From Chitinophagales bacterium (GTDB taxonomy: Bacteria; Bacteroidota; Bacteroidia; Chitinophagales; BACL12): a stretch of 36,692 nucleotides of DNA. Below the pieces are notes generated by a model that searched no databases, was not told where the DNA came from, and worked only from the letters and a program-made list of their open reading frames with translations. A program made the position numbers and the translations under genes. Positions 1-36,692 of this stretch are shown here, piece by piece. Every line of letters begins with the position of its first letter. Position 1 is the stretch's first letter. The stretch covers positions 1-36,692 of the forward strand of contig JBIOHA010000002.1 in the NCBI GenBank assembly GCA_044448625.1, in the 5' to 3' direction.

Positions 1-300
1 AAAAAAAAAATTGTTGATTTTCACATGTTTTGCACATTATACTATACAAATCATTATGCAATTTATCATTTTATACTGTTTGGTGTGAAAAAATCATGTT
101 CATTCAATGTGTATTACTCATGATCAATAATCCTTTTTCAATTTGACGTATCCATGCAAGCGTTCGAACATCCGTTTTGATTTTACTTAAGGGATGACTT
201 CGGAGGTTGATCAATGGCTTGGGATTTTAATTTACTGACTATTCATTCTTACAACTAACACCTGAAGTTGATCAACAATGTTGTGATCTGAGACCGATCC

Positions 301-810
301 TTAAGAATTGCTTTTTTGATTTTGCTCGCGGATATAAACGATAAAGTCGGTTGTTATCAATTCGGTTATTCCGAGATTTCTCAACATGGTTATTATTTGT
401 CCCCGGTGATAAGTGGAATGATTCATACAATGCAAAATGATATCACCGTTTTTTGTTTGATTATCTTTTCCATTCATTGCTTTATAAAAACAGGTCGTAT
501 CAAAATAGCTTTCCATTCTTGTTTCAACAAACTTTAAAAAGTCTTCCGACTGCTGAATAAAATAAAGATCGTAGCCTGCAAAGTTATCGCCGTATTCCTC
601 GCTGGGCCACGTGTTCAGCGAAATGCCCTGAAGGCGGTTAAGCCATATTACCTGAGCATCCCAAATATGATAAATTGTTTTTCTTATAGTTGGGTAACTG
701 CTTAATGTTGGCGCATCAATAAACTCGGGCGGTAGTATTTGCAGAAATGATGAGATGCGTTTATTGGCCCAAACATTATAATCACATAGCGATATTAAAA
801 GTTTTTTCAT
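301..810 (-). CDS. DinB-family (damage-inducible, four-helix-bundle metalloprotein) protein
   Basis: 169-aa ORF with ATG at 808-810. Typical DinB-family length and His-containing motifs are present (IYHIWDAQVIWLNRL, LHCMNHSTYHRGQIITML). Confidence 0.8.
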   Translation of the reverse strand: MKKLLISLCDYNVWANKRISSFLQILPPEFIDAPTLSSYPTIRKTIYHIWDAQVIWLNRLQGISLNTWPSEEYGDNFAGYDLYFIQQSEDFLKFVETRMESYFDTTCFYKAMNGKDNQTKNGDIILHCMNHSTYHRGQIITMLRNLGITELITTDFIVYIREQNQKSNS

Positions 811-948
811 AACCCGGATTTAAAAGATCATCTAAAATAACAAACTTCAATTTCATTGTTTATTTGAAGAAACATAATTTTTGAACTGAACATTATCCGG
901 GCACCCACAAAAACGCAAATTGGTCAGATTAATTTCCATTCGGTATTA

Positions 949-2286
949 TCACTTTTTAAGGGAGTTGAAAAATGAACAACCGATCAACCTGTCGTACCCG
1001 CGATCGTAAACATGCTGATAAACGAGCACCTGGTAATCATTTTCGGTTTCATAGAAATTCCCCTCTGCAAAATTGAACTCAGCTATTTCTGATCCGGCAC
1101 TTTTAAACCCATAGAGATAATTATAGTAACCCTGCTTTAGATATAAATTGACTGAATATTGCTGGAGATCAAAATCGTACTCCATCTTGTTTTCATTGTT
1201 CATAAGTTGATTGGTCAGGTTGCCAAAAACATAAAATTCGCCCGAAGTGATAAAATATGGATACTGCAAAACAAAGTGCATCCATGCATAATCACCTTCC
1301 GTATTTATATCATTTACGATATCTGCCTGAATCACAAACTGTCCGTTGATGTCTTTTTCATAAAAATATTTCTGGTATATCCTGCTTTCGTCTACATTGA
1401 TATATACCTGGTAGCCAGCGTCATCTTTTTCTATTTTCCTTATCCTGTCGCTTTGAAAATGCAGTGTTTTGGTGTCAAATCGCCTATATTCTTTTCCTGC
1501 CGGAAAAACATTGGCGTCGTTATCATAGTATAACATGTCGTTGGTGATCATCCGGGGTTTGAGGTCATATCTCGCATTATCGAACCTCCCATTTTGCATT
1601 GCCGTAACTCTAATTTCATCAAACGGATTTGAAATGCCTGTGTTTTTAATATTCACATTGAAACTCAATTCCTGGAATTCATTTCTGTATTCAATAATGT
1701 TCGGGCGAAACACAGTTGCACTTACAATAGCTAATTCCTCCCAAACGAAAAAACGCTTTACGATCACAGGTGTATCGCGATCATCCTCCTCCCATATTTT
1801 CAATATATAGTTGCCACTCATTTTAAAATCAACATCATCGTTGGGGAAGGAAACAGAATAATGTGTGTAATGCTGGGATGTTCCAAACGAAAATTGATAA
1901 TCGTCGAACCTGTTTTCTTCAAATCCGTCGAGGTAGTCAAAATAGGTGAGATTGGATGGTTCCCAGTTTTGATTGCAGTGCTGAAAGGTATAATAATAAT
2001 TCACCACCCCACCCCGGAGATCATCAAAACTAAAAAGGAGTTCATCCTCCGAATTTAAAAGTATAACCGGATATGCAAGCTCAAGGTCGCTCCTTCCGAG
2101 TTGAATGGTTTTCAGGTTCCTGGTGTTGACAGCTTCCTTAATAATGGCTGATTCAATAACCGGTTCCGGGTTTTCAGAAATGATGGTTGTATCGGCAACA
2201 GGTTGAGCAAGAAGCAACCTTGCGTTAATAGTTAGTAGAAAATAAAAAGCTCCTGTAAAAAATGAAAATGCCGGTCGTATCCTCAT
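949..2286 (-). CDS. DUF5103 / type IX secretion system plug-like protein
   Basis: The ORF track gives 499 aa from 2448, but the first 54 aa (LLTSYFSLLTSYFPLLTSHFSLL...) translate the heptamer array. The ATG at 2284-2286 gives MRIRPAFSFFTGAFYFLLTINARLLLAQ, which looks like a signal peptide. The body matches the DUF5103 pattern as I recall it (LLFSFDDL..., YYYTFQHCNQNWEPSNL, SGNYILKIW). Confidence 0.65.
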   Translation of the reverse strand: MRIRPAFSFFTGAFYFLLTINARLLLAQPVADTTIISENPEPVIESAIIKEAVNTRNLKTIQLGRSDLELAYPVILLNSEDELLFSFDDLRGGVVNYYYTFQHCNQNWEPSNLTYFDYLDGFEENRFDDYQFSFGTSQHYTHYSVSFPNDDVDFKMSGNYILKIWEEDDRDTPVIVKRFFVWEELAIVSATVFRPNIIEYRNEFQELSFNVNIKNTGISNPFDEIRVTAMQNGRFDNARYDLKPRMITNDMLYYDNDANVFPAGKEYRRFDTKTLHFQSDRIRKIEKDDAGYQVYINVDESRIYQKYFYEKDINGQFVIQADIVNDINTEGDYAWMHFVLQYPYFITSGEFYVFGNLTNQLMNNENKMEYDFDLQQYSVNLYLKQGYYNYLYGFKSAGSEIAEFNFAEGNFYETENDYQVLVYQHVYDRGYDRLIGCSFFNSLKK

Positions 2287-2325
2287 ATGTAATTTATATA
2301 CCCGCTGCAATTTACCAATTTGGAT

Positions 2326-2457
2326 GGAGGAGGGAGGAAGAAGTGAGAAGTGAGAAGTAAGAAGTGGGAAGTAAGAAGTAAGAAGTGAGAAGTAAGAAGT
2401 GAGAAGTAAGAAGTAAGTGAGATTAAATTCTAACCTCTTATTTCTCACTTCTTACTT
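2326..2457. repeat. Heptamer tandem array A (AAGTRAG x11) with terminal inverted arm
   Basis: GGAGGAGGGAGGAAG lies at 2326-2340. Eleven contiguous heptamers follow at 2341-2417 (aagtgag x2, aagtaag, aagtggg, aagtaag x2, aagtgag, aagtaag, aagtgag, aagtaag x2). After a 26-nt loop, cttatttctcacttcttactt (2437-2457) is the reverse complement of 2390-2410 at 20 of 21 positions. The right arm abuts the mazG stop codon (2457-2459). Confidence 0.9.
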
Positions 2458-3260
2458 TAGTTTTCCAGCTTAGCTTCATCCCATAACTTATCCATCTCCT
2501 CCAATGTCATTTCGGTTAGTTGCCGCTGTTGCTCTTTTGCTTTTTGTTCGATGTATTGAAATCTGCGGATGAATTTTTTGTTGGTGTGCTCAAGTGCATT
2601 TTCGGGATCAATATGCATAAAGCGGGAGAGGTTGATCAATGAGAAAAGCAGGTCGCCGAATTCATCTTCTAGTTTTTCTTTGTCCGGATTTGGCATTAAA
2701 GCAATTTCCTTAAACTCGTTCAGCTCCTCATCCACTTTATCCCAAACCTCCGAAATATGTTCCCATTCAAATTTAACCTGCGCCGCTTTTTCCTGTATAC
2801 GGAAAGCTTTAATTACAGCCGGCAAACTTTGAGGCACCCCTTCGAGGGTAGATCTTTTTCCTTCTCTTAATTTTAGTTGCTCCCAATTCTTTTTCACTTC
2901 TTCATCATCTTTAACGGTGATTGTCTCGCCTGATTCTGCCGAAGGATAAATATGCGGATGACGATGGATGAGTTTCTCACATTGTGCATTCAGCACATCA
3001 GCTATTGTAAATTTATTTTGCTCTTCTGCTATCGTCGAATAAAAGATCATGTGCAGCATAATATCGCCGAGTTCCTCTTTAATTCCTTTCCAGTCGTTTT
3101 CGGTAATTGCATCCGCAAGCTCATAGGTTTCTTCAATAGTGAGATTACGCAGGGTATGAATTGTTTGTTTTTTATCCCAGGGACATTGGGTACGCAAGTC
3201 GTTCATAATATTCAATAATCTCGAAAACGCATCTTTTTTCAGTTCTGTTGATTGGTCCAT
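2457..3260 (-). CDS. mazG: Nucleoside triphosphate pyrophosphohydrolase MazG
   Basis: 267 aa with two tandem MazG-type domains (LTIEETYELADAI / LGDIMLHMIFYS, and DEFGDLLFSLINLSRF). ATG at 3258-3260, TAA at 2457-2459. Confidence 0.9.
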   Translation of the reverse strand: MDQSTELKKDAFSRLLNIMNDLRTQCPWDKKQTIHTLRNLTIEETYELADAITENDWKGIKEELGDIMLHMIFYSTIAEEQNKFTIADVLNAQCEKLIHRHPHIYPSAESGETITVKDDEEVKKNWEQLKLREGKRSTLEGVPQSLPAVIKAFRIQEKAAQVKFEWEHISEVWDKVDEELNEFKEIALMPNPDKEKLEDEFGDLLFSLINLSRFMHIDPENALEHTNKKFIRRFQYIEQKAKEQQRQLTEMTLEEMDKLWDEAKLEN

Positions 3261-3277
3261 TGGATAATGATTTATTA

Positions 3278-3419
3278 TGATGAGTGATGAGTAATGAGTG
3301 ATGAGTGAGGAGTAATGAGTTTAATTCCCGGACTGCATTTACTTCAAACTTCTGACTTCAAACTTCATACTTCAAACTTCATACTTCTTACTTCCCACTT
3401 CTTACTTCCTCCCCCCCTC
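3278..3419. repeat. Bipartite heptamer array B: (TGAGTRA)x6, 20-nt spacer, (ACTTCNN)x10, oligo-C/T cap
   Basis: The first sub-array spans 3281-3320 (tgagtga, tgagtaa, tgagtga, tgagtga, ggagtaa, tgagt). The spacer ttaattcccggactgcattt lies at 3321-3340. The second sub-array spans 3341-3410 (acttcaa, acttctg, acttcaa, acttcat, acttcaa, acttcat, acttctt, acttccc, acttctt, acttcct) and runs into ccccccctc. The element lies between the mazG start (3260) and the TonB-receptor stop (3426). Confidence 0.9.
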
Positions 3420-3425
3420 TATTCA

Positions 3426-6353
3426 CTAAAACGATTTTGTGATCTTAAAGAAATAGGTACTTCCAATCACAGGTGCTCCAACAAAATATTGCTGCTCCTT
3501 GTTATATAAATTCGTAACGAGCAAAGTAAACTGGGTATCTTTTAAATAATCAGGTGTATAATTCAAGGTTAAGTCGAGGTCATCAATTTGTTCTACTCGA
3601 CCGACATAGGCACCCGAGTTGGCGGGATAAGATTGTTGCCATCTGAAATTTAATCCTACATTCAGATCCAATTTATCGATATCATAAATGGCTCTCACAG
3701 CAAATTTATTTTTCGGTGCATTTAATCCAACATATCCGAGTTGTGCTCCTTCCAGCGGAACAGAATCTTTATCCACCCATGAATATGACAACATCAGAGT
3801 TATATCATCATTTACATACCAGTTGGCTCCCAGGTCGGCACCCCAAACAGAAACGTCGCCGAGGTTTACATAGGTAACATATTTTGCACCATCGGGATAT
3901 TGAGTAGGCGAAACTGTTCCAATTGGCAATCCCGCTCCTGCAGCGAGCACAAGATTAATTAATTCATCAACACCGGTTCCGTTGCTATTACCGCCGTAAT
4001 CAGGATCATCATCGAGATAAGCTGTTATAAGAGATGATAGGTCGTTGTTATCTGGATTATTATAATTTGCAGTAATTATTGGTGTTACATAAGCAGCGAG
4101 TTCTTCTCCGTCGATAAAAACATTTGGTGTGATGTCGGTAAGCGGACTCACATAATCCTGTATCATATTATAATAAACATCCACAGTTGCGAAAACTTTA
4201 TCATTGAACAAAGAACCTTTCCATCCGGCTTCAACGGTATTTGAAGCGGAATTGATAATAGGGCCGTAATCAGTTATATTTTCAGGGTCGATGATATCAA
4301 ACGATTCAGTTGTTAAATTGAGGGCCGCCACCTGATTTCCTTCAACCACAATATCTGCCGGTAAAAGAATGGAAGTTACTGCGGTCCCAACACCCATAAT
4401 AGTTGCATTAAATGCTGCAGTCAGCAATCCGAGTGTTGCATCCCAAATCACATTATTTAATTCGAGGCTGTTGTTGAGATTAAAATAATGATCAGATTCA
4501 TAGCCGAGATATTCGGCAAATGGTGAAGTAAATTCCGGCAATCCAAGTTCATCGTACTGGTAAGTAAATCCTTCGCGGTTTCCGATTGCAGATAATGGCA
4601 TACTCGGAATATAATCAGAACCTAATATTACCTGGAATTCATCGGCATAGGAAGTAAGATCTCCCAGTTGTAAAATATCAAGATTTAAATTGTTTGAGCT
4701 CGGTGCACTGAATGCCCTGTTATAGGTTAACCGGAAAGTATTTTTCTGATTTGCTTTATAAACTACAGCACCCCTTGGTGCAAAAAACGGGACATCTACA
4801 AAATTATGGTAGTCATATCTGAGAGCGGCAATGAAACTGAACTTGCTGGTTACCTGATAATCGCCCTGGATATATGCACCAATTTCTGTTATATTATCAT
4901 CATCTTCATTTTCTCCATTGATCGTGTTTTGCGTATCAGGCCTAGTAAAAATTCCATCAACACCATATACCAGGTTTATTTTTTTGTTCATTATTTCATC
5001 TGCATGCTGCACCTGGCCAACATATTGTTTTGAATGATCAATGATAAGGTCTCCCGTCCTGAATAAATAGGTATCACCGGCATCACTTCCATTAATAAAT
5101 CCCTGTGCAAACCAATCTTTGTACACATAGCGAAGCTGTGCATAATAATATTTCCACGATACTGCCTGTCCGCCACCGATACCTGTTAATTCAATACCGT
5201 CGTTTTCAGTTAATCCTCCGGTAAATATTAATTCAGCACGGTTCTTAAATTTATAATCAAGCCTGAGATCAAGGCCTATTTTTTCAATATGATTATTTCT
5301 TTCGTTGGAAACAGTGTCACCAACATTTACTCTTCCCTCGGCGGTTTGATATCCTTTTTGAATATAATTTGGTTCAAACGGATCATCATATAACCAATCG
5401 GTGCCTGATAAATATGTGAAGGTGATCTTATAACCGAATTTATCTTTTATTTTTCCTGCATGGCGAAATCCTGCTGTATAAAACATTCTGTCGCCAATAG
5501 ATTCATAATCGAATAATGGCCTGTAAGAAGTATCTATCAAACCTGTTGTTGGATCTTTTGGATTTGCAATTAAAATAGTATCTGATATTTTACTTCTGAA
5601 TCCAAACCCTACACTCGCTGTAGTAACAAAATCCTTTTCCTGTGCTAATGGTGATTTTGTAATGAAATGACAGACTCCATTTCCGCAGTTTGGTCCATAT
5701 AAAGCAGATGCAGGTCCTCTTAAAACTTCTATCCTTTCGAGGTCTTCATTGTCTGTGGGAATAAATGTGGCAACGTTTGCTCTCAGCGACGGAACTGCAG
5801 CATAACGATTATCAACCATCATAAGCAGCGACCCTGAAAAAATATTATTGAATCCCCTTACCACGACATTGGTTTGAATTAATCCGGTATTAATAATATC
5901 AACTCCCGGCGTTCCTTTAATATTGGCAACCGGAGTTATTGCAACCGTGTTTTTGATCTGCGCAGCTGTTATGAGTGTAATGGATGCAGGTGCATCGAGA
6001 ATTTTCTCCTGCCGTCTCGAAGCGCTTACTACCAAAGCATCGAGTTCAAATTCTTCAGACCTCAGGCTGACGGATATAAAATTTGTTGTCCCGATTGCGA
6101 TCTCCTGCTCGCCAAATCCAACTGAACGAATGATCAACATTGTTGCTGTTGGTGGGATGCTGAGGGAAAATTTTCCCTCGGGATCTGTAGCAGTACCAAT
6201 TGTGGCATCATCTTTCAGCACAACTGATGCTCCGGGAATGGATTCACCGGTGGCGGCATCATTTACCTGGCCTGTGATGGTCCTGTTCTGAGCCGCAAGC
6301 GGGAACGATGCTAGCAGAAAAATGGTAATTAAAAGGGTAAAAAGATTTCTCAT
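3426..6353 (-). CDS. TonB-dependent outer-membrane receptor with N-terminal carboxypeptidase-regulatory-like domain
   Basis: 975 aa with signal peptide MRNLFTLLITIFLLASFPLAAQ. It has a CarboxypepD_reg-like segment (RTITGQVNDAATGESIPGASVVLKDD), a plug motif (RIEVLRGPASALYGPN), a long beta-barrel-like region and a terminal aromatic residue (...FKITKSF). No adjacent SusD-like gene is present. Confidence 0.9.
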   Translation of the reverse strand: MRNLFTLLITIFLLASFPLAAQNRTITGQVNDAATGESIPGASVVLKDDATIGTATDPEGKFSLSIPPTATMLIIRSVGFGEQEIAIGTTNFISVSLRSEEFELDALVVSASRRQEKILDAPASITLITAAQIKNTVAITPVANIKGTPGVDIINTGLIQTNVVVRGFNNIFSGSLLMMVDNRYAAVPSLRANVATFIPTDNEDLERIEVLRGPASALYGPNCGNGVCHFITKSPLAQEKDFVTTASVGFGFRSKISDTILIANPKDPTTGLIDTSYRPLFDYESIGDRMFYTAGFRHAGKIKDKFGYKITFTYLSGTDWLYDDPFEPNYIQKGYQTAEGRVNVGDTVSNERNNHIEKIGLDLRLDYKFKNRAELIFTGGLTENDGIELTGIGGGQAVSWKYYYAQLRYVYKDWFAQGFINGSDAGDTYLFRTGDLIIDHSKQYVGQVQHADEIMNKKINLVYGVDGIFTRPDTQNTINGENEDDDNITEIGAYIQGDYQVTSKFSFIAALRYDYHNFVDVPFFAPRGAVVYKANQKNTFRLTYNRAFSAPSSNNLNLDILQLGDLTSYADEFQVILGSDYIPSMPLSAIGNREGFTYQYDELGLPEFTSPFAEYLGYESDHYFNLNNSLELNNVIWDATLGLLTAAFNATIMGVGTAVTSILLPADIVVEGNQVAALNLTTESFDIIDPENITDYGPIINSASNTVEAGWKGSLFNDKVFATVDVYYNMIQDYVSPLTDITPNVFIDGEELAAYVTPIITANYNNPDNNDLSSLITAYLDDDPDYGGNSNGTGVDELINLVLAAGAGLPIGTVSPTQYPDGAKYVTYVNLGDVSVWGADLGANWYVNDDITLMLSYSWVDKDSVPLEGAQLGYVGLNAPKNKFAVRAIYDIDKLDLNVGLNFRWQQSYPANSGAYVGRVEQIDDLDLTLNYTPDYLKDTQFTLLVTNLYNKEQQYFVGAPVIGSTYFFKITKSF

Positions 6354-6535
6354 AGGCCTGGTTAGCGGGTTTAAATGAATAGGATGCTATTTTTACACTT
6401 TGAAATGAAATTCTTGTATTTGCCGGCTTGAATATCCAAAAATACAAATATGCGTCACATTCAAATTTCGGCAACTTAGTTTCAAAAATTCAACATGAAA
6501 ATTAAATCATTGAACGTAATAATCAAAACCTGTTC

Positions 6536-9500
6536 TTGTTAAAAAAATTTACACTCAATCTCATCCTGGGTATTGCATTGCTGTGCGCTGCATCAGTTGC
6601 GGTGTTGTTGTACAGGCATGCAGAAAAAATAAATGAACCAGAAGTAAGTGCCAGGAGAATTGAGGTGGAATTTCAGAACCTCGAAAAAAAGATCATTGCA
6701 ACTATTTCCGATTCGGTGATCATAAGTAATCTTATTACCGACTCTTATACTTTTAATGAATTCAGCAGCCTGGTTGATAAGCCATTTGGAATGATCATTT
6801 ACCAGGAAGACAGTGCTGTTATTTGGACGAATAATTTTATTACACCTGTTAAAGCTCAATTGGTATATAATGATGCACCCCTGTTTATTTCCGAATCAAA
6901 CGGCGAATATGTTATTTACCAGCATGATTTCCCCGGCAATGTTCATGTTATAGGTTTTTTACCGCTGCAGTTTGAATTCGGCATTAAAAACAAATATCTC
7001 AACCACGTTAAAACACCGGGCATTCAAATTCCGGAACATTTGAAATTAAAGGCCCGCAGCGAACCCGATGCTTATGCTGTGCATTCTTTGAACGGCAACG
7101 AAATTTTTTATATTGCTGAAGACGATAATATCCAAAATGTAGTTATCTATAGTAAGGGGATGTATTTTTTTATATGCTGTACATTTATTCTGCTGCTGAT
7201 CACTTGTTTTGGGATCGCTAAATCCGCCATAAATAAATTTAACCGGATCGCCTCAACAGGCTTCCTCCTCGTTTTGCTGGCAGGCGTTTACCTGCTTACT
7301 AATTATTTATTATACGATCACATATTGAGTTATTTGCCCTTGTTTGATCCGCAATATTATGGTTCACCGGGTATTGCTGATTCTACCGGCGACCTGCTGA
7401 TTAAAACAGCGCTGTTATTTTGTTTTGCACTTTTCTTTTCCAAATATTTCCGGATCAGGCTTCCTGATGGTAAAGGCGCAACCTTTAATTTATTGCTGCT
7501 CGTATCAATGGCAGTTATAATATGCTGCTGCTCTTTGCTAACTGGCAATATTTTCCGCAGTCTTATTATTGATTCTTCAATATCGTTCAATATCCATAAT
7601 TTCTTTTCCCTGAATTATTTTAGCTTCATCGGGTTTCTTTGTATTTCGATATTGTTGCTCAGTTATTTTTTTATTATTTCCAGATGTGTTGAGATCATTG
7701 TAAAAAACATACAGCGCAAATTCTTTTTTTCTTTGATTGTTATAGCGACTGGAATAGCGGTGCTCATTGTTCAGCGATTGCTCAACCATGCAATGCAAAT
7801 TGACATGATCATTTTTGTTGCGGGATTTGTGATCATAAGAGAATTTTTAATTGCCCGACGCATCAGCACCCGTTCTTTGGGTGGAATGATGATATGGTTA
7901 ATTTATTTTTCCGCATTCAGCGCATATATTTTTAACAGTTCACTTGACCATAAAGTGGAAGAAACCAAAAGGTTGTTTGCAATTAAGAAATCAATTGAGA
8001 AGGATCCGATAACGGAATATTTATTTAAAGAACACCAGGTAAATATCCAAAAACAACTTTCAGCACAGGGAGTATCGCTTGAAACAGAAGAAAAAATTCG
8101 CCCGGGTATCATCAACCAGATACGCCAGGATCTGCAATCAAATTATTTTAAAAAATATAACACCGATATTTTTATTTTCAGGAACGACAGCCTGCTGCTT
8201 TTTACCGGCGATGATAATATTAATTCAAGACTCATATTTATTGATGCAATAGAAAATAACGGCGAGTTTACTGCAGCTGAAAACCTGTATTTTATTAATG
8301 ACTATACCGGCAGTTATTATTACCTGGCTGAATTGCCTGTGAGCAGGGATTCTGTCGGTGATTTTACGGCTTATCTCAAAATGGTGCCTAAAAAATTCAG
8401 CGGCGAAAGTATTTATCCTGAATTGCTAATTGACGATGATCTGCGGACAGCAGAAAGCTTCATCAATTTTGATTATGCAATTTATTCAGATCATACCCTT
8501 TCGGAAAGGGAAGGTGAATATTCTTATCCTTTAATGGACATATTTTATATAAATAAAGATGAGGAAGTGCTTGATATTATCCAAAATGATTATGATCACT
8601 ATATATATAAGGTAAATGAAACGAAAAAAGTGGTGGTTTCCACACCAATGCAAAGCTGGTTTGAGCCGGTTTCAATATTCTCCTATTTATTTTTCTTTTA
8701 CCTGGTTTTCCTGGTAATAATTCTTTCACTGGACATTATTACGAGGATCGCACAGGGAAATATTGTTTTAACCGACTGGATAAATACCTCTCTGCAGAAT
8801 AAAATTCAAACCTCAGTGATCAGCCTGATTATTTTTGCTTTCATCATGATGGGTGTTGCTACTATTTATTATATCTCCAACCAATATAATTTCTCACATA
8901 AACAAAGGTTGCTCAATAAAATTGAAGCCGTTCAAACAAATATTGATTTTCTCATTGGAGAGACTAGAAAAAAGGGCAACAGGGTGGTTACCAATCAGCA
9001 ATTAAAAAAGATCGGCAACCGGGTAACCGAACTTTCTGAAATTCACGACATGGACATTAATATTTATAAGCCAAGTGGTGATCTCATGTCGTCGTCGCAG
9101 CCGGATATTTTTGAAAAAGGCCTCGTTTCAAAAAAGATGAATTCGCTTGCCTATTTCAAAATGAGCTGCGATAAAGAAACCTGGTATATCCAAACGGAAA
9201 ATATCGGCGACCTTTCATTTTTATCCGCTTATGTTCCTGTGTTGGATGATAGTGGTGAAACAATGTTTTATCTCAACCTGCCTTATTTTGCCACGGAACA
9301 AAACCTGCGCACAGAAATTTCCTCATTCATGGTAACCCTTGTAAATGTGTATGTGCTGTTATTGATCGTGGCAGGAATAATTGCATATATCGTTTCAAGA
9401 TCTATCACCAGCCCACTTGCAACCATAGCCGGAAAATTCAAGGGAATTAAACTGGGTAAAATGAATGAACCCATACGGTGGACGCATGAAGATGAGATTG

Positions 9501-10246
9501 GATTATTGGTGGCAGAATATAATAAGATGTTGAAAGAACTGGAAAACAGTGCCGAACTGCTGGCAAAATCGGAACGCGAAAGTGCGTGGCGTGATATGGC
9601 AAAACAGGTGGCGCATGAAATTAAAAACCCTTTAACACCAATGCGGTTAAGCATCCAGCATTTGCAAAGAGCAATTCAAACAAATGCCCCCAATGTAAAA
9701 GAGCTGATGCGCAAAGTTTCAGATACACTGCTTGAGCAAATAGATAACTTATCCAATATCGCATCTGAATTTTCGACGTTTGCAATTATGCCAAAGGCCG
9801 TAAATGAAACAATAAACCTGAACGACCTGCTTGAAAGTGTAACTGCTTTGTTCATCGAGAATGATGAAGCTGAACTTACACTTCAAATTCCGCAAGAGCA
9901 AATTGAAGTATTTGCCGATAAAAATCAATTGCTGCGGGTATTTAATAATGTGATCAAAAATGCGATCCAGTCGATACCTGATGAAAGAGCAGGTGAAATT
10001 CTTATTACGCTGCAACATATTGACCACAGGGCATTGATTAAAGTAAAAGACAACGGCGTTGGAATAACCGATGAAGAAAAGGACAAAGTTTTTGTGCCGA
10101 ACTTTACAACCAAAAGCTCAGGTATGGGAATAGGTTTGGCAATGAGTAAAAATATTGTTGAAAGCACTGGAGGATATATTTGGTTTGAATCAACGGTTGA
10201 TTCCGGAACAACTTTTTATATTGAATTTCCAGTAATTCAAAATTGA
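6536..10246 (+). CDS. Large polytopic sensor histidine kinase (NtrY-like HAMP-HisKA-HATPase core)
   Basis: 1236 aa with about 12 hydrophobic segments and three large soluble or loop regions before a HAMP-like linker. It has an H-box (AWRDMAKQVAHEIKNPLTPMRLS), N-box (NNVIKNAIQS), G1 (DNGVGI) and G2 (GMGIGLAMSK). The only start upstream of TM1 is TTG at 6536, so the start is less certain. Confidence 0.85.
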   Translation: MLKKFTLNLILGIALLCAASVAVLLYRHAEKINEPEVSARRIEVEFQNLEKKIIATISDSVIISNLITDSYTFNEFSSLVDKPFGMIIYQEDSAVIWTNNFITPVKAQLVYNDAPLFISESNGEYVIYQHDFPGNVHVIGFLPLQFEFGIKNKYLNHVKTPGIQIPEHLKLKARSEPDAYAVHSLNGNEIFYIAEDDNIQNVVIYSKGMYFFICCTFILLLITCFGIAKSAINKFNRIASTGFLLVLLAGVYLLTNYLLYDHILSYLPLFDPQYYGSPGIADSTGDLLIKTALLFCFALFFSKYFRIRLPDGKGATFNLLLLVSMAVIICCCSLLTGNIFRSLIIDSSISFNIHNFFSLNYFSFIGFLCISILLLSYFFIISRCVEIIVKNIQRKFFFSLIVIATGIAVLIVQRLLNHAMQIDMIIFVAGFVIIREFLIARRISTRSLGGMMIWLIYFSAFSAYIFNSSLDHKVEETKRLFAIKKSIEKDPITEYLFKEHQVNIQKQLSAQGVSLETEEKIRPGIINQIRQDLQSNYFKKYNTDIFIFRNDSLLLFTGDDNINSRLIFIDAIENNGEFTAAENLYFINDYTGSYYYLAELPVSRDSVGDFTAYLKMVPKKFSGESIYPELLIDDDLRTAESFINFDYAIYSDHTLSEREGEYSYPLMDIFYINKDEEVLDIIQNDYDHYIYKVNETKKVVVSTPMQSWFEPVSIFSYLFFFYLVFLVIILSLDIITRIAQGNIVLTDWINTSLQNKIQTSVISLIIFAFIMMGVATIYYISNQYNFSHKQRLLNKIEAVQTNIDFLIGETRKKGNRVVTNQQLKKIGNRVTELSEIHDMDINIYKPSGDLMSSSQPDIFEKGLVSKKMNSLAYFKMSCDKETWYIQTENIGDLSFLSAYVPVLDDSGETMFYLNLPYFATEQNLRTEISSFMVTLVNVYVLLLIVAGIIAYIVSRSITSPLATIAGKFKGIKLGKMNEPIRWTHEDEIGLLVAEYNKMLKELENSAELLAKSERESAWRDMAKQVAHEIKNPLTPMRLSIQHLQRAIQTNAPNVKELMRKVSDTLLEQIDNLSNIASEFSTFAIMPKAVNETINLNDLLESVTALFIENDEAELTLQIPQEQIEVFADKNQLLRVFNNVIKNAIQSIPDERAGEILITLQHIDHRALIKVKDNGVGITDEEKDKVFVPNFTTKSSGMGIGLAMSKNIVESTGGYIWFESTVDSGTTFYIEFPVIQN

Positions 10247-10247
10247 T

Positions 10248-11564
10248 ATGAATAGAAAGATATCGGAACAATTATTTGCAGAAGCCAAGAAATATTTTCC
10301 AGGTGGAGTAAGTTCACCGGTAAGGGCATTTAAATCGGTAACCGGATCACCACTTTTTATTCAGCGTGGAAAGGGTAGCAGGATCTGGGATGAAGATGGC
10401 AACGAATTTATAGATTATTGTTGTTCATGGGGACCGCTGATATTAGGCCATGCAAATGAAAATGTTTTATCCGCTGTGAGTCAAGCATTGTTAAAAGGAA
10501 CATCTTTTGGCACTCCGTCAAAATATGAAAATACCCTCGGCAAATTGATCCTTGAAAATAATCCTTTTATTGAAATGATCAGGTTTGTTTCATCAGGTAC
10601 TGAGGCTGTAATGAGTGCAATACGATTGGCAAGAGGATATACGGGTAAAAATAAGATCCTGAAATTTGAAGGTTGTTATCATGGTCATAGCGATGGGTTG
10701 CTGGTTAAAGCCGGATCAGGATTGGTAACATTTGGTGAAACATCTTCCAAAGGTGTTCCTCCTTCTGTTGCAAATGATACTATAGTTGTTGAACTTGATA
10801 ATGAGCATGCAGTAGAAGAAGCAGTGAAAACGTTCAGGAATGAGATCGCCTGCATTATTATCGAACCGATTCCCGCAAACAACGGATTATTATTGCAGAA
10901 GCGATCGTTTTTAGAATTTCTAAGAAAAATTTGCACTGAAAATAATATCCTCCTCATTTTTGATGAAGTGATCAGTGGTTTTAGAATTGGATTTTCAGGA
11001 GCTGCTGGTTATTATTCCATAAAACCGGATATTATCACCTTTGGAAAAATTATCGGCGGCGGTTTACCAGTTGGTGCTTATGGTGCAGGAGAAGAAATAA
11101 TGCGCATGATCTCACCCGATGGCCCTGTTTATCAGGCGGGTACCTTGTCGGGAAATCCATTGTCGATGTCTGCTGGTATTGCACAATTAACCGCCTGCCT
11201 GCAAAAAGATTTTTATGATAAACTGGAAGCTAAAACAAAATTGATCGCCGACAGTGTAAATGCGTTTACCTTGCAAAATAAATTACCGGTCAACATTTTA
11301 CATATCGGTTCAATTTTCTGGATATCCTTTTCTGAACATTGTATGATAACAAAAGCAGCGCAGATAGAACCGGCAGGGATTTCAAAATTCAAATATTTTC
11401 ACCATGAATTATTGAACCGTGGAATTTATATCGGGCCTTCGGGTTATGAGGTTTGCTTTGTTTCAGATGCGCATACAACAGACGATCTTAACATAACAGC
11501 TAAAATTATTTGCGAGGTGCTAGCGTTGGTATTTGATGAAAAATATTTACCCGACAATGATTAA
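10248..11564 (+). CDS. hemL: Glutamate-1-semialdehyde 2,1-aminomutase
   Basis: 438 aa with N-terminus ...FPGGVSSPVRAF, FDEVISGFR, and the PLP-lysine motif ITFGKIIGGGLPVGAYG. It starts 1 nt after the upstream kinase stop. Confidence 0.95.
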   Translation: MNRKISEQLFAEAKKYFPGGVSSPVRAFKSVTGSPLFIQRGKGSRIWDEDGNEFIDYCCSWGPLILGHANENVLSAVSQALLKGTSFGTPSKYENTLGKLILENNPFIEMIRFVSSGTEAVMSAIRLARGYTGKNKILKFEGCYHGHSDGLLVKAGSGLVTFGETSSKGVPPSVANDTIVVELDNEHAVEEAVKTFRNEIACIIIEPIPANNGLLLQKRSFLEFLRKICTENNILLIFDEVISGFRIGFSGAAGYYSIKPDIITFGKIIGGGLPVGAYGAGEEIMRMISPDGPVYQAGTLSGNPLSMSAGIAQLTACLQKDFYDKLEAKTKLIADSVNAFTLQNKLPVNILHIGSIFWISFSEHCMITKAAQIEPAGISKFKYFHHELLNRGIYIGPSGYEVCFVSDAHTTDDLNITAKIICEVLALVFDEKYLPDND

Positions 11565-12561
11565 TTTACATAAAACCAGATATTCACTTTTTTTTCATGT
11601 GGTGTTTATTTACATCATTGCTTCATTTATCTGGTGGTCGTACCTGCTGCACCGAAATAACTATGAAAATTATGATGAGATCATTAAAAGGGAGCAATTT
11701 GTATATACCCAAAACGGAGGCAAATTATCTGCATTTAAATCAACACCGGTATTTATTAAGGTGAACAACGAATTTAAACGTACCGAGCTGATGTTGTATG
11801 GGGAAGGAATTGTTTTCATTGGATTGATCACACTGGGTTTCTGGCGGATAAGACGAACATTCAGATCGGAAATTGACCTCACCAGGCAGCAGAATAACTT
11901 TTTGTTATCTATTACCCACGAATTAAAATCGCCTCTGGCATCTTTAAAGTTGTCGATGCAAACAATCAGAAAACATGAACTCGATGGTGAACAGGTAAAA
12001 AATATGGCTGATATGTCGCTTGATGATATTGAACGCCTTGAATTATTGGTTGAAAACATTTTGCTGGCGTCAAAGATCGAGAGTGCAAACTTCCGCCTCA
12101 ATAAAGAATTAATGGACCTTTCTTCCATAACACAAAATATTTTTGACCGCGAGAAAATTAAACATAAAGACCAGCGCCATTTTACCAGTAAAATTGAAGG
12201 CAACATTTATGTTTACGGCGACAGGTTCTCATTTTCATCGGTAATTTATAACCTTATCGAAAACGCGATTAAATATTCAGAGAGAGGTTCTGAGATCGGT
12301 GTTGAATTAACCGGCGATGAAAAAAATGCATATCTAAATATTTCCGATACGGGCATTGGAATTCCTGAGAACGAAAAAATGAAGATATTCGGAAGGTTTT
12401 ACAGGATCGGCACTGAAGAAACACGAAAAACAAAAGGAACAGGATTGGGATTATTTATCGTTAAACATGTGGTGTTGATGCATGCGGGGGAAGTGCTGGT
12501 TAAACACAATCAACCAAGGGGAAGTATTTTTGAAGTGAGGATTCCGGTTGGTGCATTGTAG
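11536..12561 (+). CDS. Two-component sensor histidine kinase (two N-terminal TM segments, short loop)
   Basis: It has an H-box (SITHELKSPLASLKL), N-box (NLIENAIKYS), G1 (DTGIGIPENE) and G2 (GTGLGLFIVKH). Start candidates are TTG 11533, ATG 11536 and ATG 11557. All of them overlap the hemL 3' end (stop 11562-11564). Confidence 0.85.
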   Translation: MKNIYPTMINLHKTRYSLFFHVVFIYIIASFIWWSYLLHRNNYENYDEIIKREQFVYTQNGGKLSAFKSTPVFIKVNNEFKRTELMLYGEGIVFIGLITLGFWRIRRTFRSEIDLTRQQNNFLLSITHELKSPLASLKLSMQTIRKHELDGEQVKNMADMSLDDIERLELLVENILLASKIESANFRLNKELMDLSSITQNIFDREKIKHKDQRHFTSKIEGNIYVYGDRFSFSSVIYNLIENAIKYSERGSEIGVELTGDEKNAYLNISDTGIGIPENEKMKIFGRFYRIGTEETRKTKGTGLGLFIVKHVVLMHAGEVLVKHNQPRGSIFEVRIPVGAL

Positions 12562-12563
12562 AT

Positions 12564-12782
12564 GTTAAGCACAGAGGAAAACAGAAGTTGAAGCACAGAG
12601 GGACACAAAGGGACACAGAAAATTGTTTATGGAAAGGATTAAACACAGAGGGGCGCAGAGGAACAGATAATTATATACGTAAAGAATTCAGCACAGAGGG
12701 GCACAAAGGAACACAGAAAATTATATACGTAAAGAATTAAGTACAGAGGGGCACAGAGGAACACAGAAATTGAACCACAAAA
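12564..12782. repeat. Phased CACARAG array (about 50-bp unit x4 plus a partial unit)
   Basis: CACARAG-like heptamers start at 12570, 12580 | 12594, 12604, 12614 | 12644, 12654, 12662 | 12692, 12702, 12712 | 12742, 12752, 12762 | 12776. These are triplets at 10-bp spacing repeated every 48-50 bp. Units 12669-12718 and 12719-12768 differ at 3 of 50 positions. Confidence 0.9.
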
Positions 12783-12926
12783 AGACGCTGAGTATCATAA
12801 AAAATTATTTACATAAAGTATTAAGCACTGTGCGGTGGCAGCATAATAAAAAAGACAAAACAATGACATGTTAACAATAACCCTTAAATTCAATTAACGT
12901 TAAATCAATCAAGCAACTCCAGAACT

Positions 12927-13622
12927 ATGAACAACCGAATATTAATTGTAGAAGATGAGGATCACATTCGTGAGAACCTCAAACTTAACCTCGAATTGGA
13001 AGGCTATGAAGTGATAGCGGTTTCAAACGGGGCAAAAGCGATCAAAGCGTTTCGGGAGCAACGGTTTGATCTGATCATACTCGACGTGATGCTTCCTGAA
13101 ATGGATGGCTTTGATGTTTGTGAGCAAATCAGGCTGGATGATCGTGAAACTGCTATCTTATTTCTTACTGCAAAAGATGCGAGTGTCGACAAGATCAAAG
13201 GATTAAAAACAGGTGGCGATGATTATATGACCAAACCATTTAATCTCGAAGAACTATTATTGAGAATACGCAATTTGTTGAAACGGTCCTCGAAAAATCC
13301 CGCGGAAGATAAATTCCATGAATACGAATTTGGAGGAAACACCATCAATTTCGTTACTTATGAAGCGAAAGGATTAAATGGAGATGTAAAGCTCACCAAC
13401 AAAGAATTAAAGTTGTTGAAATTGCTTATTGACAGAAAAAATGAAGTTGTTTCCCGCACCCTGATTTTGCAAACTGTTTGGGGTTATGACGTTTATCCGT
13501 CAACCAGGACAATAGATAATTTTATTCTTGCCTTTAGAAAATACTTTGAGAGGGACCCTAAAAACCCGCTTTATTTTCATGCAATAAGAGGGGTGGGGTA
13601 TAAGTTTGCAGATGTGAAATAA
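12927..13622 (+). CDS. OmpR/PhoB-family response regulator (receiver plus winged-helix DNA-binding domain)
   Basis: 231 aa with ILIVEDEDHI, the phospho-acceptor region DLIILDVMLPEMDG, MTKPFNLEEL, and a C-terminal winged-helix ending ...IRGVGYKF. Confidence 0.9.
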   Translation: MNNRILIVEDEDHIRENLKLNLELEGYEVIAVSNGAKAIKAFREQRFDLIILDVMLPEMDGFDVCEQIRLDDRETAILFLTAKDASVDKIKGLKTGGDDYMTKPFNLEELLLRIRNLLKRSSKNPAEDKFHEYEFGGNTINFVTYEAKGLNGDVKLTNKELKLLKLLIDRKNEVVSRTLILQTVWGYDVYPSTRTIDNFILAFRKYFERDPKNPLYFHAIRGVGYKFADVK

Positions 13623-13674
13623 CCGCAGCATTGATATCTTTCAGGTAGCCGCTCGTCAAGATCCAACGCAAAAA

Positions 13675-13703
13675 AAATGCGCCTTCTCCTCAGAGGCGCA
13701 TTT
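13675..13703. terminator. Bidirectional intrinsic terminator between convergent genes
   Basis: aaatgcgcc (13675-13683) and ggcgcattt (13695-13703) form a 9-bp stem with an 11-nt loop. An A-run lies upstream and T residues lie downstream, so a U-tract follows the stem on both strands. It sits between the response-regulator stop (13622) and the ferredoxin stop (13724). Confidence 0.6.
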
Positions 13704-13723
13704 CAATATTTGTATAACAGTGG

Positions 13724-14071
13724 TCAAATATGCATTTTGGCTTTTTTTGCCAGCAGTTGGTCTTCCGTTTCAACGTGGTCGGGGTCAGGCAGGCAGCAAT
13801 CAACCGGGCAAACGGCAGCGCATTGTGGTTCTTCGTGAAAACCCTGGCATTCAGTGCATTTTTCGGGAACGATATAATAGATGTCATCTGAAATTGGCGG
13901 GTTCTTTTGCTCGGCATCCATAGTTGTACCATCAAGCATTGTAACCGACCCTTTTACAGTAGTTCCATCGGCAAATGCCCACGCCACGCCTCCTTCATAA
14001 ATCGCATTATTCGGACATTCGGGTTCACAAGCCCCGCAGTTGATACAATCTGATGTAATATGAATAGCCAT
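13724..14071 (-). CDS. 2x[4Fe-4S] ferredoxin
   Basis: 115 aa with two cluster motifs, CINCGACEPECP and CTECQGFHEEPQCAAVCP. ATG at 14069-14071. Confidence 0.9.
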   Translation of the reverse strand: MAIHITSDCINCGACEPECPNNAIYEGGVAWAFADGTTVKGSVTMLDGTTMDAEQKNPPISDDIYYIVPEKCTECQGFHEEPQCAAVCPVDCCLPDPDHVETEDQLLAKKAKMHI

Positions 14072-14237
14072 AGTTTCTGTTTCTTTAATTTTGAGCGCTC
14101 AAATATAAAAGCACTGCACCGATTTTTCAAAAGGTACTTAAAGATCGGAAATATTTATAATTATTCTAAATAGCATTGGCTGATTATTTAAGGGTAATAA
14201 AATACAGGGGCATAGGATAAAATAGAAGGAATTTCAA

Positions 14238-15239
14238 ATGAATTTAAAGGAGAGGATAAATGGATTTAGCGAGCTGGCAAAAACACTGGATGATTCCAAT
14301 GCGGAATTGTCGGAAATTATTCGTAAAACAGAAGCCCAAAACCCATGGTTCACCGAATTTCATTGCAGGCTGATGGTTAAGAATTTCAGGGAAAAGTTTT
14401 TTAACCCGGAGAAATTGCATTCCTGGTTGAAGAAATATGGTGAGCTCCCTGAAAAAAATAAAACTATCGGTTTGGTATTGGCAGGAAATATTCCTTTTGT
14501 GGGCATGCACGATATGCTTTGTGTTATTATGAGTGGAAACAGGGCAATGGTCAAATTGAGCGCTAAAGATGATTTATTTTTCCCCTGGGTTTATCAGCAA
14601 CTATTGAAAACAGATAAAGCATTCGAAAACAAAATAACTTTTGTAGAAAGGCTTGAAGGATTCGATGCTGTTATTGCAACTGGAAGTAATAATTCCGCCA
14701 GGTATTTTGAATATTATTTTGGAAAATACCCTAATATCATCAGGAAGAACAGAACCTCAATCTCCATTTTAAAAGGTGATGAAACAGATGAAGAAATTTA
14801 TGCGCTGGGGAAGGATGTATTTTATTTCTATGGATTAGGATGTCGCAATGTCAGTAAGATATATTTCCCCGAAGTTTTTGATCGTGAAAAATTATTCAGG
14901 GTATGGGAAGATTTCAGATATGTATCAGAAAATACAAAGTACCATAACAATTATGATTATAACAGGGCGATATTGTTGTTAAATCAAACGCCATTTCTTA
15001 CCAATGATTTTTTTATGCTCCAGGAAACGGATAAACTGTTTTCGCCGATATCAGTTTTATTTTGCGAAACATATTCGAGCCAAAACGATTTGAATACTAA
15101 AATTTCGGAATTGGGTGAAAATATTCAATGTGTGGTTGCAAAAGCAGATGACAATACGCAATTCGGATCAACGCAGTTTCCAGAATTGAATGATTATGCC
15201 GATAATATTGATACAATGGAATTTTTAAAGTCGCTATAA
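14238..15239 (+). CDS. LuxC-type acyl-CoA reductase family protein
   Basis: 333 aa. It resembles the short Bacteroidota LuxC-like acyl-CoA reductases as I recall them (LAGNIPFVGMHD; candidate catalytic Cys in GLGCRNVSKIY). Call is from family recollection only. Confidence 0.55.
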   Translation: MNLKERINGFSELAKTLDDSNAELSEIIRKTEAQNPWFTEFHCRLMVKNFREKFFNPEKLHSWLKKYGELPEKNKTIGLVLAGNIPFVGMHDMLCVIMSGNRAMVKLSAKDDLFFPWVYQQLLKTDKAFENKITFVERLEGFDAVIATGSNNSARYFEYYFGKYPNIIRKNRTSISILKGDETDEEIYALGKDVFYFYGLGCRNVSKIYFPEVFDREKLFRVWEDFRYVSENTKYHNNYDYNRAILLLNQTPFLTNDFFMLQETDKLFSPISVLFCETYSSQNDLNTKISELGENIQCVVAKADDNTQFGSTQFPELNDYADNIDTMEFLKSL

Positions 15240-15253
15240 ATTTAAGGATGGCC

Positions 15254-15316
15254 TTTCCTTCGATTCTTCGAATCTTCTCCCTTCGAATCTTTAAACCATC
15301 TTTCTTCAAATCTTTT
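15254..15316. repeat. CTTCGAAT-type ~8-nt period pyrimidine-rich array D
   Basis: The sequence is ttccttcgattcttcgaatcttctcccttcgaatctttaaaccatctttcttcaaatctttt. CTTC-starting units occur at 15258, 15266, 15274, 15281, 15289, 15304 and 15312. It lies between convergent stops at 15239 and 15359. Confidence 0.8.
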
Positions 15317-15358
15317 ATGAAAAATTTCTAACTATAATTTGTTAGATGATTCTTGAAC

Positions 15359-16642
15359 CTAGGCTTTGCAACAAACTTTAATTCCTTCCACCAACCTGTC
15401 GAGGTCGCTTAAGCTGGTATATACATGCGGTGCTATACGAACACCATGAATATTTTCCCAGTTGATCCCCACACAATGAATGGCAAAATCATTAATTAAT
15501 TTAGTAGCAATATCACCAGGTTCCATTCCGCTGATCGAAAAATTGGCAATGGCACATGAAAACCGTGGATCCATTGAAGTATAAAATTTTATTTTAGGAT
15601 TGTCTTTTACTTTATCTACCCAATAGTTTTTTAAATAACGCAGCCTCGCTTCTTTTCTTGCTGCTCCAATCATTAAATGAAAATCGATGGCGTTGGCTAT
15701 AGCATATTCAATAGGAAAGGAGCGGGTTCCGAGGTTCTCAAATTTTCTGATATTATTTATATCCATGGTATCGGGTGCTCCGAATAATGGCCAAACATTT
15801 TTTATTTTATCTTTTTTAATCCAAAGCATGCCCGAACCAATACTTGCGCTCAGCCATTTATGCAAGCTGGTTGCATAATAATCACCGCCGAGGTCAGGAA
15901 TATTAAATACAAAATGTCCGAAGGTATGTGCACCATCGATCATAACATCAGGGCCTTTAGCATGAACTGCATCAGCAATTTTTTTAACCGGGTTAATATG
16001 CCCCGTCCAGTTAATGAGATGATTAACCTGTACCAGTTTTGTTTTTGATGTGATTTGCTCTGTGTATTTTTCAATTAAATAATTCTCATCTTCAGTAGGC
16101 AGATCCAATTCAATCCATTTGAGCACGATGCCCTCTCTTTTTTCTCGCTGCTTCCATGCATTGATCATATTTGGATAATCCTGCCTGGTAAGAATTACTT
16201 CATCACCTTTTTCAAGGATCAATCCGAAAATGATATTATCCAAACCTTCAGTGGTGTTCCGGTTAATTGCGATCTCATCAATATCGCAACCGGCAAGGTC
16301 TGCCAATTTTTTGCGCAGATTTTCCCGCCCTTTATCCATGATCTGCCACATATAATAACTCGGCGCTTCATTCACCATTTTATTAAACCGCTCAAGTGCA
16401 TCCTGTACTACTTTTGGCGACGGACTAACACCTCCATTATTTAAATTGATGATGGTGGAAGATGCAGTATATGATTCTTTTATTACCCGCCAGAAATCTT
16501 CATCTTCAGCAACAACGTGTGGAGGTATATTTTTTACTTTGTTGATCTCGTAAGAAAATTGTTCGCTGTAAACCAGGTCGGGCAGGGCACCCAGGCTGAT
16601 TAACGCAGCAGACCTTTTCAGGAAGGAGCGACGGTTGGACAT
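15359..16642 (-). CDS. Class-V aminotransferase-fold PLP-dependent enzyme with twin-arginine (Tat) signal
   Basis: 427 aa. The N-terminus MSNRRSFLKRSAALISLGAL carries the Tat motif RRxFLK. The PLP-lysine motif is YYATSLHKWL. Confidence 0.8.
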   Translation of the reverse strand: MSNRRSFLKRSAALISLGALPDLVYSEQFSYEINKVKNIPPHVVAEDEDFWRVIKESYTASSTIINLNNGGVSPSPKVVQDALERFNKMVNEAPSYYMWQIMDKGRENLRKKLADLAGCDIDEIAINRNTTEGLDNIIFGLILEKGDEVILTRQDYPNMINAWKQREKREGIVLKWIELDLPTEDENYLIEKYTEQITSKTKLVQVNHLINWTGHINPVKKIADAVHAKGPDVMIDGAHTFGHFVFNIPDLGGDYYATSLHKWLSASIGSGMLWIKKDKIKNVWPLFGAPDTMDINNIRKFENLGTRSFPIEYAIANAIDFHLMIGAARKEARLRYLKNYWVDKVKDNPKIKFYTSMDPRFSCAIANFSISGMEPGDIATKLINDFAIHCVGINWENIHGVRIAPHVYTSLSDLDRLVEGIKVCCKA

Positions 16643-16735
16643 AGGTTTCTGTTGTTGACAGAAGTGAAATTAATACTTTATCATCAAAGTATAATAAGAT
16701 GGATTTATACGATCAAACTGGAATACCCTGGCGTT

Positions 16736-17869
16736 TTAGTTTATGGGAACCAGCATCATTTCCTTCATCTTCTCTACTACAAAATCAACCTCCTGTATCG
16801 TGTTGTACTTTGAAAATGAAAACCGCACGGCAGCAGAATTCGGTTCGCGGTTGAGATGCGCAATAACATGTGAGCCAATATTGCTGCCACTGCTGCAGGC
16901 ACTTCCTCCGCTAACCGCAATGCCGGCGATATCCAAATTAAATAGCAGGAGATCATTTTTTTCGCTTGGCGGAAAATTCACGTTGAGCACAGTATATAAA
17001 CCATCATCCGGAGAATTAAAAATAATTCCGGGCAACTCATTTGTTAAACGTTCTTTCAAATGTGACCTTAATCCTGAAATATATTTTTTTGTTTGTTCCA
17101 ATTCGCGATAACCGATCTCCAATGCCTTGGCCAATCCAACAATGCCGTATAAATTTTCAGTTCCGGCCCGCATATTTCTTTCCTGTGCTCCACCGTGAAT
17201 GAGCGGTTTAATGGATGCGTCTGCATTTACATATATAAATCCAACACCTTTAGGACCATGAAATTTATGTGCTGCACAGGAAATAAAATGGATCTTCGTT
17301 TTTTGAAGATCCAGCGGATAATGTGCAATTGTTTGAACGGTATCACAATGAAAATAAGCGTTGTAAACTTTACAGAGCGCACTCACTCTGTCAATATCGA
17401 GCAGCGTACCTATCTCATTATTCGCATGCATTAAACTCACCAGGGTTTTTTCAGTGGAGTTTTTAAGTAATGATTCGAGGTCGTCGTAAATTACAGTGCA
17501 ATCTTTTCCCAGCTTAACCATGCTGAGTTTTATCCTGCCTTCATTTATTAATGCGTCAACCGTATGCGTTACCGCATGATGTTCAATTGGCGAAGAAATA
17601 ATATGAGTTACCCCCAGATCGCGGACGCTGCATTGAAGCGCCATATTATTTGCCTCGGTGCCACCGCTTGTAAAAAATATCTCTCCGGGGGAGACATGGA
17701 ATATTGAGGCAATTGTTTTTCTTGCTTTTTCGATCGCAGACCTGGTTTCCCTTCCATAAGAATGAATAGAAGAAGGATTGCCAAAATGATTTTCAAGATA
17801 GGGAAGCATCGCCTCCATCACCTCAGGATCAAGCCGTGTTGTGGCAGCATTATCAAAGTAAACTCGCAT
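16736..17869 (-). CDS. Cysteine desulfurase (NifS/IscS family)
   Basis: 377 aa with MRVYFDNAATTRLDPEV, PLP-lysine motif SCAAHKFHGPKG, and catalytic-Cys loop SGGSACSSG. Confidence 0.9.
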   Translation of the reverse strand: MRVYFDNAATTRLDPEVMEAMLPYLENHFGNPSSIHSYGRETRSAIEKARKTIASIFHVSPGEIFFTSGGTEANNMALQCSVRDLGVTHIISSPIEHHAVTHTVDALINEGRIKLSMVKLGKDCTVIYDDLESLLKNSTEKTLVSLMHANNEIGTLLDIDRVSALCKVYNAYFHCDTVQTIAHYPLDLQKTKIHFISCAAHKFHGPKGVGFIYVNADASIKPLIHGGAQERNMRAGTENLYGIVGLAKALEIGYRELEQTKKYISGLRSHLKERLTNELPGIIFNSPDDGLYTVLNVNFPPSEKNDLLLFNLDIAGIAVSGGSACSSGSNIGSHVIAHLNREPNSAAVRFSFSKYNTIQEVDFVVEKMKEMMLVPIN

Positions 17870-17909
17870 GCAAATTAGTTAATCTCACAAAATTAAGATA
17901 AACGGGCGA

Positions 17910-18022
17910 AATGAGTAATGAGTAATGAGTAATGAGTTTGTGCCCGAGCAGGATCTAAATTCCTTATTCCTTATTCCTTATTCCTTACTTCTTGCTCACC
18001 ACTGACCACTCCCCACTCCCCA
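17910..18022. repeat. Bipartite heptamer array C: (ATGAGTA)x4, 22-nt spacer, nine pyrimidine-rich heptamers
   Basis: atgagta x4 spans 17911-17937. The spacer ttgtgcccgagcaggatctaaa lies at 17938-17959. The second sub-array is ttcctta x4 (17960-17987), cttcttg, ctcacca, ctgacca and ctcccca x2 (to 18022). The glmM stop codon follows 2 nt later at 18025-18027. Confidence 0.9.
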
Positions 18023-18024
18023 TC

Positions 18025-19407
18025 TTATTTCATTATCAATTTAATATCCTCCATCATTTTTCTGTTAATACTTTCTGCCGTGGTTTTGGTAGAACTTTCT
18101 GAATAAATTCTGATAATAGGCTCGGTATTGCTTGCCCGGAGATGCACCCAGTCGGTACCCATTTCAATTTTGAGCCCGTCTTCCTTATTTAATTTTTCTT
18201 TTTTGTATTTTTCTTCCATTTGTTTTAATATGGAAATGACGTCTGTTCCATCAGGCAGTTCAATTCTGTTTTTCGCCATAAAATAATTGGGATATTCTGC
18301 ACGCAACCTGGAACAACTTTTTTTAGATGTTGCAAGATGTGATAAAAACAGGGCGATCCCCACCAGTGCATCTCTTCCATAATGCAATGCTGGATAAATA
18401 ATTCCGCCGTTGCCTTCCCCGCCGATGATCGCATTTACTTCTTTCATTTTTTCAACGACATGCACCTCGCCAACTGCACTTTGATAATGTTCCACCCCAT
18501 ATTTTTTTGACACATCACGCAAAGCCTGAGTAGATGATAAATTGGAAACCGTATTTCCTTTTTTATGTTTCAGCACATAATCGGCTATGGCAACCAAAGT
18601 ATATTCTTCACCAAACATGTCGCCATTTTCACAAACAATTGCAAGGCGGTCAACATCGGGATCTACCACCAGGCCCACATCGGCCTTTTGATGTTTTACT
18701 TCATGTGCAATAGTTGACAAATGCTCGGGAAGTGGCTCAGGATTATGCGGGAACCGTCCGTTTGGATTAGTAAATAATTCAACAACATCAAATACACCAA
18801 TTGCAACCAATAACTCAGGAACAGAGATTCCGCCAGTTGAATTTACACAATCGATAACAACACGAAAATTCCTTTCCTTTATTGCTTCTTTATTCACCAG
18901 CTCAAGGTCCTGAATTTTATCAATATGTTTTTGGATATAATAAAATTTTTGCTGGTATTCACCTAATTTATCTACGTCGCTATAAATGATATTTTCGTCT
19001 TTTACAATTGCAAGTACTTCTTCACCATCACTACCTGAAATGAATTCACCAAAGTGATTTACTAATTTCAGTGCATTATAATTTTTTGGATTATGAGATG
19101 CTGTTATTATTATTCCGCCCCCGGCATTTTCACGGGGAACGGCGATCTCAACAGTTGGCGTGGTAGATAATCCGAGATCAACTACTTTAATTCCAATTGA
19201 TTGTAAAGTGCCGATCACAAGGTGGTTAACCATTTCCCCACTTATTCTTGCATCACGGCCAATTACAATGGTATTATTTCCTGTTTTTCGTTTAACCCAG
19301 GTTCCAAAGGCTGCAGTAAACTTTATAATATCTTCCGGGGTTAGATTTTGTCCGGGCTCCCCTCCAATTGTTCCTCTGATCCCCGAAATTGATTTAATTA
19401 GTGTCAT
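18025..19407 (-). CDS. glmM: Phosphoglucosamine mutase
   Basis: 460 aa with N-terminal SISGIRGTIGG, active-site Ser loop ITASHNPKNYNALK, and alpha-D-phosphohexomutase architecture. Confidence 0.85.
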   Translation of the reverse strand: MTLIKSISGIRGTIGGEPGQNLTPEDIIKFTAAFGTWVKRKTGNNTIVIGRDARISGEMVNHLVIGTLQSIGIKVVDLGLSTTPTVEIAVPRENAGGGIIITASHNPKNYNALKLVNHFGEFISGSDGEEVLAIVKDENIIYSDVDKLGEYQQKFYYIQKHIDKIQDLELVNKEAIKERNFRVVIDCVNSTGGISVPELLVAIGVFDVVELFTNPNGRFPHNPEPLPEHLSTIAHEVKHQKADVGLVVDPDVDRLAIVCENGDMFGEEYTLVAIADYVLKHKKGNTVSNLSSTQALRDVSKKYGVEHYQSAVGEVHVVEKMKEVNAIIGGEGNGGIIYPALHYGRDALVGIALFLSHLATSKKSCSRLRAEYPNYFMAKNRIELPDGTDVISILKQMEEKYKKEKLNKEDGLKIEMGTDWVHLRASNTEPIIRIYSESSTKTTAESINRKMMEDIKLIMK

Positions 19408-19489
19408 AATCGCTGCGTAAAGTTAAATAAATTCAAACTGGGCTTGTCGAATAAATCATCAAAACCTATACATTTGCCTAAATAACCAC

Positions 19490-20224
19490 ATGCGCCATCA
19501 AAAGTCATGGTTTGAAACTTGGTTCAACAGGCATTATTATGATCTGCTTTATCAGCATCGCGACGAAGATGAGGCTGCGGGATTTCTCGATGGATTAATA
19601 AGTTACCTGCACCCAACAACCGGAGCAACAATGCTTGATGCGGCCTGTGGTAAAGGCAGACATGCGAGTTATCTTGCCCAGAAGGGCTTTGAGGTTACAG
19701 GAATAGACCTTTCTTCAAAAAATATTAAGGAAGCAGCCATAAATGAAAATGACCACTTATCATTTTTCCAGCATGATATGCGAAGAGTGTTCAGGATAAA
19801 TTATTTCGATTTCATTTTTAATTTTTACACCAGCTTTGGATATTTCGATAATAAAAAATACGATATCATGTGTATGCAGTCATTTGCCGCGGGCTTAAAA
19901 AAAGGTGGAAGATTGGTTATCGATTTTTTTAATGTGAGCTATGTTTTAAAACATTTAGTGGAAGATGAAAGCAAAGTAGTTAATGGGGTGCATTTCACCA
20001 TCACAAAAAAATATGAAGATTGTTTTATAAGCAAAAAGATAGATGTCATGGATGGTAATAAAAGAGAGATTTTTTGTGAGAAGGTGCGGGCGTTACAATT
20101 AAATGATTTCAACGATTATTTTACAAAATCCGGATTAAAGCTGATCACCACTTTTGGAGATTATCAATTAAATCCTTACGATGAATCTGTTTCTGAACGA
20201 TTAATCCTTATAGCCGAAAAATGA
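19490..20224 (+). CDS. Class I SAM-dependent methyltransferase
   Basis: 244 aa with motif I (MLDAACGKGRH) and an acidic post-I residue (VTGIDLS). Confidence 0.8.
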   Translation: MRHQKSWFETWFNRHYYDLLYQHRDEDEAAGFLDGLISYLHPTTGATMLDAACGKGRHASYLAQKGFEVTGIDLSSKNIKEAAINENDHLSFFQHDMRRVFRINYFDFIFNFYTSFGYFDNKKYDIMCMQSFAAGLKKGGRLVIDFFNVSYVLKHLVEDESKVVNGVHFTITKKYEDCFISKKIDVMDGNKREIFCEKVRALQLNDFNDYFTKSGLKLITTFGDYQLNPYDESVSERLILIAEK

Positions 20225-20835
20225 TCATTCCCGAAGGCATCCAGCATATTGATGAACAATTTTTTATTCTCATCAACCGGAAATGGGCAAATGGTTTTTT
20301 TGATCTGATCATGCCACCCGTTCGCGACCGTTTGTTCTGGATATTTCTTTATATTCTGATTGCCGGAATTATTTTCTGGAAATTCAGGCTCAGGGGACTA
20401 TGGATCATTTTATTGCTGGCAGCAACATTTGGAATAACGGACCAGCTCAGCAGCTCCGTCATTAAACCTGCAGTAGGCAGAATAAGGCCGTGCAATGATG
20501 AACAATTTAAAGATGAGGTTATTTTGAGGATCAGTGCATGTGGCGTAGGCAAAAGTTTTACATCAAGCCACGCAGCAAATACTTTCGCTTTTGCAGTATT
20601 GTTAAGTTTATTATTCCGTGCACGATGGAAATATATTACACCATTGGCAATTTTTTGGGCAGCACTTGTTTCATATGCTCAAATTTATGTGGGGGTTCAT
20701 TACCCGTTTGACATTATCGGAGGGGCATTGGTGGGAAGTATGGTTAGCATTATAATGTATTTGCTTGCAAAAAAATTTATCTTCCCTAAATTCATGCCTG
20801 AACTTTTACAACACAAAAAAGCAATAATAAAATGA
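20221..20835 (+). CDS. PAP2-family membrane phosphatase
   Basis: 204 aa, several TM segments, and the PAP2 tripartite motif KPAVGRIRP / TSSHA / GVHYPFD. ATGA overlap with the upstream gene. Confidence 0.8.
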   Translation: MIIPEGIQHIDEQFFILINRKWANGFFDLIMPPVRDRLFWIFLYILIAGIIFWKFRLRGLWIILLLAATFGITDQLSSSVIKPAVGRIRPCNDEQFKDEVILRISACGVGKSFTSSHAANTFAFAVLLSLLFRARWKYITPLAIFWAALVSYAQIYVGVHYPFDIIGGALVGSMVSIIMYLLAKKFIFPKFMPELLQHKKAIIK

Positions 20836-21572
20836 CCACTATTCAAATTGTTTTATTGATCGCTGCTTCGTTTATTGGAGTTTTTGCTGCATGGATGTTG
20901 CGCAATAAAACACAGAATAAGTTTTTGAGTGTGTTATTATCATTTAGCGGAGCTTATTTATTGGGTGCCGTCGTTTTACATTTATTGCCTGAAGTTTTTG
21001 AAAGCAATACAATTGATGATGGTCATGATTATACCGCTGCTATTTATATTTTAATCGGCTTTTTGATCCAGCTTTTAATTGTTCAGTTTACAAAAGGTAT
21101 TGAACACGGCCATTTACATTTGCACGATCATTTTTCAAAAGGATATGTGGCCGGTGTGGTATTCGGATTAAGTGTGCATGCCCTTATGGAAGGCATACCC
21201 CTGGCAGCACCTGAGATCTCCTCCGAACAAATCCAACCTTTGTACTGGGGGATAGTTGTTCACAAGATCCCGGAAACATTTGCACTGGCAACGGTATTAT
21301 TTTTTTCTGTGAAAAAACATTCGTACGCATTTATTTTTACATTGTTTTTTGCTTTGATGACACCGATAGGCAGCCTTGCCGGAAATTATTTTGCAAAAGA
21401 GGACGCCTTCAATTTTAACTGGCTTATCGCAATTGTTTGCGGATCGCTGATCCACATCTCAACAACAATTATTTTTGAAGCAAGCGGGAAGGCACATAAA
21501 ATGAGTATAATTAAACTCGCGGTTATTATCGGAGGCTTTGGCCTTTCGTTATTATCTGCAATTTTGGAGTAA
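20832..21572 (+). CDS. ZIP-family divalent metal transporter
   Basis: 246 aa, polytopic, with a His-rich loop (HGHLHLHDH) and a ZIP-type HKIPE motif. ATGA overlap with the PAP2 gene. Confidence 0.8.
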   Translation: MTTIQIVLLIAASFIGVFAAWMLRNKTQNKFLSVLLSFSGAYLLGAVVLHLLPEVFESNTIDDGHDYTAAIYILIGFLIQLLIVQFTKGIEHGHLHLHDHFSKGYVAGVVFGLSVHALMEGIPLAAPEISSEQIQPLYWGIVVHKIPETFALATVLFFSVKKHSYAFIFTLFFALMTPIGSLAGNYFAKEDAFNFNWLIAIVCGSLIHISTTIIFEASGKAHKMSIIKLAVIIGGFGLSLLSAILE

Positions 21573-21725
21573 CTTCTACAACTGTTCCGAAAAAATAAAT
21601 TCAGGAATGTAGATGAGGCAGATTTAGCTGATTTAAATATCTGTACCGACAGCCGCCATGGACAACGGAGCAATAATTACAAACCTTCCGAACTGTTTTG
21701 GAATAACATTCTTAAATTTATACCC

Positions 21726-24700
21726 ATGGTCCCCAAAATTTTAGTTTCGAATTACAGATCAATTGCTATCATTTTGGTTTTCACCTGCCTGGCGGGTTGC
21801 TCATTTTTCAACAAAAAAGAAACTATCACCCGTGCTTCAGTTATCATCGATAAAGACAGAGTGGTACCCACCGATAAGGATAATGGAAAATTATTTGAGA
21901 TCTTAACCGGAAAATCCACTGGATTAAATTTTATCAATACCCTTCCCGACAATTACGAAAATAATTATTGGAGATATACTTTCATTTACAATGGCGGAAG
22001 CGTAAACATCGGTGATTTTAATAATGATGGTTTGCCCGATGTTTTTTTTACGGGTGTAATGGTGCCACATCACCTTTATTTAAACAGAGGAAATTTGCAG
22101 TTTGAAGATATCACCTCAGCAGCAGGAATCACAAAAAAAGAATTTGAGTGGACATCGGGCTCAACGGTTGCCGATGTGAATGGTGATGGATGGCTCGATA
22201 TTTATATTTGTAATTCAAGATGGGCCGATCCTGAAAAACACGGAAATAAATTATTCATAAACAATGGCGATCTCACCTTTACGGAAAAAGCCAAAGAGTA
22301 CGGATTAACAGGAGACGTTACATGTTCAGCGGCGAATTTTTTTGATTATGACAACGATGGTGATCTCGATATGTATCTTGTTACGCATCCGCTGGATTTT
22401 ATCAATAAATTTAAAACCTATTATTTGCAGACAATCGAAAATAACAGAAACCTCAGCAATAAATTATATCGCAACAATGGTGATAACACATTTACCGATA
22501 TTCATCTTGAAGCCGGGATAAACAACCATGGCTTCGGCCTGGGTGCTACTGTTGCCGATTTCGATGAAAATGGATATCTCGATATTTTTGTTACAAATGA
22601 TTTTGGCATGTATGACTATCTCTATTATAATAATGGTGATGGCACATTTACCGATGCATCATTAACGGCATTAAAAAGGCATGGAGTAAGCTCAATGGGA
22701 GCAGATGCTGCCGATTTTAATAACGATGGGCTCATCGATCTCTACTATGTTGATATTGAGATGGAAGAAAATTATACCTATAAAACATTTCAGATCTCCA
22801 GCCAGGTGGAAATTTTGCGCACACTTATTAACGCAGGATATGGGTATCAGAACCATGGAAATTCTCTTAAGCTGAACAACGGCAACAAAACATTTTCTGA
22901 AATTGCCCGCACTGCAGGTGTGGGAGTTACCGATTGGGGATGGTCGAGTTTTTTCACCGATTTTAATAATGACGGACTCAAAGATATTTTTGTTTCAACA
23001 GGTTATTTGCAGGACTTCAACATTGATGAATCGGAAACTTATGTGGAATTAAGAAGGGCATGCCGGATTAGCGACAGCACGGTGTATTACAAGCTTATAA
23101 ATTCAATTCCAAAATATATTCTCAACACACCCAATTTTATTTACAGGAATAATGGCGACCTCACCTTTGAAGATATGCGAGATGCATGGGGTATTTATCA
23201 TCCATCGTCATCGTACGGTGCCGCTTCCGCTGACCTTGATCTTGATGGCGACATGGATATTATTTGCGCCAATGCAAATGAAACACCATATGTCTATAAA
23301 AACAATTCTGAAAAAATGGGTGAGCATAATAATTTCATCCGATTTCAGTTAAAGGGTTATGCAAAAAATACATATGGACTCGGAACAAAGATCAAAATTT
23401 ATTATGGCGACACCATGCAATATATTCAGCATACCAATACGAGGGGTTATATTTCAACAACAGAAAATATTATTCATTTTGGAACAGGGAAAAATAAAAT
23501 AGTAGAACGAGTAGAAGTTACATGGCCCGATGGGAAAAAGCAAATGCTGGAAAATATAGCATGTGATCAACTGGTTATTCTGGATCACGCTGAGGCGGGA
23601 GAAATTCATTTCCCCGAGATCAAACAATCAGAAACAACATTTAAAAGTGTAGCTTACAATTCCGGAATAAACTATAAGCATAATGAAAATGATTTCGAAG
23701 ATTTTACCAGGGAATTTCTCATCCCACATAAAATGAGTGTTTCAGGACCCTGCATTGCAACCGGCGATCTCGATGGTAATGGGTTAGATGATATATATAT
23801 TGGCGGCACATTCGAAAAAAAAGGCGCAGTCTATCTGCAAACAACAAGCGGAAAATTTACTACAGGCAAAATTGATCTTGCTGCCAATATCAAATATGAA
23901 GATGGTGCTGCACTTATTTTCGACGCGGATAATGATGGTGACAACGATATTTATGTTGGCAGCGGCGGTAACGAAAAAATTGCCGGCGACAGTTGTTACA
24001 GCGACAGGTTTTATTTGAATGAGGGCAATGAATTTATATTGAGAAATGATAAGATCCCGGCATCCTATATTCCTACATCCTGTGTTCTTGGATGCGATTA
24101 CGACAAAGACGGTGACATGGATCTGTTTGTTGGCGGTAGACAATATCCCGGAAAATATTTAATGCCTGTTTCTTCCCGCATCCTGAAAAATGAGCAGGGA
24201 AATTTTGTTGACGTTACTTCGCAAATTGCACCCGCACTGAAAAATATCGGAATGGTTTCAACTGCGCTATGGACCGATTTCGACAATGATAATAATATCG
24301 ATTTGATCGTCACTGGCGACTGGATGCCAATTGTTTTTTTGAAAAACGATAAAAATAATTTCACCAACATCACCTCCGAAACAAATTTAAAAAACATGGA
24401 AGGTTGGTGGCAAAGTATTAATGGTGCTGACCTTGATAATGATGGCGATATTGATTATGTGCTGGGAAATTTCGGTACAAACAGGAGATATAAAAATACA
24501 ATTTCAGAATCAACGGGTGAAGCGCTGCCGCTGGAAGCGTTTTTATTTAATAAGAATGAAACTGATTATAATGGTTTAATGATCAGTTATTACCAACATG
24601 ATATTTTGTATCCTGTTAATTTACGTGAACGATTGCTTGAACAATTCCCTGAGTTGAAAAAAACTGTTCCCGACTGGGATTCTTTTGGAAAAATGAGTAC

Positions 24701-25337
24701 CCAGGAAATGTTTGGTTTAAACAATCTCACATCTGCCCGCCACCTGTTATGTTATCAGTTTGAAAGTACCGTTTTAATAAATAATGGCAACCTGAATTTT
24801 ACAAAAAAAATATTTCCGGTTGATGCCCAGGTGAGCCCTGTGTTTGGAACAATTTGCCAGGATTTTAATGGGGATGGTTTCGTTGACATTTTATGCCACG
24901 GTAATTATTTTCAGACCGATATTTTAATTACCCGTCATGATGCCGGTACCGGTTTGTTGCTTCAGGGAAATGGGGATGGCAGCTTTAAAGCTCTGAGGAG
25001 TATTGAAAGTGGATTTTGGAGCGATGGCGATGCAAGGTCGCTCGCTCTCGTTAACTGCGGTGAAAATCAACCACCACTCATAATTGGTGGGGTGAATAAC
25101 GACGACGTAAAAGTATATGAATTTGCAATTCCTAAAATGATGAGTGTCGAACAAAATGATGCATATGCACTTATTACCCTAAATGATAATTCTGTCGTGA
25201 AAAAAGAATTTTATAAAGGTGAAGGGTATTATAGCCAGAATTCAAATACCGTTTTGATTAATGATAAGGTAATGATGGTTTATGCTGTAGATTATATGGG
25301 GAATAAAAAGCGCATTTACAACCGGTCGATAATGTAA
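21726..25337 (+). CDS. VCBS/FG-GAP repeat lipoprotein with central ASPIC/UnbV domain (CRTAC1-like)
   Basis: 1203 aa with a lipobox (LVFTCLAGCSFF) and many FG-GAP/VCBS Ca-binding repeats (FNNDGLPDVF, VNGDGWLDIY, DNDGDLDMY...). It has an ASPIC/UnbV-like segment (GLGTKIKIYYGDTMQYIQHTNTRGYIS...VEVTWPDGKK). Confidence 0.8.
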   Translation: MVPKILVSNYRSIAIILVFTCLAGCSFFNKKETITRASVIIDKDRVVPTDKDNGKLFEILTGKSTGLNFINTLPDNYENNYWRYTFIYNGGSVNIGDFNNDGLPDVFFTGVMVPHHLYLNRGNLQFEDITSAAGITKKEFEWTSGSTVADVNGDGWLDIYICNSRWADPEKHGNKLFINNGDLTFTEKAKEYGLTGDVTCSAANFFDYDNDGDLDMYLVTHPLDFINKFKTYYLQTIENNRNLSNKLYRNNGDNTFTDIHLEAGINNHGFGLGATVADFDENGYLDIFVTNDFGMYDYLYYNNGDGTFTDASLTALKRHGVSSMGADAADFNNDGLIDLYYVDIEMEENYTYKTFQISSQVEILRTLINAGYGYQNHGNSLKLNNGNKTFSEIARTAGVGVTDWGWSSFFTDFNNDGLKDIFVSTGYLQDFNIDESETYVELRRACRISDSTVYYKLINSIPKYILNTPNFIYRNNGDLTFEDMRDAWGIYHPSSSYGAASADLDLDGDMDIICANANETPYVYKNNSEKMGEHNNFIRFQLKGYAKNTYGLGTKIKIYYGDTMQYIQHTNTRGYISTTENIIHFGTGKNKIVERVEVTWPDGKKQMLENIACDQLVILDHAEAGEIHFPEIKQSETTFKSVAYNSGINYKHNENDFEDFTREFLIPHKMSVSGPCIATGDLDGNGLDDIYIGGTFEKKGAVYLQTTSGKFTTGKIDLAANIKYEDGAALIFDADNDGDNDIYVGSGGNEKIAGDSCYSDRFYLNEGNEFILRNDKIPASYIPTSCVLGCDYDKDGDMDLFVGGRQYPGKYLMPVSSRILKNEQGNFVDVTSQIAPALKNIGMVSTALWTDFDNDNNIDLIVTGDWMPIVFLKNDKNNFTNITSETNLKNMEGWWQSINGADLDNDGDIDYVLGNFGTNRRYKNTISESTGEALPLEAFLFNKNETDYNGLMISYYQHDILYPVNLRERLLEQFPELKKTVPDWDSFGKMSTQEMFGLNNLTSARHLLCYQFESTVLINNGNLNFTKKIFPVDAQVSPVFGTICQDFNGDGFVDILCHGNYFQTDILITRHDAGTGLLLQGNGDGSFKALRSIESGFWSDGDARSLALVNCGENQPPLIIGGVNNDDVKVYEFAIPKMMSVEQNDAYALITLNDNSVVKKEFYKGEGYYSQNSNTVLINDKVMMVYAVDYMGNKKRIYNRSIM

Positions 25338-25374
25338 ATGATTATAATAACGGCAAGTGGGGGTGATGAGGGCA

Positions 25375-28300
25375 TTATCTCACCAGGTACATCTTTCCAT
25401 ATCCCGATTTAAAATAAGTATCCGTATTGGTATCATATTTTTCGAGGGCCTTGCCATTGAGTTTTGTAACCACGCGGTATAAATATAAACCGTTTGCAAG
25501 CTGATCGCCATATTTATCTGTACCATCCCAACTGAATTCAGTGATATTATTTCCAATATGCAATTCACCCAATTCACTCCGCATGATCTCGCGAATGATC
25601 TTTCCACTTACCGTCATGATCTGGATCTTAAAATAATCAGGGATCTCGCTGCCCGTTAATGTAAATACAAATCGGGTTTGTGTGGTAAATGGATTCGGAT
25701 AATTCATCACATTGGAGATCATGGCTTTGTTGATCACTTCAAATGAGATGCGGTAATCAAGTTCTCCTGCATTGTTTCCACTTACATCTTCACCATGGAT
25801 CTGTAAAACATAAATTCCATCTGCTTCAAATGTTGGATACATTTCCACTCGTGCATTGTTGATCTCCGCAAGGTCGGAAGTATCGGCAGGATAAAATTTT
25901 GTTGTATTGCCGTCGTAATAAAAATCATGCAGGCTGTTATCAGGATATTCAATTGTTATTCTTAATAATGAGGTATCTCCAAGTGCCAGGTATCTATTTT
26001 CGTCTTTCATCGATATCAAAATAAATGGCTTCGCACTTACGATGTCGCCATCGAAAATATGAACGCCATCGAATGTTACATCAAGCAACGGATTCCGAAC
26101 ATCAGGCGCATTATAAAATGGAATATAGGCAAGGTTATTAAAATGATATTGTTCAGGCTGATCGTTGTTTGGATTAACTTCAACAATTAATGTATTTTTT
26201 CCCGGTGGCATCACTTCCGGCTTTGTGCTAAACTGCAATGTAGAGATCATTGTTTGATCAGACAACAAAGAGTCCTGTCTTGTAAATGGAATTGGATGCA
26301 GGATATTATTTTGATCACGCACATTAAATTGAATGAGCAAACTATCCATATCGTAATCACTCACATTGGTGGTTGCAAAGGAGAGGTCGACCAATTGCCC
26401 CTGGTCAACACTGTCGCCCGAAAATGTATAATGCACATTCGGATTCAATGCAGCTTCAGGAACAGGAGTATAGATAACACGCCAATAATTATATTGAGCC
26501 GGAGTTCGCAGCGAATCATCTTTCGTATTTAATCTTAATTTGATATAAGGATATAATAGAGGGTCAATAAAAGCAATAGTAGTATCACCGCTTGTTAACC
26601 CCGATGATAAAACAGTTTCAACACCAGAAATACTTACGCCAATAATTTCAACATAATTTGTATCCATCAACGCATTATCATGTGCAAAATAGCTCCACTG
26701 GGCCTTATCCCAATATGTAGCCGGGCCGATTAATGTTGACTCCACCGTGCCTTCGTTCCAGTTTCCAATTACAACTACCGACAATTCAATTGTAGTTCCG
26801 ATTGAATCGCCAATTATTTCCACTTTGGTAGCAGGGTCACCTTTTTTGGCTGAAAATATATATGACCTGTCGTAATCATAAGTGGTGAGTGAAAGAATAT
26901 CCGTTGCGCCATATGCTGTAAAAGCATCATATAAATTATGACCATATATTGCAGTGTCATCCATCCATGCATAAAAATCAGGATATCCGTTGCTGTAACA
27001 AATAATATAATTGCTGTCGGGAATGGTATTCATCATGAACTGATATAATATTTCTCTGTTCGCAGGTGTATTGGTCCAAAACTGTATTATTTTTTCATAT
27101 GCATCGCCGCTGCAATAATAATCTCCATAGGGACCTGTATTGGTTGTTCCTATTTCATGGGTTGTCCACGGTTCACCCGAACTGGCATCAGCAACAAATA
27201 CAACAAAGCCCGTGCTTACACATGATGAAACAGCAACCAATTCACCGTCTAAATAACTTGTTACATCAAACCAATAGGTGCCGGGATATACACCGGTTGA
27301 AACATTATAAGTATTTACATCGGGAACAAATTCAAATATCCTTGTGGGTTGCAGTGCAATATTTTTATACTCATCTTCGAGATATTGAAAATAATGCGAT
27401 TGATTCCATCCTGTAATTTCACCCGGCAGGTATAAAAACGAACTTGATCGCCATAAAACATCTGTGCCGTCGGAAGTATCGGGAGTAATGCGCCAGTAAT
27501 ACACCAAATTATTTACCCAGATAACCGGTGGATTCATCCACTTTACAACACCACCTGATTGAAGCACATGCGTGGATTCGTGAAAAGGGGAATTAAAATT
27601 CATGGTGGTATCTATCTCAATGATATATTCTTTTTCATCCGCGAATACATAAGATGTTGAAGCTGCCAGGTATTCAGGAATATGATTCATAATGCTGAAT
27701 TCAACCGGATATATCGGAATTGCGTCATCAGAAATGATATAGGTATTGGTGCTGAGAATATTATTTAACTCATCGAGCTCTGTAATTCCATTTAATTTAT
27801 CAATATGAATATCAAAATCATTCAACCCAATTCCATTGAGCACATCCGTTGCAAATGGAATTCTCAAAGTATCCCTGAAATAGGTTGCATGAAATACCTG
27901 CAGAAATGTTTCTTCAATTCCTGTTGGCTTGGTTCTTTTTACTTCAACGAAATAGGAAGAGTCGATCGCCCTGCCCAGGTTGGTGACAATAATATTTAAA
28001 TAAAATGTATCCACGCCCGCAGAAATAATATCTGGTTCGAAATACACATATTGCGGTTCGATCGCATAATCGGGCAAATCGTGCGTATTGAGTTTAAGTG
28101 ATGGATCGCCCTGCAATGTGGTATGCTCAAGCGTAAGCTGATCATAAATATTTAGTGTGGGCCACATTGTATCGGATGTGGCTTTGATAACATCACCCAG
28201 GCCTTTATGATATTGCAACGAAGCCAATTCCTTATAAAACCATGTAGCATAGGTATGCAAACTTGAAGCAAGAGAAAAATTTGATGCTGCAATAAAAGCA

Positions 28301-30384
28301 ATTGCACCTTTGTTCTCTGAAAAAATATAGCGTTCACCCAATGTTATGCTCTCACCATGAATAGCTGATGTATTACAACCGTTTCCGTAAACAGTGAAAT
28401 ATTTCCCTTCATTGCTGAATTCTTCGGGTTCGCCAATATTGTAATCAAAACTACCTGTTGATGAATGGCCGAAAAAAGTGATCAGTGAAACGCCGTTATT
28501 CACCAATGAATCGATATATTCTGATTCGCTGTAAAAAATCGGATCGGTACTTAATTTATTAAATGGCGTTACATTGCCTCCATATAAAGTGTCTTCTATC
28601 GTATATGCATATTGGGTTAAAAAGCTATTGAAAAGCGATTGTTCATAAGGCGTTAAGCCTCCGGCAAAATGCAAAACATTTTTCATCCACGCTTTATTCT
28701 CTATAGTTTGCATATGATCGGCCTGTGCCGCTTCATATTCAATTACCTTGTCAAGATATGACTTGATATCATTTCCTGTTCTCGCCGAAATTCTACCGAT
28801 CGGAATTTCTGGAACCACAGATCCGGGTCTTGCAGAAAGTAAATTATCTGCACCGGGGTGGCCAAAAGTGGGCACAAGGTCGGCGGCATATTCAGGAGTT
28901 GCATAAGCACGGGTAACATCATAAGAATAAGATTTCCCTATTAAAAAAACATAATCTGGCCTTGACGCGAAATTGTCGGCAGCATATAATATAAAATTCC
29001 TGATGGCCAACGGATGTTTTTTCAATCCATAATAAAACTGATCATAAAGCTGATCTATATCAATCACTTTTGTATTGTGTAATCCCCCCTCCAATGAGTT
29101 TCTATAATTTTTATATTCATCTACCCAGTTTATTCCTGTGCCGTCATCAAATAGATCTTTGTGTGAAATCAGCAAAAAATTTCCCTGGTTTACAATTTCA
29201 CTATAATCAATAAAACTAACCGGTGTCATGGATGTAATATTTAATATATCCGATGGGTCCTGGCTCGACATAAAAAATTTATGATCATCAGTGGAATAGG
29301 GAATATGAAATTTGGAAATATCTGTTTCTACAATTGCAACAATCCTTTTATATGAATTGAGGTCATATAATATTGGTGACGTTGCTTTTTCATCAAAGTC
29401 GGTGAATTCTAGATAGGTTGTTGGATCTGCAGTGATTGGCAGGTCTAATTGAATTTTAGAAGCGTTGTCAAAATCAAATGTATGCGGATAGGTGATATCA
29501 GCAAAGGAATAGCGCTGATAGTCGGTAGAAAGTGGACCTGAAATAAAAGTGAGGAGATTATTATCTACAAGGTTCGTGATATCAAAATTATATCGCAGCA
29601 CTTTATAATTTGAAAATGTGCTGTCGACCAGGTTCAGGCCATTGAAGTCAATTACCACGTGGTGGCTCGAAAGATTTACACCCATTGCAGTTGTTTTCAA
29701 TGTTGGTGTAAATGATGGCCCTGTATAAATATTCGGAGTGCCGATAGAAATATTAAAAGTAGACAGACTGAATTTATAGCTTGCATAACCTTCACCATCT
29801 TCATATTTTGAACTCAGTACATCGAGATGTGGTGGCCCTCCATTAAAATACCCCGAGCCATACGGCGATCCATACACAACGAGTGAATGGTAAATATTGT
29901 ATGGTTGTGCAGCAGGTGCTCCGGCAAGGTCATTGGTGACATTAAAAATTCTGTTATTCGTAATTAAATTATTCCATGTTAAAAAATAGGTCGCTGTATC
30001 GGTTATTATGCTGGTGTAAGTATGCAATTGCCATTGGGCAGAATCAAACAACGGCGTATCAGTGCTGCCATCATTTTGTTCTCCAAAAAATTCAATGAAA
30101 TCGGCAGCATTAAAAACACCATCAGCTTCACCGCTGATATAAATATATTGTTCGGTCCCTTTGTTGAAGATCTGAAAATTGCGAGGGTCAATTGTTGCAA
30201 GCGAAACACCTATTCCGCTCAATGCATTATCTAATGTGGTATAGTCAATTCTGTAAATACCATCCTGTGAAACATTGAACTTAAGGTATTCCTGATCGTA
30301 ATTTATCCATTCGTTACCATATGGCTGACCGAATGAAAAGGTAAAAGAAATTATGCAACACAGTACAGGTAAAATTCTTTTCAT
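25375..30384 (-). CDS. Giant peptidase-C25 (gingipain/PorU-like) protein with T9SS type-A C-terminal domain
   Basis: 1669 aa with signal peptide MKRILPVLCCIISFTFSFGQ. Candidate C25 catalytic His and Cys lie in TFFGHSSTGSFDY and VYGNGCNTSAIHG. The C-terminus has T9SS CTD-like motifs (NYPNPFTTQTRFVFTL ... NGLYLYRV). Confidence 0.75.
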   Translation of the reverse strand: MKRILPVLCCIISFTFSFGQPYGNEWINYDQEYLKFNVSQDGIYRIDYTTLDNALSGIGVSLATIDPRNFQIFNKGTEQYIYISGEADGVFNAADFIEFFGEQNDGSTDTPLFDSAQWQLHTYTSIITDTATYFLTWNNLITNNRIFNVTNDLAGAPAAQPYNIYHSLVVYGSPYGSGYFNGGPPHLDVLSSKYEDGEGYASYKFSLSTFNISIGTPNIYTGPSFTPTLKTTAMGVNLSSHHVVIDFNGLNLVDSTFSNYKVLRYNFDITNLVDNNLLTFISGPLSTDYQRYSFADITYPHTFDFDNASKIQLDLPITADPTTYLEFTDFDEKATSPILYDLNSYKRIVAIVETDISKFHIPYSTDDHKFFMSSQDPSDILNITSMTPVSFIDYSEIVNQGNFLLISHKDLFDDGTGINWVDEYKNYRNSLEGGLHNTKVIDIDQLYDQFYYGLKKHPLAIRNFILYAADNFASRPDYVFLIGKSYSYDVTRAYATPEYAADLVPTFGHPGADNLLSARPGSVVPEIPIGRISARTGNDIKSYLDKVIEYEAAQADHMQTIENKAWMKNVLHFAGGLTPYEQSLFNSFLTQYAYTIEDTLYGGNVTPFNKLSTDPIFYSESEYIDSLVNNGVSLITFFGHSSTGSFDYNIGEPEEFSNEGKYFTVYGNGCNTSAIHGESITLGERYIFSENKGAIAFIAASNFSLASSLHTYATWFYKELASLQYHKGLGDVIKATSDTMWPTLNIYDQLTLEHTTLQGDPSLKLNTHDLPDYAIEPQYVYFEPDIISAGVDTFYLNIIVTNLGRAIDSSYFVEVKRTKPTGIEETFLQVFHATYFRDTLRIPFATDVLNGIGLNDFDIHIDKLNGITELDELNNILSTNTYIISDDAIPIYPVEFSIMNHIPEYLAASTSYVFADEKEYIIEIDTTMNFNSPFHESTHVLQSGGVVKWMNPPVIWVNNLVYYWRITPDTSDGTDVLWRSSSFLYLPGEITGWNQSHYFQYLEDEYKNIALQPTRIFEFVPDVNTYNVSTGVYPGTYWFDVTSYLDGELVAVSSCVSTGFVVFVADASSGEPWTTHEIGTTNTGPYGDYYCSGDAYEKIIQFWTNTPANREILYQFMMNTIPDSNYIICYSNGYPDFYAWMDDTAIYGHNLYDAFTAYGATDILSLTTYDYDRSYIFSAKKGDPATKVEIIGDSIGTTIELSVVVIGNWNEGTVESTLIGPATYWDKAQWSYFAHDNALMDTNYVEIIGVSISGVETVLSSGLTSGDTTIAFIDPLLYPYIKLRLNTKDDSLRTPAQYNYWRVIYTPVPEAALNPNVHYTFSGDSVDQGQLVDLSFATTNVSDYDMDSLLIQFNVRDQNNILHPIPFTRQDSLLSDQTMISTLQFSTKPEVMPPGKNTLIVEVNPNNDQPEQYHFNNLAYIPFYNAPDVRNPLLDVTFDGVHIFDGDIVSAKPFILISMKDENRYLALGDTSLLRITIEYPDNSLHDFYYDGNTTKFYPADTSDLAEINNARVEMYPTFEADGIYVLQIHGEDVSGNNAGELDYRISFEVINKAMISNVMNYPNPFTTQTRFVFTLTGSEIPDYFKIQIMTVSGKIIREIMRSELGELHIGNNITEFSWDGTDKYGDQLANGLYLYRVVTKLNGKALEKYDTNTDTYFKSGYGKMYLVR

Positions 30385-30415
30385 GCAAATTATTTAATTT
30401 TTACCATCGGTTTGT

Positions 30416-31519
30416 TTATTCAGTTACAGGAACCGGTTTTTCGCTTTTATTAATATCGAACATCAGACTAAATACGTGTGAATACAGTACTTCCGATTGT
30501 TTGCCAATATTTGTATAAGCATAATCCAATTGAACAGGTCCGATCAGAATTCCCAATCCTAAGTTTGGCTGCATTGTCCAGGCTTCTTCATAGAGATCGT
30601 CGGGAATATATCGCTGCACATTGCCTACACCGCCCCTCAGGAAAATGAATTTTTTATAATCGGCTTCAAGTCCAATATGCGGATCTACACTTAATGGATC
30701 TGCACTGATAAGCACATTTCTTCTCCCATCTGTAGTAATATCTGTATTTATCTCAGTTAACAGCCCGAAATTTTCTCCCAGTTTAAACTGGTATGCTGCA
30801 CCCAGGATCAGTTTGGGTGTAGTTATTTCCAGTGAATTCTCAGGAACTGCATTTCCTGTAGCCAGCAGCACATTCTTTTCTTCTTCGGTAAAAGAAAAAC
30901 TCCATGCATTAAAGGTGGATGTGATGTCGCGGAAGGTGGCGCCGAATTTCCAATTCTTGATATCCAGTTGTGCACCGCCATCAAGCCCAAAACCCCAGGC
31001 TGTGGCAAAACTGCCTGCATTGCGATGCACGATTTTTACATTTCCGCCAATGCGCAGTTCTTTCCATTTAAGCTTTGTAGCATAGCTGCCCAAAAATGCA
31101 TAGTCGGCAACAGAGAACGAAGTGATATTGTCGTAATTGATGCTGCCATCCGGTTCGATAAGGAACAAAGTATTTGGAATGTCGTCAACAGCAAAACGGA
31201 TAAGTGAAATGCCCACAGCAGCATTTTTTTCCCGCAGGGGAATTGCAATGGAACCGTACTCATACTTTGCTATCCCTGCAAAATATTCCGAATGCATGAT
31301 CCCCAGCTGAATATCAGGTTTAATTAAGGTAAGAGAAGCAGGGTTCCAGTAACCGCCGGTAACATCACTCACCGAAGCACAAACTGAATTGCTCATGCCA
31401 AGGGCACGGGAAGAAACACCAATTGACAGGAACTCATTGCTGTATTTGGGTGCAGAACTTTGTCCAAAGCCTTGCAACACGCTCAGCACGATTGCGATTG
31501 TTGGTGTAAAATACTTCAT
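30416..31519 (-). CDS. PorV/PorQ-family outer-membrane beta-barrel protein (PorV-like)
   Basis: The ORF track starts at 31585 and overlaps the upstream gene. The internal ATG at 31517-31519 gives MKYFTPTIAIVLSVLQGFGQ, which looks like a signal peptide. Family motifs are SSRALGMSNS and GGYWNPASL, followed by alternating beta-strand-like sequence to the C-terminus. Confidence 0.6.
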   Translation of the reverse strand: MKYFTPTIAIVLSVLQGFGQSSAPKYSNEFLSIGVSSRALGMSNSVCASVSDVTGGYWNPASLTLIKPDIQLGIMHSEYFAGIAKYEYGSIAIPLREKNAAVGISLIRFAVDDIPNTLFLIEPDGSINYDNITSFSVADYAFLGSYATKLKWKELRIGGNVKIVHRNAGSFATAWGFGLDGGAQLDIKNWKFGATFRDITSTFNAWSFSFTEEEKNVLLATGNAVPENSLEITTPKLILGAAYQFKLGENFGLLTEINTDITTDGRRNVLISADPLSVDPHIGLEADYKKFIFLRGGVGNVQRYIPDDLYEEAWTMQPNLGLGILIGPVQLDYAYTNIGKQSEVLYSHVFSLMFDINKSEKPVPVTE

Positions 31520-31526
31520 GGCAGAT

Positions 31527-32201
31527 CTAGGAATCTGTCGGAAATTTAGGGAATTTTTGGGGAAGAATGATATTTTCAATGTCATGAATTGTTAATGTGA
31601 ATTGGCTTTTATCCTCATTTTGAAAGGGTGGATTGCCAAGCCGTTGGTTAATGCTGTTAATAAGCTCACCTAAACGGCTGTCATCTGTATAATCGTATAC
31701 AAATTTTATCGTTCGGAAACGGTTAAAAAATTGCGCCGGTTTTGAGGGATCTGAAGCGCCTGTATTGTCGCGGATGAACTGGTTTATAAATGAAAGGTCC
31801 ACTTTATCCAAAAGGAAATACATCAAATCGCAACTCCATTTTTCCTGGATAAGTAATTTGCGGTCGAGCATGAGTTCAAGAAAAACATGGCTCACGGCAT
31901 AGAGCCGTTTATCAAAACATTTAAAATCCCGCTTTTTAATTTCAAGGGATATTTCTGCTGTATTTTTTTGAAAGAACTGAGATCCGTGAAAATATTCATC
32001 CACGGCATAATGCCTTTTAACTCCGTTTATTAAAGAATTAATTTGAGGTAACCTGCTATCCGCTAATTTATTGGGGTGCAACTTCACTAATTCGCCACTG
32101 CGCCCGCTGTAATTGGATAAAATATCCGGCAATATCACCCCTGCTGCAAAGTAAGGATCTTCACAAGGTGTTTCATTATAAAAATGCGATAAAAAATTCA
32201 C
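31527..32201 (-). CDS. ACP phosphodiesterase (AcpH)-like protein
   Basis: The ORF track begins at a TTG (32267). The GTG at 32199-32201 gives (M)NFLSHFY..., the characteristic AcpH-family N-terminus (compare E. coli MNFLAHLHL), followed by a His-rich motif (VKRHYAVDEYFH). The stop lies 7 nt before the PorV-like start. Confidence 0.5.
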   Translation of the reverse strand: MNFLSHFYNETPCEDPYFAAGVILPDILSNYSGRSGELVKLHPNKLADSRLPQINSLINGVKRHYAVDEYFHGSQFFQKNTAEISLEIKKRDFKCFDKRLYAVSHVFLELMLDRKLLIQEKWSCDLMYFLLDKVDLSFINQFIRDNTGASDPSKPAQFFNRFRTIKFVYDYTDDSRLGELINSINQRLGNPPFQNEDKSQFTLTIHDIENIILPQKFPKFPTDS

Positions 32202-32295
32202 GCCGTTATTTTGATTTTGTTCACGAGGAAAGATAGGGTACTTAGAGCAGTGGGCAAAAAATATCAAGCGTGAAAAAATTCGAAAAATTGATAGG

Positions 32296-32395
32296 GGTAG
32301 AAAAAGATTCGAAGGGAGAAGATTCGAAGAGTTGAAGGTTAAGGACCTAAGAATATAAGGGTAGAAGTCCTTCGAATCTTCAATTCTTCAAATCC
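32296..32395. repeat. Inverted CTTCGAAT-type array E (purine-rich arm, loop, pyrimidine-rich arm)
   Basis: The left arm is gattcgaagggagaagattcgaagagttgaagg (32306-32338). The right arm is ccttcgaatcttcaattcttcaaatcc (32369-32395). 12-bp perfect stems form in two registers: 32318-32329 with 32370-32381, and 32304-32315 with 32369-32380. gggtagaa occurs as a direct repeat at 32296 and 32359. Confidence 0.85.
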
Positions 32396-32427
32396 CTGCC
32401 AGCCGCAGGCGGGTTCGACTCTTTATT

Positions 32428-33648
32428 TTAATCTTTCATGCCATCAAACCATGCACGGGCAAAAATAAAACAAGGCTGTGCACAATCGGTATGATTGGAT
32501 GTTGATGATGGCTGATATAGTGAAGTGGATGTAGAACCGTTGGCAATAAAAAAATCCTGCGCATTTAATGCATTCTGATAATTCACTAATTCGTCGGCGG
32601 TGCAATAATACATGATCATTGGCATGTTAGGTTGCCATCCTGTAAGATCATTATCCTTTAAAGCAATTCTGAACGGGTTGGTTTCAATATTCAATAAAAA
32701 ATCATCCAGCACTTCAGGTTTAATAATAAGTTTAGGGACTGATGGCATTTCAAGATCTATTTCCCATCCGTCGTATGTTCCGTCGAACAACGGAGGTAGA
32801 ACGGTATCATATGGAGGAATTAAAAAGTCAGATGGTGAATCGTACATTTTATACACGTCGTTGTAAGCAAACATTAAATAAGGAAGATAAAAAGGAGCGC
32901 CATAAGGTTCATCACTCAAAACAAAATCCGTTTGTGCGCCGCTAATGTCGTAAGGTCCACTCATTGGAGCGCATGCGGTAACATCAAATTCATCTTTATG
33001 GTATAATTGAATTTCACGTGCCGTTGCCATCGCCGCATGCCCACCCTGTGAATATCCGAAAATAAATAGCTGGTCATTTAATAAAACATTTTTTTCTTCG
33101 CATAAAGTTTTTGTTGCACGCAAAAGATCAACGGTTGCTGTTGCTTCTGTTTTAGCATGGCAATATAAATGTCGTCCAGGCGAATCACCCATGCCGAGAT
33201 AATCAGGTAAACTCATTACATAACCTGCACAGGCATATGCAATACCTATTAAAATTTCACCGCTTTCGTAGGAAGGAACATCATATCTTTTCGTAACAGT
33301 ACCATGGTCATACACTGTTAACGGAAATGGCGTTGTGGTATTAACCGGAATTACAACGGCACCGGTGGCATAAGTTTCAATTCCAGCAGCATTAATTGTT
33401 TTATATGTTACACGATATATTTCAATCGGATAATCATTTGGGTAAGTGAGTAGTCCGGGATCATAGGCTGCCATGGCAGAATCAGATTGTTCAATGGTAT
33501 ATGCATGCAACAGTTCATAAGATATTATTTCCCCCCGGAAGCTGTCGTCGAATTCTGTTTGTAACAAATCGTGCCTGCACGATGAATAAAGTATGAGCAG
33601 CAAGGCAGAAAACAAAATAAATCGGGTGTTTGGCAACGGGTGGTGCAT
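32428..33648 (-). CDS. Alpha/beta-hydrolase (secretory-lipase-like) lipoprotein
   Basis: 406 aa with a lipobox (LLLILYSSC) and a nucleophile elbow GxSxG (FGYSQGGHAAM). Confidence 0.65.
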   Translation of the reverse strand: MHHPLPNTRFILFSALLLILYSSCRHDLLQTEFDDSFRGEIISYELLHAYTIEQSDSAMAAYDPGLLTYPNDYPIEIYRVTYKTINAAGIETYATGAVVIPVNTTTPFPLTVYDHGTVTKRYDVPSYESGEILIGIAYACAGYVMSLPDYLGMGDSPGRHLYCHAKTEATATVDLLRATKTLCEEKNVLLNDQLFIFGYSQGGHAAMATAREIQLYHKDEFDVTACAPMSGPYDISGAQTDFVLSDEPYGAPFYLPYLMFAYNDVYKMYDSPSDFLIPPYDTVLPPLFDGTYDGWEIDLEMPSVPKLIIKPEVLDDFLLNIETNPFRIALKDNDLTGWQPNMPMIMYYCTADELVNYQNALNAQDFFIANGSTSTSLYQPSSTSNHTDCAQPCFIFARAWFDGMKD

Positions 33649-33852
33649 GCACTATAATTTTATTGGTTAAAGGTAAAAGAATTAAAATACTTTGCACGAA
33701 TTGATTTACCGACTAAATTGCAGTTGAAACTCCCCTCACCCGACATGCTGACGTTCAGCGCCTTGTTAATCAGCCAAACTGTCCCCTTTTTTCTGCTTTA
33801 AAAAGGCCGTACGTTTTTTGACATTAATAAAAACAAATATTAAAAGGATATC

Positions 33853-36444
33853 ATGAATTTGCAGAATTTCACTATCAAGTCGCAGGAAGTGATCCAGCAG
33901 GCGCAGCAGTTTGCCATACAGATGGATCATCAGCAGATTAGGAATGAACATATATTAAAGGCGCTGCTCAGTGGCGACGAAGAAGTGGTGGGTTATTTAT
34001 TGAAGAAGCTGAATGTGAACGTAAATTATATTCAGCAAAAAATAGATGAGCAATTAAATAAGTTGCCTAAGGTTTCGGGTGGCGAACATTATTTATCAAA
34101 AGAGGCAAATGTTGCGATTGCCAAATCACAGAATTACTTAAAAGAATTTAACGACGAATTTGTTTCTGTAGAACATTTATTATTGGGTATCCTTGCGAGC
34201 AACGATGATACAAGTAAATTATTAAAATCGCAGGGAGTAACAGAAAAAGATCTTAAGGCGGCTATTAAAGAATTGCGTGGCGGAAATTCCGTGAATTCGC
34301 AAACGGCAGAAAACCAGATCAAAGCTTTAAATAAATTTGCTATCAATTTAAATGAACGGGCAAAATCAGGAAAGCTCGATCCTGTTATTGGCAGGGATGA
34401 AGAAATAAGACGTGTGCTCCATATTTTATCGAGGAGGACAAAAAATAATCCCATACTGGTTGGTGATCCCGGTGTTGGAAAAACAGCAATTGCTGAAGGC
34501 ATTGCACATCGGATTGTAAATGGCGACGTTCCTGAAAATTTAAAATCAAAAGTGATCTATTCGCTTGATATGGGAGCACTTATTGCCGGTGCAAAATACA
34601 AAGGTGAATTTGAAGAGCGATTAAAAGGCGTAGTGAATGAAGTAATTAAAAGTGAAGGGCAATTCATTTTGTTTATTGATGAAATTCATACATTGGTTGG
34701 AGCAGGAGCAAGCGAAGGTGCAATGGATGCCGCAAATATTTTAAAACCTGCATTGGCCCGTGGCGAACTGAGAGCAGTTGGTGCAACAACACTCGGCGAA
34801 TATCAAAAATATTTTGAAAAAGATAAAGCACTTGAGCGCCGCTTTCAAATGGTGCTGGTGGATGAGCCGAATCTTGAAGATGCCATTTCCATTTTACGCG
34901 GATTGAAGGAGCGTTATGAAAGTTATCATAAAGTGCAGATAAGAGATGAAGCGATTATTGCTGCCGTTGAATTAAGTCACCGCTATATTTCCGATCGCAA
35001 ATTACCTGATAAAGCAATTGATCTTATTGACGAAGCTGCAGCAAAACTGCGACTGGAAATGAATTCGGTTCCTGAAGAACTCGATGAAATTGAAAGAAGG
35101 ATCCGCCAGCTCGAAATTGAACGGGAAGCAATTAAACGCGAAAAGGATGAAAAAAAATTAGAAGAGCTGAATGAAGTGATCGCAGAATTAACCGAAGAAA
35201 GAAACACCATTAAAGCTAAATGGCAAAAAGAAAAAGAAATTGTTGACAAACTCCAGCAGAAAAAAGGCGACATTGAACAATTAAAATTACAGGCCGAGCA
35301 ATTTGAACGCGAAGGCGATTATGGTAAAGTGGCTGAATTGCGATACGGAAAGATAAAAGCTGCAGAAAATGAACTCGCAGAACTCGAAAAAGAATTAAAA
35401 ACGCTGGATGCCACTCATCGCTTAATGAAAGAAGAAGTGGATGCAGAAGACATTGCTGAAATTGTTGCAAAATGGACAGGAATTCCTGTTACAAAAATGC
35501 TGGAAAGCGAGCGCAATAAATTATTAAAACTCGAAGAGGAATTGCATAAGCGTGTGGTGGGACAGGATGAGGCAATCGTTGCAGTTGCCGATGCAATAAG
35601 AAGAAGCAGGGCAGGTTTGCATGATCCCAAAAAACCAATTGGTTCATTTATTTTTCTCGGAACAACAGGTGTTGGAAAAACAGAGCTCGCAAAAGCAATC
35701 TCCGATTATTTATTTAATGATGAACATGCGATGACCCGCATCGACATGAGTGAATACCAGGAGCGCCATAGTGTAAGCAGGTTGATCGGTGCGCCTCCGG
35801 GTTATGTGGGTTACGATGAAGGCGGACAATTAACCGAAGCAGTTCGCAGAAAACCATATTCAGTTATTTTACTGGATGAAATTGAAAAAGCACATCCCGA
35901 TGTATTCAATATTTTATTGCAGGTGCTCGATGACGGAAGGTTGACAGATAATAAAGGAAGGACTGTCGATTTTAAAAATACCATCATTGTAATGACGAGC
36001 AATATCGGTTCGCATATTATACAGGAAAGATTTGATGGTGTTACCGAAGATAATTTACTGGCAGTAACCGAAACAACAAAAATTGAAGTGATGGAGATGC
36101 TGCGCAAAACCATTCGCCCCGAATTTCTAAACCGCATCGATGAGATCATCATGTTCAAGCCTTTAATGCGCAACGAAATAAAAGGCATCGTTGAGATACA
36201 ATTAAAAGGATTAAAAAACATGCTCGCCGAAAGAAATATCAAAATAGAATTCAGCGAAGCAGTTATCGACTGGCTTGCGGAAGAAGGTTTTGATCCACAA
36301 TTCGGTGCACGTCCGCTAAAAAGGGTAATTCAAAAAGAGATCGTAAACGAATTATCGAAAAAGATACTTGCAGGTGAAGTGGATAATGAGCATACTATTA
36401 TGGTGGATCAGTTTGATGGTGAGGTGGTGTTTGGGAATGGGTGA
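33853..36444 (+). CDS. clpB: ATP-dependent chaperone/disaggregase ClpB
   Basis: 863 aa with a Clp N-domain, two AAA+ modules (Walker A motifs [10 protein letters not shown] and [10 protein letters not shown]), and the long coiled-coil M-domain between NBD1 and NBD2. Confidence 0.97.
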
Positions 36445-36514
36445 TAATCTTGAGGCCTTATCGGGCGGTGTTCTCACCACAACTGTTCGGAAGAAATTCT
36501 TAATCTCTATTGAT

Positions 36515-36544
36515 CCCCAACCCCAAACCCCTGGGAGGGGCTTT
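36515..36544 (+). terminator. C-rich short repeat plus small GC hairpin downstream of clpB (weak terminator candidate)
   Basis: ccccaa ccccaaa precedes cccct(36528-36532)-ggg-agggg(36536-36540), which is followed by cttt. This is a 5-bp GC stem with a 3-nt loop and a short T-tract. The C-rich periodic part resembles the ctcccca units of array C. Confidence 0.25.
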
Positions 36545-36692
36545 AGACACTGCATTTACCGGTGATTTCCTACAATTTGAAACATATCACTTTATTAAGA
36601 AGATCCACTAGATTTTCAAATCAAAGTTTTTAAAAAAAATATATTGACCTATGATATTATTAGAAGAAATAAACTCGCTCAATCCTTTATTA

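Follow-up and report, generated by a model that had tools for sequence, protein, structure and literature searches.

The window, by which we mean the whole 36.7-kb stretch of DNA analyzed here, is a single metagenomic contig of an uncultured Chitinophagales bacterium. It carries mazG between genes for a T9SS plug protein and a TonB-dependent receptor (TBDR), and tandem heptamer arrays occupy both of the spacers that flank mazG (Table 1). The ORF listed at 949-2448 is an artefact, running on through array A; the true start of the plug gene is the ATG at 2286. A Bacteroidota-type -7 box (TATTTTTG) is found upstream of the TBDR gene at 6437-6444, whereas neither the mazG-flanking spacers nor the interior of the A-mazG-B segment holds a TAnnTTTG box, and a consensus scan of the spacers found no sigma-70-like promoter. 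Pfam annotation of 22 proteins revealed no integrase, invertase, or transposase among the large ORFs of the window, and no Rfam family was matched in the window or in the related loci L280 and L281.

Table 1. Genes, arrays, and inverted matches at the mazG locus, in window coordinates
Feature	Position	Strand	Description
T9SS plug protein gene	949-2286	-	Pfam PF17116; collinear with relatives
Plug-proximal leader/promoter-like segment	2287-2325	-	GGTAAATTGCAGC...; conserved; compared with L280 3354-3400 and L368 4925-5005
Array A cap	2326-2340	+	oligopurine GGAGGAGGGAGGAAG; pairs with the array B cap
Array A	2341-2417	+	AAGTRAG x11; CTYACTT on the minus (mRNA-sense) strand
Perfect inverted match, left arm	2354-2380	+	27 nt; holds the single AAGTGGG variant unit
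Degenerate 4-unit purine array	2428-2457	- (sense)	AAGTAAG AAGTGAG AAATAAG AGGTTAG; begins at the mazG stop codon; 5' arm of the local hairpin
mazG	2457-3260	-	nucleoside triphosphate pyrophosphohydrolase, 267 aa; Pfam PF03819
G-free (ACTCATY)x6 array, mazG leader	3278-3320	-	RATGAGT on the + strand; heptamer family other than that of A and B
Array B	3340-3408	-	AAGTNNG x10 on the sense strand, 3' of the TBDR stop codon
Perfect inverted match, right arm	3382-3408	+	27 nt
Array B cap	3408-3419	+	oligopyrimidine CCTCCCCCCCTC
TonB-dependent receptor (TBDR) gene	3426-6353	-	collinear with relatives

Array A lies 40 nt from mazG on its 3' side and array B lies 80 nt from it on its 5' side, starting 18 nt past the TBDR stop codon. 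The bracketing of mazG is thus as claimed in the original prediction, and both arrays and both G/C-rich caps sit where that prediction had placed them. Tandem Repeats Finder returned array A at 2338-2417 (period 7, 11.4 copies, 86% matches), array B at 3340-3408 (9.9 copies, 79% matches), and the RATGAGT array with 6.1 copies. All three consist of head-to-tail 7-nt units in at least four copies and fit the definition of a heptanucleotide SSR. The RATGAGT array had been taken for the first half of array B, but it is really another unit, repeated six times, and the same unit recurs at 17910-17937 of the window and in relative L281. A third copy of the A/B family, degenerate, inverted, and four units long, had been overlooked, as had the hairpin that it can form with array A.

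The two arrays share more than their unit. Positions 2355-2379 (AAGTAAGAAGTGGGAAGTAAGAAGT) had been described as the exact reverse complement of 3383-3407; they are, and the perfect match is one base longer at each end, or 27 nt in all. It is embedded in an imperfect inverted repeat of 78 nt at 82% (2332-2409 / 3339-3416), in which the arms beyond the perfect repeat mismatch at about 1 in 5 positions, and the caps GGAGGAGGGAGGAAG and CCTCCCCCCCTC are complementary at 11/12 positions. The 27-nt block takes in the sole GGG variant unit of each array. The three cap-proximal units of array B read AAGTAAG AAGTGGG AAGTAAG and the remainder are AAGTWTG or AAGTCAG; on either side of the block, array A has one unit type throughout (AAGTRAG). 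Under a random-sequence model the probability of a 27-mer inverted match is negligible, but this model is too generous because A and B belong to one repeat family. Given the actual unit content, a shared block of at least 27 nt has a probability of 0.004 (unit-order permutation) to 0.018 (resampling units), and the block therefore exceeds what a common repeat family accounts for. The earlier attribution of the match to a shared repeat family and not to chance is borne out by these values and by the occurrence of the unit in many phyla.

Comparison with relatives shows that the position of mazG is ancestral and its orientation is not. At all 14 related loci (L280, L281-L284, L365-L370, L001, L003, and L004) the genes run DinB(-), T9SS plug(-), mazG(+), then a sulfotransferase(-) if there is one, and TBDR(-), so that mazG(+) adjoins plug(-); most relatives carry the sulfotransferase gene in that position. 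The window lacks the sulfotransferase gene and has mazG, but no other gene, in the opposite orientation, between flanks that stay collinear. Alignment of the window by blastn to six relatives (L280, L281, L283, L004, L001, and L003) gave an inverted match for 2466-3251 and collinear matches for 312-2147 and 3427-8600. By these alignments, mazG is inverted with respect to every related genome found, which shows an evolutionary inversion. The nearest MazG, that of L280, is 84% identical to that of the window, and those of L281-L284 are 75-77% identical. No relative exceeded 84% MazG identity, and a scan of metagenome contigs returned none closer than 65%.

Inverted repeats are present at both breakpoints of this inversion. 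On the left, homology to L280 and L368 ends at 2325/2326, precisely where the purine cap starts; on the right, the breakpoint falls between 3252 and 3426, an interval that contains array B, and is placed more narrowly between the array B cap and the TBDR stop codon at 3426. The inverted arrays thus mark the breakpoints of a single-gene inversion. In L280, the nearest relative, a cap-plus-array seed, GGAGGGAAGTAAGAAGTAAGAA (capped AAGTAAG), is located downstream of the uninverted mazG, on one side only, and the L280 contig terminates in another array. Arrays on both sides of a mazG in the ancestral orientation were found in no relative.

The arrays of the window are members of a widespread class. 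AAGTRAG arrays were found at more than 119 loci in many phyla, and RATGAGT and ACTTCAA arrays occur in many unrelated soil contigs. Among 56 low-GC AAGTRAG loci, 23 have an array that starts at most 32 nt from a same-strand stop codon, and the window arrays fit this placement rule, with the purine strand just 3' of a stop codon and the G-poor complement either ahead of a start codon or serving as the 3' arm of a hairpin. An inverted 16-mer is present within 250 nt at 29 of 119 AAGTRAG loci, as compared with 3-4 in controls, and the inverted partner is 3' of the purine arm for 39 of the 40 partners of AAGTRAG arrays. At longer range this preference is not seen: beyond 250 nt, same-family copies in other genomes are inverted in 10 cases and direct in 12. 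The original prediction had allowed that the same arrays at unrelated positions would speak against it, and that is what is found in part, given the spread of the unit over many phyla and the like frequency of inverted and direct copies beyond 250 nt. A general rule that inverted pairs of AAGTRAG arrays bracket genes was rejected, as strict both-strand matches occur at 1 of 119 loci and inverted copies equal direct ones beyond 250 nt. Nor do arrays always mark rearrangement breakpoints; the second array-bearing spacer of the window (17870-18024) is collinear in 13 relatives. This spacer measures 155 nt in the window versus 36-80 nt, array-free, in 10 of the 13 collinear relatives, and the units that relatives have at the same gene ends differ greatly (AATTGAC, GTCCTAY).

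Heptamer repeats with comparable properties are on record. Cyanobacteria reportedly contain STRR heptamer repeats, said to have been treated by Mazel and colleagues in 1990. Heptameric SSRs of unit GGGAATC in Xanthomonas and GGGGAYT in Nostoc (Rehm et al. 2015, PMC4692102) show the same strand polarity and the same inverted pairs as AAGTRAG (PMC4692102), TAACTGA repeats are another intergenic heptamer SSR (MacGregor 2015, PMC4679880), and long SSRs of bacterial intergenic regions are also noted, in the account that PMC4679880 gives of the work (Mrazek et al. 2007, as cited in PMC4679880). Like these known heptameric SSRs, the arrays described here are tandem 7-nt intergenic units that vary in length and sequence among relatives, the purine/G-rich coding strand lies a few tens of nucleotides past a stop codon with the complement before start codons, convergent stem-loop-capable pairs are frequent, and several heptamer arrays may share one spacer. 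Unlike them, AAGTRAG is AT-rich and not G4-forming, and the A/B pair is parted by a whole gene and not by a short loop. The positions of the repeats of Rehm et al. are more conserved (PMC4692102), whereas A and B coincide with a gene inversion. The literature searched held no description of the AAGTRAG unit.

We propose that arrays A and B represent one slippage-generated heptanucleotide SSR (AAGTRAG/AAGTNNG) in two copies, of a class that fills the spacers between genes both in this Chitinophagales lineage and across many other bacteria. Opposed around mazG, and with their 27-nt identical block and complementary caps, they constitute an inverted repeat around a 1-kb segment, and recombination or replication template switching between them most likely flipped mazG in this lineage. 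The arrays probably caused the inversion, and we assign a probability of roughly 55% to the reading that they were the substrate of an evolutionary event that placed mazG in line with the TBDR gene. The flip would have deprived mazG of its own divergent promoter region. Now that mazG follows the TBDR gene in the same direction and has no recognizable promoter of its own, its transcription probably comes by read-through from the TBDR promoter. Models of inversion at plasmid inverted repeats, reportedly those of Bi and Liu from 1996, are known, and a 27-nt identity tract is at the lower limit for RecA-dependent recombination. Neither a crossover inside the 27-nt block nor a breakpoint in a palindrome loop reproduces all the features of the locus. 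The present arrays have probably been remodeled since the inversion, because array A is homogeneous beyond the 27-nt block, contrary to a simple crossover inside it.

The proposed event has parallels of two kinds. As with inversions between IS copies or rrn operons, each breakpoint carries an inverted repeat and only the middle is flipped between collinear flanks; those inversions, however, use kilobase-scale repeats, whereas A and B are short imperfect microsatellites (27 nt perfect, 78 nt at 82%), and the inverted segment here is one housekeeping gene. Like the mazG locus, the invertible promoters and shufflons of Bacteroidota, which are site-specific switches worked by tyrosine or serine recombinases, have short inverted repeats around about 1 kb in a Bacteroidota host. 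Those switches differ from the mazG locus, where there is no nearby recombinase gene and no internal promoter, the content is a complete housekeeping gene, and the repeats are tandem arrays and not a defined recombination site.

It is possible that the inversion and the loss of the sulfotransferase gene came about by an unrelated mechanism, and that arrays later colonized the new junction spacers, with the likeness of A and B due to gene conversion or seeding; the arrays would then be markers of the breakpoints and not the cause of the flip. Arrays do expand a spacer without rearrangement, as at 17870-18024; their turnover is fast, with AATTGAC and GTCCTAY at the same gene ends in relatives; and the homogeneity of array A over the shared block suggests expansion after the event. 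This order of events would nonetheless have to place arrays of the same family, opposed, with complementary caps and a 27-nt block (P = 0.004-0.018), at both junctions, and L280 has its capped AAGTAAG seed beside mazG before any inversion. We therefore consider it rather unlikely. The orientation of mazG in the contig could also be an artefact, in which the assembler crossed the inverted repeat wrongly and the true genome has the ancestral order. A segment bounded by inverted repeats is a classic source of orientation ambiguity for assemblers, and the evidence comes from one metagenomic contig whose MazG protein has no exact match in any other record. With only 27 nt perfect and arms that then differ at about 1 in 5 positions, however, reads of 100-150 nt or k-mers of at least 31 resolve the repeat. 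Array A is homogeneous as assembled, and flipping the segment back would make both arrays chimeric; the lost mazG promoter region and sulfotransferase gene are independent of orientation. On this evidence an assembly error is quite improbable.

The 4-unit array that begins at the mazG stop codon can pair with the proximal units of array A as its 3' arm, in inverted pairs of 28-30 bp at about 90%, with a predicted folding energy of -39.8 kcal/mol as RNA (z = -5.3) and -19.7 kcal/mol as DNA (z = -5.8). The stem is AT-rich and is followed by CUUCUUA repeats. By comparison, the spacer 5' of mazG (3261-3425) gave no significant RNA fold (z = +0.56), and the 17870-18024 spacer pairs weakly through G-U pairs (z = -1.0). 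Array A, rich in pyrimidines on the sense strand, is the predicted pyrimidine arm for the 4-unit array and also leads into the plug gene, and the local hairpin would close the transcript ahead of the plug promoter, with a putative role as a terminator or stabilizer. In its purine-arm/loop/pyrimidine-arm layout, directly 3' of the mazG stop codon and ahead of a promoter-proximal segment, it is like Rho-independent terminators and REP/BIME palindromes. Rho-independent terminators, however, have a GC-rich stem of 5-20 bp and a U tract, whereas this stem is 28-30 bp, AT-rich, and heptamer-built, with no U tract; a consensus scan of 2000-3700 found no canonical Rho-independent terminator.

The arrays might instead be a functional regulatory device, either for phase-variable inversion of mazG or as a long-range B-A RNA stem on a TBDR-mazG-plug read-through transcript, a stem that would enclose the mazG ORF and control its translation, processing, or stability. 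The predicted B-A duplex, caps included, reaches -103.5 kcal/mol, and folding the entire 1149-nt read-through RNA to its minimum free energy gives 82 long-range pairs. Such a stem is possible and, in the model, thermodynamically very favorable, in competition with a strong local hairpin. The local arm takes about 4 of the 11 pyrimidine-array units, so both structures could coexist, and the flanks are symmetric, so that in either orientation mazG is preceded by a purine array and followed by a pyrimidine array. Against these points, the local hairpin forms first in transcription, translation of mazG would disrupt a stem of 1-kb range, the arrays are in no orthologue and hence have no covariation or conservation support, and inverted and direct same-family neighbors are equally common in other genomes. 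The earlier suggestion that the inverted repeats could support inversion survives as an evolutionary event, in that mazG is flipped with respect to 14 related loci with collinear flanks and breakpoints in the array spacers. As an active switch it fares poorly, with no recombinase or invertase gene in the 36.7-kb window and no promoter box inside the segment, and we regard a regulatory device as improbable.

It had also been suggested that the arrays bound a gene-sized cassette. Complementary terminal caps and arrays do look like the terminal inverted repeats of a mobile unit (MITE- or composite-like) inserted between the TBDR and plug genes. The mazG gene behaves, however, as a vertical orthologue in its ancestral place: relatives have it in the same plug-TBDR position, and it has diverged as its neighbors have (74% versus 69-74% to L281; 78.6% versus 77% to L280). 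There is no target-site duplication (flanks TTGGAT / TATTCA), no transposase gene in the window, and the unit was not found a second time. We rejected the reading as a MITE, composite transposon, or cassette, which we consider extremely improbable.

Overall, the mazG locus offers a structural consequence of a repeat class for which, to our knowledge, there is so far no agreed function. Few long simple repeats are as over-represented in bacterial genomes as heptamer microsatellites, and here an opposed pair of one family sits exactly at the breakpoints of a single-gene inversion. Regularities that can be tested at the RNA level come with the family, as AAGTRAG is present in many phyla, usually at stop codons, with the purine arm 5' of the pyrimidine arm in 39/40 cases. 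A much bolder proposal, and one that we hold to be doubtful, is that, in Bacteroidota as in other bacteria rich in such arrays, inverted heptamer arrays are a general, previously unrecognized substrate for small inversions the size of a gene, repeatedly flipping single genes in and out of line with adjacent ones and making or breaking operons, and that A-mazG-B may still invert rarely or fold as an RNA clamp around mazG. If the mazG case is general, heptamer arrays would bring about fine-scale changes in gene order and remodel operons, effects that synteny studies have not credited to microsatellites.

The gene mazG has been inverted in place in this contig of an uncultured Chitinophagales bacterium, and heptamer arrays lie at both junctions of the inversion. 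The alignment of orthologous plug-mazG-TBDR loci that the original prediction proposed as a check was made with every related locus keeping the neighbourhood (L280, L281–L284, L365–L370, L001, L003 and L004; 14 loci, at least nine lineages). The order in these relatives is DinB(−), T9SS plug protein(−), mazG(+), in most a sulfotransferase(−), TonB-dependent receptor (TBDR)(−) and histidine kinase(+). Every gene neighbouring mazG in the window is on the minus strand, and mazG lies on the same strand as these neighbours, unlike in all 14 related loci. Accordingly, blastn aligns window positions 312–2147 and 3427–8600 in the same orientation as the relatives and 2466–3251 inverted. The closest MazG is 84% identical (P0002, from a Logan contig) and the next are 74–77% identical. 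By blastn, mazG diverges from its relatives as much as the neighbour genes do, so this is the resident copy, an orthologue turned round where it stood, and no imported gene.

On the left, sequence shared with the relatives (gctgcaatttaccaattt[a/g]gatg) reaches to 2325/2326, the very point at which array A's cap starts; on the right it resumes with the TBDR stop. The promoter region that mazG had ancestrally (GATGCCAAGATAATT...) is gone, as is the sulfotransferase (PF00685; 6946–7689 in L281) that separates mazG from TBDR in most relatives; it is absent between 3260 and 3426 here, and also from L003 and L370. Both spacers are thus heptamer arrays, apart from 39 nt beside the plug gene. The relatives carry other heptamers at gene ends (AATTGAC at the mazG stop, GTCCTAY at the sulfotransferase stop). 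In L280, the nearest relative, which has the ancestral orientation, a capped seed, GGAGGGAAGTAAGAAGTAAGAA, is already present downstream of mazG, and the contig ends in an (ACTCACC) array. At the far edge of the window, non-coding positions 1–54, upstream of the DinB gene region, match L280 1036–1089 and L281 3622–3709; identity is 100% with the nearest relative and 89–98% with four others, against only about 70–77% for the flanking genes. The segment, truncated by the window edge and without an Rfam match, is a candidate for a conserved regulatory element or small RNA.

Features of the mazG region and of a second array-bearing spacer
Feature	Unit, sequence or family	Positions	Strand
DinB-family protein		301–810	minus
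T9SS plug protein		949–2286	minus
Array A cap (oligopurine)	GGAGGAGGGAGGAAG	2326–2340	
Array A (period-7 tandem array)	AAGTRAG x11	2338/2341–2417	
mazG	PF03819	2457–3260	minus
Array B (period-7 tandem array)	ACTTCNN x10	3340–3408	
Array B cap (oligopyrimidine)	CCTCCCCCCCTC	3408–3419	
TBDR		3426–6353	minus
Class-V aminotransferase		16736–17869	minus
Phosphoglucomutase		18025–19407	minus

The two arrays and their outer caps are as originally described, the caps being largely complementary to each other by inverted-repeat and exact-sequence checks. The reported reverse complementarity of 2355–2379 and 3383–3407 is exact, and the perfect match is in fact 27 nt, not 25 (2354–2380 and 3382–3408), within an imperfect inverted repeat of 78 nt with 82% identity. 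The segment 3278–3320, read at first as the first half of array B, consists of another unit, RATGAGT (ACTCATY on the sense strand), and a degenerate four-unit copy of the AAGTRAG repeat at 2428–2457, abutting the mazG stop in the orientation opposite to array A, had been overlooked. Along the sense strand, the TBDR stop codon is followed by 6 nt, the cap GAGGGGGGGAGG, array B as (AAGTNNG)x10, a 19-nt spacer, (ACTCATY)x6, 17 nt and the mazG ATG; after the mazG coding sequence and its TAA stop come (AAGTRAG-like)x4, a loop of about 10–22 nt, array A as (CTYACTT)x11, the cap CTTCCTCCCTCCTCC, the conserved 39-nt segment and the plug ATG. A mechanically called ORF at 949–2448, which begins at a GTG and adds 54 codons to the plug gene by reading through array A, was rejected as an artefact; the gene starts at the ATG at 2286, which is followed by a signal-peptide-like N-terminus. 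Heptamer arrays can thus inflate ORF predictions.

Random sequence would hardly ever give such an inverted match, but this is too lenient a null for two arrays of one repeat family. With each array's actual units kept and their order permuted or the units resampled, a shared block of at least 27 nt arises at P = 0.004 to 0.018. The original attribution to a shared repeat family and not to chance is correct, and the block goes beyond what family membership explains. The block also holds the only AAGTGGG variant of each array and adjoins the complementary G/C-rich caps. Arrays A and B are therefore related by descent or sequence exchange, beyond mere family membership.

Inversion between inverted repeats is a textbook mechanism. 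Arrays of the same family in opposite orientation form an inverted repeat around mazG, and recombination or replication template switching between them could have flipped the gene. We infer this causal step, and an array-mediated flip is the best-supported reading. Three points weaken it. Among the relatives compared there is no intermediate in which arrays flank a still uninverted mazG on both sides. Array A has one unit type on either side of the 27-nt block; a simple crossover within it would not be expected to leave this pattern, and so the arrays were probably remodelled after the inversion. Finally, arrays can expand in a spacer without rearrangement, as in the 155-nt spacer at 17870–18024, between the phosphoglucomutase and class-V aminotransferase genes. 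This spacer has the same layout as the AAGTRAG pairs described below. There, the phosphoglucomutase stop is followed on the sense strand by GGGGAGT-like x4, AAGGAAT x4, a 21-nt loop and ACTCATT x4, three or four differing arrays in all, upstream of a retained −7 box, TAATTTTG (17888–17895). They pair weakly, via G-U pairs (z = −1.0). Thirteen relatives are collinear across this spacer, which is array-free and only 36–80 nt long in 10 of them. Elsewhere in the window, a tandem repeat at 12591–12769 (period about 50 nt, 3.6 copies, 83% matches), containing the 10-nt sub-repeats CACAGAGGGG / CACAAAGGAA, lies between histidine kinase (11533–12561) and response-regulator (12927–13622) genes.

Of the suggested inversion or deletion, inversion gains support as an evolutionary event, but not as a programmed DNA switch of mazG: Pfam annotation of the large ORFs (22 proteins) shows no recombinase gene in the 36.7 kb, and the segment has no promoter inside it. 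The layout is symmetric, with a purine array upstream of mazG and a pyrimidine array downstream in either orientation, so that sequence alone cannot tell whether flipping persists. It is unlikely that the orientation reflects a contig misassembled across the repeat, since the perfect repeat spans just 27 nt and array A is homogeneous in the orientation assembled. A gene-sized cassette or MITE bounded by the arrays, also proposed, fails: there is no target-site duplication and no transposase, and mazG is orthologous in place.

A long-range stem between arrays B and A on a read-through transcript would be very stable on paper, with a predicted duplex energy of −103.5 kcal/mol and 82 long-range pairs in the minimum free energy fold of the 1149-nt RNA. 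However, a translated 800-nt ORF separates its arms, no conservation or covariation is available for testing it, and a local hairpin would form before it. This hairpin, a 28–30-bp pairing of the four-unit copy with the proximal stretch of array A, is predicted at −39.8 kcal/mol as RNA (z = −5.3) and −19.7 kcal/mol as DNA (z = −5.8). No significant fold is predicted for the spacer upstream of mazG (z = +0.56), and Rfam returned no family match.

The arrays are heptanucleotide simple-sequence repeats, a widespread kind whose outlines are known. When one genome per species was scanned for the exact pattern, AAGTRAG arrays turned up at more than 119 loci (L081–L199 among the matches listed) in many phyla, the matches listed including Bacteroidota, Cyanobacteria, Gemmatimonadota, Acidobacteriota, Planctomycetota, Patescibacteria, Nitrospirota, Bacillota, Verrucomicrobiota and Proteobacteria. 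At 23 of 56 low-GC loci among the matches listed, the purine array contains the end of a same-strand ORF or has one no more than 32 nt to its 5′ side. The unit contains TAA or TGA and, since 7 is not divisible by 3, a run of three units places a stop codon in each of the three frames. An inverted 16-mer (two mismatches or fewer) lies within 250 nt at 29/119 loci among the matches listed, compared with 3–4 loci for reversed or complemented control units, and such pairs fold into long hairpins. With up to three mismatches the partner is 3′ of the purine arm in 39/40 loci (among the matches listed); whichever strand is read, the purine array thus comes first, followed by a loop and the pyrimidine array. 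Beyond 250 nt, same-family arrays in other genomes are inverted at 10 loci and direct at 12, so bracketing alone is not special. The unit's spread over many phyla and this balance at a distance count in part against the original prediction, which was to fail if the same arrays stood at unrelated positions. In placement at stop codons and inverted pairing, AAGTRAG arrays resemble the intergenic GGGAATC repeats of Xanthomonas and GGGGAYT repeats of Nostoc, whose G-rich strand lies on the coding strand 0–50 bp after stop codons, whose complement precedes start codons, and which form 70–75 convergent pairs per genome (PMC4692102). Some Bacteroidetes spacers contain heptamer direct repeats alongside other heptamers (PMC4679880).

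In soil metagenomes, many unrelated contigs bear RATGAGT and ACTTCAA arrays. For window 3262–3500, contig depths over the RATGAGT array add up to hundreds in three soil runs (X1–X3), coming from many contigs whose flanks are unrelated, indicating that this array is common across soil bacteria. In L281 (2340–3100; also L282), six to seven copies of a roughly 103-nt unit comprise GATTCACG repeats and an (AATGAGT)x3-5 block between CGAA and TTTG, nearly identical to window 17904–17941; it resembles a composite element, dispersed or tandem, built on a heptamer array.

Heptamer arrays placed at stop codons and pairing into hairpins thus form a known class that has received little study. The AAGTRAG unit, spread very widely across phyla and strictly purine-first in polarity, is new as far as the papers searched show. 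Also new is the combination in which microsatellite arrays are the inverted repeats at the two breakpoints where a single housekeeping gene was inverted. Scans of the mazG-flanking spacers found no canonical terminator, no sigma-70-like promoter and no Bacteroidota −7 box (TAnnTTTG); this box occurs upstream of TBDR (6437–6444) and of several other genes in the window. Having lost its own promoter region, mazG is now likely read through from the TBDR promoter, and the transcript would be closed by the local hairpin before it reaches the conserved segment next to the plug gene.

Follow-up and report, generated by a model that had tools for sequence, protein, structure and literature searches.

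A PorU2/PorV2 locus in a Chitinophagales bacterium: a putative paralogue of the type IX attachment pair PorU/PorV

The locus described here raises the question of whether a long C25 cysteine peptidase and the beta-barrel protein encoded directly upstream of it belong to the machinery that attaches type IX secretion system (T9SS) cargo and, if they do, whether they are PorU and PorV or something else. PorU/PorV is central to the surface coating of Bacteroidota, and to our knowledge Gram-negative bacteria have no other sortase-like system. The genes lie in a window of 36,692 nucleotides from a Chitinophagales bacterium (contig JBIOHA010000002.1), for which a preliminary description had proposed a non-canonical PorU/PorV-type T9SS module and had tentatively mentioned the names 'PorU2/PorV2'. 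Both names exist, as NCBIfam NF052324 (PorU_rel_Nterm, 'putative type IX secretion system sortase PorU2'; curated cutoff 450 bits) and NF052325 ('putative type IX sorting system protein PorV2'; cutoff 325 bits), and the proposal itself holds in that the two products pass these models and fail the PorU, PorV and PorQ equivalogs. Because NCBI already models the pair, the family is not a discovery of this work; to a catalogued putative family we add an invariant catalytic dyad, a C-terminal domain (CTD) conserved above the protease domain, a family-specific insert with a putatively lectin-like domain, and putative operon partners of porV2 that are lineage-specific and of a lipid/acyl type.

Layout of the locus and its recurrence

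Three co-directional minus-strand genes, evident from both the open reading frame listing and the sequence, run in the order AcpH-like gene, porV2, porU2:

32202..32427, minus strand: spacer 5' of the AcpH-like gene, 226 nt, probable promoter region
31527..32201, minus strand: AcpH-like gene, 224 aa, GTG start, first gene of the putative operon
30416..31519 (stop codon included), minus strand: porV2, 367-aa PorV/PorQ-family outer-membrane beta-barrel
25375..30384 (stop codon included), minus strand: porU2, 1669-aa PorU-paralogous C25 cysteine peptidase, ATG start

The AcpH-like gene and porV2 are separated by 7 nt (GGCAGAT on the plus strand) and porV2 and porU2 by 31 nt, as had been claimed, and the motifs listed in the preliminary description are likewise where it placed them (FFGHSS at residue 637 and GNGCNTS at residue 667 of the peptidase; SRALGMS at 37 and WNPASL at 58 of the barrel). 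We depart from it on the length of the barrel. The longest porV2 reading frame begins at 31585 and would give the 389 aa originally claimed, overlapping the AcpH-like gene; we prefer the 367-aa form because a signal peptide (MKYFTPTIAIVLSVLQGFG, followed by Q) begins at its ATG and because the called gene in a relative (L083) agrees, being 365 aa long and likewise starting 7 nt past the stop of the upstream gene. A promoter is suggested in the 226-nt spacer since in relatives the three-gene block begins after a divergent tyrS. The spacer holds a 12-nt perfect inverted repeat, AAGATTCGAAGG / CCTTCGAATCTT, at 32304-32315 / 32369-32380. A scan for sigma-70 promoters and terminators was set aside, its counts being at shuffle level and its consensus unsuited to Bacteroidota. 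Elsewhere, the same contig bears a T9SS plug gene (NF052315, 387 bits).

The barrel-first order had been singled out as the reverse of the canonical one, and it proves to be a family-wide trait. Of the genome loci whose upstream DNA is long enough, 63 of 74 have porV2 directly 5' of porU2 in the same orientation, and of the metagenome loci centred on PorV2, 60 of 71 have porU2 directly 3' of it; recurrence on this scale argues that the arrangement is not due to chance. Among the genome loci the median gap is 3 nt and a 4-nt overlap is often seen. The adjacency spans loci labelled Chitinophagales, Saprospiraceae, Flavobacteriales and Bacteroidales, among others. As roughly 15% of the porU2 genes stand without porV2 beside them, and roughly 15% of the porV2 genes without porU2, the partnership is not obligatory in cis. 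A DUF5916 protein was considered as an alternate partner of PorV2 and rejected, having been seen once (L090) and being absent from 11 solitary-PorV2 loci. With at least 587 confirmed relatives in the species-genome scan and more than 8000 PorV2 clusters in the protein collection, PorU2/PorV2, as known from sequence, is a widespread and strongly conserved paralogous pair. PorV2 is the more conserved of the two on shared contigs (for example, 73% for P0215 vs 55% for P0079; 72% for P0211 vs 64% for P0070).

Architecture of PorU2 and assignment of PorV2

PorU2 scores 770.2 bits against NF052324 over residues 5-875 (model positions 3-879 of 879) and just 151 bits against the canonical PorU equivalog NF033707, below its cutoff of 420. 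NF033707 covers only residues 31-768 (E 3e-44) and 1428-1641 (E 2e-19), corresponding to model positions 5-735 and 876-1078; both ends being covered, the homology spans the PorU architecture and extends beyond the protease domain. A single-sequence PDB search with PorU2 found nothing, a family profile being required; that profile matches PorU (6za2), Kgp (4rbm/4tkx) and RgpB (1cvr/4ief). The resemblance extends over the full length of PorU, from the N-terminal domains through the C25 domain to the C-terminal domain and the type-A CTD. Its features are as follows:

30325..30384, minus strand: predicted Sec signal peptide, residues 1-20, MKRILPVLCCIISFTFSFG followed by Q, cleavage before Gln21
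28090..29175, minus strand: Peptidase_C25 domain, residues 404-765 (Pfam PF01364, E 9e-56)
28465..28467, minus strand: codon of catalytic His640 (FFGHSS), aligned with His in PorU 'YAGHGG' and in Kgp 'YTAHGS'
28375..28377, minus strand: codon of catalytic Cys670 (GNGCNTS), aligned with Cys in PorU 'ITATC' and, in Kgp 'GNCC', with the second Cys
26104..28077, minus strand: insert, residues ~770-1427, beta-sandwich domains, CARDB-like ones among them, and a single alpha/beta domain
27394..27411, minus strand: GWNQSH signature motif of the insert, residues 992-997
26815..27087, minus strand: ILEI/PANDER-like alpha/beta domain, approximately residues 1100-1190, FAM3 / POMGnT1-stem-like
25378..25704, minus strand: type-A T9SS CTD, residues 1561-1669 (TIGR04183)

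The signal peptide is read from the signal-peptide features of the protein. The His and Cys motifs, previously put forward as candidates, correspond to the catalytic dyad: they align with those of P. gingivalis PorU, Kgp and RgpB, and His640 and Cys670 are each invariant in 83 of 83 PorU2 family members. The numbering of the catalytic residues rests on alignment to chain 6za2 and on the Kgp residues, which we take to be Cys477 and His444. The resemblance to the gingipains Kgp and RgpB, in fold of the catalytic domain and in the dyad, is confined to some 190-285 residues of the protease core, whereas PorU2 has PorU-specific domains in addition.

The type-A CTD attributed to the peptidase is likewise substantiated. 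TIGR04183 (cutoff 23 bits) gives 25.0 bits on the C-terminal 900 residues and 22.8, just under the cutoff, in a full-length scan, and in the family profile the domain aligns with the CTD of PorU 6za2. Together with the signal peptide, the score of at least 23 bits in the C-terminal segment scan gives PorU2 the features of a type-A CTD substrate. No other region of PorU2 is as conserved as the CTD, whose mean identity is 68% against 48% in the C25 domain; this is suggestive of permanent docking. The CTDs of ordinary T9SS cargo, as far as is known, are divergent.

The 400-500 aa of extra length noted at the outset is real and family-wide: the best 120 of 1132 homologues are 1632-1771 aa long, nearly all at 99-100% coverage. 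PorU2 exceeds the 1156-residue PorU chain 6za2 by about 500 aa because an insert of about 650 residues separates its catalytic and C-terminal domains. With 1669 aa (family approximately 1650-1720), the GWNQSH insert and porV2 directly upstream, the protein has the family architecture. GWNQSH, which served as the family-specific scan pattern for PorU2 loci, is strongly conserved (Gln995 in 83/83 members; Trp993 and His997 in 80/83). An AF2 model of residues 770-1669 has a mean pLDDT of 86 and resembles arrays of MG/Ig-like domains in Foldseek, and CARDB matches are present in homologues. As for the alpha/beta domain, Pfam ILEI PF15711 is above cutoff at the equivalent position in 4 of 5 homologues, and a profile of residues 975-1200 matches FAM3B, the POMGnT1 stem, FAM3C and FAM3A, not PorU. 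These E-values are weak (1e-3 to 2e-2), and in the window's own PorU2 the domain is below Pfam significance, so that its assignment is weak here. Within the ILEI/PANDER group, carbohydrate binding is a property that we attribute to the POMGnT1 stem only.

The porV2 product scores 493.5 bits against NF052325 (PorVQ2) over residues 10-356 (model positions 9-353 of 354). It is below cutoff for PorV (NF033710, 24 bits; cutoff 250) and PorQ (NF033711, 44.6 bits; cutoff 220), being by HMM score closer to the latter, and at 85.7 bits is just short of the cutoff of 90 for PorV_fam (NF033709). The only PDB match of the PorV2 family profile is F. johnsoniae PorV (6h3i_F, E 2.9e-4), which supports placement in the PorV/PorQ superfamily and, with the PorV2 model, upholds the earlier reading of a PorV/PorQ-type barrel.

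The AcpH-like gene upstream of porV2

The AcpH label given to the first gene survives as remote homology and lapses as a family assignment. AcpH of E. coli is an acyl carrier protein (ACP) phosphodiesterase, an enzyme that hydrolyses 4'-phosphopantetheine off holo-ACP. The 224-aa protein has no NCBIfam match and is below cutoff both for Pfam ACP_PD (PF04336, 14.5 bits, E 0.038; cutoff 27) and for Zn_dep_PLPC (15.6 bits). At the profile level a broad family (A4) aligns full-length with E. coli AcpH at an hhalign probability of 89% (E 2e-6, 181 columns), and a narrow one (A2) at just 2%; 23 of 39 broad-family members match ACP_PD at E <= 0.01 (best 4e-10). Identity as a Zn-dependent phospholipase C was rejected, since that match is as weak as the ACP_PD one and the broad family favors ACP_PD (23 vs 3 members). 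The protein begins (M)NFLSHF, as do all 52 homologues, and shares with E. coli AcpH the N-terminal MNFL(A/S)H, colinear His/Asp motifs and a comparable length (193 vs 224 aa), while its gene is neighboured by porV2 rather than by fatty-acid genes. Searching PDB sequences with a profile of the family returned only noise. The AF2 model is all-alpha (pLDDT 94); Foldseek found no PDB neighbour at E <= 0.001, there being no solved AcpH structure to compare, and no fold assignment is therefore possible. We regard the protein as a remote AcpH-superfamily homologue, visible at profile level only, and as cytoplasmic because it has no signal peptide.

Conservation of the adjacency is similarly mixed. 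The AcpH-like gene recurs directly 5' of porV2, mainly in Chitinophagales-labelled loci, but in a minority overall (9/61 genome and 6/64 metagenome loci, or 9–15%). It tracks porV2 rather than porU2, which is sometimes missing: in a protein-first sample, 4 of 6 informative members lie directly upstream of porV2, one of them without porU2. Probably it is a lineage-restricted, putatively co-transcribed cytoplasmic hydrolase. It could be imagined to perform a phosphopantetheine, acyl or phosphodiester step that readies a lipid or glycan acceptor for PorV2/PorU2, and lipid A O-deacylation in P. gingivalis does require PorV (LptO) (PMC5445135). The tight spacing from porV2 (7 nt here, 4-nt overlaps in some relatives) and the 4 of 6 members adjoining it are consistent with such a role, as is the fact that this position is taken in other lineages by MBOAT and DUF1574-like genes, which are co-directional, or by a CDP-alcohol phosphatidyltransferase, which is divergent. 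We nevertheless hold this to be improbable, given that (i) the gene is found in so few loci; (ii) its product is cytoplasmic; (iii) two family members are unlinked to porV2; (iv) homology to AcpH is remote and allows no substrate inference and (v) conservation of neighbours among related lineages may amount to retained synteny.

Possible roles of the pair

The PorU-PorV pairs that we compared (P. gingivalis PG0026/PG0027, F. johnsoniae Fjoh_1556/1555 and C. hutchinsonii CHU_3237/3238) have in common with the locus the C25 His/Cys dyad, PorU-type N- and C-terminal domains, a type-A CTD and an adjoining PorV-family barrel. The differences are gene order, porU coming before porV in P. gingivalis and C. 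hutchinsonii, the greater length of PorU2, and the failure of both proteins at the equivalog cutoffs. In the canonical model PorU is docked on PorV, and PorZ on PorQ, via a retained CTD (PMC10202324, PMC5445135). Functionally, canonical PorU is a signal peptidase for CTDs and a sortase joining cargo to A-LPS, and PorZ is an A-LPS-delivering beta-propeller protein. PorZ-PorQ is alike in concept, in that a CTD protein stays docked for good on a barrel of the PorV family, with docking here taken by analogy; PorU2 is unlike PorZ in that it has no NCBIfam PorZ match and that modelled residues 770-1669 consist of beta-sandwich and ILEI-like domains. A PorZ-like domain within PorU2 was rejected, as NCBIfam, the AF2 model of these residues and Foldseek gave no sign of a beta-propeller; a functional analogy alone survives, and that the insert may substitute for PorZ is only a hypothesis.

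We favor, at somewhat better than even, the reading that the locus is a PorU2/PorV2 member, paralogous to the T9SS attachment pair PorU/PorV, with docking and cargo sorting assigned by analogy. PorU2 would leave the cell by Sec and then by the T9SS, as in PorU-PorV and PorZ-PorQ; its unusually conserved CTD would be kept on, docking it onto the PorV2 barrel at the cell surface; the C25 domain would there cut the CTD from a subset of T9SS cargo, and the cleaved cargo would be released or passed to a surface acceptor. The putatively lectin-like insert may bind acceptor or cargo, as PorZ does in the canonical complex. Sortase/transpeptidase activity, surface location, CTD retention and contact with PorV2 are thus features that we infer from the canonical systems. 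A literature search under PorU2/PorV2 and related names returned false or unrelated matches only, and no paper testing function. What counts against a sorting role for PorU2 is that PorU is reported to have no role in the F. johnsoniae T9SS, at least in the account of Kharade & McBride 2015 cited in PMC8564354.

A C25 fold common to PorU2 and the gingipains would also fit a large gingipain-like T9SS cargo protease, serving nutrition or virulence outside the sorting machinery, with PorV2 as its dedicated anchor or shuttle barrel. Pairs of cargo and cognate barrel are a known T9SS theme (PMC10202324, PMC9143113). PorP/SprF-like barrels serve type-B CTD cargo in comparable fashion, the long Ig/MG-like chain with its lectin-like domain recalls adhesin or protease stalks, and the tandem porU2 copies of some genomes (L033, L075) are likelier for cargo than for machinery. 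We consider this unlikely all the same, since PorU2 shares PorU-specific N- and C-terminal domains beyond the protease core, its length and architecture hardly vary among loci that bear the labels of several different orders, and its CTD belongs to type A (TIGR04183) rather than type B and is its best-conserved part, unlike that of ordinary cargo as far as known. Distinctly improbable, in our estimate, is that the pair is the organism's sole PorU/PorV, orthologous and divergent, and hence a replacement rather than a 'second' module. The window covers one contig of 36.7 kb in full and leaves the remainder of the genome unseen, and PorU, PorQ and PorZ homologues are reported absent from Sphingobacteriia (PMC7323717), while a Sphingobacterium-labelled MAG (L076) has PorV2-PorU2. 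However, the PorU (151 vs 420), PorV (24 vs 250) and PorQ (44.6 vs 220) cutoffs are all failed, and the same survey reports PorU, PorV, PorQ and PorZ from Chitinophagia, PorU and PorU2 not being separated there. Moreover, PorU2 is present in Bacteroidales- and Flavobacteriales-labelled loci, orders whose members P. gingivalis and F. johnsoniae have canonical PorU, a distribution that would fit old paralogy better than divergence within one lineage. No canonical PorU was found within the 80 PorU2 loci examined, a result that bears on those loci and not on the rest of their genomes.

A bolder reading, to which we give little credence, makes PorV2/PorU2 a self-contained alternative attachment complex, in which PorU2 would combine the PorU sortase with PorZ-like acceptor binding and PorV2 the parts of PorV and PorQ. 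The ILEI/PANDER lectin-like insert would supply the acceptor binding. Preparing the acceptor, an envelope lipid or glycan, would fall to the variable genes recurring beside porV2, whether the AcpH-like gene, MBOAT plus DUF1574-like genes, or the CDP-alcohol phosphatidyltransferase. Were this true, Bacteroidota would have a second, chemically distinct covalent anchoring of T9SS cargo, and CTD processing where PorU is reported dispensable or undetected might be explained. Should the pair prove to be an independent attachment route, models of T9SS cargo sorting outside P. gingivalis would change. Set beside the NF052324 and NF052325 families as a whole, the locus agrees in near full-length model coverage, gene pairing and protein lengths, with no family-level difference, and adds the AcpH-like first gene, a minority feature of family loci.

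Identity of the peptidase and the adjoining barrel

Three genes make up the block, the longest ORFs being:
25375..30384, minus strand: porU2, the C25 peptidase gene, 1669 aa
30416..31585, minus strand: porV2, the barrel gene, 389 aa
31527..32267, minus strand: AcpH-like gene, 246 aa

Direct reading of the DNA placed the porV2 start at ATG 31519, giving a 367-aa protein with the signal peptide MKYFTPTIAIVLSVLQGFG followed by Q, and the AcpH-like start at GTG 32201, giving a 224-aa product that begins (M)NFLSHF, as do 52/52 homologues found. These are the biologically sensible starts, and with them the genes are co-directional and nearly contiguous (spacers of 7 nt and 31 nt), as the preliminary description had it. 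The motifs FFGHSS (His640), GNGCNTS (Cys670), SRALGMS and WNPASL also lie where they had been reported.

The locus adds a further member to a family already in NCBI's catalogue. The 1669-aa protein scored 770 bits against NF052324 ('putative type IX secretion system sortase PorU2', cutoff 450) and the barrel 493.5 bits against NF052325 ('putative type IX sorting system protein PorV2', cutoff 325), whereas the canonical PorU equivalog NF033707 gave 151 bits, under its cutoff of 420, and the barrel remained under the cutoffs for PorQ (44.6 bits against 220), PorV (24 against 250) and the general PorV/PorQ family (85.7 against 90). The names PorU2 and PorV2, raised in the preliminary description, thus exist in NCBIfam and apply here, and the proposal of a non-canonical PorU/PorV-type module was read correctly. 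A profile of 24 PorV2 sequences had a single match among PDB sequences, F. johnsoniae PorV (6h3i_F, E 2.9e-4). A full-text search for the two names returned artefacts and no paper using either, and the literature searched yielded no experimental work on the family; the family exists as a curated database entry marked 'putative'. The observation holds up and would be no surprise to a specialist in type IX secretion (T9SS).

Catalytic dyad and architecture of PorU2

Pfam places Peptidase_C25 at residues 404-765. A profile of 24 full-length PorU2 family members matched P. gingivalis PorU (6za2, E 1e-12), Kgp (4rbm/4tkx) and RgpB (1cvr/4ief), and in these alignments the His of FFGH falls on that of PorU 'YAGHGG' and Kgp 'TAHGS', while Cys670 matches the single Cys in PorU 'ITATC' and, in Kgp 'GNCC', the second of the two, which is Kgp Cys477. 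The candidate His/Cys motifs, therefore, do align with the PorU/gingipain dyad, and both residues are invariant in the window protein and 82 homologues from 80 genomes.

The greater length relative to canonical PorU is a fixed family trait, since the 120 best homologues are all 1632-1771 aa long (coverage 99-100% in nearly all). The canonical PorU model covers two separate stretches: its positions 5-735 match residues 31-768, and its positions 876-1078 match residues 1428-1641 in a scan limited to the C-terminal 900 residues. Because the model aligns on both sides, the approximately 500 extra residues form an internal insert, at about residues 770-1427, that separates the catalytic from the C-terminal domain, rather than a terminal extension. 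The same C-terminal scan bore out the type-A T9SS C-terminal domain (CTD; TIGR04183, 25.0 bits against a cutoff of 23). By region, mean identity to the window protein is highest in the CTD (68%), followed by the C25 domain (48%) and the insert (37-46%).

An AlphaFold2 model of residues 770-1669 (mean pLDDT 86) is a chain of beta-sandwich domains with one alpha/beta domain. Its top Foldseek matches were multi-MG-domain proteins (complement C3/C5, alpha-2-macroglobulins); PorU 6za2 was also matched, and no beta-propeller such as PorZ was among the matches. In PorU2 homologues Pfam finds a CARDB domain directly after the C25 domain and, in 4/5 homologues tested, an ILEI (FAM3/PANDER) domain above the gathering score near residues 1100-1210. 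A profile built on residues 975-1200 of 37 members matched FAM3B, the POMGnT1 stem domain, FAM3C and FAM3A (E 1e-3 to 2e-2) and left PorU unmatched. Our confidence in an ILEI-like domain in the window's PorU2 is moderate, as its own sequence fell below significance when scanned by itself.

Gene order and the AcpH-like neighbour

With each GTDB species represented by a single genome, a scan gave at least 587 confirmed PorU2 relatives, the 80 best loci of which were examined. Their records are labelled Chitinophagales, Saprospiraceae, Flavobacteriales (including a Vicingaceae chromosome) and Bacteroidales (Rikenellaceae, Lentimicrobiaceae, Marinifilum), with one MAG labelled Sphingobacterium among them; three cultured species are represented, Taibaiella koreensis, Thermoflavifilum thermophilum and Terrimonas ferruginea. 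Among the 74 loci whose upstream DNA extended for 1.2 kb or more, porV2 lay directly upstream of porU2 on the same strand in 63, with a median gap of 3 nt and frequent 4-nt overlaps. An independent PorV2-centred scan of metagenome contigs found porU2 directly downstream of porV2 in 60/71 informative loci. In P. gingivalis and C. hutchinsonii the order is porU, then porV; the reversed order noticed in the window is, therefore, the rule for the family. The 11 loci in which porU2 has no adjoining porV2 include five labelled Saprospiraceae. No further neighbour gene was conserved family-wide among the PorU2 loci compared.

Some loci depart from the common arrangement. Two (L033 3-8938 and L075 55-10617) carry two tandem porU2 paralogues each with no porV2 alongside, and a Saprospiraceae MAG (L020 45-7583) has two tandem porV2 genes upstream of porU2. 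Another (JAFMKE010000017.1) has the AcpH-like/porV2/porU2 block typical of Chitinophagales-labelled loci in a MAG labelled Verrucomicrobia, a label that is probably a binning error. In a Chitinophagaceae MAG (L083) a ZIP/PAP2/methyltransferase block adjoins porU2 directly; the window has the same block, and in the corresponding region (19490-25337) a gene for a 1203-aa FG-GAP/ASPIC protein is inserted between it and porU2. On the upstream side the window has a lipase-like lipoprotein gene and clpB where L083 has tyrS.

The tight coupling to an AcpH-like gene is real but lineage-restricted, and it follows the barrel gene. The AcpH-like gene precedes porV2 in 9/61 PorU2-centred loci (seven carry a Chitinophagales or Chitinophaga label) and in 6/64 PorV2-centred loci. 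Since porV2 follows the AcpH-like gene even where porU2 is absent (metagenome loci L105, 5320-7072, and L147, 863-2656) or replaced by a DUF5916 gene (L090, 7001-11191), the linkage is to the barrel gene. A protein-first sample of the AcpH-like family (six informative members and two contigs too short to judge) gave AcpH-like/porV2/porU2 in three (P0052, P0009, P0316), AcpH-like/porV2/DUF5916 in one (P0388) and AcpH-like genes unlinked to porV2 in two (P0340, P0296). This linkage is a small new observation.

As to what the AcpH-like protein is, the comparisons point to remote homology with E. coli AcpH and speak against orthology. The 224-aa protein lacks a signal peptide, matched no NCBIfam model, and gave equally weak Pfam scores, both below cutoff, of 14.5 bits for ACP_PD and 15.6 bits for Zn-dependent phospholipase C; a profile of its close homologues aligned just 14 columns with E. 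coli AcpH (2% probability). Its family of ~220-aa proteins has 918 representatives at E <= 1e-3 (exhaustive HMMER search), and a profile of 39 diverse members aligned with E. coli AcpH over the full length (89% probability, E 2e-6); 23/39 of these matched ACP_PD at E <= 0.01 and 3/39 phospholipase C. The invariant His and Asp/Glu residues (H6, D26, H64, D68, H72, H105, E109 and D113) suggest a metal-dependent hydrolase. The AlphaFold2 model is all-alpha (pLDDT 94), and no structural neighbour was found for it in the PDB.

Different genes take this place in other lineages. In six other genomes co-directional genes for an MBOAT O-acyltransferase and a 312-aa DUF1574-like protein precede porV2-porU2 with tight spacing or overlaps, in what look like four-gene operons (L039, L044, L047, L058, L060 and L079; about 6.2-10 kb, L047: 2-3868). 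A divergent CDP-alcohol phosphatidyltransferase gene takes the same position in 21 genome loci and several solitary-porV2 metagenome loci, and a divergent tyrS does so in 16 loci. Lipid A O-deacylation in P. gingivalis requires PorV/LptO (PMC5445135). We regard the repeated appearance of lipid- or acyl-type genes beside porV2 as suggestive, and retained synteny could also explain it.

Proposed role and T9SS context

We favor, with some reservation, a model in which PorU2 is a T9SS-secreted, PorV2-docked enzyme that processes cargo CTDs. By analogy with the PorU-PorV and PorZ-PorQ pairs (PMC10202324), T9SS would secrete PorU2, which would retain its exceptionally conserved CTD and dock on PorV2 through it; at the surface it would process the CTDs of some T9SS cargo, and its lectin-like insert may recognize the acceptor or cargo. 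What is observed is a PorU-like multidomain C25 enzyme and a PorV/PorQ-family barrel, both putatively exported, in tight and widely conserved gene coupling. The main rival, in which PorU2 is itself merely cargo and PorV2 its private anchor barrel, we consider unlikely. Less likely still, the source organism, for which the sequence examined was the 36,692-bp window (the whole contig), would have this pair in place of PorU/PorV and not in addition to it. Indirect evidence points to paralogy: both proteins fall short of the curated equivalog cutoffs, and PorU2 occurs in Bacteroidales- and Flavobacteriales-labelled loci, orders whose characterised members have canonical PorU. The family is uncharacterised, and concrete hypotheses about it follow from the features described above.

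One further T9SS gene lies in the window:
949-2448, minus strand: T9SS plug protein gene (NF052315, 387 bits; Pfam T9SS_plug_1st)

With this gene on the contig, the organism probably has a SprA-type T9SS translocon. An array of AAGAAGT extends into the 5' end of its longest ORF, and the true start is probably downstream, at MRIRPAF. This array (2338-2457, 11 copies facing an inverted 30-nt copy, ~90% complementary) lies at one of three intergenic sites with heptamer tandem arrays, the others being 3278-3408 (TGATGAG x6 and TACTTCA x10) and 17910-17987 (AATGAGT x4 and ATTCCTT x4). At 12591-12769, in the spacer that separates a histidine kinase gene (11533-12561) from a response-regulator gene (12927-13622), there are 3.6 copies of a 50-nt repeat unit (83% matches). 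Finally, the AcpH-like gene is preceded by a 226-nt spacer in which, at 32304-32381, two direct copies of AAGATTCGAAG occur with a perfect 12-nt inverted partner at a distance of 40-53 nt; these repeats could serve a regulatory function or terminate transcription of the upstream lipase-like gene.
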